Of a stretch of DNA of 64,000 nt, positions 1 through 64,000 are shown piece after piece. The stretch comes from Parcubacteria group bacterium. GTDB lineage: Bacteria; Patescibacteriota; Minisyncoccia; Phycocordibacterales; Zambryskibacteraceae. The notes beneath the pieces were generated by a model that saw only the letters and a list, made by a program, of their open reading frames with translations, ran no database searches and was not told the DNA's origin. How positions within the stretch are numbered: the first letter of the stretch is position 1; every line of letters begins with the position of its first letter. A program made the position numbers and the translations under genes. Where the stretch lies: contig JAQBRH010000004.1 of NCBI GenBank assembly GCA_028286565.1, positions 217,567 through 281,566 of the forward strand, read 5' to 3'.

Positions 1-1803
1 GATCTTTTTAACCATCGGAGTGTTGTCGTTGTTTCCTACCCAGGCCCCAATGACGAGATTTGGCGTATATCCCATGATCCACGCGTCCTTTGAGTTGTTC
101 GTGGTACCGGTCTTTACCGCTACCTGCCGATCGGGGATGTTGAGGGGGCTTGAGAGTCCGTATTCGGCGCTGCGCGCGTTATTGTCCGAGAGAATGTCAG
201 ATATCTTGCGGGCGCTGTCGGATGGCAATACTTGAACCGGAGCGGGAGTGAATTCCTCGATCACCCTGCCGCTGCCGTCTTGGATCTTCATGATCGGATT
301 ATAAGGATTCCGTACACCATCGTTCGCAAAGACCGAGTACGCGCTCGTCAGATCGAGGGGGGACACTTCTCCGCCTCCCAGGACCAGGGTGAGTCCGTAT
401 TGTGCCGGATCACCGAGATCTTCGATCCCCATCGCCTTCGCGAGATCGAGAGAGTCCTGGATGCCGTTCAGATACAACCCCTTCACCGCGGGCACGTTGA
501 TGGAGAGTGCGAGCGCTTCCCTGATCCTCATCGGCCCACGGAACTTGCTATCGAAGTTTCCCGGCGAATAGCAGCCGTTGTCCGAAGTGAAATTATCCTG
601 GGCGCAGTTCACGGAAAATTGGGTCGGTACGTCAAAGAGGATGGTGTCCGGGGTGTATCCCTTGTTGAACATGCCGGCATAGACGAACGGCTTGAAGGTC
701 GACCCCGGCTGGCGGTGGGCGGTAGCCACATTGAAGTTGCCGTTGATCGTATCGTCAAAATAATCCCGCGAGCCGGTCATGGCGAGAATGCCGCCGGTCT
801 TCGGATCGATCACCACGAACGCGTTATTGTCCGCATTAAAGTTTTTCTGGTTCGTAGCTCCATATTTCTTGGCGATCGCTTCGGCTTTGGCTTGGATATC
901 ATAATCGAGAGTGGTGATGATCTTCATTCCGCCTTGGGAGAACGTTTCTTCTCCATATTTCTTGGCCAGATAATCCATGACGAAGAAGACGAAGTGGGGC
1001 GCTCGGAGGCCGCCGTTGTTCGCCTTCGGGCTGAAGGTGATCTTTTCTAACATGGCCGCATCGAATTCGGCTTGAGTAATGAAATTATTCTGGAGCATCT
1101 CGCGGAGAACGAGGTTCTTCCTCTCCTCGAGCTTATCTTTATGAAGTCCGTACGGAGAGTAATAGGTCGGAGCTTTGGTCATGGCCGCAAGGTAGGCCGC
1201 TTCGCTCACCGTAACGTTCTTCGATTCTTTGCCAAAATATGAAAGCGACGCTTCCTCAACGCCGTAGATCGCTCCGCCGTACGGGCTTTCGTTCAGATAG
1301 AGGTTCAAGATCTCGTCCTTCGGGAGAGCCTTGTCGAGCTTCTCGGCGAGGATCCACTCCTTGATCTTTCGAGTGGGGGTCTTGTCGCCGTTCAAGATCA
1401 CGTTCTTCACCACCTGCTGGGTGATGGTCGAGCCTCCCTGGCTATACGAGAGTGTGGTGATGTTGACGAGAAGGGCGCGCAAAAACGACGACACCTTTAC
1501 TCCGCCGTGGCTATAGAAATCCTTGTCCTCGATGGCCAGGGTAGCCTTTTTGATATTCGGAGAAATACTTTCAAACGGCACCACCGTGCGCCTGACGTCG
1601 GAGGACATATCGTAGAGGAGGATCTGCCCGGTCCGGTCATAGATCTTGGTCGACTGGATAACCTTCCTATCGGCGAGGTCGGAGAGGTCGGGGATGCGCA
1701 AGGAAGCTACCCACAAAAAGATCATCCCCAAGAGGAAAAGAAGGCCTGAAAAGCCTATTAATACGCGGTTTCGCTTCCTATTGTCCTTGCGGCGCTCTTT
1801 CAT
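1..1803 (-). CDS. Class A penicillin-binding protein (bifunctional glycosyltransferase/transpeptidase); C-terminus lies beyond the window edge
   Basis: Reverse translation from ATG (RC of 1801-1803) gives an N-terminal TM anchor, GT51 motifs EDKDFYSHGG and GGSTITQQ, then transpeptidase motifs RQPGSTFKP (SxxK) and KTGTT. The frame stays open to position 1. It is absent from the ORF track because there is no stop in the window. Confidence 0.85.
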   Translation of the reverse strand, partial: MKERRKDNRKRNRVLIGFSGLLFLLGMIFLWVASLRIPDLSDLADRKVIQSTKIYDRTGQILLYDMSSDVRRTVVPFESISPNIKKATLAIEDKDFYSHGGVKVSSFLRALLVNITTLSYSQGGSTITQQVVKNVILNGDKTPTRKIKEWILAEKLDKALPKDEILNLYLNESPYGGAIYGVEEASLSYFGKESKNVTVSEAAYLAAMTKAPTYYSPYGLHKDKLEERKNLVLREMLQNNFITQAEFDAAMLEKITFSPKANNGGLRAPHFVFFVMDYLAKKYGEETFSQGGMKIITTLDYDIQAKAEAIAKKYGATNQKNFNADNNAFVVIDPKTGGILAMTGSRDYFDDTINGNFNVATAHRQPGSTFKPFVYAGMFNKGYTPDTILFDVPTQFSVNCAQDNFTSDNGCYSPGNFDSKFRGPMRIREALALSINVPAVKGLYLNGIQDSLDLAKAMGIEDLGDPAQYGLTLVLGGGEVSPLDLTSAYSVFANDGVRNPYNPIMKIQDGSGRVIEEFTPAPVQVLPSDSARKISDILSDNNARSAEYGLSSPLNIPDRQVAVKTGTTNNSKDAWIMGYTPNLVIGAWVGNNDNTPMVKKI

Positions 1804-1833
1804 AATGGCATTCTAGCATGCTACATTGTCTCT

Positions 1834-3012
1834 ATGAATGATACAGACGTAACAGATGTGCTTTCTCGCGCCGTGGCCGAAGTCATAGGCCAGAAAGAGA
1901 TAGAAGAAAAGCTTCGCTCCGGGGCTTCTTTGCGGGTCAAGCTCGGGATCGATCCGACGTCCCCCGACCTCCATATAGGGCGCGCGGTGACGCTTTTGAA
2001 GCTCCGGGATTTCCAAAAGCTCGGCCACACCGCTGTCCTCATCGTCGGAGACTTCACGGGCCTTATCGGAGACACTTCCGACAAGGATTCGGAGCGCCCG
2101 ATGCTTTCCGAAGAGACGATCGAAGAGAATAAAAGAACCTATTTCGATCAGATCGGGAAGATCATCGATCTCTCATCGGCCGAGCTTCACTACAACAGCT
2201 CATGGCTTGCTCCTCTGACGTATAAGGACATCGGCAAGCAGGCCGACCTTTTCTCCGTTGCCGATTTTATCGCTCGAGAGAATATCGAGAAGCGCATGGA
2301 TGCGGGAAAGAGAGTTTCGCTTCGGGAAGTGCTCTACCCGCTGATGCAAGGGTACGACAGCGTCGCGGTGAAGGCGGACATCGAACTCGGCGGCACCGAT
2401 CAGCGGTTCAATCTCCTTGCGGGCCGCACCATGCAGGCCGAATACGGCCAACATCCGCAAAACATCATCATGACCCCTCTCATCGAAGGGCTCGACGGGC
2501 GCAAGATGAGCTCGAGCTGGGGGAATACGATCAATTTGAACGCTACTCCGGACGACATGTACGGCAAGATCATGAGTCTCGTCGATTCGGAGATCGTCCG
2601 CTACCTCGAACTTTGTACGCGAGTGCCGATGAAAGAGGTCAAGGAGATCTCCGAAGATCTCGAGAGCGAGAAGCTTCACCCGAAAGACGCCAAGATGCGC
2701 CTGGCTCGCGAGATCGTCGCTTTGTATCACAACAGCGAAGCCGCACAAGCGGCCGAAAATAATTTCATCGAAACTTTTTCAAATAAAGGAGTTCCTTCGG
2801 ATATTCCAAATATACAAGCAGATGAGAACGCCAAGCTCATAGATACACTCCTCGCGGCCGGGATCATTGAGTCCAAAACCGAAGGGCGAAGACTCATCGA
2901 AGAAGAAGCCGTCACCAACACCGAAAGTGGAGAAGTCGTTTCTACCCCCGACGCCCCCTCGCTACCGGGCACATATAAGATCGGCAAGCGCAGATTCTTA
3001 AAAATAGTCTAA
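1834..3012 (+). CDS. tyrS: Tyrosyl-tRNA synthetase
   Basis: Class I HIGH motif (PTSPDLHIGRA), LMQGYD...ELGGTDQ, KMSSS (KMSKS-like), and a C-terminal S4-like domain (SKTEGRRLIEEEAV). 392 aa. Confidence 0.9.
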   Translation: MNDTDVTDVLSRAVAEVIGQKEIEEKLRSGASLRVKLGIDPTSPDLHIGRAVTLLKLRDFQKLGHTAVLIVGDFTGLIGDTSDKDSERPMLSEETIEENKRTYFDQIGKIIDLSSAELHYNSSWLAPLTYKDIGKQADLFSVADFIARENIEKRMDAGKRVSLREVLYPLMQGYDSVAVKADIELGGTDQRFNLLAGRTMQAEYGQHPQNIIMTPLIEGLDGRKMSSSWGNTINLNATPDDMYGKIMSLVDSEIVRYLELCTRVPMKEVKEISEDLESEKLHPKDAKMRLAREIVALYHNSEAAQAAENNFIETFSNKGVPSDIPNIQADENAKLIDTLLAAGIIESKTEGRRLIEEEAVTNTESGEVVSTPDAPSLPGTYKIGKRRFLKIV

Positions 3013-3014
3013 AG

Positions 3015-3041
3015 AAAAAGCCCCATCAGTGGGGCTTTTTC
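3015..3041. terminator. Rho-independent terminator, bidirectional (A-run/hairpin/T-run)
   Basis: AAAAAGCCCCATCAGTGGGGCTTTTT lies between convergent tyrS and the minus-strand acidic ORF. Confidence 0.7.
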
Positions 3042-3248
3042 TTATTCGTATTCGGCGAGTTCTTCGTCGATGTCGAGGCCTTCCTCTTCATCGTCGACGT
3101 CAACAACATCGTCATCATCATCTCCGTCGTCCGAAACTTTCTTTCGCGCTACGGGAGCGAGCTCTTCTTCTCCGAGCTTGTCCGCGCTAAGGTGGCCTTC
3201 ATCGAGGTCTCCTTCGGCGAACAATTCGTCTTTTCTTTCGTCGTCCAT
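3042..3248 (-). CDS. Small highly acidic hypothetical protein (~68 aa if it starts at the internal Met)
   Basis: The ORF ends in a D/E-rich tail (DDGDDDDDVVDVDDEEEGLDIDEELAEYE). The longer ORF-track start (3311) would overlap ruvC. No homology recognised. Confidence 0.35.
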   Translation of the reverse strand: MDDERKDELFAEGDLDEGHLSADKLGEEELAPVARKKVSDDGDDDDDVVDVDDEEEGLDIDEELAEYE

Positions 3249-3288
3249 CGTGAATTTATTGTGATATGAGTAAACGTGTATATTTGTA

Positions 3289-3792
3289 TCAAATGCCTTT
3301 GTATGTGGCAAGGTGAGTTATACCCACCGCCACCGCATCGATCTCGTCATCATGCTTCGGTTTGTGGTCCAGAGCCACTAATCGGAGGACCATGCGCTCA
3401 AGATCTCCCTTACTCGCCTTGCCGTAGCCCGTCACCGCAGCTTTGATTTCCTGGGGAGTATACTCGAAAACGTCGAGGTTTGCTCGCGCCGCCTCGTAGA
3501 GGATCACTCCGCGGGCTTCGGCTACTCGGATGCCGGTGGTGACGTTCTGGCTGAAAAAAAGCTTTTCCATGGCGAGGGTCGAGGGCGCATGTTCCTTGAT
3601 CACTCGCAAGAGCTCCTCGCCGATCTGCCTCAGGCGCTGTTCCTGCGGAGCTTTGCGGTCGGTGACGATGCAGTCCGAATATAATACTTTTTCTTTTGAG
3701 TTCTCTTTTTGAAGCACGGCGATGCCGACGCGGTCGAACCCCGGATCGATCGCGAGGACCCTGCCTCGCGAAGCCGAAATCTTATTCGGCAT
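3289..3792 (-). CDS. ruvC: Holliday junction resolvase RuvC
   Basis: RVLAIDPGFDRVGIAVL (RNase H-like fold, catalytic Asp) and DEIDAVAVGITH at the C-terminus. I chose the start at the Met (3792) that avoids overlapping the yebC stop at 3782. Confidence 0.85.
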   Translation of the reverse strand: MPNKISASRGRVLAIDPGFDRVGIAVLQKENSKEKVLYSDCIVTDRKAPQEQRLRQIGEELLRVIKEHAPSTLAMEKLFFSQNVTTGIRVAEARGVILYEAARANLDVFEYTPQEIKAAVTGYGKASKGDLERMVLRLVALDHKPKHDDEIDAVAVGITHLATYKGI

Positions 3793-4312
3793 TCGTGTAG
3801 ACGCCTTGGACCTCGTCATTTTCTTCAAGATCATTTATAAGCTTTTCCAAAGCAGCCTCATCTTCGGGAGAAAGGGGAACCGTCATCTTTGGCGTCCACT
3901 CGTGGTTCACCTTTTCGAATGCCCAGGCGGCCGAACCTTGAGCGGCGAGGGAACAGCCGTTCTCCGACAAAATAAATTTTACTTCTTGGGCGGCCTTGTT
4001 CCTGTTCGTGGTCAGGGCGTCGATCATGAGAGCAGATCCGCCGGGGCCATAGGCTTCGTAGGTGATGGCCTCAAAGCTCTCCGCGTCTCCGCCCGTGCCT
4101 TTCTTCACCGCGCGGTCGATGTTGTCCGAGGGCATGTTGAATTCGCGGGCTTTCTCTATGGCTGCGCGGAGTGTCGGAGACGAGGTGTCTCCCTTAGCTT
4201 CCTTGGAGGCGGTGGCGATCAGCTTTGCGAACTTGCCGAACATCTTCGACTTCGCCGCATCGGTCGCGCCCTTCTGCCTTTTGATCTTTGACCATTTGTT
4301 ATGTCCGGACAT
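3782..4312 (-). CDS. yebC: YebC/PmpR-family probable transcriptional regulator (short form)
   Basis: N-terminus MSGHNKWSKIKRQKGATDAAK is the hallmark of YebC/DUF28. It sits between ruvC and ruvB, as in many bacteria. Confidence 0.8.
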   Translation of the reverse strand: MSGHNKWSKIKRQKGATDAAKSKMFGKFAKLIATASKEAKGDTSSPTLRAAIEKAREFNMPSDNIDRAVKKGTGGDAESFEAITYEAYGPGGSALMIDALTTNRNKAAQEVKFILSENGCSLAAQGSAAWAFEKVNHEWTPKMTVPLSPEDEAALEKLINDLEENDEVQGVYTNAE

Positions 4313-4332
4313 GCCCTTAGCTTATAACCTAT

Positions 4333-4424
4333 GCTCAGGACAGTCTAGGTTGGTTGACTCAGGCTAGAAATCCTGATTTACTCAGTCCAGAAGTCCTAAC
4401 GTCAATCACCATCCTACGTAGGAG
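4333..4424 (+). promoter_or_regulatory. Repeat-containing upstream region: imperfect ~20-bp tandem direct repeats (ACTCAGGCTAGAAATCCTGA / ACTCAGTCCAGAAGTCCTAA, with a partial third copy) followed by a 10-bp perfect palindrome CCTACGTAGG, then GGAG 7 nt before the ATG
   Basis: Seen directly at 4333-4349, 4358-4377, 4379-4398 (repeats) and 4412-4421 (palindrome). TTGACT is at 4354-4359. Confidence 0.4.
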
Positions 4425-4430
4425 CGGGAC

Positions 4431-4649
4431 ATGTCGCTATTTGAATTTTTACTACGTAATGCTGAGATTCCTGAGGCTACAGGAAAAGAATGTAATTGCG
4501 GCGGCCGCATCATGAAGCATATTGAGCGAACGCCAGCAGGCCCAGCCGAGCCCGACTGGCGTGGTTTGTTCGGGACCAGACGCAGGCCGCCGGATACTGT
4601 CCGGTGGAAATATGAGTGCGAAAAGTGCAAAACAGAATTTTCTAAATAA
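4431..4649 (+). CDS. Small zinc-ribbon protein (CxC...CxxC), hypothetical
   Basis: 72 aa with CNCGG...CEKCK cysteine pairs. It has its own SD and a strong downstream terminator. It is on the opposite strand, embedded in the ruvC-yebC-ruvB cluster. Confidence 0.5.
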   Translation: MSLFEFLLRNAEIPEATGKECNCGGRIMKHIERTPAGPAEPDWRGLFGTRRRPPDTVRWKYECEKCKTEFSK

Positions 4650-4655
4650 GTATCT

Positions 4656-4682
4656 CCAGTCCTACAAGGACTGGCTTTTTAT
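4656..4682 (+). terminator. Rho-independent terminator
   Basis: CCAGTCCTACAAGGACTGG followed by CTTTTTAT; it overlaps the ruvB stop codon. Confidence 0.65.
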
Positions 4683-5701
4683 AAAAGTTTTTCCTGTAGA
4701 TTTTTAGGAACCGGTAATCCGAGGTGCTCATAAGCCTTTTGGGTCAGGCAGCGGCCGCGGGGAGTGCGTTCGATGAACCCCATTTGGATCAAATACGGCT
4801 CGTTGAATTCTTCGATCGTTCCTTCTTCCTCCGAGAGCGCCGCAGCGATGGTGCCGAGCCCGACCGGACCGCCTCCGAATTTCTTGGCGATCGTTTCAAG
4901 AAGCGTGCGATCGGAAGGGGTGAGTCCGACCTCGTCGACTCCGAGGAGCTTCAGGGCTTCTTCGACCGTATCCTTATCGAGGTTCCGCTTGTGCACCTGG
5001 GCATAGTCGCGGGCGCGCTTCAAAAAGTAGTTGGCGGTGCGGGGGGTGAAGCGCGAGCGCTTGGATATTTCTTTCTCGGCCGAGCCGTCGGAGGTGACGC
5101 CAAGGATCTTTGCCGAGCGTTTGATGATCCTCTCGATCTCTCCGTGCGTATAGAACTCGAGTCTGAAAAGTCCGCCGGAAAAGCGAGAGCGAAGAGGGGA
5201 GGAGACCATCGAGAGGCGAGTGGTCGCCGCAAGGAGAGTGAACGGAGGCAGTTCGAGCTGGATCGTCCTCGCGCTCGGGCCTTTGCCGATGATGATGTCG
5301 AGGACGCCGGACTCCATGGCCGGGTAGAGGACTTCCTCGATCGACTTGTTCAATCGGTGGATCTCGTCGACGAAGAGGATGTCGCCCGGCGCGAGGTTTG
5401 TGAGGATCGAAGCGAGGTCGCCGACCTTCTCGATGGCCGGGCCGGAAGTGATCTTCATCGAGCGCCCCGTCTCCTTGGCGATCAGGTGGGCGAGAGTGGT
5501 CTTGCCAAGGCCGGGCGGGCCATAAAAGAGGATGTGCTCGGGCGGAGTACTGCGCTCCGAGGCGGCGCGAAGAAGGATGCGGAGGTTTTCTTTGATGGTC
5601 TCCTGGCCGACGTAGTCTTCCCAGCGCGAAGGACGGAGCTCTTCTCCGACAAGAAGGACTTCGTCTGGTTCTGTATGCGGATCTTTCTCCTTACTTGACA
5701 T
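4679..5701 (-). CDS. ruvB: Holliday junction branch-migration ATPase RuvB
   Basis: Walker A GPPGLGKTTLA, Walker B ILFVDEIHRL, sensor and winged-helix C-terminus. 340 aa. Confidence 0.92.
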   Translation of the reverse strand: MSSKEKDPHTEPDEVLLVGEELRPSRWEDYVGQETIKENLRILLRAASERSTPPEHILFYGPPGLGKTTLAHLIAKETGRSMKITSGPAIEKVGDLASILTNLAPGDILFVDEIHRLNKSIEEVLYPAMESGVLDIIIGKGPSARTIQLELPPFTLLAATTRLSMVSSPLRSRFSGGLFRLEFYTHGEIERIIKRSAKILGVTSDGSAEKEISKRSRFTPRTANYFLKRARDYAQVHKRNLDKDTVEEALKLLGVDEVGLTPSDRTLLETIAKKFGGGPVGLGTIAAALSEEEGTIEEFNEPYLIQMGFIERTPRGRCLTQKAYEHLGLPVPKNLQEKLL

Positions 5702-5967
5702 AAAAAGTAATGTATGCTAGGATACTGGCAGTGATAGGAACTACCCGGTCTCGGGTCATTTTTATCCAAAACGTTCTCCAAATCATAAATCTCTAAGCAA
5801 CAACCGCCTTCACAGGCACTTCGAGCGATTCTTTGAGGACGTTTTGGTTCGCGCTTGCGCGTGCTGACTCCATCCTAAAAAGTTTCGTTTAACTTTTAGC
5901 TTCCGGGTTAAAAGTGTTGCTTGGAGATTTATGCCTTGGAGGCACTTGTCTCCACCTCATTATCCAT

Positions 5968-5998
5968 GAAAAAAGAGCCCTCACAAGGGTTCTTTTTT
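5968..5998. terminator. Bidirectional rho-independent terminator (serves minus-strand pilB)
   Basis: AAAAAAGAGCCCTCACAAGGGTTCTTTTTT. Confidence 0.6.
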
Positions 5999-6038
5999 AT
6001 GCAACAGCAGTTTGTACAAGTTTCAAACTCGTGTCTTA

Positions 6039-7718
6039 TTACACGCTTGAAAGGTCGAGGACTCGGGCGAGTTCGGGGAGGGAGGTTTCGCCCTTGAGGA
6101 CCTTCAAAATGCCATCCTCTGCGAGGTTTAAGAGGTGTTGAGGCTTGGCTGCGGATTCGATATCCCGCTCGGAAGGGTTGTCTATGACCGCCTTTTCGAT
6201 GTTTGCATCAACAAGGACCGCTTCATACACCCCGATGCGTCCTTTGAATCCGAGATTGTGGCATGCCTCGCAGCCTACCGGCTCAAACGACTTTTCTCTT
6301 TGAATGCCTTCGAGATACGTCGGATCGGTGATGCCCGCGAGCGCCCGGTCGACGATCTCTTTCTGCTTGCCTTCGAGCAGGACCTCCTTTTTGCACGTGT
6401 CACAAAGTTTTCGCACCAAGCGCTGGGCGATAGCGACGTTGAGGGCGCTTGAGATGATCTTCGGATTCACTCCGAGGTCGATGAGTCGGGGGAAGGAACC
6501 CGCGGCGGTGTTCGTGTGGAGGGTCGAGAGCACGAGGTGTCCGGTCAGAGCGGCGTTCACCGCCACTTCGGCCGTTTCGTTGTCTCGAATTTCTCCGACC
6601 ATGATCACATCAGGATCTTGTCGGAGAGCGGAGCGGAGTCCTTCGGCGAAGGTGTAGTCTCCCTCGGAGTCGGTCTGGGTCTGGACAATGCCGTCGAGGT
6701 GGTACTCGATCGGGTTTTCGATGGTGATCACCTTGATGTCCGGCGTGTAAATTTTACGAAGGAAGGCGTAGAGGGTCGTTGTCTTTCCTGAACCCGTCGG
6801 ACCGGTGGTGAGGATCATGCCGTTCGGCTTAACCACTTCTTTCATCAGGACCTCAAGGAGGCGCGGGTGGATCCCCAGCTCTTCAAGAGGGACGGAGATC
6901 GCTTCCGGCGTGAGAACTCGAAGGACCACGGACTCATCGTTCGGTCCGGGGAGGAGGGAGGTTCGGACCTCGATCTCTTCGTCGCCGAGCTTGATCGAGA
7001 ATCGTCCGTCTTGAGCTTTACCCTTGGTGTTCAATTTCAAATTGGAGACAAGCTTGATGCGCGAGAGGAGGAGTTCGAAGGTTTCCTTGTCGAAGTGGAG
7101 GATATCGGTCAAGACGCCGTCCAGACGAAAACGCAGTCGGACATTGTCTTCCTCGGGTTCGAGATGGATATCCGAAGCCTTGAGGGCGACGCCTCCGGCG
7201 AGGATGATCTCGAGGATCTTTGAGATGCGATACGCCTTTTTCATGGAGAGCACTTCGGTGATGAGCTTTTCGATATCCGCGAGAGTGGTCACTTTTTTCA
7301 TGACATCGAGGATTTCTTGGTTCGAGATGTCGAGGGCGCCCGCATTCGTCTCGAACGAATAAGAGAGGTCCTTGTATCGGTCCCAGACCTTTTGGAGCGA
7401 AGCGTGGGAGACCATGTAGAGGGTGGGGACATATCCTCGGCCCTCGAGTTCGGCCATGGCGGCGGCGGTCTTGTCGCTCGACGGAGAGAGGGCGGCGACG
7501 TCCAACTTCTTGTCCGTGATATTGAAGACCGCGATCTCGTTCGATCGCGCATCTTCTTCTTTGATCACGCGGAGAGCGTCGATGTTTATCGGATGAGCGG
7601 AGAGGTCGAGGTAGGGGACGCCGTGCCTTGAGGACATCATCGAGGCGAGGCTTTCCTCTTCCTGGCGCTTGAGCATTTCTGTTCGCTCGTCGGATTTTGT
7701 TTCGTCGAATTCAACCAT
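6039..7718 (-). CDS. pilB: Type IV pilus assembly / type II secretion ATPase (PilB/GspE family)
   Basis: N-terminal GSPII_E_N-like region, Walker A GPTGSGKTTT, Asp box and His box, and a CxxC...CxxC tetracysteine motif (CDTCKK...CEAC). I set the start at MVEFDETK (7718) rather than the ORF-track 7820, whose first 34 aa look non-coding. Confidence 0.85.
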   Translation of the reverse strand: MVEFDETKSDERTEMLKRQEEESLASMMSSRHGVPYLDLSAHPINIDALRVIKEEDARSNEIAVFNITDKKLDVAALSPSSDKTAAAMAELEGRGYVPTLYMVSHASLQKVWDRYKDLSYSFETNAGALDISNQEILDVMKKVTTLADIEKLITEVLSMKKAYRISKILEIILAGGVALKASDIHLEPEEDNVRLRFRLDGVLTDILHFDKETFELLLSRIKLVSNLKLNTKGKAQDGRFSIKLGDEEIEVRTSLLPGPNDESVVLRVLTPEAISVPLEELGIHPRLLEVLMKEVVKPNGMILTTGPTGSGKTTTLYAFLRKIYTPDIKVITIENPIEYHLDGIVQTQTDSEGDYTFAEGLRSALRQDPDVIMVGEIRDNETAEVAVNAALTGHLVLSTLHTNTAAGSFPRLIDLGVNPKIISSALNVAIAQRLVRKLCDTCKKEVLLEGKQKEIVDRALAGITDPTYLEGIQREKSFEPVGCEACHNLGFKGRIGVYEAVLVDANIEKAVIDNPSERDIESAAKPQHLLNLAEDGILKVLKGETSLPELARVLDLSSV

Positions 7719-7774
7719 GGATATATTGTATCCTATTCGCGCCTCCAAGGCCCAGTAGAGGGCTATTTCAGCTA

Positions 7775-7803
7775 TTGACATTAGACAAGTTTGGGTGTAT
7801 AAT
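7775..7803 (+). promoter_or_regulatory. Perfect consensus sigma70-type promoter (TTGACA, 17-nt spacer, TATAAT)
   Basis: TTGACA at 7775-7780 and TATAAT at 7798-7803. AGGAGG follows at 7827-7832, then GTG at 7839. Confidence 0.6.
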
Positions 7804-7838
7804 ACTACCAGAACAATCAACCCACCAGGAGGTGGACC

Positions 7839-8348
7839 GTGCGGTACCTTCCCATGCTGTTCCTCGCGCTCGCGACTGCGTGCGCCTCGTCTCGGGTCAT
7901 CCCGATCGTCACTACCTTCAACTCATGCCCGAACACTCGCGTGGACGTGTATCACGCGAACGGGCAGCGGCTGGCAAGCCTCACGTACGGCGAGGGGCCG
8001 AAGGTCATCCAGCTCGACGACAACCCGCAGAACCAGCGGCTGAATGCCTTCGCCTTCGCGCTCAACGGGCACACACCTGTCGGTGCATGGTGGCAGACGT
8101 TCCGTGTGGACGTCTACCAGCCGAACTACTCCGGCTCATACGGCATCACCGCTCCCCAGCCGAGTTCGACCCCGAACGGCTACACGTGGACGTTCGGTTC
8201 GGAGAACGGGTCGTGCCGATCCGTCTCGGACGGAAGCAGCGGAGGCAACAGCGCCTGGGGTTCCGGAGGACCGGCGTGGAATGTCATCCCGCAGGCTCGC
8301 CCGGTTGTCCGTCCCGCTTGGGGGACTCCCGGTCCCGCTTGGGAGTAG
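7839..8348 (+). CDS. Small secreted hypothetical protein (signal peptide, GC-rich, C-terminal PAW repeats)
   Basis: GTG start with a perfect SD. Signal-like N-terminus MRYLPMLFLALATACASS. Triple G-PAW-x repeat at the C-terminus. Local GC is clearly higher than the flanks. Confidence 0.55.
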   Translation: MRYLPMLFLALATACASSRVIPIVTTFNSCPNTRVDVYHANGQRLASLTYGEGPKVIQLDDNPQNQRLNAFAFALNGHTPVGAWWQTFRVDVYQPNYSGSYGITAPQPSSTPNGYTWTFGSENGSCRSVSDGSSGGNSAWGSGGPAWNVIPQARPVVRPAWGTPGPAWE

Positions 8349-8366
8349 AGGCCCGTTCTCGGGCAA

Positions 8367-8397
8367 GGCAGAGCTTCGCGCTCTGCCTTTTTTCTTT
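8367..8397 (+). terminator. Rho-independent terminator
   Basis: GGCAGAGCTTCGCGCTCTGCC followed by TTTTTTCTTTG. Confidence 0.7.
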
Positions 8398-8440
8398 GTC
8401 TAATACGTCTACAAATTCGTAGTGATATAATGACACATAT

Positions 8441-8878
8441 ATGAAGTACGTATCCAAAAGCCTTGAAGACACAAAGAGTTTTGCCAAGACGTTCGTCGAA
8501 TCGCTTACAACGGAAGACGACGCGATCGTCGTCGCTCTCGAAGGCGACCTCGGCTCGGGGAAGACCACCTTTTCTCAGCTTGTCGGAGAGGCGCTCGGCG
8601 TCCGGGACGGGATCCAGAGCCCTACCTTTTTGATCGAGAAGATATACGAGTTGTTCGACAAGCCGTGGAAACACCTCGTTCATATCGACGCCTACCGGCT
8701 CGAGAAGCCCGAAGAGCTCCTTCACCTCGGCTGGCAGGAGATCATCTCGCGTCCGGACAATCTCGTTCTCGTCGAATGGGCGGACAAGGTACGTGATATC
8801 ATGCCGGATGACGCTCTGAGGATCTCCTTCACCTTTGTCGATGAGACCACCCGCGAGATAGATATTCATGAAAGTTAA
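8441..8878 (+). CDS. tsaE: tRNA threonylcarbamoyladenosine biosynthesis protein TsaE
   Basis: 145 aa with P-loop GDLGSGKTTF and typical YjeE length and layout. It is preceded by TGaTATAAT 10 nt upstream of the ATG. Confidence 0.8.
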   Translation: MKYVSKSLEDTKSFAKTFVESLTTEDDAIVVALEGDLGSGKTTFSQLVGEALGVRDGIQSPTFLIEKIYELFDKPWKHLVHIDAYRLEKPEELLHLGWQEIISRPDNLVLVEWADKVRDIMPDDALRISFTFVDETTREIDIHES

Positions 8879-11255
8879 ACCAGATATACAGCGCCTCGTC
8901 CTCCTCGACGCTCATGCGATCATCCACCGGGCCTTTCACGCGCTCCCGGACTTCGCCACTTCGCAGGGCGAGCCGACCGGAGCGCTGTTCGGCGTGGTGA
9001 CCATGCTTACGAAGATCATCGAAGAGCTCGCGCCCGACTCGATCGTCGCTTGCTACGACCTCCCGGAGAAGACGCATCGCCACGAAGCCTACGAAGAGTA
9101 CAAAGGGACAAGGCGGGCCCTCGATCCGAACCTCGTTCTCCAGCTCGAACGATCCAAGGATATATTTCGCGCCTGGAACATCCCGATCTATTCGTGCCCC
9201 GGATTTGAAGCGGACGACATCCTTGGGACGATCGTCGAAGATCTGAAAAAAGACAAAGCGATCGAGATCGTCATCGCCTCGGGGGACATGGATACGCTGC
9301 AGCTCGTCGACGGCAAGAAGGTCCGGGTGTACACCCTGAAAAAAGGCATCAAGGACACGATCCTCTACGACGAGAAAGCGGTCTTCGAGCGATTCGGGTT
9401 TGGTCCGCTCCTCCTTCCGGATTTTAAGGGACTCCGCGGAGATCCTTCGGACAACATCATCGGGGTGAAAGGCATCGGGGAAAAGACCGCCACCTCGCTC
9501 ATCACCGCCTTCGGGACGATCGAGAAAATATATAAAGCTCTAAAGAAAAAGGATGAATACAAGAAAGCCGGCATCACCGAGCGCATAAAAGATCTGTTGC
9601 TTGAGAACGAAGAAGAAGCCCTCTTCTCAAAGACCTTGGCCACTATTCGCCGCGATGCGCCGATCAATTTCACCATGCCCGCGCCGTGGAAAGAAACGCT
9701 CGTCATGGAAAACTTGCTCGAGCTCTTTAAGACGCTTGAGTTCAGGACGATGGGTGAGAGGATTAAAAACCTGCTTGCGAGCAAGAAAGATGATAAAGCT
9801 AAAATTCCTAAGGATAAAAAAAGTCCGAAGATAAAAAAAGAAACGCCCGCTCCTGTCGAACTGAGCAAGGGCGACAAAGAGCTTCTCCTCATGCTCTGGA
9901 TCGTTGATTCGAATTTCACCCTGCCGACGCTCGAGGATGTCTTCGCCTTCACGAAGACCGAAGACAAAAAGGAGGCGCGCGCGATCCTCGAAGCGGAGCT
10001 TGATAAGCGCAAAGTTCGATCCGTGTACGAGGAGATCGAGAAGCCTTTGATGCCTGTGACCGAGCGGATGAACGCGCGCGGGGTAGTGGTGGACAAGGAT
10101 GAGCTCAAGAAGCTTTCGGTGACGTATCACAAAGAACTCTCGCGCCTCGAAGGAGAGATCTGGAAGCACGCGGGCGAGGAGTTCAACATTAATTCTCCAA
10201 AGCAGCTCGGAGAAATATTGTTTACAAAGCTCGATCTCGGAGAGAAGAGGCAAAAGAAGACGGCGACCGGAGGATTTTCTACCAAGGAATCCGAGCTTGA
10301 TAAGCTCGCGGACAAGCATCCGATCATCGGCTGCATCCTCGACTACAGGGAACTTTCTAAACTCCTCGGCACATATATAGATACCATTCCGCTCCTTCTC
10401 GACGCCGAGTCCAGGCTCCACTCGACGTTCACCCAGGAGGGGACGACCACCGGACGCATGGCGTCGAACGATCCGAATTTGCAAAATATCCCCATTAAAA
10501 CTCCGCTTGGCCGGGCTATCAGGCATGCCTTCGTCGCACCGAATGGGTTTGTCCTCCTTTCCCTCGATTATTCGCAGATCGAGCTTCGCATCGCGGCCAT
10601 CCTTTCCAAAGACAAAAAACTGATCGACATATTCAAAAAAGGCGAAGACGTCCACACCGGAGTGGCCATGCGGGTGTTCGGCGTGAAGGCGGAGGAGGTG
10701 GACAAGGCCATGCGCACGAAAGCCAAGACCATCAACTTCGGCGTCCTTTTCGGGATGGGAGTGAACGCTCTGAAGACAAACTTGAAGACTGACAGAAAAG
10801 AAGCGCAGGAATTTTATAACAACTACTTTAATACCTTCAGCGAACTCGCGGCGTATCTCGGTCAGGTGAAGGCCGAGGCGGAGAGGAAGGGATATACGGA
10901 GACCCTCTACGGGCGCCGCAGGTATTTCGCCGGGCTCAAGTCTCCGCTTCCTTTTATCCGCGCCGCCGCCGAGCGCATGGCCATCAATGCTCCGATCCAG
11001 GGCACCGAGGCGGACATCGTGAAGATCGCCATGAAGCGGATCGACGATCGTATATATACAAAGGGCTGGGAGGATCAGGCCTTTCCTGTCTTAAATGTTC
11101 ACGACGAAATAGTCTATGAAGTGAAAAAAGAGATCGCCGAAGAAGCGCAGAGAGAATTTAAAAAGATCATGGAAGAAGTGATCCCCGAGGAAAAGACGCT
11201 CGGCGTGCCTATCGTCGCCGAAGGGAAGACCGCTTCTAATTGGGGAGATATATAG
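8868..11255 (+). CDS. polA: DNA polymerase I (5'-3' exonuclease + polymerase domains; no obvious 3'-5' exonuclease domain)
   Basis: N-terminal 5'-nuclease; PolA motifs DYSQIELRI (A), RTKAKTINFGVLFGMG (B), VHDEIVYEV (C). 795 aa. Confidence 0.92.
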   Translation: MKVKPDIQRLVLLDAHAIIHRAFHALPDFATSQGEPTGALFGVVTMLTKIIEELAPDSIVACYDLPEKTHRHEAYEEYKGTRRALDPNLVLQLERSKDIFRAWNIPIYSCPGFEADDILGTIVEDLKKDKAIEIVIASGDMDTLQLVDGKKVRVYTLKKGIKDTILYDEKAVFERFGFGPLLLPDFKGLRGDPSDNIIGVKGIGEKTATSLITAFGTIEKIYKALKKKDEYKKAGITERIKDLLLENEEEALFSKTLATIRRDAPINFTMPAPWKETLVMENLLELFKTLEFRTMGERIKNLLASKKDDKAKIPKDKKSPKIKKETPAPVELSKGDKELLLMLWIVDSNFTLPTLEDVFAFTKTEDKKEARAILEAELDKRKVRSVYEEIEKPLMPVTERMNARGVVVDKDELKKLSVTYHKELSRLEGEIWKHAGEEFNINSPKQLGEILFTKLDLGEKRQKKTATGGFSTKESELDKLADKHPIIGCILDYRELSKLLGTYIDTIPLLLDAESRLHSTFTQEGTTTGRMASNDPNLQNIPIKTPLGRAIRHAFVAPNGFVLLSLDYSQIELRIAAILSKDKKLIDIFKKGEDVHTGVAMRVFGVKAEEVDKAMRTKAKTINFGVLFGMGVNALKTNLKTDRKEAQEFYNNYFNTFSELAAYLGQVKAEAERKGYTETLYGRRRYFAGLKSPLPFIRAAAERMAINAPIQGTEADIVKIAMKRIDDRIYTKGWEDQAFPVLNVHDEIVYEVKKEIAEEAQREFKKIMEEVIPEEKTLGVPIVAEGKTASNWGDI

Positions 11256-11272
11256 TTCGCTATACTACGCAT

Positions 11273-11716
11273 ATGGAAGAAGAGTTTTATCATAAAAATT
11301 TGTTCGCCGAAGTGGTGGACAAAAACTTCAGCGAAGCGGATGAAGAAAAGGCTCCGCTCGGGAAGAAGGGAAAATTCTTCCCGGATTTTGCCTTTACGGA
11401 TGCCATCACCGCCCGGAACAAAAAGGAAGCTTGGATCCAGTACCAACGAGAGCTCGCTTCGGGGCTCGCCGCCGAACAGCTCTTTTGGGCGACCGCGCGG
11501 CATTTTAAAAATTTAATGCTTGCTAAACGTACGAACTCTGCCGTCGAGGCGGATTTAAATCCTTTTGTCTATAAAAAACTTCAAGCGGGACTCAAAAATT
11601 ATAAAGAAGGAGAATTAGAATCTCTTTCGGAATCTCTGGTGATCGGATACCACGAAGCGAGAAGAGGGGAGGCGGAGATCGAGACGCTCCTTGAAAAAAC
11701 GCTTTTAAAGTTATAA
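11273..11716 (+). CDS. Hypothetical protein, possibly related to the DNA polymerase III delta (HolA) C-terminal domain
   Basis: I preferred the ATG at 11273, which lies 8 nt after a TATACT box, over 11240. There is weak resemblance (LFWATARHFKNLMLAK...) to the HolA C-terminal helices. 147 aa. Confidence 0.35.
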   Translation: MEEEFYHKNLFAEVVDKNFSEADEEKAPLGKKGKFFPDFAFTDAITARNKKEAWIQYQRELASGLAAEQLFWATARHFKNLMLAKRTNSAVEADLNPFVYKKLQAGLKNYKEGELESLSESLVIGYHEARRGEAEIETLLEKTLLKL

Positions 11717-11740
11717 AAAAGGCCCGGATTCCGGGCCGCC
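11715..11740. terminator. Bidirectional terminator hairpin
   Basis: AAAAAAGGCCCGGATTCCGGGCC; the T-run is on the minus strand, where it serves gene 11744..12295. Confidence 0.6.
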
Positions 11741-11743
11741 TGC

Positions 11744-12295
11744 TTATCGATCCTCGAACGTCTCGTCCCAATGGGCGATGCAGTACCGTTGACCCCTATG
11801 GCCGACGAACAGGAAGGGGTCTTTCTCGAAGCTCATGACCGTGAACCTTGCACCAGGCAGATGTTGGTGGATCTCCATTGCCGTCCGGCGGGCCGCCTTC
11901 GGTATGCGCGGCGAGACGGTGGGCACTTCCTCCGGTGTGGTGACCCATCGCATCTCTTTGCATCGCAGGAACGCTTCGTTCATGCAGACGGCAGCCAGAC
12001 CTCCGAATCCCACCGCCACGAGCGCGAAGAAGATCGTAAAGATCCACCCGGCGATGGTCGCGGGCAACGTTACCGAAGCCCAGACGAAGAAGACTGCGGC
12101 CACAAGATCTACTGCGCTCCAAGCTGCAGCCGTCGCCAGAACGAAGAGAGCTGTGTTTCGGAGGAACTTGTTCTGGAATTCCTCGACCTGTTCGGTCGGG
12201 AATATTGTTATCTCCAGATGCACGAGTGTGCCTGCTAGAGTCTCCGGGGCGCTTGGGGCGGTGATCCTACTGGGTTTCAATAGAGTCGCGAGCAC
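11744..12295 (-). CDS. Hypothetical membrane protein (2-3 TM helices)
   Basis: Hydrophobic core (LFVLATAAAWSAVDLVAAVFFVWASVTLPATIAGWIFTIFFALVAVGF). GC-rich. It is flanked by an imperfect ~50-bp direct repeat. Confidence 0.55.
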   Translation of the reverse strand: MLATLLKPSRITAPSAPETLAGTLVHLEITIFPTEQVEEFQNKFLRNTALFVLATAAAWSAVDLVAAVFFVWASVTLPATIAGWIFTIFFALVAVGFGGLAAVCMNEAFLRCKEMRWVTTPEEVPTVSPRIPKAARRTAMEIHQHLPGARFTVMSFEKDPFLFVGHRGQRYCIAHWDETFEDR

Positions 12296-12394
12296 GAGGT
12301 CTCTCCTTGTGGAAGTGGAACTGCATACTACAGAAAAAATAACAGCCTAATATCATAAAATCATTTTATTTAAGAAAGGTCAAATAGGTGAGGA

Positions 12395-12447
12395 AAAACC
12401 GCCGAGGATCTGAGACGCTCCTCGAGAAAACTATTTTGAGATTGTGA
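12395..12447 (+). repeat. Degenerate duplicate of the 3' end of gene 11273..11716 (imperfect direct repeat of 11665-11716)
   Basis: GAGGATCTGAGACGCTCCTCGAGAAAACTATTTTGAGATTGTGA versus GAGATCGAGACGCTCCTTGAAAAAACGCTTTTAAAGTTATAA. There is an identical 11-mer GAGACGCTCCT, with roughly 70% identity on each side. Confidence 0.5.
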
Positions 12448-12540
12448 TGTGTGGCCTCGGATAATTTCCTCGCCGCCGCTTGGAAATTTCCATGGCCTTG
12501 CCTCACGGTCCTTCAAGCTTTCAGGACATCGTTCCGGCTG

Positions 12541-12573
12541 GCACAAAATCATAAAATCCCGAGCAGTCGGGAT
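12541..12573 (-). terminator. Terminator downstream of tRNA-Lys (minus strand)
   Basis: Hairpin ATCCCGAGCAGTCGGGAT, followed on the minus strand by TTTTATGATTTTG. Confidence 0.6.
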
Positions 12574-12587
12574 ATTTATGTATTTTG

Positions 12588-12660
12588 TGCCCCCGGCAGG
12601 AATCGAACCTGCGACCATCTCCTTAAAAGGGAGCTGCTCTACCGACTGAGCTACGAGGGC
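12588..12660 (-). tRNA. tRNA-Lys (anticodon TTT)
   Basis: Cloverleaf: acceptor GCCCTCG/CGGGGGC, D-arm GCTCAGTCGGTAGAGC, anticodon loop CUUUUAA, T-arm GCAGGTTCGATTCCTGC. Very similar to the E. coli tRNA-Lys. Confidence 0.85.
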
Positions 12661-12704
12661 AAAATGCCTTGAAAATATAACTTAAAATCTAAGCAGTGTC
12701 GAGA

Positions 12705-13109
12705 TTATAGCGGGATGTCGAAAGCGAAGGCGCCGGCGCCGGTGAGGAGAAGAGAGAAGGCGATCGCACAGAGGAGGACATAGAAGACGATGTTTCGCTT
12801 CAAGAGCGCCGCTTCCTTGTATTCAAGATAGATCTCCATGCCGGTGAGAATGATGAAGCCGAGAGCGGCGACTTGGGTATAGATGCCGATGAGGAGCATG
12901 ACGCCCCCGAGGACCTCGAGCGCTCCGAGAACGGAGACGAATATTTCTGCGGAGCCGAACCCGAGAGCCTTGAAGGATTCGATCCATCGCCCCTTTTCGC
13001 TTTTGAACTTGAGGAGCCCAAGGTCAATGAAAATGAGGCCTATGACCACTCGAAGAAGAAACGGAGCCATTTGCGAGTAGGTGAGGAGTTCAGGGAACGT
13101 ATTAAGCAT
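12705..13109 (-). CDS. DoxX-family membrane protein
   Basis: Start at MLNTFPELL. It is a 4-TM protein with a DoxX-like pattern (FLLRVVIGLIFIDLGLLKF...VLGALEVLGGVMLLIG). The longer ORF-track N-terminus looks non-coding. Confidence 0.65.
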   Translation of the reverse strand: MLNTFPELLTYSQMAPFLLRVVIGLIFIDLGLLKFKSEKGRWIESFKALGFGSAEIFVSVLGALEVLGGVMLLIGIYTQVAALGFIILTGMEIYLEYKEAALLKRNIVFYVLLCAIAFSLLLTGAGAFAFDIPL

Positions 13110-13131
13110 GGACCTATGATAGCATGGCCAC

Positions 13132-13599
13132 ATGAAAACCGGGGTCCTCATTTTGGATAACGTTCGTAGCGTCGAGAACACCGCTTCGATCTTTCGCACG
13201 GCGGAATGTTTAGGCGTATCCAAGGTCTACCTCATAGGCACGACCCCGGCGCCGACGGACCGGTTTGGGAACAAGCGCGCCGATTTCGCCAAGGTGGCCC
13301 TCGGAGCCGAAGAGCTCGTCTTATGGGAGTATCAAAAAGAGATCCTGCCCGTGATCAAAGAATTAAAGGATCAAAATTTCAAGATCCTTGCCCTTGAGCA
13401 AGATGAAAATTCAAAAGACCTTTCTTCGTTCAAAGCGCCGGAAATGTTTGCACTTATCCTTGGGAACGAAGTCGAGGGTGTATCAAAGGCTGCTCTTGAT
13501 ATCTGTGACGTGATCCTTGAGATAAAGATGAAAGGGGAGAAGGAATCGATGAATGTTTCCGTGGCGGCCGGGATCGCTCTCTATGAGTTACTGAAGTGA
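13132..13599 (+). CDS. SpoU/TrmH-class (SPOUT) RNA 2'-O-methyltransferase
   Basis: 155 aa with SPOUT motifs (ALILGNEVEGVS...NVSVAAGIALYEL). Confidence 0.8.
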   Translation: MKTGVLILDNVRSVENTASIFRTAECLGVSKVYLIGTTPAPTDRFGNKRADFAKVALGAEELVLWEYQKEILPVIKELKDQNFKILALEQDENSKDLSSFKAPEMFALILGNEVEGVSKAALDICDVILEIKMKGEKESMNVSVAAGIALYELLK

Positions 13600-13611
13600 T
13601 ATGATCAGAGC

Positions 13612-14712
13612 ATGCTAGAGAGCCTATTTCTTCGGCGGGCAACTGCTGATCGGATCGAAAACATTCTTAAAAAGGATAAATTTATTTATACCGATGAAGA
13701 TGTCCATAATCTTCTCCAAGGAAATCAAAAGGGAAAAAGGTATGGAAATGCGGTTCTTGTTCGGGAGGAAGAGGGGGAAGCCCGAAAAAGATTTATAAAA
13801 ATAGTTTTAGACGGCAGCCGGAGGACGCTCGCTCTCTTTAGGCGCCACGTAAATGTTGCAGACGCTCTCGCTCATGATGCTCGGTACAATCTTCCAACAA
13901 TGGGGGTTCTTACCTTCTCTTTTGCTCCGCCTCTCCCGTATGCAATATTTGAAACAAGGGAAGAAGGAGAAGGATTCGGGTTCATGAATGATAAGCGGGA
14001 GTTCTATGAGAGATTGAATGAGAAGGACCTCCACAGTCTGGCGAAGGCTATCTATGCTTTTCATCAAGCCGGGTCTGCCGTAGGCAAAAGCGTCATATCC
14101 CATACCCGGCATATTTCTTCGGACTTCACCTACTATCGAGAGGGAATTCTAAAGTCTCTGCATACGCGAGTCACTCACAAGCGAAGCGACGGCAGTGTTG
14201 TAGAGAAAACGATCGAGCAGTTAATCGAAGAATATACGGGAGGCTCCCGCTGTAAGGAAAAGGCTCTCGATCTTTTAAAGAAAAATTGGTTTGTGGGAGA
14301 AAACATGAACCGAGACGATATCTTTTTGGTGCATACCGACTTGGCCATCGACAATGTTTATAAGCATTCGAGCGGCGAATTCGAACTCCTGGACTTTGAG
14401 TGGGTCGGGCACACTGACGATCCTTACATTGCTCTGATGTGGGATTATGGAAATCTCTGGTCCCGAGCTTGGTCGTCGCCCAAATTTCAAGATCTGCTTG
14501 GTCAGGCTGTGGTAGATGCGAATCCATATACAAACGCCAATCCGGATGTTCTTAAAAAAGTTATTATGATAAGCAAGCTTCGTTCTGGATTAAAAATTCT
14601 CCGCTACCATTTTGATTATCTTCACACCACCAAGAATGATAAGCGAAGCGAGGCCGAGTATCAGGAGATGTATCCCAAAAGTCTTGCGCGAATACGAGAA
14701 CTATTGGAATAA
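13612..14712 (+). CDS. Phosphotransferase enzyme family (APH/choline-kinase-like) protein
   Basis: Catalytic loop LVHTDLAIDNV (HxDxxxxN) and DFEW (DFG-like). 366 aa. Confidence 0.6.
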   Translation: MLESLFLRRATADRIENILKKDKFIYTDEDVHNLLQGNQKGKRYGNAVLVREEEGEARKRFIKIVLDGSRRTLALFRRHVNVADALAHDARYNLPTMGVLTFSFAPPLPYAIFETREEGEGFGFMNDKREFYERLNEKDLHSLAKAIYAFHQAGSAVGKSVISHTRHISSDFTYYREGILKSLHTRVTHKRSDGSVVEKTIEQLIEEYTGGSRCKEKALDLLKKNWFVGENMNRDDIFLVHTDLAIDNVYKHSSGEFELLDFEWVGHTDDPYIALMWDYGNLWSRAWSSPKFQDLLGQAVVDANPYTNANPDVLKKVIMISKLRSGLKILRYHFDYLHTTKNDKRSEAEYQEMYPKSLARIRELLE

Positions 14713-15561
14713 TTTTTGATGTACAGGACAGAAGTGCGCCGAGCGGCCTCCGACGATCATGCGCTCGAGGATGCCCGGGCAGCCGCGCTTCTTGCATTTC
14801 TTGTTATTCATTTGATACGCATTGTGCGTAGCTTGGAACTTGCCCCGCTCTCCTTTGATATTTCTATAGTCCGAGGTCGAGTCTCCGCCGAAGTCGATGC
14901 CTTTCTTCAAGGTGTCTTTCATGGCGGTGAACATGAGTTTCATATTTTTCTCCGGGATCTTCTCGACGATCGAAAGCGGGTGCACATTTCCTAGCCACAA
15001 GATCTCGTCCGAATAGATGTTCCCGATCCCGGCCACGACCGTTTGATCCATCAAGACGGACTTTATTTTGCCCTTCGGCTTTTTCATCAATCGAGAACGG
15101 AAGACGAGGAATTGAAAATTTTTATCGAGCGGCTCCGGTCCGAGGTGCGAGAGGTGAGGAGAGTCGGAGAGGGTCGCGGTGTCGAGAACGGTGACCTTGG
15201 CAAATTTGCGCATGTCGGAAAAGACCAGGTCTTTGCGGTTGTCCAAATTAAAGATCAAATGCACGAACGGATAGCCGGGCTTCGGGTCATAGACGAAGTG
15301 TCCGGTCATCTTCATGTGGACAAGGATGGTGTGTCCGCCGGAGAGGTGGAGCAGAATATTTTTGGCTCTCCGCTCCGCCTTGAGTATCTTTTGGCCGATC
15401 ACTTTCTTTTTGAAGCTCCTGAAGAATGCGGGCTCTTTTATGCTGCCCTTATGCATTGGGTGAGCGCTTTTGTATTCGGTCCACACATTTATGATCCTCC
15501 TCCCTTTGACGGTCTTGTTCAGACCGTTCACGGTGGTTTGGACTTCAGGCAGTTCTGGCAT
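14701..15561 (-). CDS. mutM: Formamidopyrimidine-DNA glycosylase (Fpg/Nei family)
   Basis: N-terminus MPELPEVQT (catalytic Pro2/Glu3), H2TH domain, and a C-terminal zinc finger (CxxC...CxxC in KKCKKRGC...HFCPVHQ). Confidence 0.85.
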   Translation of the reverse strand: MPELPEVQTTVNGLNKTVKGRRIINVWTEYKSAHPMHKGSIKEPAFFRSFKKKVIGQKILKAERRAKNILLHLSGGHTILVHMKMTGHFVYDPKPGYPFVHLIFNLDNRKDLVFSDMRKFAKVTVLDTATLSDSPHLSHLGPEPLDKNFQFLVFRSRLMKKPKGKIKSVLMDQTVVAGIGNIYSDEILWLGNVHPLSIVEKIPEKNMKLMFTAMKDTLKKGIDFGGDSTSDYRNIKGERGKFQATHNAYQMNNKKCKKRGCPGILERMIVGGRSAHFCPVHQKLFQ

Positions 15562-16843
15562 TGAGTACTTTTTCTAATTCCTCCTTCGCCACATCATAGT
15601 CGGACCACTCGAGGCGCTTGCCGTTCGCGAGCATGATGCACGGATCGGTGCCTTTGCCTGTGATGAGGACGACGTCGCCCGGTTCGGCTCTGCGGATCGC
15701 TTCAGCGATTGCCGCGCGGCGATCCATGATTATGTGCGGAGTGTGGACGGTAAAGCCCGGGAGCATGTCAGAGATGATCGTGTTCGGATCCTCATCGTAC
15801 GGGTCTTCATTTGTGAGGATGATTTCTTCACCAAAATAATCCGCTACCTTGGCCATTTCCGGCCTTTTCCATTTATCTCGGCCTCCGCCGGTGTTCCCGA
15901 GGACGCAGATCTTTTTCTGATCCCCAAAGGCCTTATAAAGTTCGCTCAAAGATTCAGCCGTGTGTGCATAATCGATAACCACATCAAAGTTTTGTTTTTC
16001 ATGAAGAGGATTGTCTTCGGGAAATTTCACGAACTCGACTCGTCCTTTAATAAGAGATAACTTCTCGATACCTTCCTTGATCGCAAGGAGAGGGATGCCG
16101 AAGGCTTCAGCGCAGACTGCCGCGCCGAGAAGGTTGTAGAGGTTGAAGACGCCGCGGAGAGGGGATCGTATCTCCGTTCCTTTATATGTAAAACAGATCC
16201 CTTTCCCATCCACCGTGTACGGCTCGCCGTCCTTCAAGGAGTACGGATAGCTCTCCGAAGCGCCGCATTTCAAAAAGAGGTCCGCATTCGGATCGTCCGC
16301 GTTCGCGACCACGACGCTTTTGTCCTTCAGTTTTCGTCCCAAGGATTCGGTTATCCTGAGTTTCGCCTCTCGATACTTCTCGAACGAGCCGTGGGACTCG
16401 ATGTGCTCGGGGGAAAGATTGGTGAAGACGAGAGCATCGAGATAGATGAATTTATGCCTGTACTGCTTGGCGGCCTCGGAAGAGATCTCGACGACCGCGA
16501 CGTCGCAGTCTTTCTTCACCGCTTCGCGGAGGAACTTTTGGACGAAGAATCGTCCGGGCAGGGTCATCTTTTGTTTGTTCGGGGTCGACTCATCTCCGAT
16601 CTTGAAGCGGATAGTGCCGAGGAGGGCGGTTTTATATCCGGCTGCTTCGAATATAGAAGAGAGCATCTCCGCGGTCGAGGACTTGCCCTTGGTGCCGGTC
16701 ACCGCAAGGACGGTGAGCTGTCTTGAAGGGAACCAGTATAAAAGAGCGCTCGTCACCGCGAGCCCGTAGTGATAGACGGGAGCGAGGGCGTCAAAAAGAG
16801 AACGAGGGATGAATCTTTTTATAAAACGGAGAATTGAGTTCAT
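15545..16843 (-). CDS. murE: Mur ligase family protein, most like UDP-MurNAc-tripeptide synthetase MurE
   Basis: ATP-binding VTGTKGKSSTA, TNLSPEHIESHG, VIDYAHTAESL, and C-terminal ITGKGTD. At 432 aa it is shorter than a canonical MurE. Confidence 0.7.
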   Translation of the reverse strand: MNSILRFIKRFIPRSLFDALAPVYHYGLAVTSALLYWFPSRQLTVLAVTGTKGKSSTAEMLSSIFEAAGYKTALLGTIRFKIGDESTPNKQKMTLPGRFFVQKFLREAVKKDCDVAVVEISSEAAKQYRHKFIYLDALVFTNLSPEHIESHGSFEKYREAKLRITESLGRKLKDKSVVVANADDPNADLFLKCGASESYPYSLKDGEPYTVDGKGICFTYKGTEIRSPLRGVFNLYNLLGAAVCAEAFGIPLLAIKEGIEKLSLIKGRVEFVKFPEDNPLHEKQNFDVVIDYAHTAESLSELYKAFGDQKKICVLGNTGGGRDKWKRPEMAKVADYFGEEIILTNEDPYDEDPNTIISDMLPGFTVHTPHIIMDRRAAIAEAIRRAEPGDVVLITGKGTDPCIMLANGKRLEWSDYDVAKEELEKVLNARTA

Positions 16844-16845
16844 GG

Positions 16846-17418
16846 TTATTTTTGGGCCAGGAGCTTTAGCGCCTGCTTCACGCGCTCGCTCGTGTTCGTG
16901 ATCTCTTTTGGAACTTTTTTCAACGCGTCGCGTGCATCGCGCTCCGGATAGCCGAGAGAGACCAGGGCTTCGAGGGCGTCGCCCTCGGCCTTGAGGTTCA
17001 TGCCTCCGTCAGCCACGGTGGTGACGAGCTTGTCGCGGAGCTCGAGGACGATCTTCTCGGCGTTCTTCTTGCCGATCCCGCTGACGCGGGTGAGGTACGA
17101 GGTGTCGTCTTCGGCCACGGCCTGGCGGAGCATCGAGGGGGTGGCCACGTTCAAGATCCCCAAGGCGGTCTTCGGTCCGATGCCCGAGATCGTGATGAGG
17201 AGCTCAAAGATGTCCAGGGTCTCTTTATCGGAGAAGCCGTAGAGGTCGAGGGCGTTCTCTCGAACAGCGAGATAGGTCCAGAGAAATACGGGCTCTCCGG
17301 GCAGGGCGACGAGGGAAGTGTCGGTCGTGACCGATACCTTGTAGCCGATCCCGCCGACGTCGACGATGAGGGCGTGAAGATCTTTGTGCTGTACGGTGCC
17401 TCGGAGCGTTCCTATCAT
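16846..17418 (-). CDS. ruvA: Holliday junction DNA helicase subunit RuvA
   Basis: MIGTLRGTV start and paired HhH motifs (LITISGIGPKTALGIL and LTRVSGIGKKNAEKIVLEL). Confidence 0.85.
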   Translation of the reverse strand: MIGTLRGTVQHKDLHALIVDVGGIGYKVSVTTDTSLVALPGEPVFLWTYLAVRENALDLYGFSDKETLDIFELLITISGIGPKTALGILNVATPSMLRQAVAEDDTSYLTRVSGIGKKNAEKIVLELRDKLVTTVADGGMNLKAEGDALEALVSLGYPERDARDALKKVPKEITNTSERVKQALKLLAQK

Positions 17419-17465
17419 GGGACCATACTATCAGATTCAGGCACGCGGTGCCTTGGTAGATAGTA

Positions 17466-17493
17466 TTGATTTATGCGAGGGCATCATGTACTA
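17466..17493 (+). promoter_or_regulatory. Sigma70-like promoter for rpsT (TTGATT, 17 nt, TACTAT), probably giving a leaderless mRNA
   Basis: The -10 box ends 8 nt before the rpsT ATG at 17502, and there is no SD. Confidence 0.5.
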
Positions 17494-17501
17494 TCTCGCA
17501 T

Positions 17502-17765
17502 ATGCCAATCACACGCTCAGCCAAAAAGGCCCTCCGCACTTCGTACAAGAAGCGCGTCTTCAACCAGATCCGAAAGGACAACGTCCAGAAGACCGTAAAG
17601 TCGGTCAAGAAGCTCGTTTCCGAAGGGAAGAAAAAGGATGCCGCCTCGGCTCTCCGCCTCGCCCAAAAGGCCCTCGACAAAGCGGTCAAAGAAAAGACTC
17701 TGAACAAGAACGCCGCTTCAAGAAAGAAGTCCCGACTCTCGAAGATGATCAAAAAGATCGCCTAA
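17502..17765 (+). CDS. rpsT: 30S ribosomal protein S20
   Basis: MPITRSAKKALRTSYKKR... is a basic helical S20 signature. I chose the start at the Met that matches the S20 N-terminus. Confidence 0.85.
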   Translation: MPITRSAKKALRTSYKKRVFNQIRKDNVQKTVKSVKKLVSEGKKKDAASALRLAQKALDKAVKEKTLNKNAASRKKSRLSKMIKKIA

Positions 17766-17772
17766 CAAAAAA

Positions 17773-17796
17773 CCGCCGAGAGGCGGATTTTTGTAC
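17773..17796 (+). terminator. Rho-independent terminator of rpsT
   Basis: CCGCCGAGAGGCGG followed by ATTTTTG. Confidence 0.7.
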
Positions 17797-17823
17797 AGTG
17801 TGGTATATTCTCATTTGTTAAAT

Positions 17824-17895
17824 GCTCCCGTCGTTCAATGGATAGGATGCGACCTTGCGGAGGTTGTGATGTAGGTTCGATTCCTACCGGGAGCA
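17824..17895 (+). tRNA. tRNA-Arg; the anticodon reads GCG (noncanonical in bacteria; needs verification)
   Basis: 72-nt cloverleaf: acceptor GCTCCCG/CGGGAGC, D-arm GTTC-AATGGATA-GGAT, anticodon stem CGACC/GGTTG with loop UUGCGGA, T-arm GTAGGTTCGATTCCTAC. The acceptor, D-loop and T-arm are near-identical to the tRNA-Arg(TCT) at 25341. Confidence 0.7.
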
Positions 17896-17926
17896 CATTT
17901 CTGAATAATGGTCGAATTATGAAAAA

Positions 17927-17954
17927 GAGCGCACAGGTGTGCGCTCTTTTTTGT
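17927..17954 (+). terminator. Rho-independent terminator after tRNA-Arg
   Basis: AGAGCGCACAGGTGTGCGCTCT followed by TTTTTG. Confidence 0.7.
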
Positions 17955-18090
17955 TCTAGCAAGTAGTGAAGAGGGATTCGCCGAATGGCTTCATGTAGCC
18001 AAGCGAGATTTGGAGGGTTGTAGGAATCGAACTTTTGACAGAAAAGGTGGGTGTGGTAGGGTGGGCCTAGAACTTCAATTGGAGCCCCCC

Positions 18091-18429
18091 ATGTTGAATC
18101 TATGGCTGATTGTTCTTGTCGTAGCTGGAACCTTTTGGGTGATCGGCTACAAGTACGGCTGTGACAATGGAATGCGCTGTGCACGTCACATGCTGACGCA
18201 CATCACCAAGCAAGATGATGGAATGACCGGTACGGTCGTCGCGATTAGAGGCGATCGTCACGCCGGTGTGCAATATGTGATTGTTGGGGTGTCTCGTGTA
18301 GCTGTGCTGATTGTGCGAGATACTAGCGTAGCTGGAGGTCCCTTGGAAGTAGGGGTACCGATCCTCATCAGAGGAAACAAGATTCATCGGCTTGATGTTA
18401 ATAGATTACTCACCGAGCGCCTTGCATAG
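18091..18429 (+). CDS. Hypothetical membrane-anchored protein (uncertain)
   Basis: GGAG sits 8 nt upstream of the ATG at 18091. It has an N-terminal TM helix (LWLIVLVVAGTFWVIGY). It lies in a low-coding region of atypical composition. Confidence 0.3.
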   Translation: MLNLWLIVLVVAGTFWVIGYKYGCDNGMRCARHMLTHITKQDDGMTGTVVAIRGDRHAGVQYVIVGVSRVAVLIVRDTSVAGGPLEVGVPILIRGNKIHRLDVNRLLTERLA

Positions 18430-19724
18430 GTGCTCTTTTCTTTTGCTATCCTCTCCCCGTGCCCCTCGCAGACAAAGACATAGAAGACTTCATCGAAGCC
18501 TGGAGACAAGATTTTAACGAGACCCTCATACCAGAGGTGGCACGAAGTGGGACGGTAGGAATCTACTCATGTCGTCGTCCCATCCAGACACCTTCAACTA
18601 TGGCCAGCGTAGCAACTATTGCAATCGCCAGGGCCACTCGAGCGTCGGTGACTCGGAGAGCATGGAATAAGCGCGTTTCGGCATCGATGAAATGAGAATG
18701 GAGGGAGATCGGTGAGATCATCCCTCCATTTTAGCACGTGCCTGTCATCAATCCTTCTGCTCAGTCTTCTCATTACTGGTACCCGTCTACGATTGCAGGC
18801 GACTGTTTTATTGCGATAGTCAAGAAGAAGAGGCGTGTAGTTCGCTATCGACCAATTGAATATCGCCAAATTTCCGGCCGATCGCGAGGACAACGGTAGA
18901 TATGTTGTCTGCAAAACTGTACGAGAAAAACACTCGTGGTCGCATCGTGTGCCGTTCGTGGAGATAGTCCTAGTAAGCTTCTTTGCCGCCTTTGTGAGCA
19001 CAATAGCGCAAGTATGTGTGTCGTAATGCCATAGCGCCATGATACCACGACGGTATGACGGGCGGTACTTACACACTAATAGAATAGGCAAATCAGCACA
19101 TAGATACTCCTGTTGATATTGAGGATTCTTTTTCATTTGAGCGAGTCGATGTGGGGACGTTGTACGGCCCGGGTCTCGTATGATAGGGGGAAAGAAGAAC
19201 CCTTACGCGAGGCAACCGATGCCCGATCTACATGAAAGCATTCACGGTCTGTTCTGTCCTCGACAGGAACGTCCAGTAGTGCTAACTCCGTCATTTGAGC
19301 TTGTGCCACTTTCTCTGATCAGCATGCAAGATTGACGAGTCGAACTGAATGACGACGGTGACAAATGGCGCGTGGTCAACGGCAGTAATTATAAGCCGAT
19401 GTTTGCTGACTTCGGAGAAGTGATCTTGACCCTGCCTTTGCGCGAACTTAGGCTCATCACCGTAGTTGATCTGAACAAGCCCAAATCACTCTCTCTGGCT
19501 CTAGGGATCGCTTATAATACCGGCAGAATTGACGGCGAAGCGGCCCACATGCACAGTCTTGGTACCTCACTACTCGCTAAACACGATGAGAAAAAGCTGA
19601 GAGGTGGTGGCTCGATTCAAGCATGTGGTGATTGACTATTGCGAGCGACTCAACCCGAGTCGCCGTTTTCTTTTGCTATATCGTGCGATGATGCGAGAGT
19701 TCGAGCATCCTCTAGAAATGGGCA

Positions 19725-20195
19725 CTAGAAACCTAAATATTCGAGCAGGGATTCTGCGAAAGGCAATCGATGATATTCGGCGGGGAGGTAGCGGAGAAGG
19801 GTCTTCTCAAGCCGTTCCCATTCGATGTCTTCTCCGAGAGGGACGATGATAAGGGGCATGAGCATCTTCTTCGAACGGAGGATGATCTTTTTGTGCGGAT
19901 GGTCCGTGTCGATCCAGAACGAACGGAGGGTGTCGTACGGGTATCGGGTCTTCTCTTTGATCACGCCCTGTTCGTCGATGACGACATGGACGGTCTCGGG
20001 GAGTCTATTTATAAAGAGAGCGAGAGAAAAGGCCGAGAGGAGAATGAGGATCGCGAAGATAAAGTTCCCGAGGACGATCGCCGCGACGGCAACAGCGACG
20101 GTGATGATGCCCACCGCCCAGAACCAATCCTCGGATCGCTGTTTGTGCTCGTATTCGTGGGCGTCCCATTCGATAGTAAAGGTCTGTCGTGTCAT
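19725..20195 (-). CDS. Hypothetical membrane protein
   Basis: 156 aa with 2 TM helices (WFWAVGIITVAVAVAAIVLGNFIFAILILLSAFSLALFI) and good coding character. Confidence 0.5.
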   Translation of the reverse strand: MTRQTFTIEWDAHEYEHKQRSEDWFWAVGIITVAVAVAAIVLGNFIFAILILLSAFSLALFINRLPETVHVVIDEQGVIKEKTRYPYDTLRSFWIDTDHPHKKIILRSKKMLMPLIIVPLGEDIEWERLEKTLLRYLPAEYHRLPFAESLLEYLGF

Positions 20196-20227
20196 GCAAA
20201 AATTGTAGCACGAGAATATAAAAAGAA

Positions 20228-20258
20228 ATCGCCAAGCGCGCGGTGCGCGCTTGGCGAT
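20228..20258. repeat. Long GC-rich hairpin (14-bp perfect stem), member of a two-copy hairpin family; also acts as the terminator of gene 20268..21044
   Basis: ATCGCCAAGCGCGC-GGT-GCGCGCTTGGCGAT, preceded by AAAAAGAA; there is a T-run on the minus strand. Confidence 0.6.
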
Positions 20259-20267
20259 GATTTCTTC

Positions 20268-21044
20268 TCACGTCTGCTTCGAACCCTTCTTGGGACCCTT
20301 CGTGAACCTGCCCCATTCCTCCGCGGTGAGCTTGAGCTCTTCGCGAGTGAACCGGAACTGATTGTAGAAGTAGGGGATCGACGTTTCGCACATACAGTCG
20401 AGCCAGCGTCCGCCGCCTGAGTACTTCTGGTCGCGCTTGATCTCGGCCGAGAGGATCTCGGCGAATTTAGCGCGAACGGCGGAGGAGATGAGACCCACTG
20501 AATTCGGATCGATGTTCGTCATCCGGACCCAGTCGATCACGCTCGAGATCTGTTCGAGAAGCTCGCCATCTCCGCACGTCGAGTAGACGTATGGGTTCGA
20601 CAAGGAGTCCGAATAGGTGTTCGAGAACTTGCCTTGAATACTCAGAATGGTCTTTGCCGTGGCGCGAACCGCGTCGGTGAAGTGGGTCGTGACGATGTCC
20701 GTCCCCACACCTTCGATAGCGACCTCAGCGTTCTTGTAGTGTTGCTGAAATCTCTCCCACGCTGCGGCTCGTCCGTAGTGATCGCAGGCAGTCGGCTCCG
20801 CATAACCGAAGCTGCGCGGCGCGCTGGCTGCGCTGTCGTCTGCGAGGAGGGTCTTGAACTCCGTTTGGAGCTTCGCCGAAACGACCTGCTTCGCGTGCAC
20901 TTCCAGCGATTCTTTGGCGAACCGAGCCTGGACGGCAGGTGTTTCCTCCCGGGCGACTTCCTTCAGGATGGGCTGTTGCTCTTCCTTCTTGCATGCGCTG
21001 ACGAAGGCGAGGGCCAGTACGAGGACGGCGATGAAACGATTCAT
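20268..21044 (-). CDS. Hypothetical lipoprotein
   Basis: Signal peptide with lipobox (LALAFVSAC). 258 aa. An AGGAG SD sits 5 nt upstream, and there is a strong upstream promoter. Confidence 0.6.
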   Translation of the reverse strand: MNRFIAVLVLALAFVSACKKEEQQPILKEVAREETPAVQARFAKESLEVHAKQVVSAKLQTEFKTLLADDSAASAPRSFGYAEPTACDHYGRAAAWERFQQHYKNAEVAIEGVGTDIVTTHFTDAVRATAKTILSIQGKFSNTYSDSLSNPYVYSTCGDGELLEQISSVIDWVRMTNIDPNSVGLISSAVRAKFAEILSAEIKRDQKYSGGGRWLDCMCETSIPYFYNQFRFTREELKLTAEEWGRFTKGPKKGSKQT

Positions 21045-21100
21045 GGTGTCTCCTAGGGTGAAGTGAGAAGAATGAAAGGTACAACTAATCTACTGCATGT

Positions 21101-21130
21101 ATTATATCACACATTGTATACAAAAGTCAA
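21101..21130 (-). promoter_or_regulatory. Sigma70 promoter with extended -10 (TTGACT, ~18 nt, TGaTATAAT) driving the lipoprotein gene
   Basis: On the minus strand, TTGACTTTTGTATACAATGTGTGATATAAT lies ~50 nt upstream of the ATG at 21044. Confidence 0.55.
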
Positions 21131-21167
21131 GTAAAGAATACGGCCCTGTATAGGCACATAAAGGAAA

Positions 21168-21194
21168 TCGCCGGGCGCGTGATGCGCCCGGCGA
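21168..21194. repeat. Second copy of the GC-rich hairpin family (11-bp perfect stem)
   Basis: TCGCCGGGCGC-GTGAT-GCGCCCGGCGA preceded by GGAAA, just like the copy at 20228. It lies downstream of minus-strand gene 21217..21441. Confidence 0.55.
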
Positions 21195-21216
21195 GGGGTG
21201 GGGAAGGAGCCTTGAG

Positions 21217-21441
21217 CTACGGGCGTTTGACCTTGAGGACGTTCAGGACGGCGGCGAGAGCTGTCGCCTGGACCTCGGCTTCCGCCTCGGTGCGCTCCGT
21301 CCGGGTCCCATAGAAGACCCGGTGGATGAAGCGGCTGCGCTCGTGCCGGACGTTGATCGAGCGGTTGCGTACGTCGGGGACGACCTTCCAGGGTCCGCGG
21401 CCGGGGGTGGTCACATCGAGTCTTGTCAGATCTGCTGCCAT
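21217..21441 (-). CDS. Small hypothetical protein (GC-rich)
   Basis: 74-aa ORF with no recognisable domain. It has a terminator-like hairpin downstream. Confidence is low. Confidence 0.35.
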   Translation of the reverse strand: MAADLTRLDVTTPGRGPWKVVPDVRNRSINVRHERSRFIHRVFYGTRTERTEAEAEVQATALAAVLNVLKVKRP

Positions 21442-21566
21442 AAATCCCTCTCTATCGGGTAGGGGTCCTGCGGGGAAATATTTCCTTTTTTAAACTAGCA
21501 CATTAAATATAGAATGTCAACTGGTCGGTTGATTTAGGGTCATCAATATGATTTGATAGTGGGCAC

Positions 21567-21653
21567 GGAGGAGTGCCAGAGCGGTTGAATGGAACAGTCT
21601 TGAAAACTGTCAGGCTCGAAAGGGTCTCGTGAGTTCGAATCTCACCTCCTCCG
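21567..21653 (+). tRNA. tRNA-Ser (anticodon TGA)
   Basis: 87 nt: acceptor GGAGGAG/CTCCTCC, anticodon stem ACAGU/ACUGU with loop CUUGAAA, a long variable arm, and T-arm GTGAGTTCGAATCTCAC. Confidence 0.85.
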
Positions 21654-21832
21654 CCGATATAAAAATGAGCGCCGGAAGGTGCCATTTTTGTTAGGCGGAG
21701 GAGAGCAAAGAGGCGACTCTCTTTGCGTGTGGGATTCGAAGCCCGATTGAGCATAATTTATGAGTGCACGAAATAAATTATCCAATCGGGGTACTGGTCC
21801 TGTAAGGACCGAATCTCTGACTCCGCAGCGTT

Positions 21833-22072
21833 TTATTTCTCTACCACTTCGACCGAATATTTTCGGGCGATGCCGAAGAGATAGATGATCTCGAGGAGGC
21901 CGAGGGTGTTCAATACGAGGATGGCCACGAACCAGTTCCGATGCTGGAGCTGGGCAGCTTTCCAGAGAGCAAACCCTTTCCAAGCGAGAGCCCAGATGAG
22001 GAGAGCTCCTGCGATGAGAGGATTCATAGAAAGCCAATCCTGGATCATGATCATGTTGGATGCGACTGTCAT
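21833..22072 (-). CDS. Small 2-TM membrane protein, hypothetical
   Basis: 79 aa with two hydrophobic helices (LIAGALLIWALAWKGFALW / WFVAILVLNTLGLLEIIYLFGI). Confidence 0.45.
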   Translation of the reverse strand: MTVASNMIMIQDWLSMNPLIAGALLIWALAWKGFALWKAAQLQHRNWFVAILVLNTLGLLEIIYLFGIARKYSVEVVEK

Positions 22073-22097
22073 CTACATATTGTACTATACTTACCCG

Positions 22098-22496
22098 ATG
22101 AAGCTTTTGGCCGTAGATTATGGAGCAAAGAGGGTGGGGATCGCCTCGACCGATGAAGCGGGAGAGTTCGCGATACCTCGCGCCGTCCTGCCCAATGATG
22201 AAAAGCTTGTCCCGACGATCCTTGATGCGGTGGCGAAATATAAGGTAGAAAGGATAATCCTCGGCGAGTCGAGCAATTTTGCCGGCAAGCCAAACGAGAT
22301 CATGAATGATGCCCACGTGTTCGCGGACAAGCTACGGCAACAGGGGGTCGAGGTGGTGTTCCACCCGGAGGTGTTCACCTCGATGGAGGCGGATCGCCTG
22401 CAGGGACGAACGGATATGCGCGATGCGTCGGCCGCCGCCCTTATATTAAAGAGTTATATTGATACCGAACATAATAAACAAGAGACCAATGCCTAA
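22098..22496 (+). CDS. ruvX: YqgF/RuvX-family Holliday-junction-resolvase-like nuclease (pre-16S rRNA nuclease)
   Basis: MKLLAVDYGAKRVGIA... is an RNase H-like fold with a conserved Asp. I chose the start at the Met that matches the family N-terminus. Confidence 0.8.
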   Translation: MKLLAVDYGAKRVGIASTDEAGEFAIPRAVLPNDEKLVPTILDAVAKYKVERIILGESSNFAGKPNEIMNDAHVFADKLRQQGVEVVFHPEVFTSMEADRLQGRTDMRDASAAALILKSYIDTEHNKQETNA

Positions 22497-22824
22497 CTAC
22501 ATTACGATCGACGAGTTCAAGAAAGGGGAGATCACTATCGGTGAGATCAAGAGCGCGGAGATGATCGAAGGATCGGACAAGCTCCTCAAGCTCTCCGTTG
22601 ATCTTGGAGAAGAGCGTCCTCGCACGGTCGTCTCGGGCATCCGCAAATATTTCGAAGATCCAAGCGCCCTTGTCGGGGTGAAATGCGCCTTTGCCACTAA
22701 CCTCGAACCTCGTCCGCTCATGGGCATTCCGAGCGAAGCGATGATCCTTGCCGTCTCAAATGACGAAACATTCTCTCTTCTCCGCGTCTCAGATGCAACG
22801 ACACCGGGGATGCGCGTGAAATAG
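22489..22824 (+). CDS. tRNA-binding domain protein (CsaA/EMAP-II-like OB fold)
   Basis: ITIDEFKKGEITIGEIKSAE...LKLSVDLGEERPRTVVSGI is typical of the MetRS-C/CsaA tRNA-binding domain. Confidence 0.7.
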   Translation: MPNYITIDEFKKGEITIGEIKSAEMIEGSDKLLKLSVDLGEERPRTVVSGIRKYFEDPSALVGVKCAFATNLEPRPLMGIPSEAMILAVSNDETFSLLRVSDATTPGMRVK

Positions 22825-22860
22825 TAGAAAGAGTGCGCATACTGCGTGTATACTTATAGT

Positions 22861-23883
22861 ATGTCGCATGTTCTTCGTGAGTCAGATAGGAAAAAAGGTT
22901 TTTTTGATTTTTTCCCGACGCCGCATTTTCTTTTTCTCACCACGGTGGGCGTTTCTCTCTCGGATAAAGAGCTCCACCTCATAGAGTTCAGACAGAGCAA
23001 GCATGCGGGGGAGCTCATCCTCTCGGAGTGGAATGAAGCAGGGCTTCCTCCGGGCGCGATCGATGCGGGCTATATCCACGATATTCCCGCTGTGGTGAAG
23101 GCCATCGCCGAGCTCAGGGCCAAGAATCCGTTCACTTTCGTGCGGGCGACGCTCCCGGAAGAAAAGGCCTATCTCTTCACGGTGGAAGTAGAAAAGGAGC
23201 CGTTCGAAAGCCTCCGAGACCGCGTGGCCTTCACCGTCGAAGAGAACGTTCCCGTGACCCTCGCCAAATCGATCTTTGATTTTGATATTATCGGCGAAAC
23301 CCGGGGCAAGTCGACGATCAAGGTCGCCGTCTGCGTGCTTCCGAACAAATCCGTCGCTTTTTATACCCAGATCTTCGAAGAAGCGGGCGCCACTCCGATC
23401 TCCTTTGATGTCGAATCTCAGGCGATCGCCCGCGCGGTCATCCGTTCGGGGGATGCGCGCACCCACCTCATCATTAATACAGGAGAAGAAAAGACGGGGC
23501 TCTATGTGGTCGAAGACGAAGTAGTGCAGTTCAGCTCGACTCCTCCGTACGGTACTCGGGCGGACGCGAACGGGTATAGCGACCTTGCAAACCTCAAAGC
23601 CGAGATACGAAAGGTCTTTGCCTTTTGGAACACTCGGCTTGATAAGGACAGTACGCCGGGCAAAAAGATCGAGAAGGTGCTCATCACCGGAGCCGAAGCC
23701 AAGAAAGAAGACTTTATCAGCGAGCTCATGAGCGACATTGACGTCCCTCACGCCCTCGCCAATGTCTGGGCGAACGCTTTCTCGATCGAGGAATATCCGC
23801 CGGACATCCCGTTCGATGAATCGCTCCGATATGCGGCGGCCATCGGCGCCGCTCTGCCTAAGAAACAACCCCGCTATGTTTAA
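22861..23883 (+). CDS. pilM: Type IV pilus assembly protein PilM (actin-like ATPase fold)
   Basis: PilM-like pattern (FDFDIIGE...KVAVCVLPNKSVAFYTQIFEEAGATPISFDVESQAIARAV). The ATG lies 6 nt after a TATACT box. Confidence 0.75.
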   Translation: MSHVLRESDRKKGFFDFFPTPHFLFLTTVGVSLSDKELHLIEFRQSKHAGELILSEWNEAGLPPGAIDAGYIHDIPAVVKAIAELRAKNPFTFVRATLPEEKAYLFTVEVEKEPFESLRDRVAFTVEENVPVTLAKSIFDFDIIGETRGKSTIKVAVCVLPNKSVAFYTQIFEEAGATPISFDVESQAIARAVIRSGDARTHLIINTGEEKTGLYVVEDEVVQFSSTPPYGTRADANGYSDLANLKAEIRKVFAFWNTRLDKDSTPGKKIEKVLITGAEAKKEDFISELMSDIDVPHALANVWANAFSIEEYPPDIPFDESLRYAAAIGAALPKKQPRYV

Positions 23884-24418
23884 GCTTTTAAACGACGAGA
23901 CGAGGATCATCGCGGTCAAAGAATATTCCCGAAGGCGGATGGTGGTCATCCTGTTCCTTTTCTGCACGCTCGTCCTGATCGCCATATTCGGAATATTTCC
24001 TTCATACACGGTCTCAAGCTCGAGAAAGGAGATCGCCATGTCTCGCATCGAGGTCTTGAAAAAGTCGCCTTCCTCCGAAGACGGGAGGACGCTCGAGAAG
24101 TGGCTCGGTCTGACGAATAAAAAGCTCACCGTCCTCTCACCGGATGCTTCGACCGACGAGCCGTATGAAATATTCCAAAAGATCATCGCCGCCAAGCCTG
24201 CGGGTGTTTCTCTCCTCGGGCTCCGCTGGGACAAAACGGGAACTGCGGTCACCATCTCTCTCTCCGGCATTGCGCGCGACCGCCAGGCTCTTCTCGCCCT
24301 CCAGGAAGCCTTGAACTCGTCGAAGAGTTTTTCAAAGGCGGTGCTGCCGGTCTCAAGCTTTGCCAAGGATAAGGATCTCGAGTTCGAACTCTCGATCTCT
24401 CCGATAATGAAAAAATAA
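23876..24418 (+). CDS. pilN: PilN-like pilus assembly protein (single N-terminal TM)
   Basis: Its ATG overlaps the pilM stop (translational coupling). It has a TM helix (VVILFLFCTLVLIAIFGIF) and then a periplasmic domain. Confidence 0.55.
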   Translation: MFKLLNDETRIIAVKEYSRRRMVVILFLFCTLVLIAIFGIFPSYTVSSSRKEIAMSRIEVLKKSPSSEDGRTLEKWLGLTNKKLTVLSPDASTDEPYEIFQKIIAAKPAGVSLLGLRWDKTGTAVTISLSGIARDRQALLALQEALNSSKSFSKAVLPVSSFAKDKDLEFELSISPIMKK

Positions 24419-24419
24419 T

Positions 24420-24986
24420 ATGCGCGATACCAAAACACTCCTCGTCTCGCTCTCGATCATCGCGCTTTTCTTCGTGTCGCTTCTCGGCTACGCCGTCTAC
24501 GATCTCCGAGGCAAGAACCAGGAGACATCCCTCCTCGTCAACGCTGCCGATGCGTCGGCTCGCTCGACCGATTCGGCCCTTTCTCTCCGCACCGCGAAGA
24601 ATAATTCAGAGGCGGCGATCGCCGAGCTCGACACGTCCATCCTCACCGAAGGGGAGCTCGTACCCTTGATCGAAGAAATAGAAAAAACCGGCAAGGACTT
24701 GGGACTCAAGACCTCGATCTCTTCAGTCACCGTCGACAAGGTGGATCCGACCGCCCACGGCAACGATCCGGACAAGGTCCACGTGGCCCTCGAGGCCGAG
24801 GGGCCGTGGGCGGGGAGCATCGCCTTTATCCACGCGCTCCAAAATCTACCCACGAAGATCTCTATCGATGACGTGTCTATCATCTCCGGCACCTCATCTG
24901 GCGTCAGTCCGACCGGCAAGCCCTTGGCGGCGAAGAAGATTTGGAGACTGCAGGCGGCTCTGACCGTGTATCTATTCAAGCCATGA
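24420..24986 (+). CDS. pilO: PilO-like pilus assembly protein
   Basis: It has an N-terminal TM helix and a coiled-coil plus periplasmic domain. Its operon position follows pilM-pilN. Confidence 0.5.
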   Translation: MRDTKTLLVSLSIIALFFVSLLGYAVYDLRGKNQETSLLVNAADASARSTDSALSLRTAKNNSEAAIAELDTSILTEGELVPLIEEIEKTGKDLGLKTSISSVTVDKVDPTAHGNDPDKVHVALEAEGPWAGSIAFIHALQNLPTKISIDDVSIISGTSSGVSPTGKPLAAKKIWRLQAALTVYLFKP

Positions 24987-25309
24987 AAAACGTAAATATT
25001 CAGATCAAAGGATTGAAGCTTCACAAGAACGGCAGGCTCTTTGGCTTTGGGACCAGCCCGAATGCCGACTGGAAGGTCATCTTTATCATATTCGTCCTTC
25101 TCTTCGTTATCGCTTCCGCCCTCTGCATCGATCTCTTTATCAAAGTGAACAACGGAGAGATCTTCGTGGTCAAAGAAAAGACCTCGACCCCGGTCCCGAC
25201 CCTCAACACCGCCCTCCTCGATAAGACGGTCACCTACTATCGAGATCGCGCGAAGACCCTCGAGGATATAAAGGCAAATAGGGACGCTACCGTTGACCCT
25301 TCGCTATAA
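24983..25309 (+). CDS. Hypothetical membrane protein in the pilus operon (PilP-like position)
   Basis: Its ATG overlaps the pilO stop. It has a TM helix (VIFIIFVLLFVIASALCIDLFI). Confidence 0.4.
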   Translation: MKNVNIQIKGLKLHKNGRLFGFGTSPNADWKVIFIIFVLLFVIASALCIDLFIKVNNGEIFVVKEKTSTPVPTLNTALLDKTVTYYRDRAKTLEDIKANRDATVDPSL

Positions 25310-25340
25310 TACAGTAGTATCTCTTGGTCGGTCCGAATTT

Positions 25341-25412
25341 GTTCCCGTAGTTCAATGGATAGAACAGAGCTCTTCTAAGGCTTTAATGTAGGTTCGATTC
25401 CTACCGGGAACA
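25341..25412 (+). tRNA. tRNA-Arg (anticodon TCT)
   Basis: 72 nt: acceptor GTTCCCG/CGGGAAC, D-stem GTTC/GAAC, anticodon stem GAGCU/GGCUU with loop CUUCUAA, T-arm GTAGGTTCGATTCCTAC. Confidence 0.85.
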
Positions 25413-25424
25413 CAAACAAAAATC

Positions 25425-25450
25425 CTCCGCTTCGGGCGGAGTGGTTTTGT
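25425..25450 (+). terminator. Rho-independent terminator after tRNA-Arg
   Basis: CTCCGCTTCGGGCGGAG followed by TGGTTTTGTTTG. Confidence 0.65.
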
Positions 25451-25545
25451 TTGTGTAGAGGAATCGAACGAGGAGGGGTCGGGAGGAGAGACTCCTCCCG
25501 TGGAGGAAGGATTGGGAAAACCGAGGGTTTCCCAGGGGTGAGATA

Positions 25546-25560
25546 TCCTACCGGGAACAC
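25546..25560 (+). repeat. Direct repeat of the tRNA-Arg(TCT) 3' end (TCCTACCGGGAACAC), an att-like footprint
   Basis: It is identical to 25399-25413. The intervening ~130 bp contain the terminator hairpin, an inverted T-arm-like GGAATCGAAC and the palindrome GGGAGGAGAGACTCCTCCC. Confidence 0.6.
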
Positions 25561-25657
25561 CGTTATCAACAACTCTTGCCGAACGTCAAATTGCGTGGTT
25601 ATTTTCATTGTATAATTATGGGGTCGAACTATTAAAATTAAAGGCTAAATATTCATT

Positions 25658-26035
25658 ATGGGAAAGACATCAGCTTCTGTGTTCGGATGGGTGCTCGTCG
25701 TTGTAGGCGTTTTGGGATTTATCCCTAACCCGATCGTCGGATCTGGCGGCATCTTTGTCACCGATCTGCTTCATAACCTCGTGCACATTATCTCAGGTGC
25801 GATCTTCCTCTGGGCGGCATACAGCGCTCCGATGAAAGCGGGCGCGGTTATGAAGACCTTCGGAGTCATTTACCTCCTCCTCGCAGTTCTCGGATTCTTC
25901 TCTTCAGGAGACATGCTCCTCGGTCTCATTTCCTCGAATATGGCGGATACGTATCTTCATCTGGTGCTCGGTATTGTCTTCGTTCTCGCGGGCGTCAAGG
26001 CCGGCAAGGCCATGGCTCCTCAGCCAATGATGTAA
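25658..26035 (+). CDS. DUF4383-family small integral membrane protein
   Basis: 125 aa with 4 TM helices and a WVLVVVGVLGFIPNP...LLHNLVHIISG pattern. Confidence 0.65.
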   Translation: MGKTSASVFGWVLVVVGVLGFIPNPIVGSGGIFVTDLLHNLVHIISGAIFLWAAYSAPMKAGAVMKTFGVIYLLLAVLGFFSSGDMLLGLISSNMADTYLHLVLGIVFVLAGVKAGKAMAPQPMM

Positions 26036-26096
26036 TCTCCTCGGACACCCTGCGGGTTTCCGACGCTTCGCTGCCTTCCGGCAAATCCGGTGCAAA

Positions 26097-26129
26097 ACAA
26101 AAACCACCCTGTTGGGTGGTTTTTGTTTT
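26097..26129. terminator. Bidirectional rho-independent terminator
   Basis: AAAACCACCCTGTTGGGTGGTTTTTGTTTT. Confidence 0.7.
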
Positions 26130-26131
26130 AG

Positions 26132-26213
26132 TGAGCACGGAGGGATTTGAACCCTCAAGCCTTGCGGCATACGGTTCTGAACCGTACGCGTATACCGATT
26201 CCGCCACGTGCTC
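26132..26213 (-). tRNA. tRNA-Leu (anticodon CAG)
   Basis: 82-nt type II tRNA: acceptor GAGCACG/CGTGCTC, anticodon stem UACGG/CCGUA with loop UUCAGAA, a 13-nt variable arm, and T-arm GAGGGTTCAAATCCCTC. Confidence 0.8.
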
Positions 26214-26252
26214 GTACCAAGAGAATACATTATATGCTAGTATCCTTCCAAC

Positions 26253-26325
26253 GGGCGATTAGCTCAGTTGGTAGAGCAACTCATTTACACTGAGAAGGTC
26301 ACAGGTTCGAGTCCTGTATCGCCCA
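26253..26325 (+). tRNA. tRNA-Val (anticodon TAC)
   Basis: Acceptor GGGCGAT/ATCGCCC, D-arm GCTCAGTTGGTAGAGC, anticodon loop UUUACAC, T-arm ACAGGTTCGAGTCCTGT. Confidence 0.8.
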
Positions 26326-26332
26326 CACTCAT

Positions 26333-27103
26333 ATGGATCTCACGCCTTTTATCATTTATGAAGACGAAGATATTCTCTGCTTGAACAAGCCGGCGGGTAT
26401 TGTCGTGCACGGAGACGGCCGGACAAAGGAGCCTTCGGTATCCGAATGGCTGGTGGAAAAATACCCGGAAGCCAAGGGAGTGGGAGAGATGATCCGGCTT
26501 GAAGCCGGGCTCAACGCGGACGGCTCCATGGCCGAAGGGAAGATCCTCGATCGTTCGGGCGTGGTACACCGCTTGGACCGCGAGACCTCGGGGGCGCTCC
26601 TCTTGGCCAAGACCCAAAAAGGTTTCGAACACCTTAAATCCCAATTCTTGGAGCGCACCATCCAAAAAAGTTATTTTGCCTTTGTGTATGGCAGCGTGAA
26701 GGAAGATCACGGCACTCTCTCGATGCCCATAGGCAAGAGCCCGGTAGATTTTCGCAGGTATTCGGCGAGCCGAGGCGCGTTCGGTGATATGAGGGATGCG
26801 GTCACTCATTTTCAAGTGATGAAGCGGGCCGAAGGAGTAACTCTCCTCGAGGCTCGCCCGAAGACCGGACGCACTCACCAGATCCGCGTCCATTTTCAGG
26901 CTCTCCAGCGCCCGGTCGTCTGCGACTCTCTCTACGCGGCTTCCAAGCCCTGCCTCCTCGGATTCAAGCGTTTGGCCCTCCACGCCCGCAAGGTCACCTT
27001 CAGTAACCTCGACGGTGAGCCGACGACGGTGGTCGCCGACTTTCCGGAGGACTTTTTACATGCTTTTGAGGAGATAGGCTATGTGCCAAAGGAGTTGTCA
27101 TAG
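26333..27103 (+). CDS. RluA-family pseudouridine synthase (RluD/RluC-like)
   Basis: Catalytic motif HRLDRETSG and a GRTHQIRVH motif. 256 aa. Confidence 0.85.
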   Translation: MDLTPFIIYEDEDILCLNKPAGIVVHGDGRTKEPSVSEWLVEKYPEAKGVGEMIRLEAGLNADGSMAEGKILDRSGVVHRLDRETSGALLLAKTQKGFEHLKSQFLERTIQKSYFAFVYGSVKEDHGTLSMPIGKSPVDFRRYSASRGAFGDMRDAVTHFQVMKRAEGVTLLEARPKTGRTHQIRVHFQALQRPVVCDSLYAASKPCLLGFKRLALHARKVTFSNLDGEPTTVVADFPEDFLHAFEEIGYVPKELS

Positions 27104-27135
27104 GGACGGGGTTGTGTTAGATTATTCGGACATTT

Positions 27136-27543
27136 ATGAATACAGTGCATTCACCGGTGAAGGTAGACGAACGAAAGAAACTCGACTTTAGGTCGGGGGA
27201 CACCGTTCGCGTCTGGCAAAAGATCCAGGAAAAGGGCAAAACCCGACTCCAGGCCTTCGAAGGACTCGTCCTCGCCCGAAAGCACGGCCAGGAAGCCGGA
27301 GCCACCTTCACCGTTCGCCGCGTCGCCTCAGGCGTCGGTGTCGAGAGGATCTATCCGCTCTTTTCCCCGATGATCGACAAGATCGAAGTGGTCAAGCGCT
27401 CATCCGTCCGCCGCTCCAAGCTCTATCACATCCGTGATAAGGCAGCCAAGGATATCCGCCGCCAGATGCGAAACACTCGTATGGCAAAGGATCCAGAAGT
27501 TGGGGCCGAGCCGGCGGTCGAAACAGAAGAAGCCAAAGCATAA
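27136..27543 (+). CDS. rplS: 50S ribosomal protein L19
   Basis: [33 protein letters not shown]...[11 protein letters not shown] is the canonical L19 sequence. Confidence 0.9.
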
Positions 27544-27565
27544 TCGCCCCTCGGGCGATTTGTTG
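27543..27565 (+). terminator. Rho-independent terminator of rplS
   Basis: ATCGCCCCTCGGGCGAT followed by TTGTTG. Confidence 0.6.
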
Positions 27566-27599
27566 AAATACGGGGTTTAATTTGGTACTCTTCACTCAC

Positions 27600-27681
27600 G
27601 CTCGGGTGGCGAAATTGGTAGACGCACTACCTTGAGGTGGTAGCGCCGAGAGGCGTGCTGGTTCAAATCCAGTCCCGAGCA
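27600..27681 (+). tRNA. tRNA-Leu (anticodon GAG)
   Basis: 82-nt type II tRNA: acceptor GCTCGGG/CCCGAGC, anticodon stem CUACC/GGUAG with loop UUGAGGU, a long variable arm, and T-arm GCTGGTTCAAATCCAGT. Confidence 0.8.
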
Positions 27682-27776
27682 CACTTCGACTCACTTCGTT
27701 CGCTCAGTGTAAACACTGGGCGAATTAGGTATGAGGAGAAGTACCCTGAGCTTGTCGAAGGGCATATAATTAATCC

Positions 27777-28031
27777 ATGGGTTGGTATGTATATATTGCC
27801 AAAGCAAGGACCGGACACTATTACGTCGGAATAACTACAGATCCAGATTCTAGAATAATTAAGCATAATTCTGGGCAGGGTTCTCAGATGGCAAAACAGC
27901 AAGGCCCATTCGAATTGATGTATCGATCAAAAGATTTGGGTAGTAAATCTGTGGCGCGCAAGAGGGAAGTTCAAATAAAAAAGTGGACTAAGGAAAAGAA
28001 AGATAGATTAATAAATGGTGAATGGGCCTAA
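27777..28031 (+). CDS. GIY-YIG nuclease family protein (YhbQ/UPF0213-like)
   Basis: WYVYIAKARTGHYYVGITTDPDSRIIKHNSG is a GIY-YIG core. 84 aa. TATAAT lies 8 nt upstream of the ATG. Confidence 0.7.
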   Translation: MGWYVYIAKARTGHYYVGITTDPDSRIIKHNSGQGSQMAKQQGPFELMYRSKDLGSKSVARKREVQIKKWTKEKKDRLINGEWA

Positions 28032-28061
28032 TTTGTGTTAAAAAGATATGGTTTCTCTAAT

Positions 28062-28134
28062 GGTGGCTATGGTGTAACGGTTAACACTCGAGCTTGTGGA
28101 GCTTGCAATCAGGGTTCGATTCCCTGTAGCCACC
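28062..28134 (+). tRNA. tRNA-His (anticodon GTG, with extra 5' G-1)
   Basis: G-1 + acceptor GTGGCTA/TAGCCAC, anticodon stem CGAGC/GCUUG with loop UUGUGGA, T-arm CAGGGTTCGATTCCCTG. Confidence 0.85.
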
Positions 28135-29721
28135 CCTAATGTTTCTTATTCTAATAGTGTCCCTAAAGGATTTATTCTTTTGGGCAAACATCCTTTCATG
28201 AGGGACGGGTTTGTGCTTGTTGCTGAAGCATATGGTCCCTGAGGCCACCAAAGCCTCAATTACAGGGCTTGGAACTGCCGTGACGAGTTTCCGGTTAGCC
28301 ACCTCAAAACGTTCCCAGAATAGGCTTATGTAGATCCTCTTAAGCTCTGGTGGAGCCTCCTGGTAGGACTGACCTATATTCTTGGCAAGGTGAACTATCT
28401 GCTGGATTGTGTCCACTTTGATGTTCCTGCTTTTCTCAAGTTTTATCAGCTCCTCGTCGCAAGTGTAGATTGCTTCTCGCTGCTTAAGTTTGATCCGAGT
28501 GAAGTCGCTATCATCTAGAATGCCGGAGACAAGTTTTTCTTCCGCCACAGCAAGCTTCTGTTCCGCACTAGACTTAACAGCAAGAATCTTTCTTTTCTCT
28601 CGGATAACATCTCGCTTTTTTAGATCATATATAAACTGCACACGGGTAAGTAGCTTTTCAATAAATTCTGGCGAGAATTCAATGCCCGTGAATAGCTCCT
28701 CAACAGCTATCTCAATATCAGCTGCTCTGACGCTGCGATCCTCATCAGAGATGATTCCAGGCTTTTGTTTACTTGTAAGATATGGACGGTAATAGGTCTT
28801 GTCTTTCTTCGGATGAGTTTCTCCTATAAAGCGGAGTCCGCTTACTGAGGAGAATATATATCCCCGCAAGAGGAAGTCGTATTTTCTTCTTCTGCAGGCG
28901 TGGTGATTATGGTCATCGCAGACCTCTTGGCAACGATCAAAGATGTCTTTGGTCGTGAGTGGGGGATGTTTGCCGATTTGCTCCATCTCCCTCCAACGCA
29001 TAATGCCGTAATAGAATGGATTGCGGATAAGTCGTAGTAGATTCGCAACGCTGAGCATCCCGCCAGTTCTCGACACAAGTCCTTTCTTCTTGAGTTCCTC
29101 ACCAAGCTCGAGCATGGAGTAAGAACCGGTTGAATATCTTTGAAAGAGTTCGGTTATAAGAGAACCCTTCATTTCATCCAGAATAATTATTCTCTTGTCT
29201 GGGTTGTCTGGTGCTCCGGCATTGAGATATCCGACAGGAACTTTGGTAACCCACCAGCCATCTCTGAACCTCTGCTCCATACTTTTAATAGTTTTCCTTG
29301 AGGTAATCTGTGACTGGTACTGGTTAATCAACGCTATAACGCCATCTTGCACTTCGCCCTCAATTGATTCATCAAGGCCAGGTTGATTTACCGAAATAAG
29401 CTTTACCCCTTTCCGTTTCAGAAGTGCTTTGATTGAAAGATGATCAAGCATATTTCTCGCAAGTCTATCGGTGTCGAGAACGTATACTGCACCAACCCTT
29501 TCATCTTCTTGAACACGTACAAGCAGTTCTTGTAGTGCGGGTCTGTTGGTATTCCTCGCTGTTTTTCCTAGGTCTTTGTAGACTCCATCCTCAGCCAACT
29601 CATATTCCGTACTGGCTAAGATTGCCTTCTTTGAGAGATCAAGCTGCGTCTGGATAGAGTATCGACCCTCACCGGCCTGTTCCTCAGTAGAAACTCTGCA
29701 GTAGATAAGGGCCTTTTCCAT
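28081..29721 (-). CDS. Large serine recombinase (site-specific integrase)
   Basis: N-terminal resolvase domain ALIYCRVSTEEQ (catalytic Ser), a recombinase domain and a Cys-rich zinc ribbon (CDDHNHHACRRRKYD). 546 aa. The last ~18 codons are antisense to tRNA-His, so the true stop is uncertain. Confidence 0.85.
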   Translation of the reverse strand: MEKALIYCRVSTEEQAGEGRYSIQTQLDLSKKAILASTEYELAEDGVYKDLGKTARNTNRPALQELLVRVQEDERVGAVYVLDTDRLARNMLDHLSIKALLKRKGVKLISVNQPGLDESIEGEVQDGVIALINQYQSQITSRKTIKSMEQRFRDGWWVTKVPVGYLNAGAPDNPDKRIIILDEMKGSLITELFQRYSTGSYSMLELGEELKKKGLVSRTGGMLSVANLLRLIRNPFYYGIMRWREMEQIGKHPPLTTKDIFDRCQEVCDDHNHHACRRRKYDFLLRGYIFSSVSGLRFIGETHPKKDKTYYRPYLTSKQKPGIISDEDRSVRAADIEIAVEELFTGIEFSPEFIEKLLTRVQFIYDLKKRDVIREKRKILAVKSSAEQKLAVAEEKLVSGILDDSDFTRIKLKQREAIYTCDEELIKLEKSRNIKVDTIQQIVHLAKNIGQSYQEAPPELKRIYISLFWERFEVANRKLVTAVPSPVIEALVASGTICFSNKHKPVPHERMFAQKNKSFRDTIRIRNIRGGYRESNPDCKLHKLEC

Positions 29722-29722
29722 A

Positions 29723-29989
29723 TTAGGTTCTTAGTTTTCTCAGTGAATCGATACGCACCTGGTCTGCTTCTAGGAAGGGGACTACTCGTCGATTTTTAAT
29801 CGCTGTGAGTTGATCAATCAGAACATTAATCTCGTTTGCCGATGAGGTCTTATTCTCTATAGCTTTATCCGCTCTTTCTCGAACAAGTTTGGCGTTCTTC
29901 TTTGCTCTTGGAAGTGTAAGTAGAAGCATCAGGAATCCGATTGACACAAACAGGCCCACCACGAGGAATATGAAGATGATTATTAGCAT
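29723..29989 (-). CDS. Small membrane-anchored coiled-coil protein, hypothetical (coupled to integrase start)
   Basis: TM helix MLIIIFIFLVVGLFVSIGFLMLLL, then a charged helical tail. Its stop abuts the integrase ATG. Confidence 0.4.
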   Translation of the reverse strand: MLIIIFIFLVVGLFVSIGFLMLLLTLPRAKKNAKLVRERADKAIENKTSSANEINVLIDQLTAIKNRRVVPFLEADQVRIDSLRKLRT

Positions 29990-30252
29990 GAAGGGAGTAA
30001 CAAGCGGTTAATCCCTTGGTGAGATACAAAAAGCCCACCACGGGTAGAGCCCGAAGGCTCTCGTACCAGTTTCCCGATACGGCAGGTCATGCGACCCCAT
30101 GATGGGTTCTTTGAGCACGACCTGACTTTGAACCATGCCTTTGGATTGCTCCAAAGGGTTAGGTTCCCAACTGTTCCCAGCTGTAAGTTAATTATGCCTA
30201 ATTTCATGGTTTTTGCTATAAGTGATCATTCCGCCCATATATGTCTTTAAAT

Positions 30253-30301
30253 TGCCGATGACTGCCGATAAGAGTCCTAAAACTAGCAATGACTAGCAAT
30301 G
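30253..30301. promoter_or_regulatory. Cluster of short tandem direct repeats (TGCCGATGAC-TGCCGATAAG; ACTAGCAATG-ACTAGCAATG), a candidate operator between the RHH gene and the integrase operon
   Basis: Seen directly at 30253-30272 and 30282-30301; both sets share the ATGACT core. Confidence 0.45.
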
Positions 30302-30312
30302 AGGGAGTCTGG

Positions 30313-30513
30313 CTACATGATTTCTGGTAATGATTCGTCCTGGTACTGCTCTATAATTTTTCGGTGCTTTTCTTGGTTAAATAGCTCTTCTAGTGCCTCG
30401 CTCACTATCTCGCTCATGGTCTTATTAAGATAAGTGGTGGCGATCTTACATAGGCGATGAGCTTTTTTGCTTACCCTTATTTGCCTTACGTAGCTAACTT
30501 GTCGATTTGTCAT
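30313..30513 (-). CDS. Ribbon-helix-helix (CopG/Arc-like) DNA-binding protein, putative regulator
   Basis: RQIRVSKKAHRLCKIATTYLNKTMSEIVSEALEELF is a beta-strand-helix-helix pattern. 66 aa. Confidence 0.5.
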   Translation of the reverse strand: MTNRQVSYVRQIRVSKKAHRLCKIATTYLNKTMSEIVSEALEELFNQEKHRKIIEQYQDESLPEIM

Positions 30514-30737
30514 TTTCTTATGCTTTTGGCTTCTATCTCCCTCATAGCTTTTAAGAGAGGCTATTAATTATTTGGCGGACAGAATGCTACTGTTTCCAAC
30601 CAGTCAAGGTTCTCCTAGGTCCTTGAATTTTTGTCTGGCGAAACGATCACATGTGTTCTTCCTGATGTGCAGGTGAGGTCCCCCGTTGAGAAGCCATTAC
30701 TCAGAGCGGGGACTTGCATCCGCACACCAACAAGTTT

Positions 30738-30911
30738 TCAGCCCAAGTTTTTCAAGAGATGTGCTGACAGCTCTTTCTGCTCACTATGGTTAATCGAAGT
30801 CTTTTCTATCTGAAGAAGAAATAGTTCTGCCAACTGATCAATGAAAAGGTTCTCAGATTTCTCTGTTTTTTCTTTTCTATTGGTCTTTTTAATGGCTTGA
30901 TACTTTTTCAT
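30738..30911 (-). CDS. Small hypothetical protein (uncertain)
   Basis: 58-67 aa helical ORF between the RHH and Zn-ribbon genes. No recognisable domain. Confidence 0.25.
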   Translation of the reverse strand: MKKYQAIKKTNRKEKTEKSENLFIDQLAELFLLQIEKTSINHSEQKELSAHLLKNLG

Positions 30912-31028
30912 ACAACAAAAAAGACCCAGCCAGGAAACCAAACAGGGGTGTTTAGTTACTTGGCTGGGTCCTCTAAGTTCTTGCGAACTTCTATATAACC
31001 CGCACTTCAGCTATGAATGTTCTACGAC

Positions 31029-31280
31029 TTAAATGCTATTCTCTATCTCGCTCTCTGTCAAATCTGCTGTAAACACCCCCTCATTGGGACCAAAGCGGAT
31101 CACCTTCATGCCACCCTCAGTATCTTTTCTAGGTGGATAAACAATAGATATCGTGTGGCATTTCGTGCATCTTATTTTTCTGATATTTTTCTCTCCAAGG
31201 TGTGAGTCGCCCATATAGTGTGCACAGTTCGTGCAGATAATTCTCTTGACCCCGTCTTTATTAAAAGTTTTCTGTTTCAT
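31029..31280 (-). CDS. Zinc-ribbon protein (CxxC-x17-CxxC), hypothetical; immediately downstream of the KAP NTPase
   Basis: CTNCAHYMGDSHLGEKNIRKIRCTKCH. 83 aa. Confidence 0.5.
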   Translation of the reverse strand: MKQKTFNKDGVKRIICTNCAHYMGDSHLGEKNIRKIRCTKCHTISIVYPPRKDTEGGMKVIRFGPNEGVFTADLTESEIENSI

Positions 31281-31305
31281 AAATTGATTATAAATTAATC
31301 AGTAT

Positions 31306-33576
31306 CTAGTACATAGGGTCATTTCTTTTTGGAAAATCTTTCTTGAAGAGTGATATTGCATCTTTTTGATTGTCGGGCAGTTTATCTAATTTCACTTTAT
31401 CTATTGTGGTTTTGATGTAATCGAGATCAAAAAATTCTTTGAGTGATGAAAATGATATTCTCGGTATTTGTTCAGTAATCATGCCAGATGATCTGAGAGA
31501 TATTGTTTTAAACTTTGATACAAACTCAGCCAAAGCAAGTCTGCTCTTTTTATAAGTATTAACAAAAGTCCTCATATCTTTTTCACCACCCCATTCCTTC
31601 CATCTATATAAAATGTAGACAAGGTTTTCTTGTTTTTTTAGAGATCCGTCTTTATATGCTTTATTTATTTTCTTAAGACCTTCCTTCGATAGCTCTGTTA
31701 TTTCTAGATTATCAAATAATTTTTCTCGGCCGGAAGATTCTTTTTCAGGTCTGGGGAAGTACGAGGAAATAAGGTGGATAGCCCCATATAAGGATTTAGT
31801 TTTTCGGATAGCTTCTCTGCTCGGTTCAAATATGGAAATTTCCCTATCTTTCAATGATTTTAGATAGAAATGGATTACCCTCATAAGATCTGTCTCGGCT
31901 CCGAAATCAAACATCTGATGGGACTTTATACCTGACACCTCATCTGCAATATCCAATAGAACAGTTAAGGTCTGAGCGATCTTATTTCCCTCGGTAGGGA
32001 ATTCTTTTACGTGATCTAGGATCGTAGTGAGAAACTTCCTGATGTCTTTCTTCTTGTCTTGAGTTTTGAGATAGCCGTGCAGCAGAGCAGAAAATTGTTT
32101 GTAGTCTCTAACTTTTTCTAGTGCTGAAGTAATCTCAGACGACCGCATCTCACCCTCAGGGACATTCAAGAAGAAGTAGGTATCAAAATGATCAGCTGAA
32201 CAAATCCTTCTATTCTGCCGCCACTCTTGTTCAATGGTATCGCCCATTGAGTAGTTCTCGAGCACCGATTTAAGGGGAGGGAAGAGTTCGACAAGAAAAT
32301 CTTTAATAAATGGATCAACTTTAACTAACTCAATTCCAATATTTTTCCTTATTTCATCAAGCCTTTTTGATTGATAGTCTCTATGATGGTTTAGCGTAGT
32401 GAACTCCTCTTTATTGTTAGATATGTAATTGTATAAATCAGGATAGAAGTGTTCGAGGGTTCTTATTCCGAGAAAATCAACAGGATCCACCTCGCTTGAT
32501 ATTAAGCTTGCCGCCATCGTCATTTGGCTCAGTGGCCTCTTGATTATTCTGAGATTCCCTCTTTTAAGAAAAGCTTTACCTAAGCCAGAATGATATAGTG
32601 TTGCCCATCTATTTTTATCCCATTTGCTTTCGGAGAAAAACTTTATCAGTTCGTCTAATTGAGCGAATAAGAATTCAGACAATTTTTTGTCATCAGCTTT
32701 TGGAAGCGAGATGGGAATTTGCACAATTTTCTCAATATATTCCATTCCCTCAATACCGTCCTTACTTATCATTTTTCCTACGGTGCCTACGTCCATAACC
32801 ATAAGATATATAAGATTTGGAAGATCTAAATTGATTTTTACTAGTTGGAATAGATTTCTTACCTCCTCCGGCGTGAGACGATCTATATCATCTATAATGA
32901 ACAGAATTTTGCGATCTCTTTTAGATAAAGTCTCTCTAATATCATTCTTTAGTTGGTTAAGCGTTTTCTCTGTTAAAGAAGATTTTTTCTTATAGAAATC
33001 CTCAGCCATAGATACAAGCCCTTCGATAAAGGTAAGAGATTCTAAAATTAAAATAAGAATTATTGTTCCTACGTAGGCGATAGGGCTAAATGCAAAAATT
33101 TTATCTAGTATCACAACTCCCGTAAGCCCAAGAATTGGGAGCCATAGCCTGATAATAGGAAGAAAAGCTTTGTCTTTGATTTTAGTTATTGTTCCTAAAT
33201 ACAATTTTACAAGACCAAGCTGCCTAGCTATTTCCTTGTCTATTTCATTATTTTTCTGTCCCAGCTCTTTACCAACCTCTAATAGAAAATTCTGGACCAA
33301 GTCTCCTTGGTTGGAGAATATCCAAGGGTTAAACTCTATAATTGTTGGGATCTTGTCCTGATCGATATCCTCCTCAAATTTATCAGGGTGATTATAAAAA
33401 TCTTTAATGAAATTGACGACAGAGGTCTTTCCATCACCCCATTTTGCATATAAACCAATTACAAGACTGTCGGAGTCCTTCCAAGATAGGATGTCTTTTG
33501 CGATACGCTTAGCAAAGCCTTTTCGGCCAAGGAGGTCTTCCTCAACTGTCTCTACCGCTTTATCAGAAAAAGCCAT
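31306..33576 (-). CDS. KAP-family P-loop NTPase (membrane-inserted NTPase domain)
   Basis: Walker A GLYAKWGDGKTSV, two TM helices inserted after the P-loop (LPIIRLWLPILGLTGVVIL / IAYVGTIILILILESL), Walker B ILFIIDDIDRL, and a long helical C-terminus. 756 aa. Confidence 0.8.
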   Translation of the reverse strand: MAFSDKAVETVEEDLLGRKGFAKRIAKDILSWKDSDSLVIGLYAKWGDGKTSVVNFIKDFYNHPDKFEEDIDQDKIPTIIEFNPWIFSNQGDLVQNFLLEVGKELGQKNNEIDKEIARQLGLVKLYLGTITKIKDKAFLPIIRLWLPILGLTGVVILDKIFAFSPIAYVGTIILILILESLTFIEGLVSMAEDFYKKKSSLTEKTLNQLKNDIRETLSKRDRKILFIIDDIDRLTPEEVRNLFQLVKINLDLPNLIYLMVMDVGTVGKMISKDGIEGMEYIEKIVQIPISLPKADDKKLSEFLFAQLDELIKFFSESKWDKNRWATLYHSGLGKAFLKRGNLRIIKRPLSQMTMAASLISSEVDPVDFLGIRTLEHFYPDLYNYISNNKEEFTTLNHHRDYQSKRLDEIRKNIGIELVKVDPFIKDFLVELFPPLKSVLENYSMGDTIEQEWRQNRRICSADHFDTYFFLNVPEGEMRSSEITSALEKVRDYKQFSALLHGYLKTQDKKKDIRKFLTTILDHVKEFPTEGNKIAQTLTVLLDIADEVSGIKSHQMFDFGAETDLMRVIHFYLKSLKDREISIFEPSREAIRKTKSLYGAIHLISSYFPRPEKESSGREKLFDNLEITELSKEGLKKINKAYKDGSLKKQENLVYILYRWKEWGGEKDMRTFVNTYKKSRLALAEFVSKFKTISLRSSGMITEQIPRISFSSLKEFFDLDYIKTTIDKVKLDKLPDNQKDAISLFKKDFPKRNDPMY

Positions 33577-33654
33577 AAGGCCATACTACATGAGGAGTTT
33601 GGAATTACCACACGCAAGCTTCTCTTTTGTTCTATCGAGGTATATTCTGGCTAT

Positions 33655-33966
33655 ATGAAAAAGGTTGTTGTATATGTGCCCCTAACCCACACCGATCAAG
33701 TTCGGGAGGCTATCGGGCAGGCTGGAGGCGGGCAGCTCGGGAAGTACGCCTTCTGTAGCTTCTCTACACGGGGTATAGGGCGTTTTAAGCCTCTGGAAGG
33801 GGCTAACCCTCATATTGGCTTTGTGGGTCAAATGGAGGCTGTAGAGGAAGAAAGAATCGAGGTTTCCGTGGAAGATAGTCTGGTGGAGAGTGTGATATCC
33901 GCCATTAAAAAGGTACATCCGTACGAGGAAGTGGCTTTGGACATATATAATTTAGAGCAAGTATGA
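33655..33966 (+). CDS. Small PII/CutA-like (Nif3 C-terminal-like) protein
   Basis: 103 aa. The C-terminal HPYEEVALDIYNLE resembles the Nif3/CutA HPYE(E/V)P motif, with a beta-alpha-beta pattern. The call is tentative. Confidence 0.4.
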   Translation: MKKVVVYVPLTHTDQVREAIGQAGGGQLGKYAFCSFSTRGIGRFKPLEGANPHIGFVGQMEAVEEERIEVSVEDSLVESVISAIKKVHPYEEVALDIYNLEQV

Positions 33967-34595
33967 AAATCACCAAACTTGGTCATTGCTGCCTACTGCT
34001 AGAAACTAAGGGCCAGAGAATTCTTACAGACCCAGGTAGCTATACCGTAGACGCACATTCTCAACTCACAAACGTCGATTACATTTTGTATACCCACGAG
34101 CATCAGGATCATTACCACCTTGAGTCATTGAAAGTGCTTATTGGAAAAAATCCACAAGCAATTATCTACACTAATGATTCCGTAAGTGAGCTTCTTACCA
34201 AAGAGGGAATAGCTCACACGCTTGTCCGGAACGGAGAAGCGGTATCTCTCGGGGAAATTTCTGTGGTTGGTATTGGTGAAGAACACGCCCAAATGCACAG
34301 CTCGATACCTTTATCGTCCAACATTGGTTTCCTAATTGATGAGAGATTATGGTATCCAGGCGATGCCTTCACTAATCCAGAAAGAGAGATAGAGATCCTC
34401 GCCCTTCCCGTGTCTGGCCCGTGGATGAAGATAGGTGAGGCAATAGATTACGCATTTCTTCTTAAGCCTAAAAAAGCTTTTCCGGTTCATGATGGTACAC
34501 GTTTTGGATCTGCACATAATCTCCCCGCGAAGCTTCTTCCGGCGAATGGCATCGAGTTTGTAGTAATGGCTGAGGGTGACAGCAGGGAATTCTAA
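33963..34595 (+). CDS. Metallo-beta-lactamase-fold hydrolase
   Basis: HEHQDH (HxHxDH) zinc motif, a downstream His, and the WYPGD...PVHDG motif. Confidence 0.75.
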   Translation: MKITKLGHCCLLLETKGQRILTDPGSYTVDAHSQLTNVDYILYTHEHQDHYHLESLKVLIGKNPQAIIYTNDSVSELLTKEGIAHTLVRNGEAVSLGEISVVGIGEEHAQMHSSIPLSSNIGFLIDERLWYPGDAFTNPEREIEILALPVSGPWMKIGEAIDYAFLLKPKKAFPVHDGTRFGSAHNLPAKLLPANGIEFVVMAEGDSREF

Positions 34596-34608
34596 TATAA
34601 TCAAAACC

Positions 34609-35295
34609 ATGACTGAACTTGAAAGGAATTTCCAAAAATTTAAGAAGATTACAAGAGAAGAGTTCTTTATTGCTGAAGAAATTAAAAAGCATGTTGAGAT
34701 TAAAGATACTGATACGATTTTGGATGTCGGCTGTGCTGATGGTAATCTCTCAAAGTCATTAACTAAAGACTCAACAAACATTACATTTCTAGATGTTGAT
34801 GAGTTTAATTTCTCTCCTCAGGAGAAATTTATCCGCTCTTCGTTTGAGGAGGTAGAGTTAGGCGAGAAGTTTGATCTGATTTTAAGTTCGCATGTCTGGG
34901 GACACTTCTACAGGAACAACACCTTTGGTTTCTGCTTTAAGAAAGCCCATGATCTGCTCAAAGAAGGCGGAAAGCTGATCGTGGTGCATAACTCTAATAA
35001 AGACTTTACCGGGAAGCTCATCGAATTCTCGAAGACATTATTCGATCAAATAGAGTTCGATGTCTTTCTCGATGAGTTCTTAGAAGGTGCAGATTATGAG
35101 GAATCCTACTTCGATGTGAATTTGAAAGCGGAAACATTCAGAGAACTGGCAGAACTTGTCCAGGTATTATTGGTTGTTCCAGATGCTATCTATTACTCGA
35201 AGATCGAAGAGATGACCCGCTTCTTAGAAGCTAATCTGGAAAAACCGGAGTTCGCTATTAATCAAAGACTTTTAGTAATAAAGAAGAAAGGTTAG
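34609..35295 (+). CDS. Class I SAM-dependent methyltransferase
   Basis: Motif I ILDVGCADGNLS. I chose the ATG at 34609, 7 nt after a TATAAT box; the ORF-track start at 34576 is in frame and overlaps the upstream gene. Confidence 0.7.
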   Translation: MTELERNFQKFKKITREEFFIAEEIKKHVEIKDTDTILDVGCADGNLSKSLTKDSTNITFLDVDEFNFSPQEKFIRSSFEEVELGEKFDLILSSHVWGHFYRNNTFGFCFKKAHDLLKEGGKLIVVHNSNKDFTGKLIEFSKTLFDQIEFDVFLDEFLEGADYEESYFDVNLKAETFRELAELVQVLLVVPDAIYYSKIEEMTRFLEANLEKPEFAINQRLLVIKKKG

Positions 35296-35312
35296 GCGAA
35301 TGAGGCTATAAA

Positions 35313-36206
35313 ATGACTTACGACAATAATTGGTTCAAACAACGGGCTCTTAATTCTTTCCGCAGGATAGGTCCTAACGTCTGGGATTATTCTGATTCTT
35401 TACTTCTTTATATTTCTTCAGGAGTGGAGAAATACGAATCTCTACAAGAGGAGGATACTCCTTATTTTAAGTTAGTGATTAAACCAGAACGCGAATATTT
35501 AGAATCAATAGCAAAGGATGTTATTAACGCCTTACCTTCGAATTTTGAGTATGTTGATCTTGGTCCAGGCACTGAACACAAGGAACAATTCTTTTTCGAT
35601 GAGCTTAAGAAGCAGGGGAAGAAGTTTACTTATATTCCTGTAGATATTAGCGAGCATTACCTCAAGCTGGCTGAACAACACGCTATCGATCAAGGCATTC
35701 CTGTCAGCACAATACAGTCTTCTTTTGAAGAAGCGGCTGAAGTATTAGGAGAAGGAAGCGTGCCACGCTTTGTAAATATTGGGCTCACTTTCTCTAACTA
35801 TGAACCTCAGGTAATTCTAAAACTACTTAAAACTATTGCAGGCAAGGGAGGGTTCGTTTTTATCAATAGCCAAATGAGAGATAGGTTAGATATAAATAGT
35901 TTACAACGAGTATATGCAGAAGATGCTTTGACTTTGGCGGACGATAAACTCAAGCTAGTCGGTTTAGATCCTAATGCTGATGTGACCCCAAGAAAAGCAG
36001 ATGATGCTATTAAGGTATGGTGTTCAGTTATTAAGCCCTCTCTCGATCTTGAGACGATTGGAGTTGTGGAGGGCGATAAATTGCTTGTTTTTCAATCCCT
36101 CCGATATACACCAGAGAAGCTTAAGGAAGAACTAGAAAAAGCTTCGGAGAACTATCAAGTGTTTGATACAGGTGCTTCTTTCATTGCTGGGTTAATCAAA
36201 ACCTAA
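35313..36206 (+). CDS. EgtD-like (Methyltransf_33/DUF323) SAM-dependent methyltransferase
   Basis: YVDLGPGTEHKEQFFFDEL, YIPVDISEHYL and NIGLTFSNYEP resemble the EgtD-family motifs (ELGSGSSxKTR, VPVDVS, GSTIGN). Confidence 0.5.
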   Translation: MTYDNNWFKQRALNSFRRIGPNVWDYSDSLLLYISSGVEKYESLQEEDTPYFKLVIKPEREYLESIAKDVINALPSNFEYVDLGPGTEHKEQFFFDELKKQGKKFTYIPVDISEHYLKLAEQHAIDQGIPVSTIQSSFEEAAEVLGEGSVPRFVNIGLTFSNYEPQVILKLLKTIAGKGGFVFINSQMRDRLDINSLQRVYAEDALTLADDKLKLVGLDPNADVTPRKADDAIKVWCSVIKPSLDLETIGVVEGDKLLVFQSLRYTPEKLKEELEKASENYQVFDTGASFIAGLIKT

Positions 36207-36447
36207 ACCAAAGCAGGGAAGGAGGAAATAAAATCCAGCTTCTCTTTTACTCCTTCCAGGTATATTCTGTCGGAGAAGATATCCAGAATAATTTTCCTAT
36301 CGGGACCCAAATTTGCGAAGCTAATTTGGCGTAGGCTACAGGGAATCGAAAGACGGAGGCGCGAAGCCGATCCAGCAGGATCGCAGCCGAGTCGGGGTCG
36401 CGGAAATTTTCTGCCGAAAATTATCCGTGCCCGATGAACCCCTTATT

Positions 36448-36531
36448 CTGTAGCCACCCAAATTTTTAGGCCTATAAATAAAGGTAGTTTTTGGTACCCA
36501 GATGGGGATTAGAACCTGATATACTCACAAG
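36448..36531 (+). repeat. Cassette boundary/promoter module R1 (att-like CTGTAGCCACCC + ACCCAAATTTTT + GATATACT -10 box 6 nt before the ATG)
   Basis: It is related to R2 at 38172-38276 (~80% identity over 75 bp). Confidence 0.55.
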
Positions 36532-37248
36532 ATGAAAGAGGATATTTATTTTGAAAGTGGAAGTCTTAAACTTGTTGGCACTTTATATAAAGCGCCTAAG
36601 GAGAAAGCCTCAGCGCTTTTAATTGCAGGAGGGGGGAACACCCATCGACACAAAGGATATTATCCTCCGTGGCAAAACTTTCTTTTGGAGAACGGAGTCA
36701 CAACATTCAACTTTGATTTTCGAGGGGTAGGAGATGCAGAAGGAAATTTAAATGAAAGCAATCTAAATACAAGAGCAGAAGATGCGAAAGCTGCCCTTGA
36801 AATTCTGAAGCAACATTCTGATACAGAAAATATATTTGTAGTCGGTGTAAGCATGGGCGGGCCTGTGGCGATAAGGATAGTAGATCATTCAATTAAAGGA
36901 ATGCTTCTGGTTGTTGCCGCTGCATATTCAATGGAAGCGCGAGATAAGAATTTTGGCCCCGAGTTTTCAGAAGCGATACGAAAACCAGACAGCTGGAAAG
37001 ATTCACCTGATTTTAAAGACTTAGAGAGATACATGGGCGACACATTTTTGCTATATACGGATAGTGATGAAGTAGTTCCTCAGGGTATAAGTTTGAACTA
37101 CGAAGAGATCATAAAAGCAAAAGGGGGACAGGTGCTTGCCCTTAAGGATGCCAACCATCGAACCTGGAAGGAAGGGCAACAAGAATATGCCTTAAGGGAG
37201 ATGTCGAATTTTATCCTTGAGAAGAGCCTATCAAAGGTATACTCATGA
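36532..37248 (+). CDS. Alpha/beta-hydrolase fold protein
   Basis: Nucleophile elbow GVSMGG, then a downstream Asp and His (DSDEVV...ANH). 238 aa. Confidence 0.7.
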   Translation: MKEDIYFESGSLKLVGTLYKAPKEKASALLIAGGGNTHRHKGYYPPWQNFLLENGVTTFNFDFRGVGDAEGNLNESNLNTRAEDAKAALEILKQHSDTENIFVVGVSMGGPVAIRIVDHSIKGMLLVVAAAYSMEARDKNFGPEFSEAIRKPDSWKDSPDFKDLERYMGDTFLLYTDSDEVVPQGISLNYEEIIKAKGGQVLALKDANHRTWKEGQQEYALREMSNFILEKSLSKVYS

Positions 37249-37625
37249 GTATGATAAGTTTCATTTTAAATCTTCCTTGGACTATTCTCGGTGTATTGGC
37301 AGGGATTGTGTCGATACCTAAAAAGTTTCAAGGCAATAAAAATCCTTTCGCTTTAGTATTTACTGTAAAAAGTTTCTGGTGGTATACATGGCAACCCAAG
37401 ATGAGGGGAGCGCGAGCTATGACGATAGGGCATGTGGTTCTTTTGAGCCCAAATATTTTGGAGCACGATCTAGAACATGAACTTATACACGTAGAGCAAG
37501 CTGTGCGTATTCCACTTATACATCCAGTTCTCTATGCAATCGAAAGTTTTAGGAAGGGCTATCGAGAGAATAAATACGAAAAGGAAGCTTATGGTAGGGC
37601 AGGAAACATTTATATAGAAAAATGA
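37245..37625 (+). CDS. Small membrane-anchored HExxH zincin-like protein (paralog A)
   Basis: N-terminal TM, WWYTW, then LEHDLEHELIHVEQ (HExxH plus a downstream Glu). Its start overlaps the upstream stop (ATGA). Its 3' ~360 bp are ~98% identical to 38918-39275. Confidence 0.6.
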   Translation: MSMISFILNLPWTILGVLAGIVSIPKKFQGNKNPFALVFTVKSFWWYTWQPKMRGARAMTIGHVVLLSPNILEHDLEHELIHVEQAVRIPLIHPVLYAIESFRKGYRENKYEKEAYGRAGNIYIEK

Positions 37626-38173
37626 CTGAAAAAGAAATTCTCAAGCTTATCCAAGAGGACTCATGGATGATGGAGACTTTACGTAAAGCAGAAAGTTTGA
37701 ATTTAAAAGATTGGGCTATTGGAGCGGGATTCATTCGAAATAAGATTTGGGATCACCTTCATGGATATACGGAAAGAGAATGGGGGAGCAGCGATGTGGA
37801 TCTGGTCTATTTTGATGAAGATGATAAGGGTGAGGAATATGATGAGAAGTTGTCTGAGAAGTTAAAGAGTGAGACAGGGACCAATTGGGAAGTGGTAAAT
37901 GAGCACCATGCTCACGTATGGAATAAGATTCCGCCTTACACTTCCGTTGAGGATGCAATTTCAAAGTTCCCTGAGACTGTAACCGCTATAGGTGTTCGCA
38001 TAAGAAATGAAGAAATAGAACTGATTACACCCTATGGAATTGAAGATAACGTGAGCATGATCATCCGACCAACGCCCATATTTGAAGACAAGATGGATAA
38101 GATCCGTGAGAGGGTGGCAAAGAAGGGTTGGATGGAAAAATGGCCTAAACTAAAGTATGCGGAGACCGAATAA
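37622..38173 (+). CDS. Nucleotidyltransferase-fold protein (minimal NTase, PF06042-like)
   Basis: GAGFIRNKIWD...SSDVDLVYFD, i.e. the G[GS] and DxD motifs of the Pol-beta superfamily. It is translationally coupled to the HExxH gene (ATGA overlap). Confidence 0.55.
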   Translation: MTEKEILKLIQEDSWMMETLRKAESLNLKDWAIGAGFIRNKIWDHLHGYTEREWGSSDVDLVYFDEDDKGEEYDEKLSEKLKSETGTNWEVVNEHHAHVWNKIPPYTSVEDAISKFPETVTAIGVRIRNEEIELITPYGIEDNVSMIIRPTPIFEDKMDKIRERVAKKGWMEKWPKLKYAETE

Positions 38174-38276
38174 AGTTCTAAACCCATCCACCCACCGACC
38201 CAAATTTTTTCAGGGCTATAAATAAGGTTAGTTTTTGCTACCCAGATGGGAATTTAGAAATGATATACTGAATTCT
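38172..38276 (+). repeat. Cassette boundary/promoter module R2 (AGTTCTAAACCCATCCACCCACCGACCCAAATTTTTT...GATATACT)
   Basis: Shares the AGTTCTAAACCCATCC boundary with R3, and the ACCCAAATTTTT..TATAAATAA..GTTAGTTTTTG..TACCCAGATGGG block with R1. Confidence 0.55.
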
Positions 38277-38810
38277 ATGAAAAGATTTTCAATCGTGATT
38301 CTTGTTCTCGTAGGTTTGAGCGCGGGTTACTGGTATAAAACCGGACATGTCGCACTGCAACCGGCGCTGTGGAAATCTGTTTGGATAGGTACAACGTACC
38401 CCCCGCTCTCTAATGGATTGTCTAGCAACGGCGCGCTCACAGTTGGAGACGCAAGATATGCCACATATGTTATAGACGAGATGAAAACTCCAGACGGCAC
38501 CGAACTATGGTTAGCAAGCATGGTAAAGGGAGTGAACGGAAAGCCTATTTTTACCGTTACTGACGCCCTACCTTTTTTCTCTGGCGCTGATGAAAACGGA
38601 AATATGTCGATTTGGGGAGTATGCGGTTATTCGCCTGACAAAGTACTTAATATCGATAATTCAATTGTCGCTCAGATAAGTGCCAGAGACTATGTATCCA
38701 GTGGGCCCATTAATGCAAAGAAAGCATGGAAGGCGAATAATGCCACTGGAAAATTTGAGTCGATTCCGCCAGTAGGAATCTCCTGTATTAATGAAGGAGG
38801 GCAGGAGTGA
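38277..38810 (+). CDS. Membrane-anchored/secreted hypothetical protein
   Basis: Start at MKRFSIVILVLVGLSAGYWYK, an anchor resembling that of gene 40405. No domain recognised. Confidence 0.45.
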   Translation: MKRFSIVILVLVGLSAGYWYKTGHVALQPALWKSVWIGTTYPPLSNGLSSNGALTVGDARYATYVIDEMKTPDGTELWLASMVKGVNGKPIFTVTDALPFFSGADENGNMSIWGVCGYSPDKVLNIDNSIVAQISARDYVSSGPINAKKAWKANNATGKFESIPPVGISCINEGGQE

Positions 38811-38830
38811 TAAAACACTCCCTTCATTCG

Positions 38831-38900
38831 AAACTAGTTCTAAACCCATCCGCCCGACGACCCGGTTTTCAATCTGTCGACCCAGGGGTATACTCTGAGT
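38831..38900 (+). repeat. Cassette boundary/promoter module R3 (AGTTCTAAACCCATCCGCCCGACGACCCGGTTTTCAATCTGTCGACCCAGGGGTATACT)
   Basis: Nearly identical to R4 at 40349-40404; the TATACT box lies 6 nt before the ATG. Confidence 0.55.
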
Positions 38901-39275
38901 ATGATAAGTTTCGTTTTAAATCTTCCTTGGACCATTCTTGGTGTATTGGCTGCTATTGTTTCAATGCCTAATAAGTTTCGTACTAACCCGAGCCCTTTCG
39001 CTTTGGTATTTACTGTAAAAAGTTTCTGGTGGTATACATGGTTACCAAAGAGGAAAGGAGCACGAGCCATGGCGATAGGGCGTGTGGTTCTTTTGGGCCC
39101 AAATATTTTGGAGCACGATCTAGAGCATGAACTTATACACGTAGAGCAAGCTGCGCGTATTCCACTTATACATCCAGTTCTCTATGCAATCGAAAGTTTT
39201 AGGAAGGGCTATCGAGAGAATAAATACGAAAAGGAAGCTTATGGTAGGGCAGGAAACATTTATATAGAAAAATGA
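38901..39275 (+). CDS. Small membrane-anchored HExxH zincin-like protein (paralog B)
   Basis: MISFVLNLPWTILGVLAAIVSMP...LEHDLEHELIHVEQ. The C-terminal half is nearly nucleotide-identical to paralog A. Confidence 0.6.
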   Translation: MISFVLNLPWTILGVLAAIVSMPNKFRTNPSPFALVFTVKSFWWYTWLPKRKGARAMAIGRVVLLGPNILEHDLEHELIHVEQAARIPLIHPVLYAIESFRKGYRENKYEKEAYGRAGNIYIEK

Positions 39276-39829
39276 ACGAAGATCTTGTTTACATCGACCA
39301 ATACGGCCTCCTTGGTAGTAATTTCTATTGGCACCATAGAGCGGATAAGGGACTGTCTGATCAAGATCTGATCGAAGCCGAACTGACTAATGATCGAGTG
39401 TTGGTGCACAGAGATATTATCGATAAATTAATTTCGATAGATAAAGAATTCCAGAAGAGGGGGTATAGGCTCTATATCAAAGAAGGATACCGTTCAAAAA
39501 AGCTCTACGAGATGATCTACAAGCGACGGGTAGAAATGTTCGGCAAAGAGGAAACAGATAGACTCTTGAACATGAAGGATATGCCGCATTCTTTTGGCAA
39601 GTCTATTGATGTATCCCTGAGAGATATTACCGGTACAGAAGAAGTGCCAATGCGTAACAAGGCGGATGGGACCGGTGCTTTATTTATTAATTTCTATAAA
39701 GGCAAGGAAGACGAACAAAGTAAGAAGTATCAAGAGCTGCAAGATTTTGTGCTTTCAGTAATGCGTGCTCATGGATTTAAGCTTGGAACTAAGAACGAAT
39801 ATTTCCACTTTGATCACAAAGAGTTCTAA
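39272..39829 (+). CDS. Peptidase M15 (VanY/D-Ala-D-Ala carboxypeptidase-like, LAS zinc-binding) family protein
   Basis: PHSFGKSIDVS (H-x2-G-x-S-I-D) and EYFHFDH (second His), as in VanX/VanY. It is coupled to the HExxH gene (ATGA overlap). Confidence 0.55.
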   Translation: MNEDLVYIDQYGLLGSNFYWHHRADKGLSDQDLIEAELTNDRVLVHRDIIDKLISIDKEFQKRGYRLYIKEGYRSKKLYEMIYKRRVEMFGKEETDRLLNMKDMPHSFGKSIDVSLRDITGTEEVPMRNKADGTGALFINFYKGKEDEQSKKYQELQDFVLSVMRAHGFKLGTKNEYFHFDHKEF

Positions 39830-39865
39830 ATTCATCTCCGCGGGGGTATACTTCTTCTCAATCAT

Positions 39866-40333
39866 ATGGATGTACACGTAAGGCGATCTAGGAACGGGCA
39901 GGGCATTTTTGCAAATAGAGATTTTTCTGCACAAGAAGTTATATATGAAGTGAAAGGAAAATTGATCACATGTGGCGAAGATGAGGATATCGATCAGAGG
40001 GTCCGGGATAATACATTTAGATTCGACAAAGAGAAATATCTAAGTCCGGAAGGCGAATTGGGCGATTTCCAGAATCATTCGTGCGAACCGAATGCCGGAG
40101 TTTTCAAAAGTAAGAAAAAACTTTTTATTAAGGCGATTAAAAATATTAAAGAAGGCAAAGAGATCCTTATAGACTATTCCACGATCCTTGCTACAGACGA
40201 CACCTGGACGATGAAATGTAATTGCGGAAGCGCAAACTGCAGGGGGATCATAAAGAAATTCAAGAATATACCAAAAGTAACCAAAGAAAAGTATCTCGCC
40301 TTAGGTATTGTCCCAGAGTACATCTTAAATTAA
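39866..40333 (+). CDS. SET-domain protein (putative protein lysine methyltransferase)
   Basis: NHSCEPN, EILIDYS (ELxxDY) and the post-SET Cys cluster CNCGSANCRG. It has its own GGGGGTATACT promoter box at 39842-39852. Confidence 0.75.
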   Translation: MDVHVRRSRNGQGIFANRDFSAQEVIYEVKGKLITCGEDEDIDQRVRDNTFRFDKEKYLSPEGELGDFQNHSCEPNAGVFKSKKKLFIKAIKNIKEGKEILIDYSTILATDDTWTMKCNCGSANCRGIIKKFKNIPKVTKEKYLALGIVPEYILN

Positions 40334-40348
40334 GGCGGCCCTCATTTC

Positions 40349-40404
40349 ATCATCCGTCCGACGACCCGGTTTTCAATCTGTCGACCCGGGGGTATACTTT
40401 AGGC
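40349..40404 (+). repeat. Cassette boundary/promoter module R4
   Basis: CATCCGTCCGACGACCCGGTTTTCAATCTGTCGACCCGGGGGTATACT; 52 of 55 nt match R3. Confidence 0.55.
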
Positions 40405-40977
40405 ATGAAAAAACAACAAGGATTTGCCACCCCCCTTACGCTGGGGTTACTAGTAGTTTTGCTTGTGGGAGGGGGGTATTATTGGATGAATCACAGGTCT
40501 TCTTCGAATTCTCCGGCCAAGACGCTCAGCATAACCGCCTCGGACTGGAGCACCTACAAATGGATGGGAATCGAACCGACGCATATTTCCTTTGCAGAGG
40601 CGGCGACTCCCGCTCTTGCCATCACGGGGTGGAAAGGTTTTGTGGATTTTAATTCAGACGGTCCGGCGGGGAACCTGAGAGTTGAAACTTTTCAAAAAAC
40701 AAATTCTGAAAAGGACTTTCCTTCATATGTAGCGGCCAACATGGGGATCTTTGAGTCAGTGAAGTTTTTCCAAGTCGCGGGCCACGATGCAGCAAGGATA
40801 CGACACGCATCCAAAGATCAATACGACGCGGACGTCGCCTGGTACTTCATAGATGCGGGCGATAAGTCTATCATTGCCATCTCTACCAGCGGAGACAGCA
40901 TGTATCTCTACGACGATGATCAAAACGGCATGTCATCAAGGGATAGGTACATCGCCGGGTACCAGCCTGCGAAGTAA
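40405..40977 (+). CDS. Membrane-anchored/secreted hypothetical protein
   Basis: N-terminal anchor LLVVLLVGGGYYW, then a soluble domain with no recognised fold. 190 aa. Confidence 0.45.
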   Translation: MKKQQGFATPLTLGLLVVLLVGGGYYWMNHRSSSNSPAKTLSITASDWSTYKWMGIEPTHISFAEAATPALAITGWKGFVDFNSDGPAGNLRVETFQKTNSEKDFPSYVAANMGIFESVKFFQVAGHDAARIRHASKDQYDADVAWYFIDAGDKSIIAISTSGDSMYLYDDDQNGMSSRDRYIAGYQPAK

Positions 40978-40983
40978 CCTGAT

Positions 40984-41148
40984 ATGAGGAAACTCCAATG
41001 GACCCAGGTCACGTGGTATTCCAAACTCGCCACCATTATTTTGCTGATGGGCGCCTTTCCGGCCCTGGCCTTCTATATAGGAACCCAATACGAAGAGACA
41101 ATGCTTGCCACTACTCAGGAACAATATATTGACATTTCGAACATTTAA
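40984..41148 (+). CDS. Small (54 aa) single-TM protein; paralog of 45895..46095
   Basis: LQWTQVTWYSKLATIILLMGAFPALAFYIGTQYEE versus IKWNDITWYSITISGVFFLILLPSIIFYIGNQYKE. It is below the ORF-track size cutoff. Confidence 0.4.
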   Translation: MRKLQWTQVTWYSKLATIILLMGAFPALAFYIGTQYEETMLATTQEQYIDISNI

Positions 41149-41205
41149 GGTAGTATAAAACAAGACCTCGTACTGCGAACGTCCCTTAGAAACAGGAGCT
41201 CTCTC

Positions 41206-41583
41206 ATGTTTGCTCAGTTCTATCAACGGGTACGCTTTGCCGCAGCGGTTCTGATCGTGCCCTGTGCAGTCTCTCTGCTTTCTCTTCTGACCTTTCACTT
41301 CAGCAGCATCCTCGGATGCCTGGTGACGATCGCAGCAAGCCTCTTCGGAGCATTGATGGTGATCTCTGAGGAGGATAGAGACGGACGTATCAGCCTGGCG
41401 TACATCGTTTGGCTCGTGGCTGGTATCGTGATGACGACGGCGTTCTTCTTCCTTCATCCCTCCTACTCATACGCCTACTTTACGGTCGTAGTAGCATTCG
41501 GGGTGTGGAGTTTCGCCATTCTCATGTATCTCGCCGACAAGGTCCGGCAGATCCCTGTCCGGAGCCCCAGTCCGAAGTTCTGA
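41206..41583 (+). CDS. Hypothetical 4-TM membrane protein
   Basis: 125 aa with four hydrophobic segments. Confidence 0.45.
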   Translation: MFAQFYQRVRFAAAVLIVPCAVSLLSLLTFHFSSILGCLVTIAASLFGALMVISEEDRDGRISLAYIVWLVAGIVMTTAFFFLHPSYSYAYFTVVVAFGVWSFAILMYLADKVRQIPVRSPSPKF

Positions 41584-41724
41584 TCGCCATTGCATAAGCT
41601 CTGGCATTTTTTATATCAAAAAAGAGGTGAAATAATTTTTGAATCCCCGATGTACTAATAGATGAAGCTCGGATGCTCACTGCAAACGGCCTCACCATGG
41701 TTGTTATTCGCTAACGTACAATTT

Positions 41725-42135
41725 ATGAAACCTACATTCAAAAAGTCTCTCATGACCTTCGGGGCCTTGGCGGCCATCGGTGCCGGAGCCGGCCTGACCG
41801 GACTCGTCGGCGCCCAAGGAGTGACCACTACTGCATCTACTCAGCCTACGGCAGCCGTATCGGCGCCCGCTGATGCTCGGCAGATGGATCACTCTAAGGG
41901 CGGCCACATCGGCTCGAACGGAACCAAAGAAACACTCCTGACCGGCGATACAGCCTCCAAGGTGACCGCGGCAGCTCTCGCCGCCGTGCCCGGAGGAACG
42001 ATCGAGCGGGTTGAGAATGACGCCGAAGGTGCGGCCTACGAGGCTCACATGACCAAGGCCGACGGAACCCATGTCACCGTGAAGTTCGATTCGAACTTTG
42101 CGGTCACGGCGACCGAGACCGGTCACGGAAGATAA
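41725..42135 (+). CDS. PepSY-domain secreted protein
   Basis: N-terminal signal/TM MKPTFKKSLMTFGALAAIGAGAG and a C-terminal PepSY-like module (GGTIERVENDAEGAAYEAHMTKADGTHVTVKFDSNF). Confidence 0.55.
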   Translation: MKPTFKKSLMTFGALAAIGAGAGLTGLVGAQGVTTTASTQPTAAVSAPADARQMDHSKGGHIGSNGTKETLLTGDTASKVTAAALAAVPGGTIERVENDAEGAAYEAHMTKADGTHVTVKFDSNFAVTATETGHGR

Positions 42136-42167
42136 TACCCGATGCTTCTCTTCACAAAACAGCTCCA

Positions 42168-42800
42168 ATGGAGCTGTTTTGTTTTGAAATATTTCAGCTG
42201 TCCGGATTGTATACTAGAGAGGTGGGGGATATCTATGAACATCTAGCCGACGAGGAGTTGGTCTCGATGGTCCAAAAAGGGGACACACACCCGTTTGGGG
42301 CCCTGGTCGAGAGGTTCGAGCCAAAACTTCTGCGGTACGGCAGGAAATTTCTGGCTACTCCGGAGGACATCGAAGATGCCGTGCAGGATGTATTCATAAG
42401 CGTCTACAAAAATATCCAAAGCTTCGACCTCGGCCAAAAATTCTCTCCATGGATCTACAGGATCGCTCACAACGCGTTCGTCAACGCTCTCAAGAAGCAT
42501 TCGCGAAATCCTTTTCAATTCATGGATTTCGATGTGCTCGTCTCGCATGCGGTCGACGACGATCCGGTGAGGAAGGAGGAAGAGCAAAAGGAGATGCGGC
42601 AGATGATCGACGCGCATCTCGAGAGGCTTCAGCCCAAATACAGGGAAGTGCTTATCCTGTATTATCTTGAGGATATGCAATATAAAGAGATCGGGGATAT
42701 TCTCGAGGTCCCGACAAGCACGGTGGGCATCAGGATCAAGCGAGCCAAGGACGCGCTCAAAAAAATTTATATAGACGAGCACCCGACCTATGGAAAATAA
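42168..42800 (+). CDS. ECF-type RNA polymerase sigma factor (sigma-70 regions 2 and 4)
   Basis: DEELV..GD...F..L..R, region 2.2 FISVYKNIQSF, and region 4 HTH YREVLILYYLEDMQYKEIGDILEVPTSTVGIRIKRA. The start is uncertain: TTG/GTG alternatives at 42207/42222 follow a TGTATACT box. Confidence 0.8.
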   Translation: MELFCFEIFQLSGLYTREVGDIYEHLADEELVSMVQKGDTHPFGALVERFEPKLLRYGRKFLATPEDIEDAVQDVFISVYKNIQSFDLGQKFSPWIYRIAHNAFVNALKKHSRNPFQFMDFDVLVSHAVDDDPVRKEEEQKEMRQMIDAHLERLQPKYREVLILYYLEDMQYKEIGDILEVPTSTVGIRIKRAKDALKKIYIDEHPTYGK

Positions 42801-43512
42801 TCATACACAAAATCTCAAAGACAGCATTCTCGATAAAATAAATTCCAGGGAGCTTTCGATGCGTCCGCGTGTTTACTTTACGCTGAAAGTGGCTGCGACG
42901 GTTCTCACCGCCGGCGCGGTGCTCCTCGCTTCTATTTTCATCTTTAATTTTATTTTCTTCAGTCTCCGCATCAATCATCACGACGCGCTTCTTGGATTCG
43001 GACCAAGAGGCTTCAGAGCGTTCCTCGGCTTCTTCCCCTGGGCCCTCTTTTTCCTCGACATCGGGCTTTTGATCCTCCTCCATTTCCTCCTCAAGCATTT
43101 TAAATTCGCCTACAAGATCCCGTCCCTCTATCTCATCAGCGCGCTTCTCCTCGCGAGCTTCGCCGTCGGACTCGGGCTCGACAGGACTCCTTTGAACGAT
43201 CACTTCCTTCGCCGCTCCGACGAACACGGGCTCCCCGGGCCGTTCAACGGGTTCTATGAACACGCTCGGAGCCCTCATCCTCAGGGAGACGGGGTCTGCA
43301 CATGCACGATCACTGCCATAGAGGGGAATACGCTTTTCGTCAAAGACTCAAGAGGCGAGAAAACAATTCTCCGGATCATTCTTCCCGAGAACGATCCGAG
43401 GGCGACCACCACCTCATTGAGGGTGGGGGACACGGTACTCGTGGCCGGGGACGAAGCGGAAAGCACCATCCGGGCGTACGGCGTTCGCAAAATAGGCTCC
43501 GGCGCGATATAG
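42790..43512 (+). CDS. Putative membrane anti-sigma factor (overlaps sigma gene stop)
   Basis: It has an 11-nt overlap with the ECF sigma gene, multiple TM helices and a C-terminal soluble domain. Confidence 0.5.
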   Translation: MENNHTQNLKDSILDKINSRELSMRPRVYFTLKVAATVLTAGAVLLASIFIFNFIFFSLRINHHDALLGFGPRGFRAFLGFFPWALFFLDIGLLILLHFLLKHFKFAYKIPSLYLISALLLASFAVGLGLDRTPLNDHFLRRSDEHGLPGPFNGFYEHARSPHPQGDGVCTCTITAIEGNTLFVKDSRGEKTILRIILPENDPRATTTSLRVGDTVLVAGDEAESTIRAYGVRKIGSGAI

Positions 43513-43521
43513 TATTCCTCT

Positions 43522-45264
43522 ATGAAGATTCTTCTTGTCTATTTGAAGCGCTACTGGAAGCTCTCTCTCCTGGTCGTCATCCTCGCGGCCGTTAACCAGG
43601 TTTTTTCTCTGTTCGAGCCGATCATCTTCCAGCGCATTATCGACAACTACGCTTTGCGTTTCCATGAGATCACCCAAGCGGAATTCTTCCACGGCACCAT
43701 CCTCCTCCTCCTCGTTTTCGTTGGGAACGCCTTTATCTCCCGCATCGCAAAGAATTTTCAGGACTATTATTTGAATACTGTCAGCCAGCGGTCGGGGGCG
43801 GACATGTATCGCGAAGGGGTAAGGCATTCGCTCGATCTGCCGTACTCGGTGTTCGAGGACGAGAGGAGCGGGGAGACCTTGGGCAAATTGCAAAAAGCGC
43901 GCCAGGACACGGAGAAGCTCGTCATCGACACCATAAACGTTGTGTTCATTTCGGCGATCATCCTTATCTTCATCCTCGTATACGGGGCCATGGTGTACTG
44001 GCTCATCCCGATCATCTTTGTGGGCATGATGGTCGTGGTCGGAGGGATCACCGTTCTCTTCTCGAGAAAGATAAAGACGATCCAGCAAAAGATCGTGGCG
44101 GAGACGACCGCGCTCGCCGGAGCGACGACCGAGTCCTTGCGGAACATCGAGCTCGTAAAGGCGCTCGGCCTCGCCGGCCAAGAAGTGGATCGTTTGAACG
44201 CGGTGACAGAAAAGATCCTCAAGCTCGAACTCAAAAAGCTGCAGTATCTGCGCATGCTCGACTTCGTCCAGGGGACGGTGACGAATTTCATCCGGGCGGG
44301 GCTCTATCTCTTCTTGTTCTATCTCATCTTCGTTCAGAAGATAACCCTTGGGCAATACTTATCGCTCAATATCTATTCGTTCTGGCTCTTTTTCCCGCTT
44401 GCTCAGATCACTTCGTTCATAAGCACATATCGCCAGGCGGAAGCGTCCCTTGAGAACTATACAAAGCTCATGAACACTCCCGCAGAGCCGAAAGCATCAG
44501 CTCCGCAAGAACTCGGCCCTGTGACAACGCTCGAATTCAACAATGTGTCGTTCGGATACAAGTCGAGCACCACTCAAGCCCTCTCGAATATCTCTTACAG
44601 AGCGTCCCGCGGTGAGACCATCGCTTTTGTCGGACCTTCGGGGTCAGGCAAGACGTCTCTCGTTAAGCTTCTCGTTCTATTATACGAACCTACCTCGGGA
44701 GGCATCCTCTATAACGGCATCGCGCATACGGACATCGACAAGGAGGAGTTGCGGGCCCAGATCGGCTTTGTCACGCAGGATACGCAGCTCTTCTCCGGGA
44801 CTATCCGCGAAAACTTATTGTTCGTGAATCCCAGTGCGACGGACGACGAATGCTTAGACGCTCTAGAGAAAGCCCAGTGCCGGAATCTTTTGGAGCGCGG
44901 AGGCAAGGGGCTCGATACGGTGATCGGAGAGGGAGGGGTGAAGGTCTCGGGCGGAGAAAAACAGCGGCTCTCGATCGCACGGGCGCTCCTCAGGAAGCCG
45001 CACATCCTTATCTTCGATGAAGCGACGAGCGCCCTTGATTCGATCACCGAAGCGGAGATCGGTAAGACGATCCGGGATGTCTCGACCCTGCAGTCGCATA
45101 TCACTGTGCTGATCGCGCATCGCCTCTCGACCATCATGCACGCCGACCGCATTTATGTGCTCGAAAAGGGCGTGGTGGCCGAGGCCGGCACTCACGAAGA
45201 GCTCCTTGATACAAAGGGCCTTTACTCGGCAATGTGGAGACAGCAGATCGGAGAGAGAGTCTAG
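43522..45264 (+). CDS. ABC transporter, fused permease/ATP-binding exporter (MsbA/type I exporter-like)
   Basis: Six-TM N-terminal domain; Walker A GPSGSGKTS, signature LSGGEKQRLSIARALL, Walker B ILIFDEATSALD, and an H-loop. Confidence 0.85.
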   Translation: MKILLVYLKRYWKLSLLVVILAAVNQVFSLFEPIIFQRIIDNYALRFHEITQAEFFHGTILLLLVFVGNAFISRIAKNFQDYYLNTVSQRSGADMYREGVRHSLDLPYSVFEDERSGETLGKLQKARQDTEKLVIDTINVVFISAIILIFILVYGAMVYWLIPIIFVGMMVVVGGITVLFSRKIKTIQQKIVAETTALAGATTESLRNIELVKALGLAGQEVDRLNAVTEKILKLELKKLQYLRMLDFVQGTVTNFIRAGLYLFLFYLIFVQKITLGQYLSLNIYSFWLFFPLAQITSFISTYRQAEASLENYTKLMNTPAEPKASAPQELGPVTTLEFNNVSFGYKSSTTQALSNISYRASRGETIAFVGPSGSGKTSLVKLLVLLYEPTSGGILYNGIAHTDIDKEELRAQIGFVTQDTQLFSGTIRENLLFVNPSATDDECLDALEKAQCRNLLERGGKGLDTVIGEGGVKVSGGEKQRLSIARALLRKPHILIFDEATSALDSITEAEIGKTIRDVSTLQSHITVLIAHRLSTIMHADRIYVLEKGVVAEAGTHEELLDTKGLYSAMWRQQIGERV

Positions 45265-45325
45265 GCGTGTCATAATCAAACGCGCAGCTCGTCTGTAGGA
45301 ACAGTTATACATAAATTAAAAACAA

Positions 45326-45523
45326 ATGGACGATCAAAAAACAAAATTACCGGATGACCGAACGACCGTCGACGACCTCGTCTCGCCGGCTAATACCGAA
45401 AAATTATACGGAAAGGAGGCGGATGAAGATGAAGAAAGGCCGGGTCAGGCTGAAACCATCGAGACAGAATTGCCAGATGCGCCCGACGACGTCGATGAGA
45501 ACATGTTCCCAAGCGCGGACTAA
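45326..45523 (+). CDS. Small acidic hypothetical protein (uncertain)
   Basis: 65-aa D/E-rich ORF. Confidence 0.25.
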   Translation: MDDQKTKLPDDRTTVDDLVSPANTEKLYGKEADEDEERPGQAETIETELPDAPDDVDENMFPSAD

Positions 45524-45546
45524 CCTCTCGGTGCTATAATCTCCGC

Positions 45547-45861
45547 ATGAAAATCTCATCCTTTAAGGAGCGGGTATATGCCGTCGCTTCAAAGATCCCC
45601 AGAGGCAAAGTGGCTACCTACGGACAGATCGCCCGGCTCGCCGGTTCCTCCGGAGCGGCTCGGGCCGTCGGACTCTGCATGAAGAATAATCCCGATACAA
45701 AAAAAGTTCCATGCCACAGAGTCGTCGCCTCGGACGGATCATTGACCGGCTATGCCTACGGCAAAGGGATCGTCACCAAGCGGGAAATGCTTGTAAGGGA
45801 AAAGGTGAAATTTAGCCAAGATCGGGTAGACCTCGGCTCATCACTCTGGAAAACCGGCTAG
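45547..45861 (+). CDS. ogt: Methylated-DNA--protein-cysteine methyltransferase (minimal, C-terminal domain only)
   Basis: The active-site motif VPCHRVV, with Cys present, and the preceding HTH (YGQIARLAG). 104 aa. Confidence 0.8.
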   Translation: MKISSFKERVYAVASKIPRGKVATYGQIARLAGSSGAARAVGLCMKNNPDTKKVPCHRVVASDGSLTGYAYGKGIVTKREMLVREKVKFSQDRVDLGSSLWKTG

Positions 45862-45894
45862 TTGGGATGCGGGACTCGCTACGTCTCTATACAT

Positions 45895-46095
45895 ATGATC
45901 AAGTGGAACGACATAACCTGGTATTCGATAACTATCTCAGGGGTCTTTTTTTTGATCCTCCTGCCTTCGATTATCTTTTATATAGGCAATCAGTACAAGG
46001 AAGTGGCGAATACCTATAGCGCAGCTCAACAGATCCTCATCGAGGCGCAAGAAAAAGTGGCCCAGCGCGCCGCCTCAACCACCCCCGGCCGCTGA
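45895..46095 (+). CDS. Small single-TM protein; paralog of 40984..41148
   Basis: Shares the W..ITWYS...FYIG.QY.E pattern with the paralog. Confidence 0.4.
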   Translation: MIKWNDITWYSITISGVFFLILLPSIIFYIGNQYKEVANTYSAAQQILIEAQEKVAQRAASTTPGR

Positions 46096-46117
46096 TCCGT
46101 GGGTATAAGATAAGGCC

Positions 46118-47257
46118 ATGGAACCACTCGCAGCCACAATTCGACCAAAAAACCTCGATGAATTCGTGGGGCAAGCGGATCTGGTCGGTGAGGGCCGGCC
46201 GCTCAGGGTGGCCATTGAAGAAAAACACCTTTTTTCTTTTCTTCTCTGGGGTCCGCCGGGAGTAGGCAAGACCACGCTTGCCCGGATCTATGCGAAGAGC
46301 CTGAACGCGGAATATCACGAACTCTCGGCCGTGTCCGCGGGCAAAGATGATATCCGCACCATCGTCGAAAATGAAGGGACGCTGTTTGGGCCGAAGATAT
46401 TATTTCTCGACGAGATCCACCGGTTCAATAAAGCTCAGCAGGACTTTCTGCTGCCGTATGTTGAGACGGGCAAGCTCACCCTCATCGGAGCCACGACCGA
46501 GAATCCCTCGTTCGAGGTCATCCCCGCGCTTCTTTCTCGGACCAGGGTATTTGTTCTCAAAGAACTTTCGGATCCCGAGATGAAAGAAATTCTGGCGCGG
46601 ACAGGCGTCGCCCTCGAGGGAGCGGCCGAAGAGTGGATCATCCGGATCGCGAACGGCGACGCGCGGCAGGCTCTGGCCATGCTTGAGAATACGAAGAAAT
46701 TGTATACGGATGTGACCGTGGAAAATTTGGAGAAGGCCGTTCAGGATCGGCGGCTCAGGTTCGATAAAAAAGGCGATGAGCATTACAACACCGTCTCCGC
46801 TTTTATAAAATCGATGCGCGCTTCGCAGCCGGACGCCGCACTCTACTATCTCGCTCGGATGATCGCCGGCGGGGAAGATCCGAAATTCATCGCCCGGAGA
46901 ATGGTGATCTTTGCCTCGGAGGATATAGGGATGGAGGATCCCCAGGCCTTGCCTCTGGCCAATGCGGTGTTCAGAGCGGTCGAAACAATCGGTTACCCGG
47001 AAGCGGGGATCAATCTCTCTCACGGCGCGGTCTATCTGTCCCTCGCACAGAAATCGAAAGCGGCGTACAACGCATATACCAAAGCGCTCGCCGCCGCCGA
47101 GACGCACGGCAATCTGCCCATTCCGCCGAAGATCAGGAACGCTCCGACCAAGCTCATGAAGGATCAGGGCTACGGCAAGGGATACGAAAGATACACAAAA
47201 GAGGATCTTCTGCCCGAAGAATTGAAGGGAGAAAAGTTCTGGGAACCCGGATCTTAA
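46118..47257 (+). CDS. rarA: Replication-associated recombination protein A (AAA+ ATPase)
   Basis: Walker A GPPGVGKTT, Walker B LFLDEIHRF, an MgsA C-terminal domain, and length typical of RarA. Confidence 0.85.
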   Translation: MEPLAATIRPKNLDEFVGQADLVGEGRPLRVAIEEKHLFSFLLWGPPGVGKTTLARIYAKSLNAEYHELSAVSAGKDDIRTIVENEGTLFGPKILFLDEIHRFNKAQQDFLLPYVETGKLTLIGATTENPSFEVIPALLSRTRVFVLKELSDPEMKEILARTGVALEGAAEEWIIRIANGDARQALAMLENTKKLYTDVTVENLEKAVQDRRLRFDKKGDEHYNTVSAFIKSMRASQPDAALYYLARMIAGGEDPKFIARRMVIFASEDIGMEDPQALPLANAVFRAVETIGYPEAGINLSHGAVYLSLAQKSKAAYNAYTKALAAAETHGNLPIPPKIRNAPTKLMKDQGYGKGYERYTKEDLLPEELKGEKFWEPGS

Positions 47258-47769
47258 TCCTTTTTTAATACGAACCGATACGGCTTGTCCTTCCATGCGC
47301 CGGCGTAGTCGACGCCGATGCGCGGCGTGCGGAGAATTTTTGAAGAGGGAACAGGCGGCGCGTCCTCGATCCATAGCCCGGACGCCCGGCCGAGCTTTTT
47401 TCCGTTCAGGTTTTTATCTATGCCGAATTCTCTCGCCACTCGGCCCGGGCCTTTTACTTTTTCTGTCGAACGAATGAGAATGGCGGCGGGGAAATCTTTT
47501 TCTTCGGTAACGATGTTCAGCATCCAGTACATCCCGTAGATAAGGTACACATAGATCGTGCCGGGTTTCCCGTGCATCACTTCGGTGCGCGCGGTCCTGC
47601 CTTTGGACGAATGCGAAGCAAGATCGTGCGGGCCGACGTAGGCTTCGACTTCAGTGATACTGTCTCGGACCGTTTTGTCTCCGATCTTTCTCACCAGGGT
47701 TTTTCCGACGAGTGCTCGAGCGGCCGTGAGAGTCTTTTGTTCAAAGAATGAAGATGGAAGGAGAGACAT
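47254..47769 (-). CDS. mpg: DNA-3-methyladenine glycosylase (Mpg/AAG family)
   Basis: GKTLVRK...EVEAY...SHSS.G.T.R...MHGKPGTIYVYLIYGMYWMLNIV is characteristic of PF02245. Confidence 0.8.
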   Translation of the reverse strand: MSLLPSSFFEQKTLTAARALVGKTLVRKIGDKTVRDSITEVEAYVGPHDLASHSSKGRTARTEVMHGKPGTIYVYLIYGMYWMLNIVTEEKDFPAAILIRSTEKVKGPGRVAREFGIDKNLNGKKLGRASGLWIEDAPPVPSSKILRTPRIGVDYAGAWKDKPYRFVLKKD

Positions 47770-47922
47770 ACTTCATTATAACGTTTGACACTCCGCATCA
47801 CTTCTGGTTAGATTGATGAAAGACACCCCACAGAACGCGAAGAACCTTTGGTCCTTCTCAACCCTCTGCACGCACCTTTTCCCACCCCTCCTCCCTTATC
47901 CCTCAGTATTGAGGAACACCGC

Positions 47923-48156
47923 ATGCTGCAAGCTGCACCGGCACGCCCGGGCGTGTCGCCAGTTTCCGTGATCGAAACAGAGGAAGAGATGGCGGAACGC
48001 CGTCTCAGATCCCTGCTTCGTGGAGACTCTGGCATTGTTGCCATCCTGACGCGAGACTATCGGATGACGAAGGACGAGTTGTTCCACATTCGTCCGACCG
48101 CACAGCGGAACATGCCTGAAGCGGTGAGAGAACTGCTCTCGATGAAGAAGAAATGA
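47923..48156 (+). CDS. Small hypothetical protein
   Basis: GAGGAA SD lies 6 nt upstream of the ATG at 47923. 77 aa with no known domain. Confidence 0.3.
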   Translation: MLQAAPARPGVSPVSVIETEEEMAERRLRSLLRGDSGIVAILTRDYRMTKDELFHIRPTAQRNMPEAVRELLSMKKK

Positions 48157-48223
48157 ATCGATGAGTGCTCGAACCGACGAAGGTTTGGGCATTTTTATTT
48201 TATTTTTGTGCTAGGCTGATATC

Positions 48224-48883
48224 ATGCTATTCAAGAACTGGGCAAAAAATCTTTTGTTCCTTCTCGTATATATTTTTTCGGGGATCGCTCTTGTCACTAT
48301 CATCGAAGGAGTGGTCACCGGATCAGAACTCACTCCGTTCAATACCGCTGCAGAAGAAGTGGTCAGTCATTTTCGCACGCCGCTCCTGACGAACATCATG
48401 GTCTTCGTGACGAACGCCGGGAGTCCGTTCTTCCTTTCGATCGCCGCGATCTTCCTCGCGATCTTTATCGTCCTGCATCGAGACACGTATGACGCGATGC
48501 TCTACGTCGTATCGATGGCCCTCGCCCTCATCTCTTTTACGCTTCTGAAGAATATGCTGCATCTCCCTCGTCCGACCGGAGGGCTTATCCATCTCTCGAG
48601 CTGGGCCTTCCCATCCGGGCACGCCACCATCGCCACGGCCTTTTTCTTCGCCACCGCGTATTCATTCTTCGATCGTTTTAAGAGCGCTCTGTGGAAGACC
48701 GTGCTCGTAGCCGTCTCGATCGCCGCGGCGGCGCTCGTCTGCTTTTCTCGCCTCTACCTCGGTGTCCACTCCGCGCTCGATATCCTGGCGGGCATCAGCC
48801 TCGGACTTCTGTGCGTGAGCTTCACCGTCCTTGTCTTCAATATTTTTCTGGAAGAACGCAGATCTCTCCGCAAGCGTACATAG
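48224..48883 (+). CDS. PAP2-family membrane phosphatase (undecaprenyl-diphosphatase / PgpB-like)
   Basis: Motifs KNMLHLPRP (KxxxxxxRP), PSGH and SRLYLGVHSALD (SRxxxxxHxxxD). Confidence 0.8.
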   Translation: MLFKNWAKNLLFLLVYIFSGIALVTIIEGVVTGSELTPFNTAAEEVVSHFRTPLLTNIMVFVTNAGSPFFLSIAAIFLAIFIVLHRDTYDAMLYVVSMALALISFTLLKNMLHLPRPTGGLIHLSSWAFPSGHATIATAFFFATAYSFFDRFKSALWKTVLVAVSIAAAALVCFSRLYLGVHSALDILAGISLGLLCVSFTVLVFNIFLEERRSLRKRT

Positions 48884-48930
48884 ATCTCCGAATGTGATAG
48901 GATAGGGCCATACAAATTTAATCCCCATCC

Positions 48931-49719
48931 ATGAACGAATTTTCATTTGAAATAAAGCGATTGCTGAAATGGTCCGGTTTTGTGGTGATCATCCTCGGCA
49001 TCTTTCTTTTGTTCGCCGCCTTGAACGCTTTCAAGACTTGGCACGCTCCAAGCCCCGCCTTCAACTCCATTTCAGTAACCGGCAAGGGGGAATCGGTGAC
49101 CGTTCCTGATGTGGCCACATTTTCCTTTACTGTCTCGGCGGATGCCACGAGCGTCGGGGGTGCGCAAGATCAAGTGACGAAGAAAATGGATCTCATTTTG
49201 CAGAGCCTCGCTGATCTGAATATCGCGAAGGCGGATATCAAGACCACGGATTATACGGTCTGGCCGAAGTACACATACACCTCCGGAGTATGCACCCAGA
49301 ACTCATGCCCTCCTTCACGGCAGATCGCCGACGGGTATACGGTCAACCACTCGGTCCAGGTGAAGATCAGGAAAACAGATGATGCAGGCAAGGCTCTCGG
49401 CCTCGTCGGCGGCAAGGGAGCGACAAACGTCTCTTCGCTCAACTTTACCTCTGATGATCCGAACAAAGCGCTGAACGAAGCTCGAGCCAAAGCTATCGAC
49501 GATGCCAAGGCTAAGGCGGAAGACCTCGCGGATCACCTCGGAGTAAGGCTTGTTCGAGTGGTCGGCTACTATGATTCGAACGGCCCGTTCCCTATGTACG
49601 AAAGCGCGAGCGCCGGACCTACTATGCTGAAGGCCCAAGACGCGGTTTCGAGCCCGACCGTCCCGAGCGGGGAGAACAAGACGACCGTGAACGTGACCGT
49701 GAACTACGAGATCCGCTAA
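48931..49719 (+). CDS. SIMPL-domain (DUF541) periplasmic/anchored protein
   Basis: N-terminal TM, then the SIMPL pattern (ISVTGKGESVTVPDVATFSFTVSA...Q..K..A..KA.DDAKAKAE.LA..LG). Confidence 0.7.
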   Translation: MNEFSFEIKRLLKWSGFVVIILGIFLLFAALNAFKTWHAPSPAFNSISVTGKGESVTVPDVATFSFTVSADATSVGGAQDQVTKKMDLILQSLADLNIAKADIKTTDYTVWPKYTYTSGVCTQNSCPPSRQIADGYTVNHSVQVKIRKTDDAGKALGLVGGKGATNVSSLNFTSDDPNKALNEARAKAIDDAKAKAEDLADHLGVRLVRVVGYYDSNGPFPMYESASAGPTMLKAQDAVSSPTVPSGENKTTVNVTVNYEIR

Positions 49720-49816
49720 CTTCACCCTCCTTCTCCCAGATAAAGGAGAGGGGTTTGACATTGTCTCTCGAGGTATAGTATGATTAAAGGACGCCACCGA
49801 GGCGTTTTTTAATACA

Positions 49817-49999
49817 ATGTCTGCATTCATCGACTACATCAAGGACACCCGCGGGGAACTTTCGCACGTCTCTTGGCCTACCCGAAAACAGGCGATCGCT
49901 TTCACCGTGATCGTTATCCTGGTCTCGATCTTTACCGCCTTCTTCCTCGGATTCTTCGACTATCTCTTCTCTCTTATTATCAAGAAGTTCGTTATCTAA
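49817..49999 (+). CDS. secE: Preprotein translocase subunit SecE
   Basis: 60 aa with a single C-terminal TM helix. RGELSHVSWPTRKQ follows the SecE pattern. It sits immediately upstream of nusG. Confidence 0.8.
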   Translation: MSAFIDYIKDTRGELSHVSWPTRKQAIAFTVIVILVSIFTAFFLGFFDYLFSLIIKKFVI

Positions 50000-50003
50000 C
50001 CCC

Positions 50004-50549
50004 ATGACAAAACAAAAGCTTTCCGAAGGACGAAATTGGTATGTGATCCACACCTATGCGGGATATGAGAACGCCGTTCAGCGAAACCTCAAGCAGCGCA
50101 TCGAATCACTCGGCATGGAAGACAAGATCTTTCAGGTCATCGTCCCTACAGAGAAGAAGATCAAGATCAAAGGAGGCAAGCGCGTCGAAGAGGAAGAAAA
50201 GATCTACCCGGGTTATATCCTCGTGGACATGATCGTCACCGATGACTCGTGGTACGTGGTTCGAAACACTCCTCGCGTGACCGGCTTCGTCGGATCGGGA
50301 GTCTACCCCGTGCCTATAGACCAAAAGGAGGTCGAGTCGCTCTTCTCCAGAATGAACGCGGACAAGGTCATGCACCAGATCAACCTGTCGCCGGACGACG
50401 CGGTTCAGATCGTCGACGGTCCGTTCAAGGATCTCGAAGGCAAGGTCAACGAAGTCGACGAGGAGCGAGGCAAGGTCAAAGTCCTCGTTTCCATGTTCGG
50501 ACGCGAAACTCCGGTCGAGCTCGACTTCTTGCAAGTGAAGAAGATGTAA
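50004..50549 (+). CDS. nusG: Transcription termination/antitermination protein NusG
   Basis: NGN domain (WYVIHTYAGYENAV) and a KOW domain (VDGPFKDLEGKV). Confidence 0.9.
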   Translation: MTKQKLSEGRNWYVIHTYAGYENAVQRNLKQRIESLGMEDKIFQVIVPTEKKIKIKGGKRVEEEEKIYPGYILVDMIVTDDSWYVVRNTPRVTGFVGSGVYPVPIDQKEVESLFSRMNADKVMHQINLSPDDAVQIVDGPFKDLEGKVNEVDEERGKVKVLVSMFGRETPVELDFLQVKKM

Positions 50550-50569
50550 GGTAGTCTAATCGGACATTT

Positions 50570-50992
50570 ATGGCAAAGAAAGTAACAAAAGTACTCAAAC
50601 TCCAGATCCCGGGCGGCAAGGCCGTCCCAGGACAAGCGCTCGGCCCGGTCCTCGGAGGAGCGGGTATTCAGATCGGAGAATTCGTCAAGCGATTTAACGA
50701 TGAGACCAAGGACCGCGTCGGAGACATCGTCCCCGTCGTCGTCGAGGTGTACGAAGATCGTACCTACAACATGACCTACAAGACCGAGCCAGCGGCGAAC
50801 CTTATCTTGAAGGCCCTCGGCAAGGAGAAGGGTTCAGGCAAGCCGAATACCGCAAAGATCGGAGTGCTCTCGAAAGCTCAGATCCGAGAGATCGCCGAGA
50901 AGAAGATGTCAGACCTCAACGCAGGGGACATCGACGGAGCGGTCAAGATCATTTCCGGTACCGCTCGAAGCATGGGGGTGGATATTAAATAA
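50570..50992 (+). CDS. rplK: 50S ribosomal protein L11
   Basis: MAKKVTKVLKLQIPGGKA...PPVGPALG-like pattern. 140 aa. Confidence 0.9.
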   Translation: MAKKVTKVLKLQIPGGKAVPGQALGPVLGGAGIQIGEFVKRFNDETKDRVGDIVPVVVEVYEDRTYNMTYKTEPAANLILKALGKEKGSGKPNTAKIGVLSKAQIREIAEKKMSDLNAGDIDGAVKIISGTARSMGVDIK

Positions 50993-51017
50993 AAGAATTA
51001 AAAGTGCCTCCGTTGTT

Positions 51018-51048
51018 GCCCCGCTCCTGCGGGGCTTTGACTTTTTAT
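51018..51048 (+). terminator. Rho-independent terminator after rplK
   Basis: GCCCCGCTCCTGCGGGGC followed by TTTGACTTTTTAT. Confidence 0.7.
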
Positions 51049-51158
51049 ACGGGCATGTTATTGTTGAGCCCGGCCTAAATTGTCCTTTGTTGTACTGCTC
51101 GTGCGAGCAGGCTGTACCCCCGGCCACTAGGTCCGGGACCACTCTTCTGGAGATCCAC

Positions 51159-51830
51159 ATGTTTCGACGACTCACTGCAGTTCTCGTTCTTGCTTTCATG
51201 GCTGCTCTGGCAGGTCCGCTCCAGGCTCAGGTGCCCTACGGCACGAACTGCACGCTGCCCGCGAACTCCTTCGGAGGTTCCGGCATCCCGACGAACAACG
51301 TCATGTGCAGCGTGTTGAACGGCGTCCAGCTCGGTATGTCGTCGACAGGAAGCTACACCAGCCCCGCTACGACCACGGACGGTCTCGGCACGTACTACTC
51401 GACCCCGGGCAACCGGACCGGAGCGCCACCGGCGACAACCGTGAACTTCGCCAAGTGGAACTTCAACTGGTTCGTCGGGGGCGCATCCGCGAATGACTTC
51501 TTCTCGCTCGCCATGGACTTGAATTCGGGCCCCTCGTTCACGCCGCAACTCGTGCAGACGTGGTACGGCAACTTCTTCGATTCGTCGAACATGGGCTACC
51601 TCGGCGCGTTGTTCAACAACAACAATCTCGGGCAGTACTCGTTCGAGCTCACCCAGTGGTCCGACGCGAACATGACGACCGAGCTCCAGCATGTCGGCAT
51701 CAACGTCGAAGTGAACGCGGACGGCCAGCCGCCCGTTACCGCCACACCCGAACCCGCCTCGCTGGGACTCCTCGCGACCGGGCTCATCGGCATCGTCGGC
51801 ATCGTTCGCCGGCGCAAGCAGACCACCTGA
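51159..51830 (+). CDS. PEP-CTERM-anchored secreted protein (exosortase substrate motif)
   Basis: N-terminal signal peptide (MFRRLTAVLVLAFMAALAGPLQA); C-terminal PEP + TM + basic tail (TPEPASLGLLATGLIGIVGIVRRRKQTT). It lies in a GC-rich patch. Confidence 0.7.
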   Translation: MFRRLTAVLVLAFMAALAGPLQAQVPYGTNCTLPANSFGGSGIPTNNVMCSVLNGVQLGMSSTGSYTSPATTTDGLGTYYSTPGNRTGAPPATTVNFAKWNFNWFVGGASANDFFSLAMDLNSGPSFTPQLVQTWYGNFFDSSNMGYLGALFNNNNLGQYSFELTQWSDANMTTELQHVGINVEVNADGQPPVTATPEPASLGLLATGLIGIVGIVRRRKQTT

Positions 51831-51937
51831 CCTTCGGGTCTCACCGCTAATCCCTCCCGGGGTTAGCGGCTTTTCTTTTGTCTGAATATGTGTAGAGTAG
51901 GGGGCAGATATCGATCCTCTCAACAGGAAGGAATGCT

Positions 51938-52258
51938 ATGTTTTATGCGATCGTTACCCTGCCGTTCGAAGACAGACCCGGAACTCCCACGAAGGATATT
52001 CGGTTCGTGATGGGGGAGCCGTTGAAAGCTCTCAAGATCGTTCGGGCGATTCAGCGACTCGACACTCAGCGTGTGATCAGCCAGATCATGGTTTTCTCTC
52101 TGGATCCTGAAATGGCCTACAATCTCGCTCATTTGGGTGCATTCAGACTTGCTGCCGACGGCCCAACGATGGAACATGCTTCGTGGCACAGGGACGAGGG
52201 ATGGAACGAGGTTTTCTACGTAGGGCATTTCAAGGCAGTAGAGGGTGTTCCGGCCTAA
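51938..52258 (+). CDS. Hypothetical protein
   Basis: 106-aa ORF with good coding character and no domain recognised. Confidence 0.35.
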   Translation: MFYAIVTLPFEDRPGTPTKDIRFVMGEPLKALKIVRAIQRLDTQRVISQIMVFSLDPEMAYNLAHLGAFRLAADGPTMEHASWHRDEGWNEVFYVGHFKAVEGVPA

Positions 52259-52349
52259 CCGCCGGATTTTTCTTTGACTTCTTTTTGTCCAGGGGTAGAC
52301 TACGCCTAGACCCTTTGTGCTCGTTCCTTATACTAACCCTGAGGCCCGT

Positions 52350-53393
52350 ATGCAAGACGCTCGCAGCCACACCTCCGCCAAGGTCATCGCAGAGAGTGTG
52401 TACAGAGGAAGCAGACTCACCACATTCGAGATCGTGTTTCCGCGGATCATTCTCGCGGAATTCAACACGCATCGCTTGCTGAGTCGTAACTCGGCAAGCT
52501 CCCGAGCCTACCCCACATGGAAGGGTTTGGTGAAAGTGGTGGAATACCCGTTTGTTCCATCTCAGTTTGGAAAGAACAAGGCGGGCATGCAATCGACCGA
52601 GGATGTTTCGGAAGGAGATCTCAACGCAGCCAGGCAGAACTGGCTTGTCGGTCGAGATGTCGCGGTTATCCAGGCCTTCTATCTTGCAGGCGGATACGAC
52701 GAGATCATGAGGAACGCCAAAGGCGACCAGCAGGCTGAAGATGCGTGCAGACGCATCGATGAACTGGCCCGCGAGTATCCTGATGTTGTCCGCAAGATGA
52801 AAGCGTTGTCGGTCGGTGTGCACAAGCAGCATGCCAACCGCGTGCTTGAGCCATACGCTTGGCATACTGTGGTTGCCACAGGCGCCCATTGGCGAAATTT
52901 CTACGGACTGCGTGCCTCTAAGGAGGCACAGCCCGAGATCCGCGAAGCCGCTATCGCCATGATCGATGCTCATTTGCAGAGCGTTCCCCGCGAACTTGAT
53001 TGTGGAGAATGGCATCTGCCCTTTATCACTTCCGAAGATCGGGAAGAGGTCAAGGAATGGGAGCCATTGGCGCGCGTGTCGAGCGCCCGCTGCGGTCGCA
53101 CGAGCACTCTTACCCACGACGGCCATCGGAGTATCTCTGAAGACCTCACCATGGCTGACAGACTGCAGGGCCCGGGACATATGTCTCCGTTCGAACATCC
53201 CGCTCGTGCTCCTGAAAAAGGAATTCACTGGAAGTGGAGCAAAGGAGGTAACTTCGGTCGACCCTGGACGCAGTATCGGAAGATGCTGCAGGGGGAACAT
53301 GATTTTTCGAGGCTGGCATCCCCTGAGGATCTTTTGTTGGGAGTAGGAGGAGATCAGAAGAGGCTGGATTTTATCCTTTCTCTCAATGAATGA
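52350..53393 (+). CDS. ThyX-like (flavin-dependent thymidylate synthase family) protein, divergent, with a ~110-aa C-terminal extension
   Basis: ThyX signature region reads NTHRLLSRNSASSRAYP, where the family has RHRxxSxxxxSxRY; the later block ANRVLEP...HWRNFYGLRASKEAQPEIREAA resembles the ThyX ARxVLP...RSLxHFxxLRxxxxAQxEIR block. An alternative GTG start lies at 52317. Confidence 0.6.
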   Translation: MQDARSHTSAKVIAESVYRGSRLTTFEIVFPRIILAEFNTHRLLSRNSASSRAYPTWKGLVKVVEYPFVPSQFGKNKAGMQSTEDVSEGDLNAARQNWLVGRDVAVIQAFYLAGGYDEIMRNAKGDQQAEDACRRIDELAREYPDVVRKMKALSVGVHKQHANRVLEPYAWHTVVATGAHWRNFYGLRASKEAQPEIREAAIAMIDAHLQSVPRELDCGEWHLPFITSEDREEVKEWEPLARVSSARCGRTSTLTHDGHRSISEDLTMADRLQGPGHMSPFEHPARAPEKGIHWKWSKGGNFGRPWTQYRKMLQGEHDFSRLASPEDLLLGVGGDQKRLDFILSLNE

Positions 53394-53519
53394 TCTATAG
53401 CGAGGACCCATGTCCTCGTTTTTTATATAAAATAACTCGTATTTAAAACCGTTAAGTCAACTTGTTTAGTTTTTATATGAGCTTAAGCTAGGCAAAGATA
53501 CTCAATCGAGAGGTTCTTT

Positions 53520-54143
53520 ATGAATGAATTCGGCAAGTTCATTGTGGTGTGTGGGACGGAAGGATCAGGCAAGACCACGGCAGTCAAACGGCTCATGAGT
53601 AGTGACCTTAAAGACTCTTTCGTGGATTCAAGAGAACCGGGAGGTTCTAAGGGTGGTGAAGATATTCGCAAATTCATTTTCGCGAATCCCGATCTTCATA
53701 CCGAAGCCCGTTTCCATCTTTTCTGGGCTGCACGCAAGGATCATTGGAACACTTTGATCTTGCCTGCATTGAAGAGCGGAAAGCATGTGATTTGCGATCG
53801 ATTCGATTGCTGCACCTATGCCTTTCAGTGCTACGGAGAGGAGCATGTCCACCTGCAGAACATCTTCAGGACAATTAGGGAAGATATGTTTCCTAGCTGG
53901 AAAGTAGAGTGGAGGCCGCAGTATATCCACTTCGACTTACCTCCGCTCGTCGGCCTCGGACGAAAGATCGCCGACGGAGATCGCAACTTCTTCGACGACG
54001 AACAGCTCGCTTTTCATGAGAGAGTACGGCGTGGGTACGAAGAATTTGGCAAATTGTTCCCAGTGAAGCGTCTCAATGCTGACCAGGATCCTGAGATGGT
54101 CTGGCGTGATTTCCGCACAAATGTTGAAAAGATCTTGGTGTGA
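53520..54143 (+). CDS. tmk: Thymidylate kinase
   Basis: P-loop VVCGTEGSGKTT, the REPGG motif, and DRFDCCTYAFQ (DRY-like). Confidence 0.85.
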   Translation: MNEFGKFIVVCGTEGSGKTTAVKRLMSSDLKDSFVDSREPGGSKGGEDIRKFIFANPDLHTEARFHLFWAARKDHWNTLILPALKSGKHVICDRFDCCTYAFQCYGEEHVHLQNIFRTIREDMFPSWKVEWRPQYIHFDLPPLVGLGRKIADGDRNFFDDEQLAFHERVRRGYEEFGKLFPVKRLNADQDPEMVWRDFRTNVEKILV

Positions 54144-54185
54144 GCCAAGGTCTTTTTTCTTTGTCAGTTTTAAGTATGATGAAGA

Positions 54186-55809
54186 GGTGAAAAACACTCT
54201 CTATACCTTGGTCGAAGAAGCCCTCGTCTCGCTCGGGGTCGAAGATCAGAAATTCACCATCGAACATCCGACGAACCTCGCCTTCGGGGACTATTCGACG
54301 AATGCGGGGATCATCTCCGGTAAACCTGAAGAATTGGCCGCCGCCCTTCGACGAGCTCAGGGCGATTTGCTTGGGCAAATCGAGAAGATCGAGGTGAAGA
54401 ACGGCTTCATCAACTTCTATCTCTCAAAAGAATTTTTTAAGAAATCGATCGGAGAGATCGCAGAGAAGGGGGGTGATTTCGGCAAGAATGAGAGTTTGAA
54501 AGGGGAGAGAGTGCTCGTCGAACACACCGACCCGAATCCGTTCAAGCCGTTCCATATCGGGCACCTTATGCCAAACGTCGTCGGTTCAACGCTCGCCCGC
54601 ATTTACGAATGGAACGGCGCCGAGGTAAAGGAAGCCTGCTACCAGGGAGATGTAGGCATCCATGTGGCCAAGGCCATCTGGGGGATCCTTCATGGAGAAA
54701 AAGAAGACGCCTACCCGGCCGGCAACAAGGCCTTTGAGGAGAACGAGGAGGCAAAGGAAGAAATTAAAGCGATCAACAAAAAGATTTATGATCGATCTGA
54801 TGAGAAGATCAATCAGCTCTATGACCAGGGGAGAAAGGTAAGCCTCGATTATTTTGATTCTATATATACAAAGCTGGGTACAAAGTTCGATTATTTCTTT
54901 TTCGAATCAGAAACTGCTGGTGTAGGAAAGAAAATAGTAGAAGATCATCCAGAGATATTTGAAAAGTCCGAAGGGGCGGTGATCTTTCATGCAGAGAACC
55001 ACGACAAGTCACTCCACACCCGAGTGTTCATAAACTCAGAAGGGCTGCCTACGTATGAGACCAAGGAGCTTGGCCTGGCCAAAGTGAAGGCAGAAAAATA
55101 TCCATATACAAAGTCGATCGTGGTGACAGGGAATGAGATCAATGAGTATTTCAAGGTGCTTCTTCAGGCGATGAAGCTTATCTTCCCGGACCTTCGCGAG
55201 AAGACTGTGCACATCTCACACGGGATGCTCCGCCGGCCTACAGGCAAGATGAGTTCACGAACCGGAGATGTGATCACTTTCGAAGAACTCCTTGAACAGG
55301 TGAAAGAGAAAATTGCTGAGAAGGGGGACATTGCCCAGGAAGAAGTGGCGATCGGTGCGATCAAATACATGATCCTCCGGTCAAACATCGGAAGCGACAT
55401 CATCTTTGATATTGATAAGTCCGTCTCGACCGAAGGCGACTCCGGCGTCTATCTCCAATATTCATACGCTCGAACCAATTCGCTGTTGGAGAAAGCGCGC
55501 ATCCAAGGCAAGGCCTTACACGCCGATTCCCAAAGCCCCGCCTTGGATACGCGAGAGACTCATTCGCTCGAAAAGCTTTTGTATAGATTCCCGGAGATCG
55601 TAGAGAGGGCCCGAGAGGAGAATGCTCCCAATCTGCTTGTAACATATCTTACCGAGATCGCCGGTTCTTTCTCAAACCTCTACGCTTCCGAGCAGATCAT
55701 TTCCGATTCTCCCGGATCTTCATATCTCCTTGCGGTCACTGAAGCCTTTAATACGGTCATGAAGAACGGCCTCACTATCCTTGGCATCCCAACCCCCGAG
55801 AAGATGTAA
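54186..55809 (+). CDS. argS: Arginyl-tRNA synthetase
   Basis: HIGH motif (PFHIGHLMPNVVG), a class I core, and a C-terminal DALR anticodon-binding domain. I chose the GTG start at 54186 to avoid a 68-nt overlap with tmk; the ORF-track start is 54076. Confidence 0.85.
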
Positions 55810-55832
55810 TTTGAGCCCAAAAGTGCTACAGT

Positions 55833-58800
55833 ATGCCCACAATGCCTGAAGATAAAGGGCTATCTCGTTCCCAAAGGGAGGAGAAGGTCCTCCAATTTTG
55901 GAAAGACAATTCAATATTCGAAAAGAGCCTTGAGAAGCCCTCTCCCAAGGGCGAATTCGTGTTTTATGAAGGCCCCCCGACGGCGAACGGCCGACCCGCC
56001 CTTCACCATCTCGAAGCTCGCTCGTTCAAGGATGCGATCCCACGGTTTAAGACCATGCAGGGATTCCATGTCCGCCGAAAGGCGGGGTGGGACACGCACG
56101 GTCTTCCCGTAGAGATCGAAGCGGAGAAAACCCTCGGCCTTAAATCCAAAAAAGAGATCGAAGCCTACGGGGTGGCAAAATTTAATGCCGAATGCAAACG
56201 AAGCGTCGGGAAATACATCGACGAATGGGCCCGCTTCACCGACCGCATCGGATACTGGACCGACCTCGACGACGCGTACTTTACGTACCACAATTCATAC
56301 ATCGAATCGGTGTGGTCCGTCCTCGCCCATGTGGAGAAGCGAAAACTTTTGTATAAGGACTACAAGGTGGTACCGTGGTGCCCTCGCTGCGGGACGGCCC
56401 TTTCCTCGCACGAACTTGCTCAAGGGTATAAGGACGTCAAAGACCTTTCGCTCTATGTGAAGTTCAAGCTCGTCGATTTCCCAAATGCCTACTTCCTCGC
56501 CTGGACGACCACTCCGTGGACTCTACCCGGGAACGTCGCGCTCGCGGTCGGGCCAGGGATCACCTATGTCGAAGCAAAAGTGGGAGAGACTATCTATGTT
56601 CTAGCCAAAGAGCGGCTCTCCACCCTCACCGAAGAGTATGAAGTCATCGCCGAACACAAAGGCAAAGACATGGTCGGGATGAAGTACGAACCTTTGTATC
56701 CGTTCGTCGAGAACAACGGCAAGGCCTTTCAGATCTATCCGGCGGATTTTGTCACGACCGAAGACGGGACGGGCATCGTCCATACTGCGGTCATGTACGG
56801 GCAGGAAGACTTCGAGCTTGGCACCAAGGTTGGTTTGCCCAAGGTGCATTTGGTAAACCCCGATGCGACATTCAAAGACGGCCTCGACTGGCTCTCCGGC
56901 CGATCGGTCATCGATGAGACGCTTGCGGTCGATATTTTGAAGGACCTCCAAGCCCGCGGACTTTTCTACCACAAAGAGAATCATCTTCATTCGTATCCGT
57001 TCTGCTGGAGGTGCAAGACCAGGCTCATCTACTATGCAAGAGATTCGTGGTACATCAGGATGTCGGAGGTCAGAGATGATCTGGTAAAGGGGAACCAAGA
57101 GATCCACTGGGAGCCGGAGTATATACAAGAAGGCCGATTCGGCGATTGGCTCAGGGAAGTAAAGGACTGGGCGATCTCTCGCGAGCGATACTGGGGGACT
57201 CCTTTGCCGATCTGGCAGACCGCGGACGGAGAGCGCTTGGTCGTTGATTCGATCGACACGCTGAAAAAACACACTAAGAGATCCGGCAACTCATATTTTG
57301 TGATGCGGCACGGCGGAACCGAAGGCAACAGGCAAGAGATCGTCAGCTACAACAACCAAGCGAACGATCATCTGACCGAAGAAGGGAAGATCGGAGTGGA
57401 GACCGCCGCAGAGAAATTGAAAGGCGAAAAGTTCGACCTCATCATCGCCTCGCCGTTTGCGCGGGCGCAGGAGACGGCGAAGATCGTACAGGAGACGATC
57501 GGATTTGATGCAGACATCATTACGGACGAACGCATCCAGGAAATAAATCCGGGCGACTATGACGGCAAGAGCTGGTTCGATTATCATGAAGCGGTCTCGA
57601 GCGAGAAGGACTGGTTCAAAGGCAAACCTCACGGAGGAGAATCATACGAAGAAGTGCAAAAGCGGGTAGGAGAATTCCTCTACGACCTTGAGACGACCTA
57701 CAAAGATAAAAAGATCCTGGTGGTGACGCACGGCGGACCGGCTTGGCTTTTGCATGCGGTATCCGGCGCATATCTCCCGACAAACAAAGAATACAAAGTG
57801 CCCGAGCACACGGTCCCCACCAAGATCTTCGTGCCCGAGTTCACCCGCTTTATGAACGCCGAAGTCCGCGAACTTCTGTTCGTTCCGCTTCCGCACGATG
57901 AGAATTATACGGTCGACCTCCACAAGCCGTTCATCGACGACGTGGTGCTCGAAAAGGACGGCAAGGAATATACACGAGTGAAAGAAGTGATGGATGTGTG
58001 GTTCGACTCCGGCGCCGTGCCCTTTGCCCAAGACGCGAATGATCGAGAAAAGCCGGGAGATTTTAAAAACATTCTATACCCCGCGGATTTTATTTCCGAA
58101 GCCATCGATCAAACCCGCGGATGGTTCTACACCCTGCATGCGATAGGCATCCTCATGGAGAAAGGCCCCGCCTACAAGAACGTTATCTGCCTCGGCCACA
58201 TCATGGACAAGGAAGGCAAGAAGATGAGCAAATCCATAGGCAACGTCGTGGACCCGTGGGAGCAGATAGAAAAGTACGGAGTGGATACGCTGCGCCTCTG
58301 GATGTATTCGGTGAACCAGCCGGGAGAGTCCAAGAACTTTGATGAGCGCTCGGTTGATGAGATCCAGAAGCGGGTCTTTAACCTCGTCGACAACGTCTTT
58401 GCTTTTTATGAGCTCTATCGGGATGCGGGTGTTGAAACTCCTTCATCCGTGCCACAGAGCAATAATATCCTGGACGCGTGGATCCTCACCAAGCTCGGGG
58501 GACTCGTCCTCTATTCGACGACGAAGCTCGAAGGGTATCAGCTCCTGGAGCCGACCCGCGCAATAAGGGCCTTCATCGACGATCTGTCGACGTGGTACGT
58601 GCGCCGATCGCGAGACCGCCTCAAGGCGGGGGAGACGGAAGCAAAGGCGACGCTCTATTTTGTCTTGAAGACCATTTCTAAGCTCCTGGCCCCGTTCGCT
58701 CCGTTCTATGCGGACGATCTCTATCAAAAACTCCGCACGCCAGGAGATCCTTTGAGCGTGCACCTCGACTCGTGGCCCGCACTCGATGCTTCGAACGAAG

Positions 58801-59204
58801 AGCTTCTCAAAAATATGGATACGACGCGCAAACTCGTCTCCTCGGCGCTTGAATTGCGCTCGAGCGCGAATATCAAAGTTCGCCAACCGCTTCAGAAACT
58901 CACCATCAAGAACGATGAGCTCGGCCAAGAGTTCCTCGACATCATCCGCGACGAGCTGAATGTGAAGGAAGTAACAGTGAATAAAGACCTGGCTACCGAG
59001 ATCGAACTCGACCCGACCATTACTCCGGAACTCATGCTCGAAGGCCGCATGCGAGACATCGTCCGCTCTATCCAAGAGATGAGGAAGGGTAATGACTTGA
59101 ATCCCGGAGATATCATGGAATATTCCGTCGCCGAAGAGGACAGAGAGATATTCGAGCGATTCAAAGACCAGATCGTTGCTTTGACGAATATAGAGATCAA
59201 GTAA
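55833..59204 (+). CDS. ileS: Isoleucyl-tRNA synthetase carrying an in-frame histidine-phosphatase (PGAM-like) domain insertion
   Basis: IleRS motifs: PPTANGRPALHH (HIGH-like), the CP1 editing region, WAISRERYWGTPLPIW, DVWFDSG and KMSKS. A ~190-aa insert between WGTPLPIW and DVWFDSG carries the His-phosphatase motifs RHGGTEGN, LTEEG, SPFARAQETA and VVTHGG. Confidence 0.9.
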   Translation: MPTMPEDKGLSRSQREEKVLQFWKDNSIFEKSLEKPSPKGEFVFYEGPPTANGRPALHHLEARSFKDAIPRFKTMQGFHVRRKAGWDTHGLPVEIEAEKTLGLKSKKEIEAYGVAKFNAECKRSVGKYIDEWARFTDRIGYWTDLDDAYFTYHNSYIESVWSVLAHVEKRKLLYKDYKVVPWCPRCGTALSSHELAQGYKDVKDLSLYVKFKLVDFPNAYFLAWTTTPWTLPGNVALAVGPGITYVEAKVGETIYVLAKERLSTLTEEYEVIAEHKGKDMVGMKYEPLYPFVENNGKAFQIYPADFVTTEDGTGIVHTAVMYGQEDFELGTKVGLPKVHLVNPDATFKDGLDWLSGRSVIDETLAVDILKDLQARGLFYHKENHLHSYPFCWRCKTRLIYYARDSWYIRMSEVRDDLVKGNQEIHWEPEYIQEGRFGDWLREVKDWAISRERYWGTPLPIWQTADGERLVVDSIDTLKKHTKRSGNSYFVMRHGGTEGNRQEIVSYNNQANDHLTEEGKIGVETAAEKLKGEKFDLIIASPFARAQETAKIVQETIGFDADIITDERIQEINPGDYDGKSWFDYHEAVSSEKDWFKGKPHGGESYEEVQKRVGEFLYDLETTYKDKKILVVTHGGPAWLLHAVSGAYLPTNKEYKVPEHTVPTKIFVPEFTRFMNAEVRELLFVPLPHDENYTVDLHKPFIDDVVLEKDGKEYTRVKEVMDVWFDSGAVPFAQDANDREKPGDFKNILYPADFISEAIDQTRGWFYTLHAIGILMEKGPAYKNVICLGHIMDKEGKKMSKSIGNVVDPWEQIEKYGVDTLRLWMYSVNQPGESKNFDERSVDEIQKRVFNLVDNVFAFYELYRDAGVETPSSVPQSNNILDAWILTKLGGLVLYSTTKLEGYQLLEPTRAIRAFIDDLSTWYVRRSRDRLKAGETEAKATLYFVLKTISKLLAPFAPFYADDLYQKLRTPGDPLSVHLDSWPALDASNEELLKNMDTTRKLVSSALELRSSANIKVRQPLQKLTIKNDELGQEFLDIIRDELNVKEVTVNKDLATEIELDPTITPELMLEGRMRDIVRSIQEMRKGNDLNPGDIMEYSVAEEDREIFERFKDQIVALTNIEIK

Positions 59205-59794
59205 TGTCTTATAATATTTACACGACTCGAGGGCTCGTTTTGTCCGCGAGGCCTCTTCGCGAAGCCGATCGCTTGTATTCGATCCTCACCCGCGACCTCG
59301 GGCTTATCTATGCGCGGGCGCTCGGGGTGAGGAAGGAAGCCTCAAAACTTCGAAGCAGCCTTGAGCCATATTCTCTCGTGCATGTATCCGTGGTAAAGGG
59401 GCAGGTCCAGTGGAGAGCGACAAGCGCGTCTCTGGTTGCGCCGCCGAGCGTGCTTGATCACAAGAAAAAAGTATTCAAATCTCTTGTTCGAGGCCTCTCG
59501 CTCCTCGAGCGGCTCGTGCAAGGAGAAGAGAAGCACCCCGAGCTGTACGACTCGGTTGAAGAAATTTGCCGCTTTGCCGCGAGCGAGGAAGTGGGAGCGG
59601 AAGATGGGGAAGCGCTCGAGACGATCCTCGTCGCCCGCCTGCTGTTCCACCTCGGATATCTGTCCGAAAAGGATGTGCCGGAACATATTGTGAAAGGCGA
59701 GCTTACCCGGGAACTCGTAGCAGAAACTTCGAGGAATAAGAAAAAGATAATAGAAGTTATTAACCACGGCCTAGAGAATACGGATCTTACATAA
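59204..59794 (+). CDS. recO: DNA repair protein RecO
   Basis: N-terminal OB fold (RGLVLSARPLREADRLYSILTRDLG) and overall RecO-like length and helical C-terminus. Confidence 0.75.
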   Translation: MSYNIYTTRGLVLSARPLREADRLYSILTRDLGLIYARALGVRKEASKLRSSLEPYSLVHVSVVKGQVQWRATSASLVAPPSVLDHKKKVFKSLVRGLSLLERLVQGEEKHPELYDSVEEICRFAASEEVGAEDGEALETILVARLLFHLGYLSEKDVPEHIVKGELTRELVAETSRNKKKIIEVINHGLENTDLT

Positions 59795-59809
59795 TGATAT
59801 AATACGACC

Positions 59810-61729
59810 ATGGAAGACGAGAGGAGCAATATAAATAAATTGAACGAGTCGCTGTATTCGCGCACCCGCTATCAGGCCCCGGATGACCGCCGTACTCCGC
59901 TTGTTGCAAGCGAGGCGCCGGACGTAAGCGAATCCTTCGACTCCAAATCGATCGACGACATGATAAAAGAAGACCGCCGCAGGAACGAGAACCATCCGAT
60001 CATGGCAAAGATGTTCACCTTTGCTCTTATTTTCTGCTTGGCCGCCGCCGCGGTCGCGGGCTATATCTATCTCGCCGGAGGGAACCTCATTTCTTCGAAG
60101 AATGTGGAGATCTCGGTCCTCGGACCCGTGTCCGTGGCTGCCGGAGCTCCGCTCGAGCTTGGGGTGACCATTTCGAACAAGAATAACGCCGATCTCGCCA
60201 CCGTGAACATGGTGGTCGAATATCCGGAAGGCACCCGCTCCGCCGAAGACTCGACGAAGACCCTGGCTCGAGACAAAGTGGCGGTCGGAGCTATCGCCGC
60301 GGGTGCTTCGGCTACCCGCACCGAGCGGGCCATCCTCTTCGGCCAAAAAGGGGACATTAAAACCGTCATCATTAACCTTGAATACAGGGTCCAAGGATCG
60401 AACGCTATTTTCTCCAAACAAAAGTCGTATGACATTTCCATCGGCTCCGCGCCGGTCACCATGACGGTGGATGAGCCTCCGACGGTTACTTCCGGTAATA
60501 CATTTCAAACCAAGATCACCATTCTCGCTAACTCAAGCGAGATTTTGAAAGATGTGCTGATCCGCGGCGAATATCCGTACGGGTATTCCGTCTCAAGCGC
60601 CGTGCCGAATCCCTCTGCCGGAGACAATATCTGGTCGCTCGGCGACCTCCAGCCCGGAGAGAAGCGAGAGATCGTCATTAAAGGAATTCTTCTCGGTGAG
60701 AATCAAGAGGAGCGAACTTTTAGGTTTTATGCGGGAGTAGGGAAGACCGGAGATCCGAACAAATTCGAAAGCACTCTTTCTCTTTCTACCCAAACGGTCC
60801 AGATCAGCCGCTCATCGCTCAGCCTGGCCGTCAGCTTGAACGGAGAAAATACGTCCTCGTACATCGCTCCGGCGGGCAATGTTATCCAAGGGGCGGTTTC
60901 GTATAAAAATAATCTCCCGACGAACGCCTCGAATGGCCGTATCCAGGTGACGCTTTCGGGGGCGGCGCTTGATAAGTTTTCTATTCAAGCGGACAAGGGC
61001 GGATTTTATAATTCGAGCAACAATACAATAGAATGGAATCCTTCGAACTACCCCGAGCTTGCCACCTTGTCTCCCGGCGAATCGGGGCAGGTTAGCTTCG
61101 CCTTCTCATCCCTCGCCGTCCTTCCTCCCGGAGCGAAGAACAACGAGATGTCCCTGAACACGAGACTCACAGCCGATCCATCAAGCGGGGATACTCAAAG
61201 CATCCTCACGGCTTCCGCCACGAACTCGGTCAAGGTCGCTTCAGAAGTGACGCTGTCGGCCAAGGCTCTTTACTCGCGCGGACCGTTCAAGAACACGGGC
61301 CCTATCCCCCCAAAAGCCGAGAAGCCGACGACCTACACGCTTGTGCTCGACCTCGGGAACACTCAAAACGATGTAACCGGCGCCGTGGTCACGGGCAAGC
61401 TCGGACCGAACGTCACCTGGACGGATAAAACGAGCGTCACCGGAGGACAGATCTCGTACGATCCCGCGGCGAATGTTTTAACATGGGTCGTGGATAAACT
61501 TCCCTCGGGTGCCGGGTTCTCAGGCAAGGCGCTCGAAGCGGTGTTCCAGGTATCCTTGAATCCGTCGATCGGCCAGGTCGGCTCTTCACCGATCCTTGTT
61601 TCCGGACTCTCCTTCAGCGGGACAGACTCGTTCACGAACTCCAAGGTGAGCTTTGCTCTGCCTGCGGTCACTACCCGCATCACTTCCGACCCCGCCTATG
61701 TCCAAGGGGACGACCTGGTTGTTAAATAG
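59810..61729 (+). CDS. Large membrane-anchored surface protein with repeated beta-rich (Ig-like) domains, hypothetical
   Basis: Cytoplasmic N-terminus, a TM helix (FTFALIFCLAAAAVAGYIYLAG), then ~540 aa of Ser/Thr/Gly/Asn-rich extracellular repeats. 639 aa. Confidence 0.55.
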   Translation: MEDERSNINKLNESLYSRTRYQAPDDRRTPLVASEAPDVSESFDSKSIDDMIKEDRRRNENHPIMAKMFTFALIFCLAAAAVAGYIYLAGGNLISSKNVEISVLGPVSVAAGAPLELGVTISNKNNADLATVNMVVEYPEGTRSAEDSTKTLARDKVAVGAIAAGASATRTERAILFGQKGDIKTVIINLEYRVQGSNAIFSKQKSYDISIGSAPVTMTVDEPPTVTSGNTFQTKITILANSSEILKDVLIRGEYPYGYSVSSAVPNPSAGDNIWSLGDLQPGEKREIVIKGILLGENQEERTFRFYAGVGKTGDPNKFESTLSLSTQTVQISRSSLSLAVSLNGENTSSYIAPAGNVIQGAVSYKNNLPTNASNGRIQVTLSGAALDKFSIQADKGGFYNSSNNTIEWNPSNYPELATLSPGESGQVSFAFSSLAVLPPGAKNNEMSLNTRLTADPSSGDTQSILTASATNSVKVASEVTLSAKALYSRGPFKNTGPIPPKAEKPTTYTLVLDLGNTQNDVTGAVVTGKLGPNVTWTDKTSVTGGQISYDPAANVLTWVVDKLPSGAGFSGKALEAVFQVSLNPSIGQVGSSPILVSGLSFSGTDSFTNSKVSFALPAVTTRITSDPAYVQGDDLVVK

Positions 61730-61762
61730 AGAATACGCTAGAATAGGCGCTACAACAGCCCT

Positions 61763-63073
61763 ATGGCCACAAAAAATCCGGAACGAATGGAAAAGCTCAT
61801 CTCCCTCGCCAAGAGGAGAGGTTTTATCTATCCGGGCTCCGAGATCTATGGCGGCCTCGCCGGCACGTGGGACTACGGGCCTCTGGGGATCGCCCTCAAG
61901 AAAAACATCACCGATCTCTGGTGGAAAACGTTCGTCTCGAAACGAGACAATGTATACGGCATCGACGCGGCCATCCTCATGAACGCTCGGGTATGGGAAG
62001 CTTCGGGCCACGTGGCCGGGTTCTCCGATCCTCTGGTCGAGTGCGAGAAGTGCAAGAGACGCTTCCGAGCGGACCACCTCGAAGACAAGGAGAAGTGCCC
62101 CGAATGCGGCGGCAAGCTCGGCGAACCCAAGCAGTTCAACATGATGTTCAAGACGAAAGTAGGAGCGAGCGAAGAAGCGTCCGTATCGTATCTTAGACCG
62201 GAGACGGCTCAAGGTATATTTGTGAATTTTAAAAATGTCCTCGACTCGTTCCATCCAAAGCTGCCGTTCGGCATCGCTCAGATCGGCAAGGCCTTTCGAA
62301 ACGAGATCGCGCCCCGCGACTTTATCTTTCGCGTGCGCGAGCTCGAGCAGATGGAGATAGAATATTTTGTGAAGCCCGACTCCTGGCAGGAAGAGTTCGA
62401 GAAGTGGAGAGAAGGCGTCCGGCTCTGGGTCAGCCTCCTCGGGCTTACGAATGTCCATGAGGTCGAGATAGGGGACGGCGATCGGGCCCACTATTCTGTG
62501 CGGACCGTCGACTTTGAATACGAGTACCCGTTCGGCCAGAACGAGCTTCTCGGCCTCGCCTGCCGAACGGACTTCGATCTAAAGAACCATACGAACGCGA
62601 GCGGCGTGAGCCTCGAATATTTTGATGAAGAGACCAAGGAGCGAGTAACCCCGTACGTCATCGAGCCGTCGTTCGGCGTTGAGCGGGCGGTCCTCGCCGT
62701 TTTGAACGAAGCCTACAGCGAAGACGAGCTTAGCGGAGAGCCGAGAGTATTTTTGAAATTCCCAAAGCACCTTGCTCCGGTCCGCGTCGCAGTCTTCCCA
62801 CTATTGAAGAACAAGCCCGAATTGGTGGCCAAGGCGCGCGAGATCCGCTCATTCCTCTCTGAAGAGTTCGACAATACCGTCTTCGACGACAACGGCAACA
62901 TCGGCAAGAGATACAGAAGGCAGGATGAGATCGGCACCCCGTTCTGCGTCACTATCGACTTTGACACTCTCGGCGAAAATCCAGAACTCAAGGATACCGT
63001 CACTGTCCGCGATCGAGATACAGGCGAACAAAGACGCGTGAAAGTGGCGGATTTGAAGGACGTCTTGAAGTAA
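61763..63073 (+). CDS. glyQS: Glycyl-tRNA synthetase (class II, homodimeric type)
   Basis: RRGFIYPGSEIYGGLAGTWDYGPLG N-terminus, class II motifs, and a Cys cluster CEKCKRRF...CPECGG. Confidence 0.9.
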   Translation: MATKNPERMEKLISLAKRRGFIYPGSEIYGGLAGTWDYGPLGIALKKNITDLWWKTFVSKRDNVYGIDAAILMNARVWEASGHVAGFSDPLVECEKCKRRFRADHLEDKEKCPECGGKLGEPKQFNMMFKTKVGASEEASVSYLRPETAQGIFVNFKNVLDSFHPKLPFGIAQIGKAFRNEIAPRDFIFRVRELEQMEIEYFVKPDSWQEEFEKWREGVRLWVSLLGLTNVHEVEIGDGDRAHYSVRTVDFEYEYPFGQNELLGLACRTDFDLKNHTNASGVSLEYFDEETKERVTPYVIEPSFGVERAVLAVLNEAYSEDELSGEPRVFLKFPKHLAPVRVAVFPLLKNKPELVAKAREIRSFLSEEFDNTVFDDNGNIGKRYRRQDEIGTPFCVTIDFDTLGENPELKDTVTVRDRDTGEQRRVKVADLKDVLK

Positions 63074-63090
63074 GGTATCCTTAGCTTCCT

Positions 63091-64000
63091 ATGCAATACA
63101 AAAAGAAAGTTTTAAAGAACGGGATGAGGGTGATGGTGGTGCCCTTGAAGGACACCAATACGGCGACAGTGCTCGCCCTTGTTGAGGCAGGGTCCAAATA
63201 CGAGACCAAGGACAAGAATGGCATTTCGCATTTCCTCGAACATATGTGTTTTAAAGGTACAACCAAGCGACCTACCTCTTTGCTTATAAATGCCGAGCTC
63301 GATGGGTTGGGAGCTCAACACAACGCTTTTACTAGCGAAGAGTTCACCGGGTATTATGCCAAGGCGGAAGCCTCAAAACTTTCTCAGATCGTTGACGTTA
63401 TCTCGGACATGTATCTCGACCCGATCTTCCCCGAAGCGGACATGCAGAAAGAAAAAGGCGTGATCATCCAAGAGATCAGCATGAAGGAGGATAACCCACA
63501 AAGGCTCATTCACTCTGTATTTAAAAATCTTGTGTACGGCGATCAGCCAGCCGGGTGGACAATTCTTGGGCCAAAGAAAAATATTCAAAAGATGAAAAGG
63601 GAAGACTTCGTAGAGTACAGAAAAAAGCATTATGTGGCTAAAGCCACCACTGTAGTTGTGGCCGGGAAGGTCGAAGCAAGCAAAGCGTTCAACATGATCG
63701 AGAAAGCCTTCAAGAATATCTCTACCGACAAGAAGCATCAAAAGTTAAAAGCGCGAGATGAACAAAAAACTCCGAGGATCCTCATCAAGAAAAAGGACAC
63801 GGATCAAACTCACCTGATCTTGGGTTTTCGTACCTTCGATACGTATGATAAAAGAAACGAAACACTTTCAGTGATGAATGGAGTGCTTAGTGGGGGAATG
63901 TCATCTCGACTCTTTCATAAGCTTAGGGATGAGATGGGAGCTTGTTACTACGTCTATTCGTACGTCGACGATCAAACAGATCATGGGCATCTTGCTATAG
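63091..64000 (+). CDS. M16-family (insulinase/pitrilysin-like) zinc peptidase, partial (continues beyond window)
   Basis: Inverted zinc motif HFLEHM (HxxEH) near the N-terminus, plus a downstream Glu (EISMKEDNPQ). Confidence 0.75.
   Translation, partial: MQYKKKVLKNGMRVMVVPLKDTNTATVLALVEAGSKYETKDKNGISHFLEHMCFKGTTKRPTSLLINAELDGLGAQHNAFTSEEFTGYYAKAEASKLSQIVDVISDMYLDPIFPEADMQKEKGVIIQEISMKEDNPQRLIHSVFKNLVYGDQPAGWTILGPKKNIQKMKREDFVEYRKKHYVAKATTVVVAGKVEASKAFNMIEKAFKNISTDKKHQKLKARDEQKTPRILIKKKDTDQTHLILGFRTFDTYDKRNETLSVMNGVLSGGMSSRLFHKLRDEMGACYYVYSYVDDQTDHGHLAI

Follow-up and report, generated by a model that had tools for sequence, protein, structure and literature searches.

Organization of the ileS locus

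The window analyzed here is a 64-kb stretch of a Parcubacteria contig in which ileS, encoding isoleucyl-tRNA synthetase (IleRS), lies between argS and recO (Table 1). A preliminary description of this DNA had reported a continuous ileS frame of 1123 aa containing the full motif set of the histidine phosphatase (HP) superfamily between the WxISRxRYWGxPxP-type and DVWFDSG motifs of the synthetase. No internal stops were present in this frame, and all of the quoted HP motifs were found between WAISRERYWGTPLPIW (aa 446 to 461) and DVWFDSG (aa 721 to 727). Pfam searches of the whole protein detected tRNA-synt_1 in two parts, the first covering aa 19 to 481 and the second resuming later, as well as His_Phos_1, Anticodon_1, and DUF5915. 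In sister lineages the gap between argS and ileS holds a free-standing phosphatase gene; a phmmer search against all six-frame segments of at least 50 aa detected no second HP gene in the window.

Table 1. Features of the ileS locus (positions in the window; residue numbers refer to the 1123-aa protein)
Feature	Positions	Strand	Description
argS (arginyl-tRNA synthetase)	54076..55809	+	23 nt upstream of ileS
ileS ORF	55833..59204	+	1123 aa; type-2 (eukaryote-like) IleRS with nested phosphatase domain
Class I signature ALHH	55998..56009	+	aa 56-59; G/AXHH type, non-canonical, replaces HXGH
CP1 editing domain	56379..57014	+	between halves of first Zn site: CPRC aa 183-186, CWRC aa 391-394
Former second Zn knuckle (CP3-type), N-terminal half	57207..57278	+	cysteines gone
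Histidine phosphatase domain (His_Phos_1, branch 1)	57282..57902	+	aa 484-690; nested in knuckle loop
RHG motif, R492 and predicted nucleophile H493	57306..57314	+	align to PhoE R10/H11
R544 (SPFARAQETA)	57462..57464	+	second phosphate-binding Arg; aligns to PhoE Arg in TSGRALETA
E570 (DERIQEIN)	57540..57542	+	predicted general acid; aligns to PhoE Glu in DERLREIHLG
H633-G634 (VTHGG)	57729..57734	+	second catalytic His; H in 121/121, G in 109/121 sequences
C-terminal linker FVPLPHD (conserved) and former Zn knuckle C-terminal half (DLHKPFIDDVVLEKDGKEYTR)	57879..57992	+	
KMSKS loop of synthetase	58221..58235	+	aa 797-801
recO	59204..59794	+	overlaps ileS stop codon; part of conserved argS-(HP)-ileS-recO block

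The host synthetase

The whole protein scored 850.9 bits against the ileS model TIGR00392, for which the curated equivalog cut-off is 621.4. A DUF5915 match (PF19302; 40.7 bits against a Pfam threshold of 27) identified the type-2 C-terminal region, and the best PDB matches of the host were IleRS2 and the Thermus thermophilus enzyme, not IleRS1. The protein was collinear over the whole synthetase with the type-2 enzymes of Priestia megaterium (8C8U/8C8W) and T. thermophilus (1ILE), with E values of 6e-234 and 3e-214, respectively, and shares with them the CP1 editing domain, the KMSKS loop, and the type-2 C-terminal region. By these matches, the C-terminal region of the host is of type 2, without the C-terminal Zn-binding domain of IleRS1.

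The class I signature of the host takes the G/AXHH form known from hyper-resistant IleRS2 enzymes. This variant is accepted as a functional signature in IleRS2 and has been tied to mupirocin hyper-resistance, the form in Deinococcus radiodurans IleRS2 being ALHH (Brkic et al. 2023; PMC10485003). The ALHH motif predicts intrinsic mupirocin hyper-resistance of these bacteria. The editing motifs TTTPWTLPGN (aa 225 to 234) and GTGIVHTAVMYGQED (aa 312 to 326) were intact and invariant in 119 homologues, and the CP1 region matched the editing-domain structures 1WK8 and 1UE0. Residues K797, M798, S799, and K800 of the KMSKS loop were likewise invariant, with S801 present in at least 90% of these homologues. 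As judged from its motifs, the synthetase retains the KMSKS loop, the editing-site motifs, the first Zn site, and the type-2 C-terminal region, and the IleRS part would be expected to charge tRNA-Ile as usual.

A phosphatase domain nested in the second Zn knuckle loop

Alignment with P. megaterium IleRS2 (8C8W) paired query residues 11 to 482 with chain residues 9 to 479 and query residues 691 to 1052 with chain residues 483 to 852. An insert of ~208 aa (~57282 to 57902) therefore stands in place of 3 loop residues of the P. megaterium enzyme, boundaries that fall within 6 nt of the interval from 57288 to 57900 originally proposed. The insert sits within the second Zn knuckle loop; this knuckle is itself an insertion, of CP3 type, into the second half of the Rossmann fold. 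The location agrees with the initial view that this is a variable position holding a Zn knuckle in other IleRS. Once the insert is removed, an IleRS of ~915 aa is left, which is close to the ~930 to 990 aa of Parcubacteria IleRS lacking the insert.

The knuckle itself is altered. Its N-terminal half reads IWQTADGER, versus VWECEGCQH in 8C8W, with strands at E460-462 and E468-470 in the AlphaFold2 (AF2) model, and all four of the second-knuckle cysteines are missing in this clade. On the C-terminal side, the linker pattern [FL]x[LIF]P[YH][ND]..ELDxHRP[YF][IV]D is common to all embedded forms, and the insertion point is identical in all of them. The composition of the insert (GC, 0.536; GC3, 0.676) equals that of the remainder of the gene (0.533 and 0.679), consistent with an old insertion.

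A misassembly or frameshift could in principle have fused a separate phosphatase gene with ileS; such a separate gene does adjoin ileS in related genomes, and some copies from metagenome-assembled genomes are frameshifted or fragmented (P0002 and L003). The frame is, however, unbroken on both sides of the insert, with identical composition, and argS abuts ileS here with no HP gene remaining between them. NCBI has an identical protein, encoded on a contig of 308 kb (P0068), and an 85%-identical orthologue has the matching architecture. PF00300 was found inside IleRS in 120 of the 120 best full-length relatives (58 to 100% identity) retrieved from NCBI, JGI, ENA, and Logan and belonging to Zambryskibacteria, Nomurabacteria, Minisyncoccia, and Paceibacterota, so that the orthologue comparison called for in the preliminary description had a uniform outcome. 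Independent partial junction sequences agreed with the nested architecture. In all, more than 120 independent clusters from the four data sources had one and the same junction, and a single ORF spanned the N-terminal IleRS part, the HP domain, and the C-terminal IleRS part in 13 GTDB species. Within the reach of sequence data, a chimera or frameshift is excluded, and the probability of an artefact is negligible.

The insert has the catalytic core of a branch 1 histidine phosphatase

The match to His_Phos_1 (PF00300), which the preliminary description had put forward as a check on the insert, covered aa 489 to 642 with 124.1 bits against a gathering threshold of 21.7 (E=7.1e-36). The phosphatase motifs are MRHGG (aa 491 to 495), SPFARAQETA (540 to 549), DERIQEIN (565 to 572), and VTHGG (631 to 635), and His_Phos_1 together with short linkers makes up the whole insert. 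In an alignment of 121 sequences, R492, H493, R544, E570, R611, and H633 were each conserved in 121 and N499 in 120, while mean identity was 50% for the insert (minimum, 31%) and 69% for the rest of the protein. Invariance of the catalytic residues within an insert that is only ~50% identical argues for a working phosphatase. The catalytic residues were also kept in every complete copy of proteins with several HP copies and in free-standing relatives. The HP domain, as read from its residues, retains the complete catalytic core of a branch 1 (PGAM-like) histidine phosphatase and is apparently active as a phosphatase.

The AF2 model of the full protein had a pLDDT of 89.7 and a pTM of 0.83, with values of 82 to 97 in the HP region and 92 to 97 in its core. 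Foldseek searches with the domain alone returned small-molecule branch 1 enzymes at TM scores of 0.62 to 0.68, namely, the phosphoserine phosphatase PspA (4IJ5), the Aquifex HFP/ARAPDP phosphatase (9MMH), CobC (6E4B/6NRU), GpgP (4PZ9), and PhoE (1H2E), with probability 1.00 for PspA, HFP, CobC, and PhoE; model and matches together establish the alpha/beta PGM-like fold. These PDB entries were also hit by sequence. The insert resembles these enzymes in fold, size, and catalytic constellation but shares only 25 to 29% identity with them, is nested in another enzyme, and has an extra loop of 25 to 30 residues before the last strand (aa ~646 to 673). According to the sequence and the PhoE alignment, the cap region (E570 to G602) is shorter than that of PhoE.

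Several more specific identities were considered. Scores were below the cut-offs for dPGM (TIGR01258, 21 versus 81.7; NF038349, 83 versus 225), CobC alpha-ribazole phosphatase (TIGR03162, 97.5 versus 162.9), and SixA phosphohistidine phosphatase (TIGR00249, 40.9 versus 74.5), and the domain also fell below each curated NCBIfam cut-off for PspA, GpmB, and acid phosphatase. No cob genes adjoin ileS here, whereas P0050, a genuine relative of CobC, is encoded within a cob operon. Since the domain does not reach the cut-off of any NCBIfam model with a defined function, its substrate is not assignable by homology. The model for IleRS with a GNAT domain (NF040702) gave 298 against a cut-off of 1999, and an acetyltransferase Pfam match was absent. 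No Hint, intein, or homing-endonuclease Pfam match was detected in the 1123 aa (E of 0.01 or below), contrary to a self-splicing or mobile insert, and the insert, the free-standing HP, and the whole protein had no matches in PADLOC-DB as anti-phage defence proteins.

Replacement of the zinc-dependent knuckle by a zinc-free scaffold or spacer that has lost catalysis would account for the missing knuckle cysteines, for which the insert could compensate. This purely structural role is very improbable: the six core catalytic residues are invariant against the 50%-identical background, other embedded lineages have both the HP domain and the Zn-knuckle cysteines, and HP domains occur also at IleRS sites without a knuckle.

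Free-standing, nested, and multiple forms of the phosphatase

Among loci from 80 GTDB species, the phosphatase was a separate gene upstream of ileS in 65 and nested in 13, with 2 loci being uninformative. One such locus (L001) has the order argS, a 189-aa HP gene, ileS without the insert and with an intact Zn knuckle, and recO. The free-standing proteins of this position (P0018/P0019 type), from "Candidatus" Staskawiczbacteria, Nealsonbacteria, and other Parcubacteria, are 33 to 35% identical to the insert and share with it the genomic block, the catalytic residues, and a conserved Asn six residues before RHG; the final strand is AEVRELN in the free form and AEVRELLF in the insert. They differ in being separate polypeptides, and the IleRS encoded next to them lacks the insert and has its Zn knuckle intact. 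The genes that separate HP and ileS in 16 loci were of mixed kinds and gave no clue to function. More distant free-standing relatives adjoin genes for NUDIX, HD, dCMP deaminase, or nucleoside deoxyribosyltransferase proteins or, as CobC, belong to a cob operon. By these comparisons, the insert is a member of an HP subfamily of Parcubacteria with nearly constant linkage to ileS, either as a separate gene of ~190 aa in an argS-HP-ileS-recO block or nested at one identical point of ileS.

The domain is not confined to this position. Other lineages carry two to four HP copies per IleRS, distributed over at least three IleRS sites (A, B, and C), and in one protein (P0231) His_Phos and GNAT domains occur together. 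In ValRS, the homologous site holds an HP domain in 11 clusters (Gracilibacteria, Doudnabacteria, and Parcubacteria). These occurrences indicate that the HP domain has been inserted at further IleRS sites, amplified in tandem, and introduced into ValRS at a homologous site. Deep nodes of a neighbour-joining tree of HP domains (158 columns) were weakly supported, and only local mixed clades reached 71 to 91%. Common descent of the site-A state is favoured by the insertion point and linker that its members share.

These distributions bear on whether the two activities are coupled at all. The HP may be a housekeeping phosphatase (nucleotide or sugar-phosphate salvage, "housecleaning") that fell into a tolerant surface loop of an essential neighbour and went to fixation through drift, CPR populations being small, with independent activities and no mechanistic link to aminoacylation. 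Its position as upstream neighbour of ileS in most of the related genomes provides a simple route by local rearrangement, which in a known variable loop (Zn knuckle or, in NF040702, GNAT) could be near-neutral, and fusion need not mean coupling. The nearest characterized relatives are, moreover, small-molecule phosphatases, and the distant ones lie in NUDIX/nucleotide neighbourhoods unrelated to translation. Entry into at least three IleRS sites and into ValRS, with two to four copies that all keep the catalytic residues, is less readily explained in this way. The sole ValRS locus with context (L090) has no HP gene upstream of valS, although this locus ends inside the gene. Conservation of linker and insertion point, a confident AF2 model of the protein as a single body, and tight argS-HP-ileS packing across deep divergence, which suggests selected co-expression, also speak against neutrality. 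A neutral fusion is a real possibility at less than even odds.

Proposed activity and candidate substrates

The reading that we favour, with a probability of about 0.8, is a genuine bifunctional protein comprising a functional type-2 IleRS and a complete branch 1 HP in the second Zn knuckle loop. The HP would act as a phosphomonoesterase via a phospho-His493 intermediate, with R492, R544, and H633 holding the phosphate and E570 serving as the acid. As suggested by the pTM value and linker conservation, the HP module may form a second catalytic centre beside the IleRS that is rigidly placed and not floppy. Its substrate is most probably a small monoester of the nucleotide- or sugar-phosphate type, a preference drawn from the NUDIX, HD, dCMP deaminase, deoxyribosyltransferase, and cob neighbourhoods of the distant relatives. 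Repeated physical coupling to IleRS and ValRS suggests a substrate that is made or bound at the synthetase, for which AMP or another nucleotide monoester would be a candidate and a phosphorylated tRNA 3' end a less likely one. Cleavage of Ap4A, raised in the preliminary description, is unlikely for a phosphomonoesterase fold, and a bearing on editing or a moonlighting function, also raised there, would be speculative.

A closer coupling, in which the HP serves class Ia synthetases as a working partner, a tethered module acting on something at the synthetase, is unlikely. Its targets could be a phosphorylated, pyrophosphorylated, or cyclic-phosphate tRNA 3' end, a phosphorylated synthetase, or a nucleotide product. 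A related proposal is repair or counter-defence, whereby the HP strips phosphate from the tRNA 3'-CCA end (with HD-type partners, pyrophosphate or cyclic phosphate) or dephosphorylates the synthetase after the action of toxin kinases, so that chargeability would be restored at the enzyme. Such a role would fit the recurrent joining of HP with two synthetases of class Ia, at positions surrounding the catalytic domain, and CPR IleRS also bear GNAT and HD domains, which elsewhere act on aminoacyl-tRNA or nucleotide ends; the short cap would in addition leave a more open site than in PhoE. The top sequence and fold matches are, however, small-molecule enzymes and not protein phosphatases of the SixA, Sts, or PGAM5 type, no PADLOC defence model was matched, and no reason is apparent why IleRS and ValRS alone would need such a module. 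Repair or counter-defence is, hence, quite improbable.

Relation to known systems and significance

Two curated NCBIfam families offer precedents. NF040702 (isoleucine--tRNA ligase, N-acetyltransferase domain-containing) combines IleRS with an accessory catalytic domain, internal or appended, but differs in that this domain is GNAT. In the Rv2228c-type RNase H/CobC-like acid phosphatase (NF005567), which ranked second among the NCBIfam models matching the insert (90.7 bits; cut-off, 326), a CobC-like HP is covalently joined to a nucleic-acid enzyme; that protein is an end-to-end fusion with another partner, whereas the HP described here is nested. No paper on a phosphatase within IleRS was found in the searchable literature, including papers on IleRS structure and evolution. 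IleRS with a nested HP is a real, conserved, and apparently bifunctional architecture that is undescribed in that literature, as first supposed, yet it is abundant in public sequence databases under the plain labels "isoleucyl-tRNA synthetase" and "class I tRNA ligase family protein." New features are the relation between neighbouring gene and nested domain, the presence of up to four tandem copies, and the parallel acquisition by ValRS.

Few enzymes have been studied as thoroughly as aminoacyl-tRNA synthetases, whose accessory domains usually point to added functions, among them editing, signalling, and complex formation. In the present case, an essential synthetase has a second, apparently active catalytic centre within its Rossmann fold throughout a large clade of ultra-small CPR bacteria, where genome annotation hides it under plain "IleRS." The free, nested, and multicopy forms provide a natural series for studying domain insertion in essential enzymes, and the architecture offers a testable link between a phosphatase and translation in organisms of little-known physiology. 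If the HP does act as a tethered partner, Parcubacteria would have built a tRNA- or enzyme-repair or nucleotide-processing step into IleRS and ValRS, and sister lineages would have, in their free-standing HP, an IleRS cofactor that acts in trans and has so far escaped notice.

An intact isoleucyl-tRNA synthetase with an inserted phosphatase domain

Pfam analysis of the ileS product detected a class-I synthetase catalytic domain (PF00133) split in two by a His_Phos_1 domain (PF00300, aa 489 to 642, 124 bits versus a gathering score of 21.7) and followed by Anticodon_1 and then DUF5915. This match (E = 7.1e-36) within an unbroken 1123-aa ORF upheld the preliminary description of a continuous isoleucyl-tRNA synthetase (IleRS) containing a histidine phosphatase (HP) insert, and every motif cited there was found in its place. 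NCBIfam assigned the product to ileS (TIGR00392, 850.9 bits versus a cut-off of 621.4). Both flanks were collinear with the crystal-structure sequence of Priestia megaterium IleRS2 (PDB entry 8C8W), with residues 11 to 482 aligning to 9 to 479 and 691 to 1052 to 483 to 852, indicating that ~208 residues (window ~57282 to 57902) stand in place of three reference residues.

The KMSKS motif, the editing motifs (TTTPWTLPGN, GTGIVH...D326) and the first zinc site (CPRC/CWRC) were all present, these residues being nearly all invariant among 119 homologues and the remainder occurring in ≥90%; on these motifs, the synthetase looks intact. The clade consensus of the signature motif (see table) was GIHH. 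Brkic et al. (PMC10485003) found that the G/AXHH form in IleRS2 is catalytically competent and confers mupirocin hyper-resistance, with ALHH as the natural Deinococcus radiodurans motif.

Features of the window
Feature	Position	Strand	Remarks
Eight tRNA genes	12587-28136		Lys-TTT, Arg-GCG, Ser-TGA, Arg-TCT, Leu-CAG, Val-TAC, Leu-GAG, His-GTG; no tRNA-Ile among the eight
LOOT RNA (Rfam RF03000)	30046-30165	-	85.5 bits vs gathering score 46.4
392-aa ORF	52230-53411	-	No family found
ileS	55833-59204	+	Single unbroken ORF, 1123 aa
Signature motif ALHH in place of HXGH	55998-56009	+	Non-canonical G/AXHH form
Former second Zn knuckle, two halves	57207-57278 and 57903-57992	+	All four cysteines lost
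639-aa ORF 3' of recO	59810-61729	+	N-terminal hydrophobic segment, no Pfam family

Across 121 aligned full-length proteins, mean identity to the query was 50% over the insert (minimum, 31%) and 69% over the synthetase body. R492, H493, R544, E570, R611 and H633 were invariant and N499 was kept in 120 proteins. The conserved HP residues aligned with the catalytic core of PhoE (1H2E), which we take to be R10, H11, N17, R59, E83 and H151 in that entry. AlphaFold2 modelling of the whole chain (119-sequence alignment) gave a mean pLDDT of 89.7 and a pTM of 0.83, with a pLDDT of 82 to 97 over the HP region, and the isolated HP model had TM scores of 0.62 to 0.68 to the phosphoserine phosphatase PspA, an Aquifex riboflavin-pathway HFP, CobC, GpgP and PhoE. 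As modelled, a folded HP with a conserved active site is rigidly linked inside an intact IleRS; the phosphatase looks active from its residues and would hydrolyse phosphomonoesters via phospho-His493. HP scored below the curated cut-off of every functionally defined family, including CobC (97.5 versus 162.9), archaeal dPGM (83 versus 225), PspA (61 versus 350) and SixA (40.9 versus 74.5), and was therefore filed at superfamily level only.

Insertion site and authenticity of the insert

The insertion loop of 8C8W lies inside a CxxC...CxxC knuckle (VWECEGCQH ... LTCPVCSGE), presumably the CP3 insertion of class Ia synthetases, whereas the window protein lacks the knuckle cysteines (IWQTADGER ... 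LEKDGKE). Loss of all four was common to its whole clade. The cysteines were retained in other nested-HP lineages from the GTDB loci (e.g., L085 and L073), indicating that the insert did not arise as a zinc-site replacement and that zinc loss in the window's clade was secondary, after insertion. All embedded forms of the GTDB loci shared one insertion point, and a C-terminal linker, [FL]x[LIF]P[YH][ND]..ELDxHRP[YF][IV]D, was common to all embedded forms.

An assembly artefact was rejected on several grounds. GC and GC3 were alike in the insert and the rest of ileS, independent junction-spanning partial sequences agreed with the nested layout, and 13 GTDB species representatives had a single ORF encoding IleRS-N, HP and IleRS-C. 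PF00300 was present within IleRS in all 120 best full-length relatives (58 to 100% identity, 1035 to 1334 aa), obtained from NCBI, JGI, ENA and Logan under the names Zambryskibacteria, Nomurabacteria, Minisyncoccia and Paceibacterota. NCBI has an identical protein from a 'Parcubacteria group bacterium' contig of 308 kb, and the same domains occurred in an orthologue with 85% identity. One MAG contig (L003, 188 to 2939) had ileS-HP fragmented over several ORFs, with part of it repeated in reverse orientation; assembly or frameshift errors are the likely cause, and some database fragments of the family are unreliable.

Association of the HP subfamily with ileS and valS

Within the 64-kb window that formed the genome view, the gene order was tmk, argS, ileS(HP), recO, the 639-aa protein and a class II synthetase, with 23 nt between argS and ileS. 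Among free-standing proteins, those most closely related to the insert (P0018 and P0019, ~190 to 200 aa) finish with AEVRELN, against AEVRELLF in the insert. In a related locus, L001, the order was argS, HP, ileS without the insert and with an intact zinc knuckle, one unknown gene and recO; its HP gene (189 aa) begins 3 nt after argS and stops 6 nt before ileS. This argS-HP-ileS-recO block was conserved in Staskawiczbacteria, Nealsonbacteria and other Parcubacteria (L001 4346 to 9383; L010 to L089), with HP tightly packed against both synthetase genes.

Scanning a single genome for each GTDB species detected 298 relatives of the HP subfamily; many of the GTDB titles involved ('uncultured Candidatus Saccharibacteria', TPA assemblies) are labels given by submitters. 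Among the best 80 loci, HP was a separate gene <400 nt upstream of ileS in 49, lay upstream with 0.5 to 2.1 kb of variable genes between in 16 and was nested in ileS in 13, the remaining 2 being too short or without ileS. At nested loci, argS usually directly adjoined ileS, as in the window. Deep nodes of the HP tree were weak (bootstrap neighbour joining, 158 columns). The nested form may reflect near-neutral relocation of an adjoining housekeeping gene into ileS, a reading favoured by the adjacency of the two genes and the known tolerance of the insertion loop for inserts.

An exhaustive HMMER search of 50%-identity cluster representatives, with the insert as query, detected 13,012 relatives, 29 of them below 1e-30. 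Top matches included IleRS of a different lineage, with a canonical HYGH motif and two, three or four HP. The domain was present at three or more IleRS sites: between WxISRxR and DxWFxSG (site A, that of the window protein), between DxWFxSG and DQxRGWF (site B) and ~75 residues past KMSKS (site C). Two to four copies occurred in P0202, P0223, P0254, P0287, P0292, P0293, P0310, P0321, P0329 and P0333, of which P0202 is a valyl-tRNA synthetase (ValRS) with four. A directed search detected 11 further HP-bearing ValRS clusters (P0343 to P0351, P0353 and P0354); hosts of such ValRS were Gracilibacteria, Doudnabacteria and Parcubacteria, and in those checked HP occupied the site homologous to A. At L090 (6001 to 7797), a locus that stops within valS, no phosphatase gene was present upstream of valS. 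The HP subfamily is thus tied deeply and recurrently to ileS and valS, as a neighbouring gene or a nested domain.

A purely structural role for HP is unlikely, as the catalytic residues invariant in the 121 proteins were also retained in every complete copy of the multi-copy proteins and other embedded forms keep the knuckle cysteines beside HP. Insertion at several sites and in several copies, occurrence in ValRS and the conserved junction favour the alternative to near-neutral relocation, mechanistic coupling, in which HP would act at the synthetase on a nucleotide such as AMP, or else on tRNA phosphorylated at its 3' end or on the synthetase protein.

Two further proteins may be genuine mosaics or else broken genes. 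P0186, from the window's lineage of IleRS, has an HD domain added at its C terminus, and P0231 is an IleRS that has His_Phos and GNAT and whose CP1 region contains a REP-associated tyrosine-transposase-like segment in frame (CP-core/CP1/CP2/CP3 naming as in PMC11685878). An 'ileS with GNAT' exception model is already curated in NCBIfam.

Candidate substrates and novelty

Distant free-standing relatives adjoined NUDIX, HD, dCMP deaminase or nucleoside deoxyribosyltransferase genes, or were CobC. Those at 34 to 35% identity repeatedly adjoined NUDIX hydrolase genes (L007, L091 and L094); the L094 cluster reads HP-HD-NUDIX-hydrolase-GNAT-NUDIX, and its HP, HD and GNAT are the same domain types found within CPR IleRS. 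These nucleotide-type neighbours, together with nearest characterised kin that are all small-molecule enzymes, favour a nucleotide- or sugar-phosphate-type substrate.

In the searchable part of the full-text literature, recent papers on IleRS structure and evolution included, no phosphatase domain was reported for IleRS or for any CPR aminoacyl-tRNA synthetase, in line with the earlier view that this architecture is undescribed. Nested-HP sequences are already public and automatic Pfam tables list the domain pair; the newness is one of recognition and interpretation, not of data. The IleRS of the window is a synthetase with an accessory catalytic domain that is unusual in type, position and breadth.
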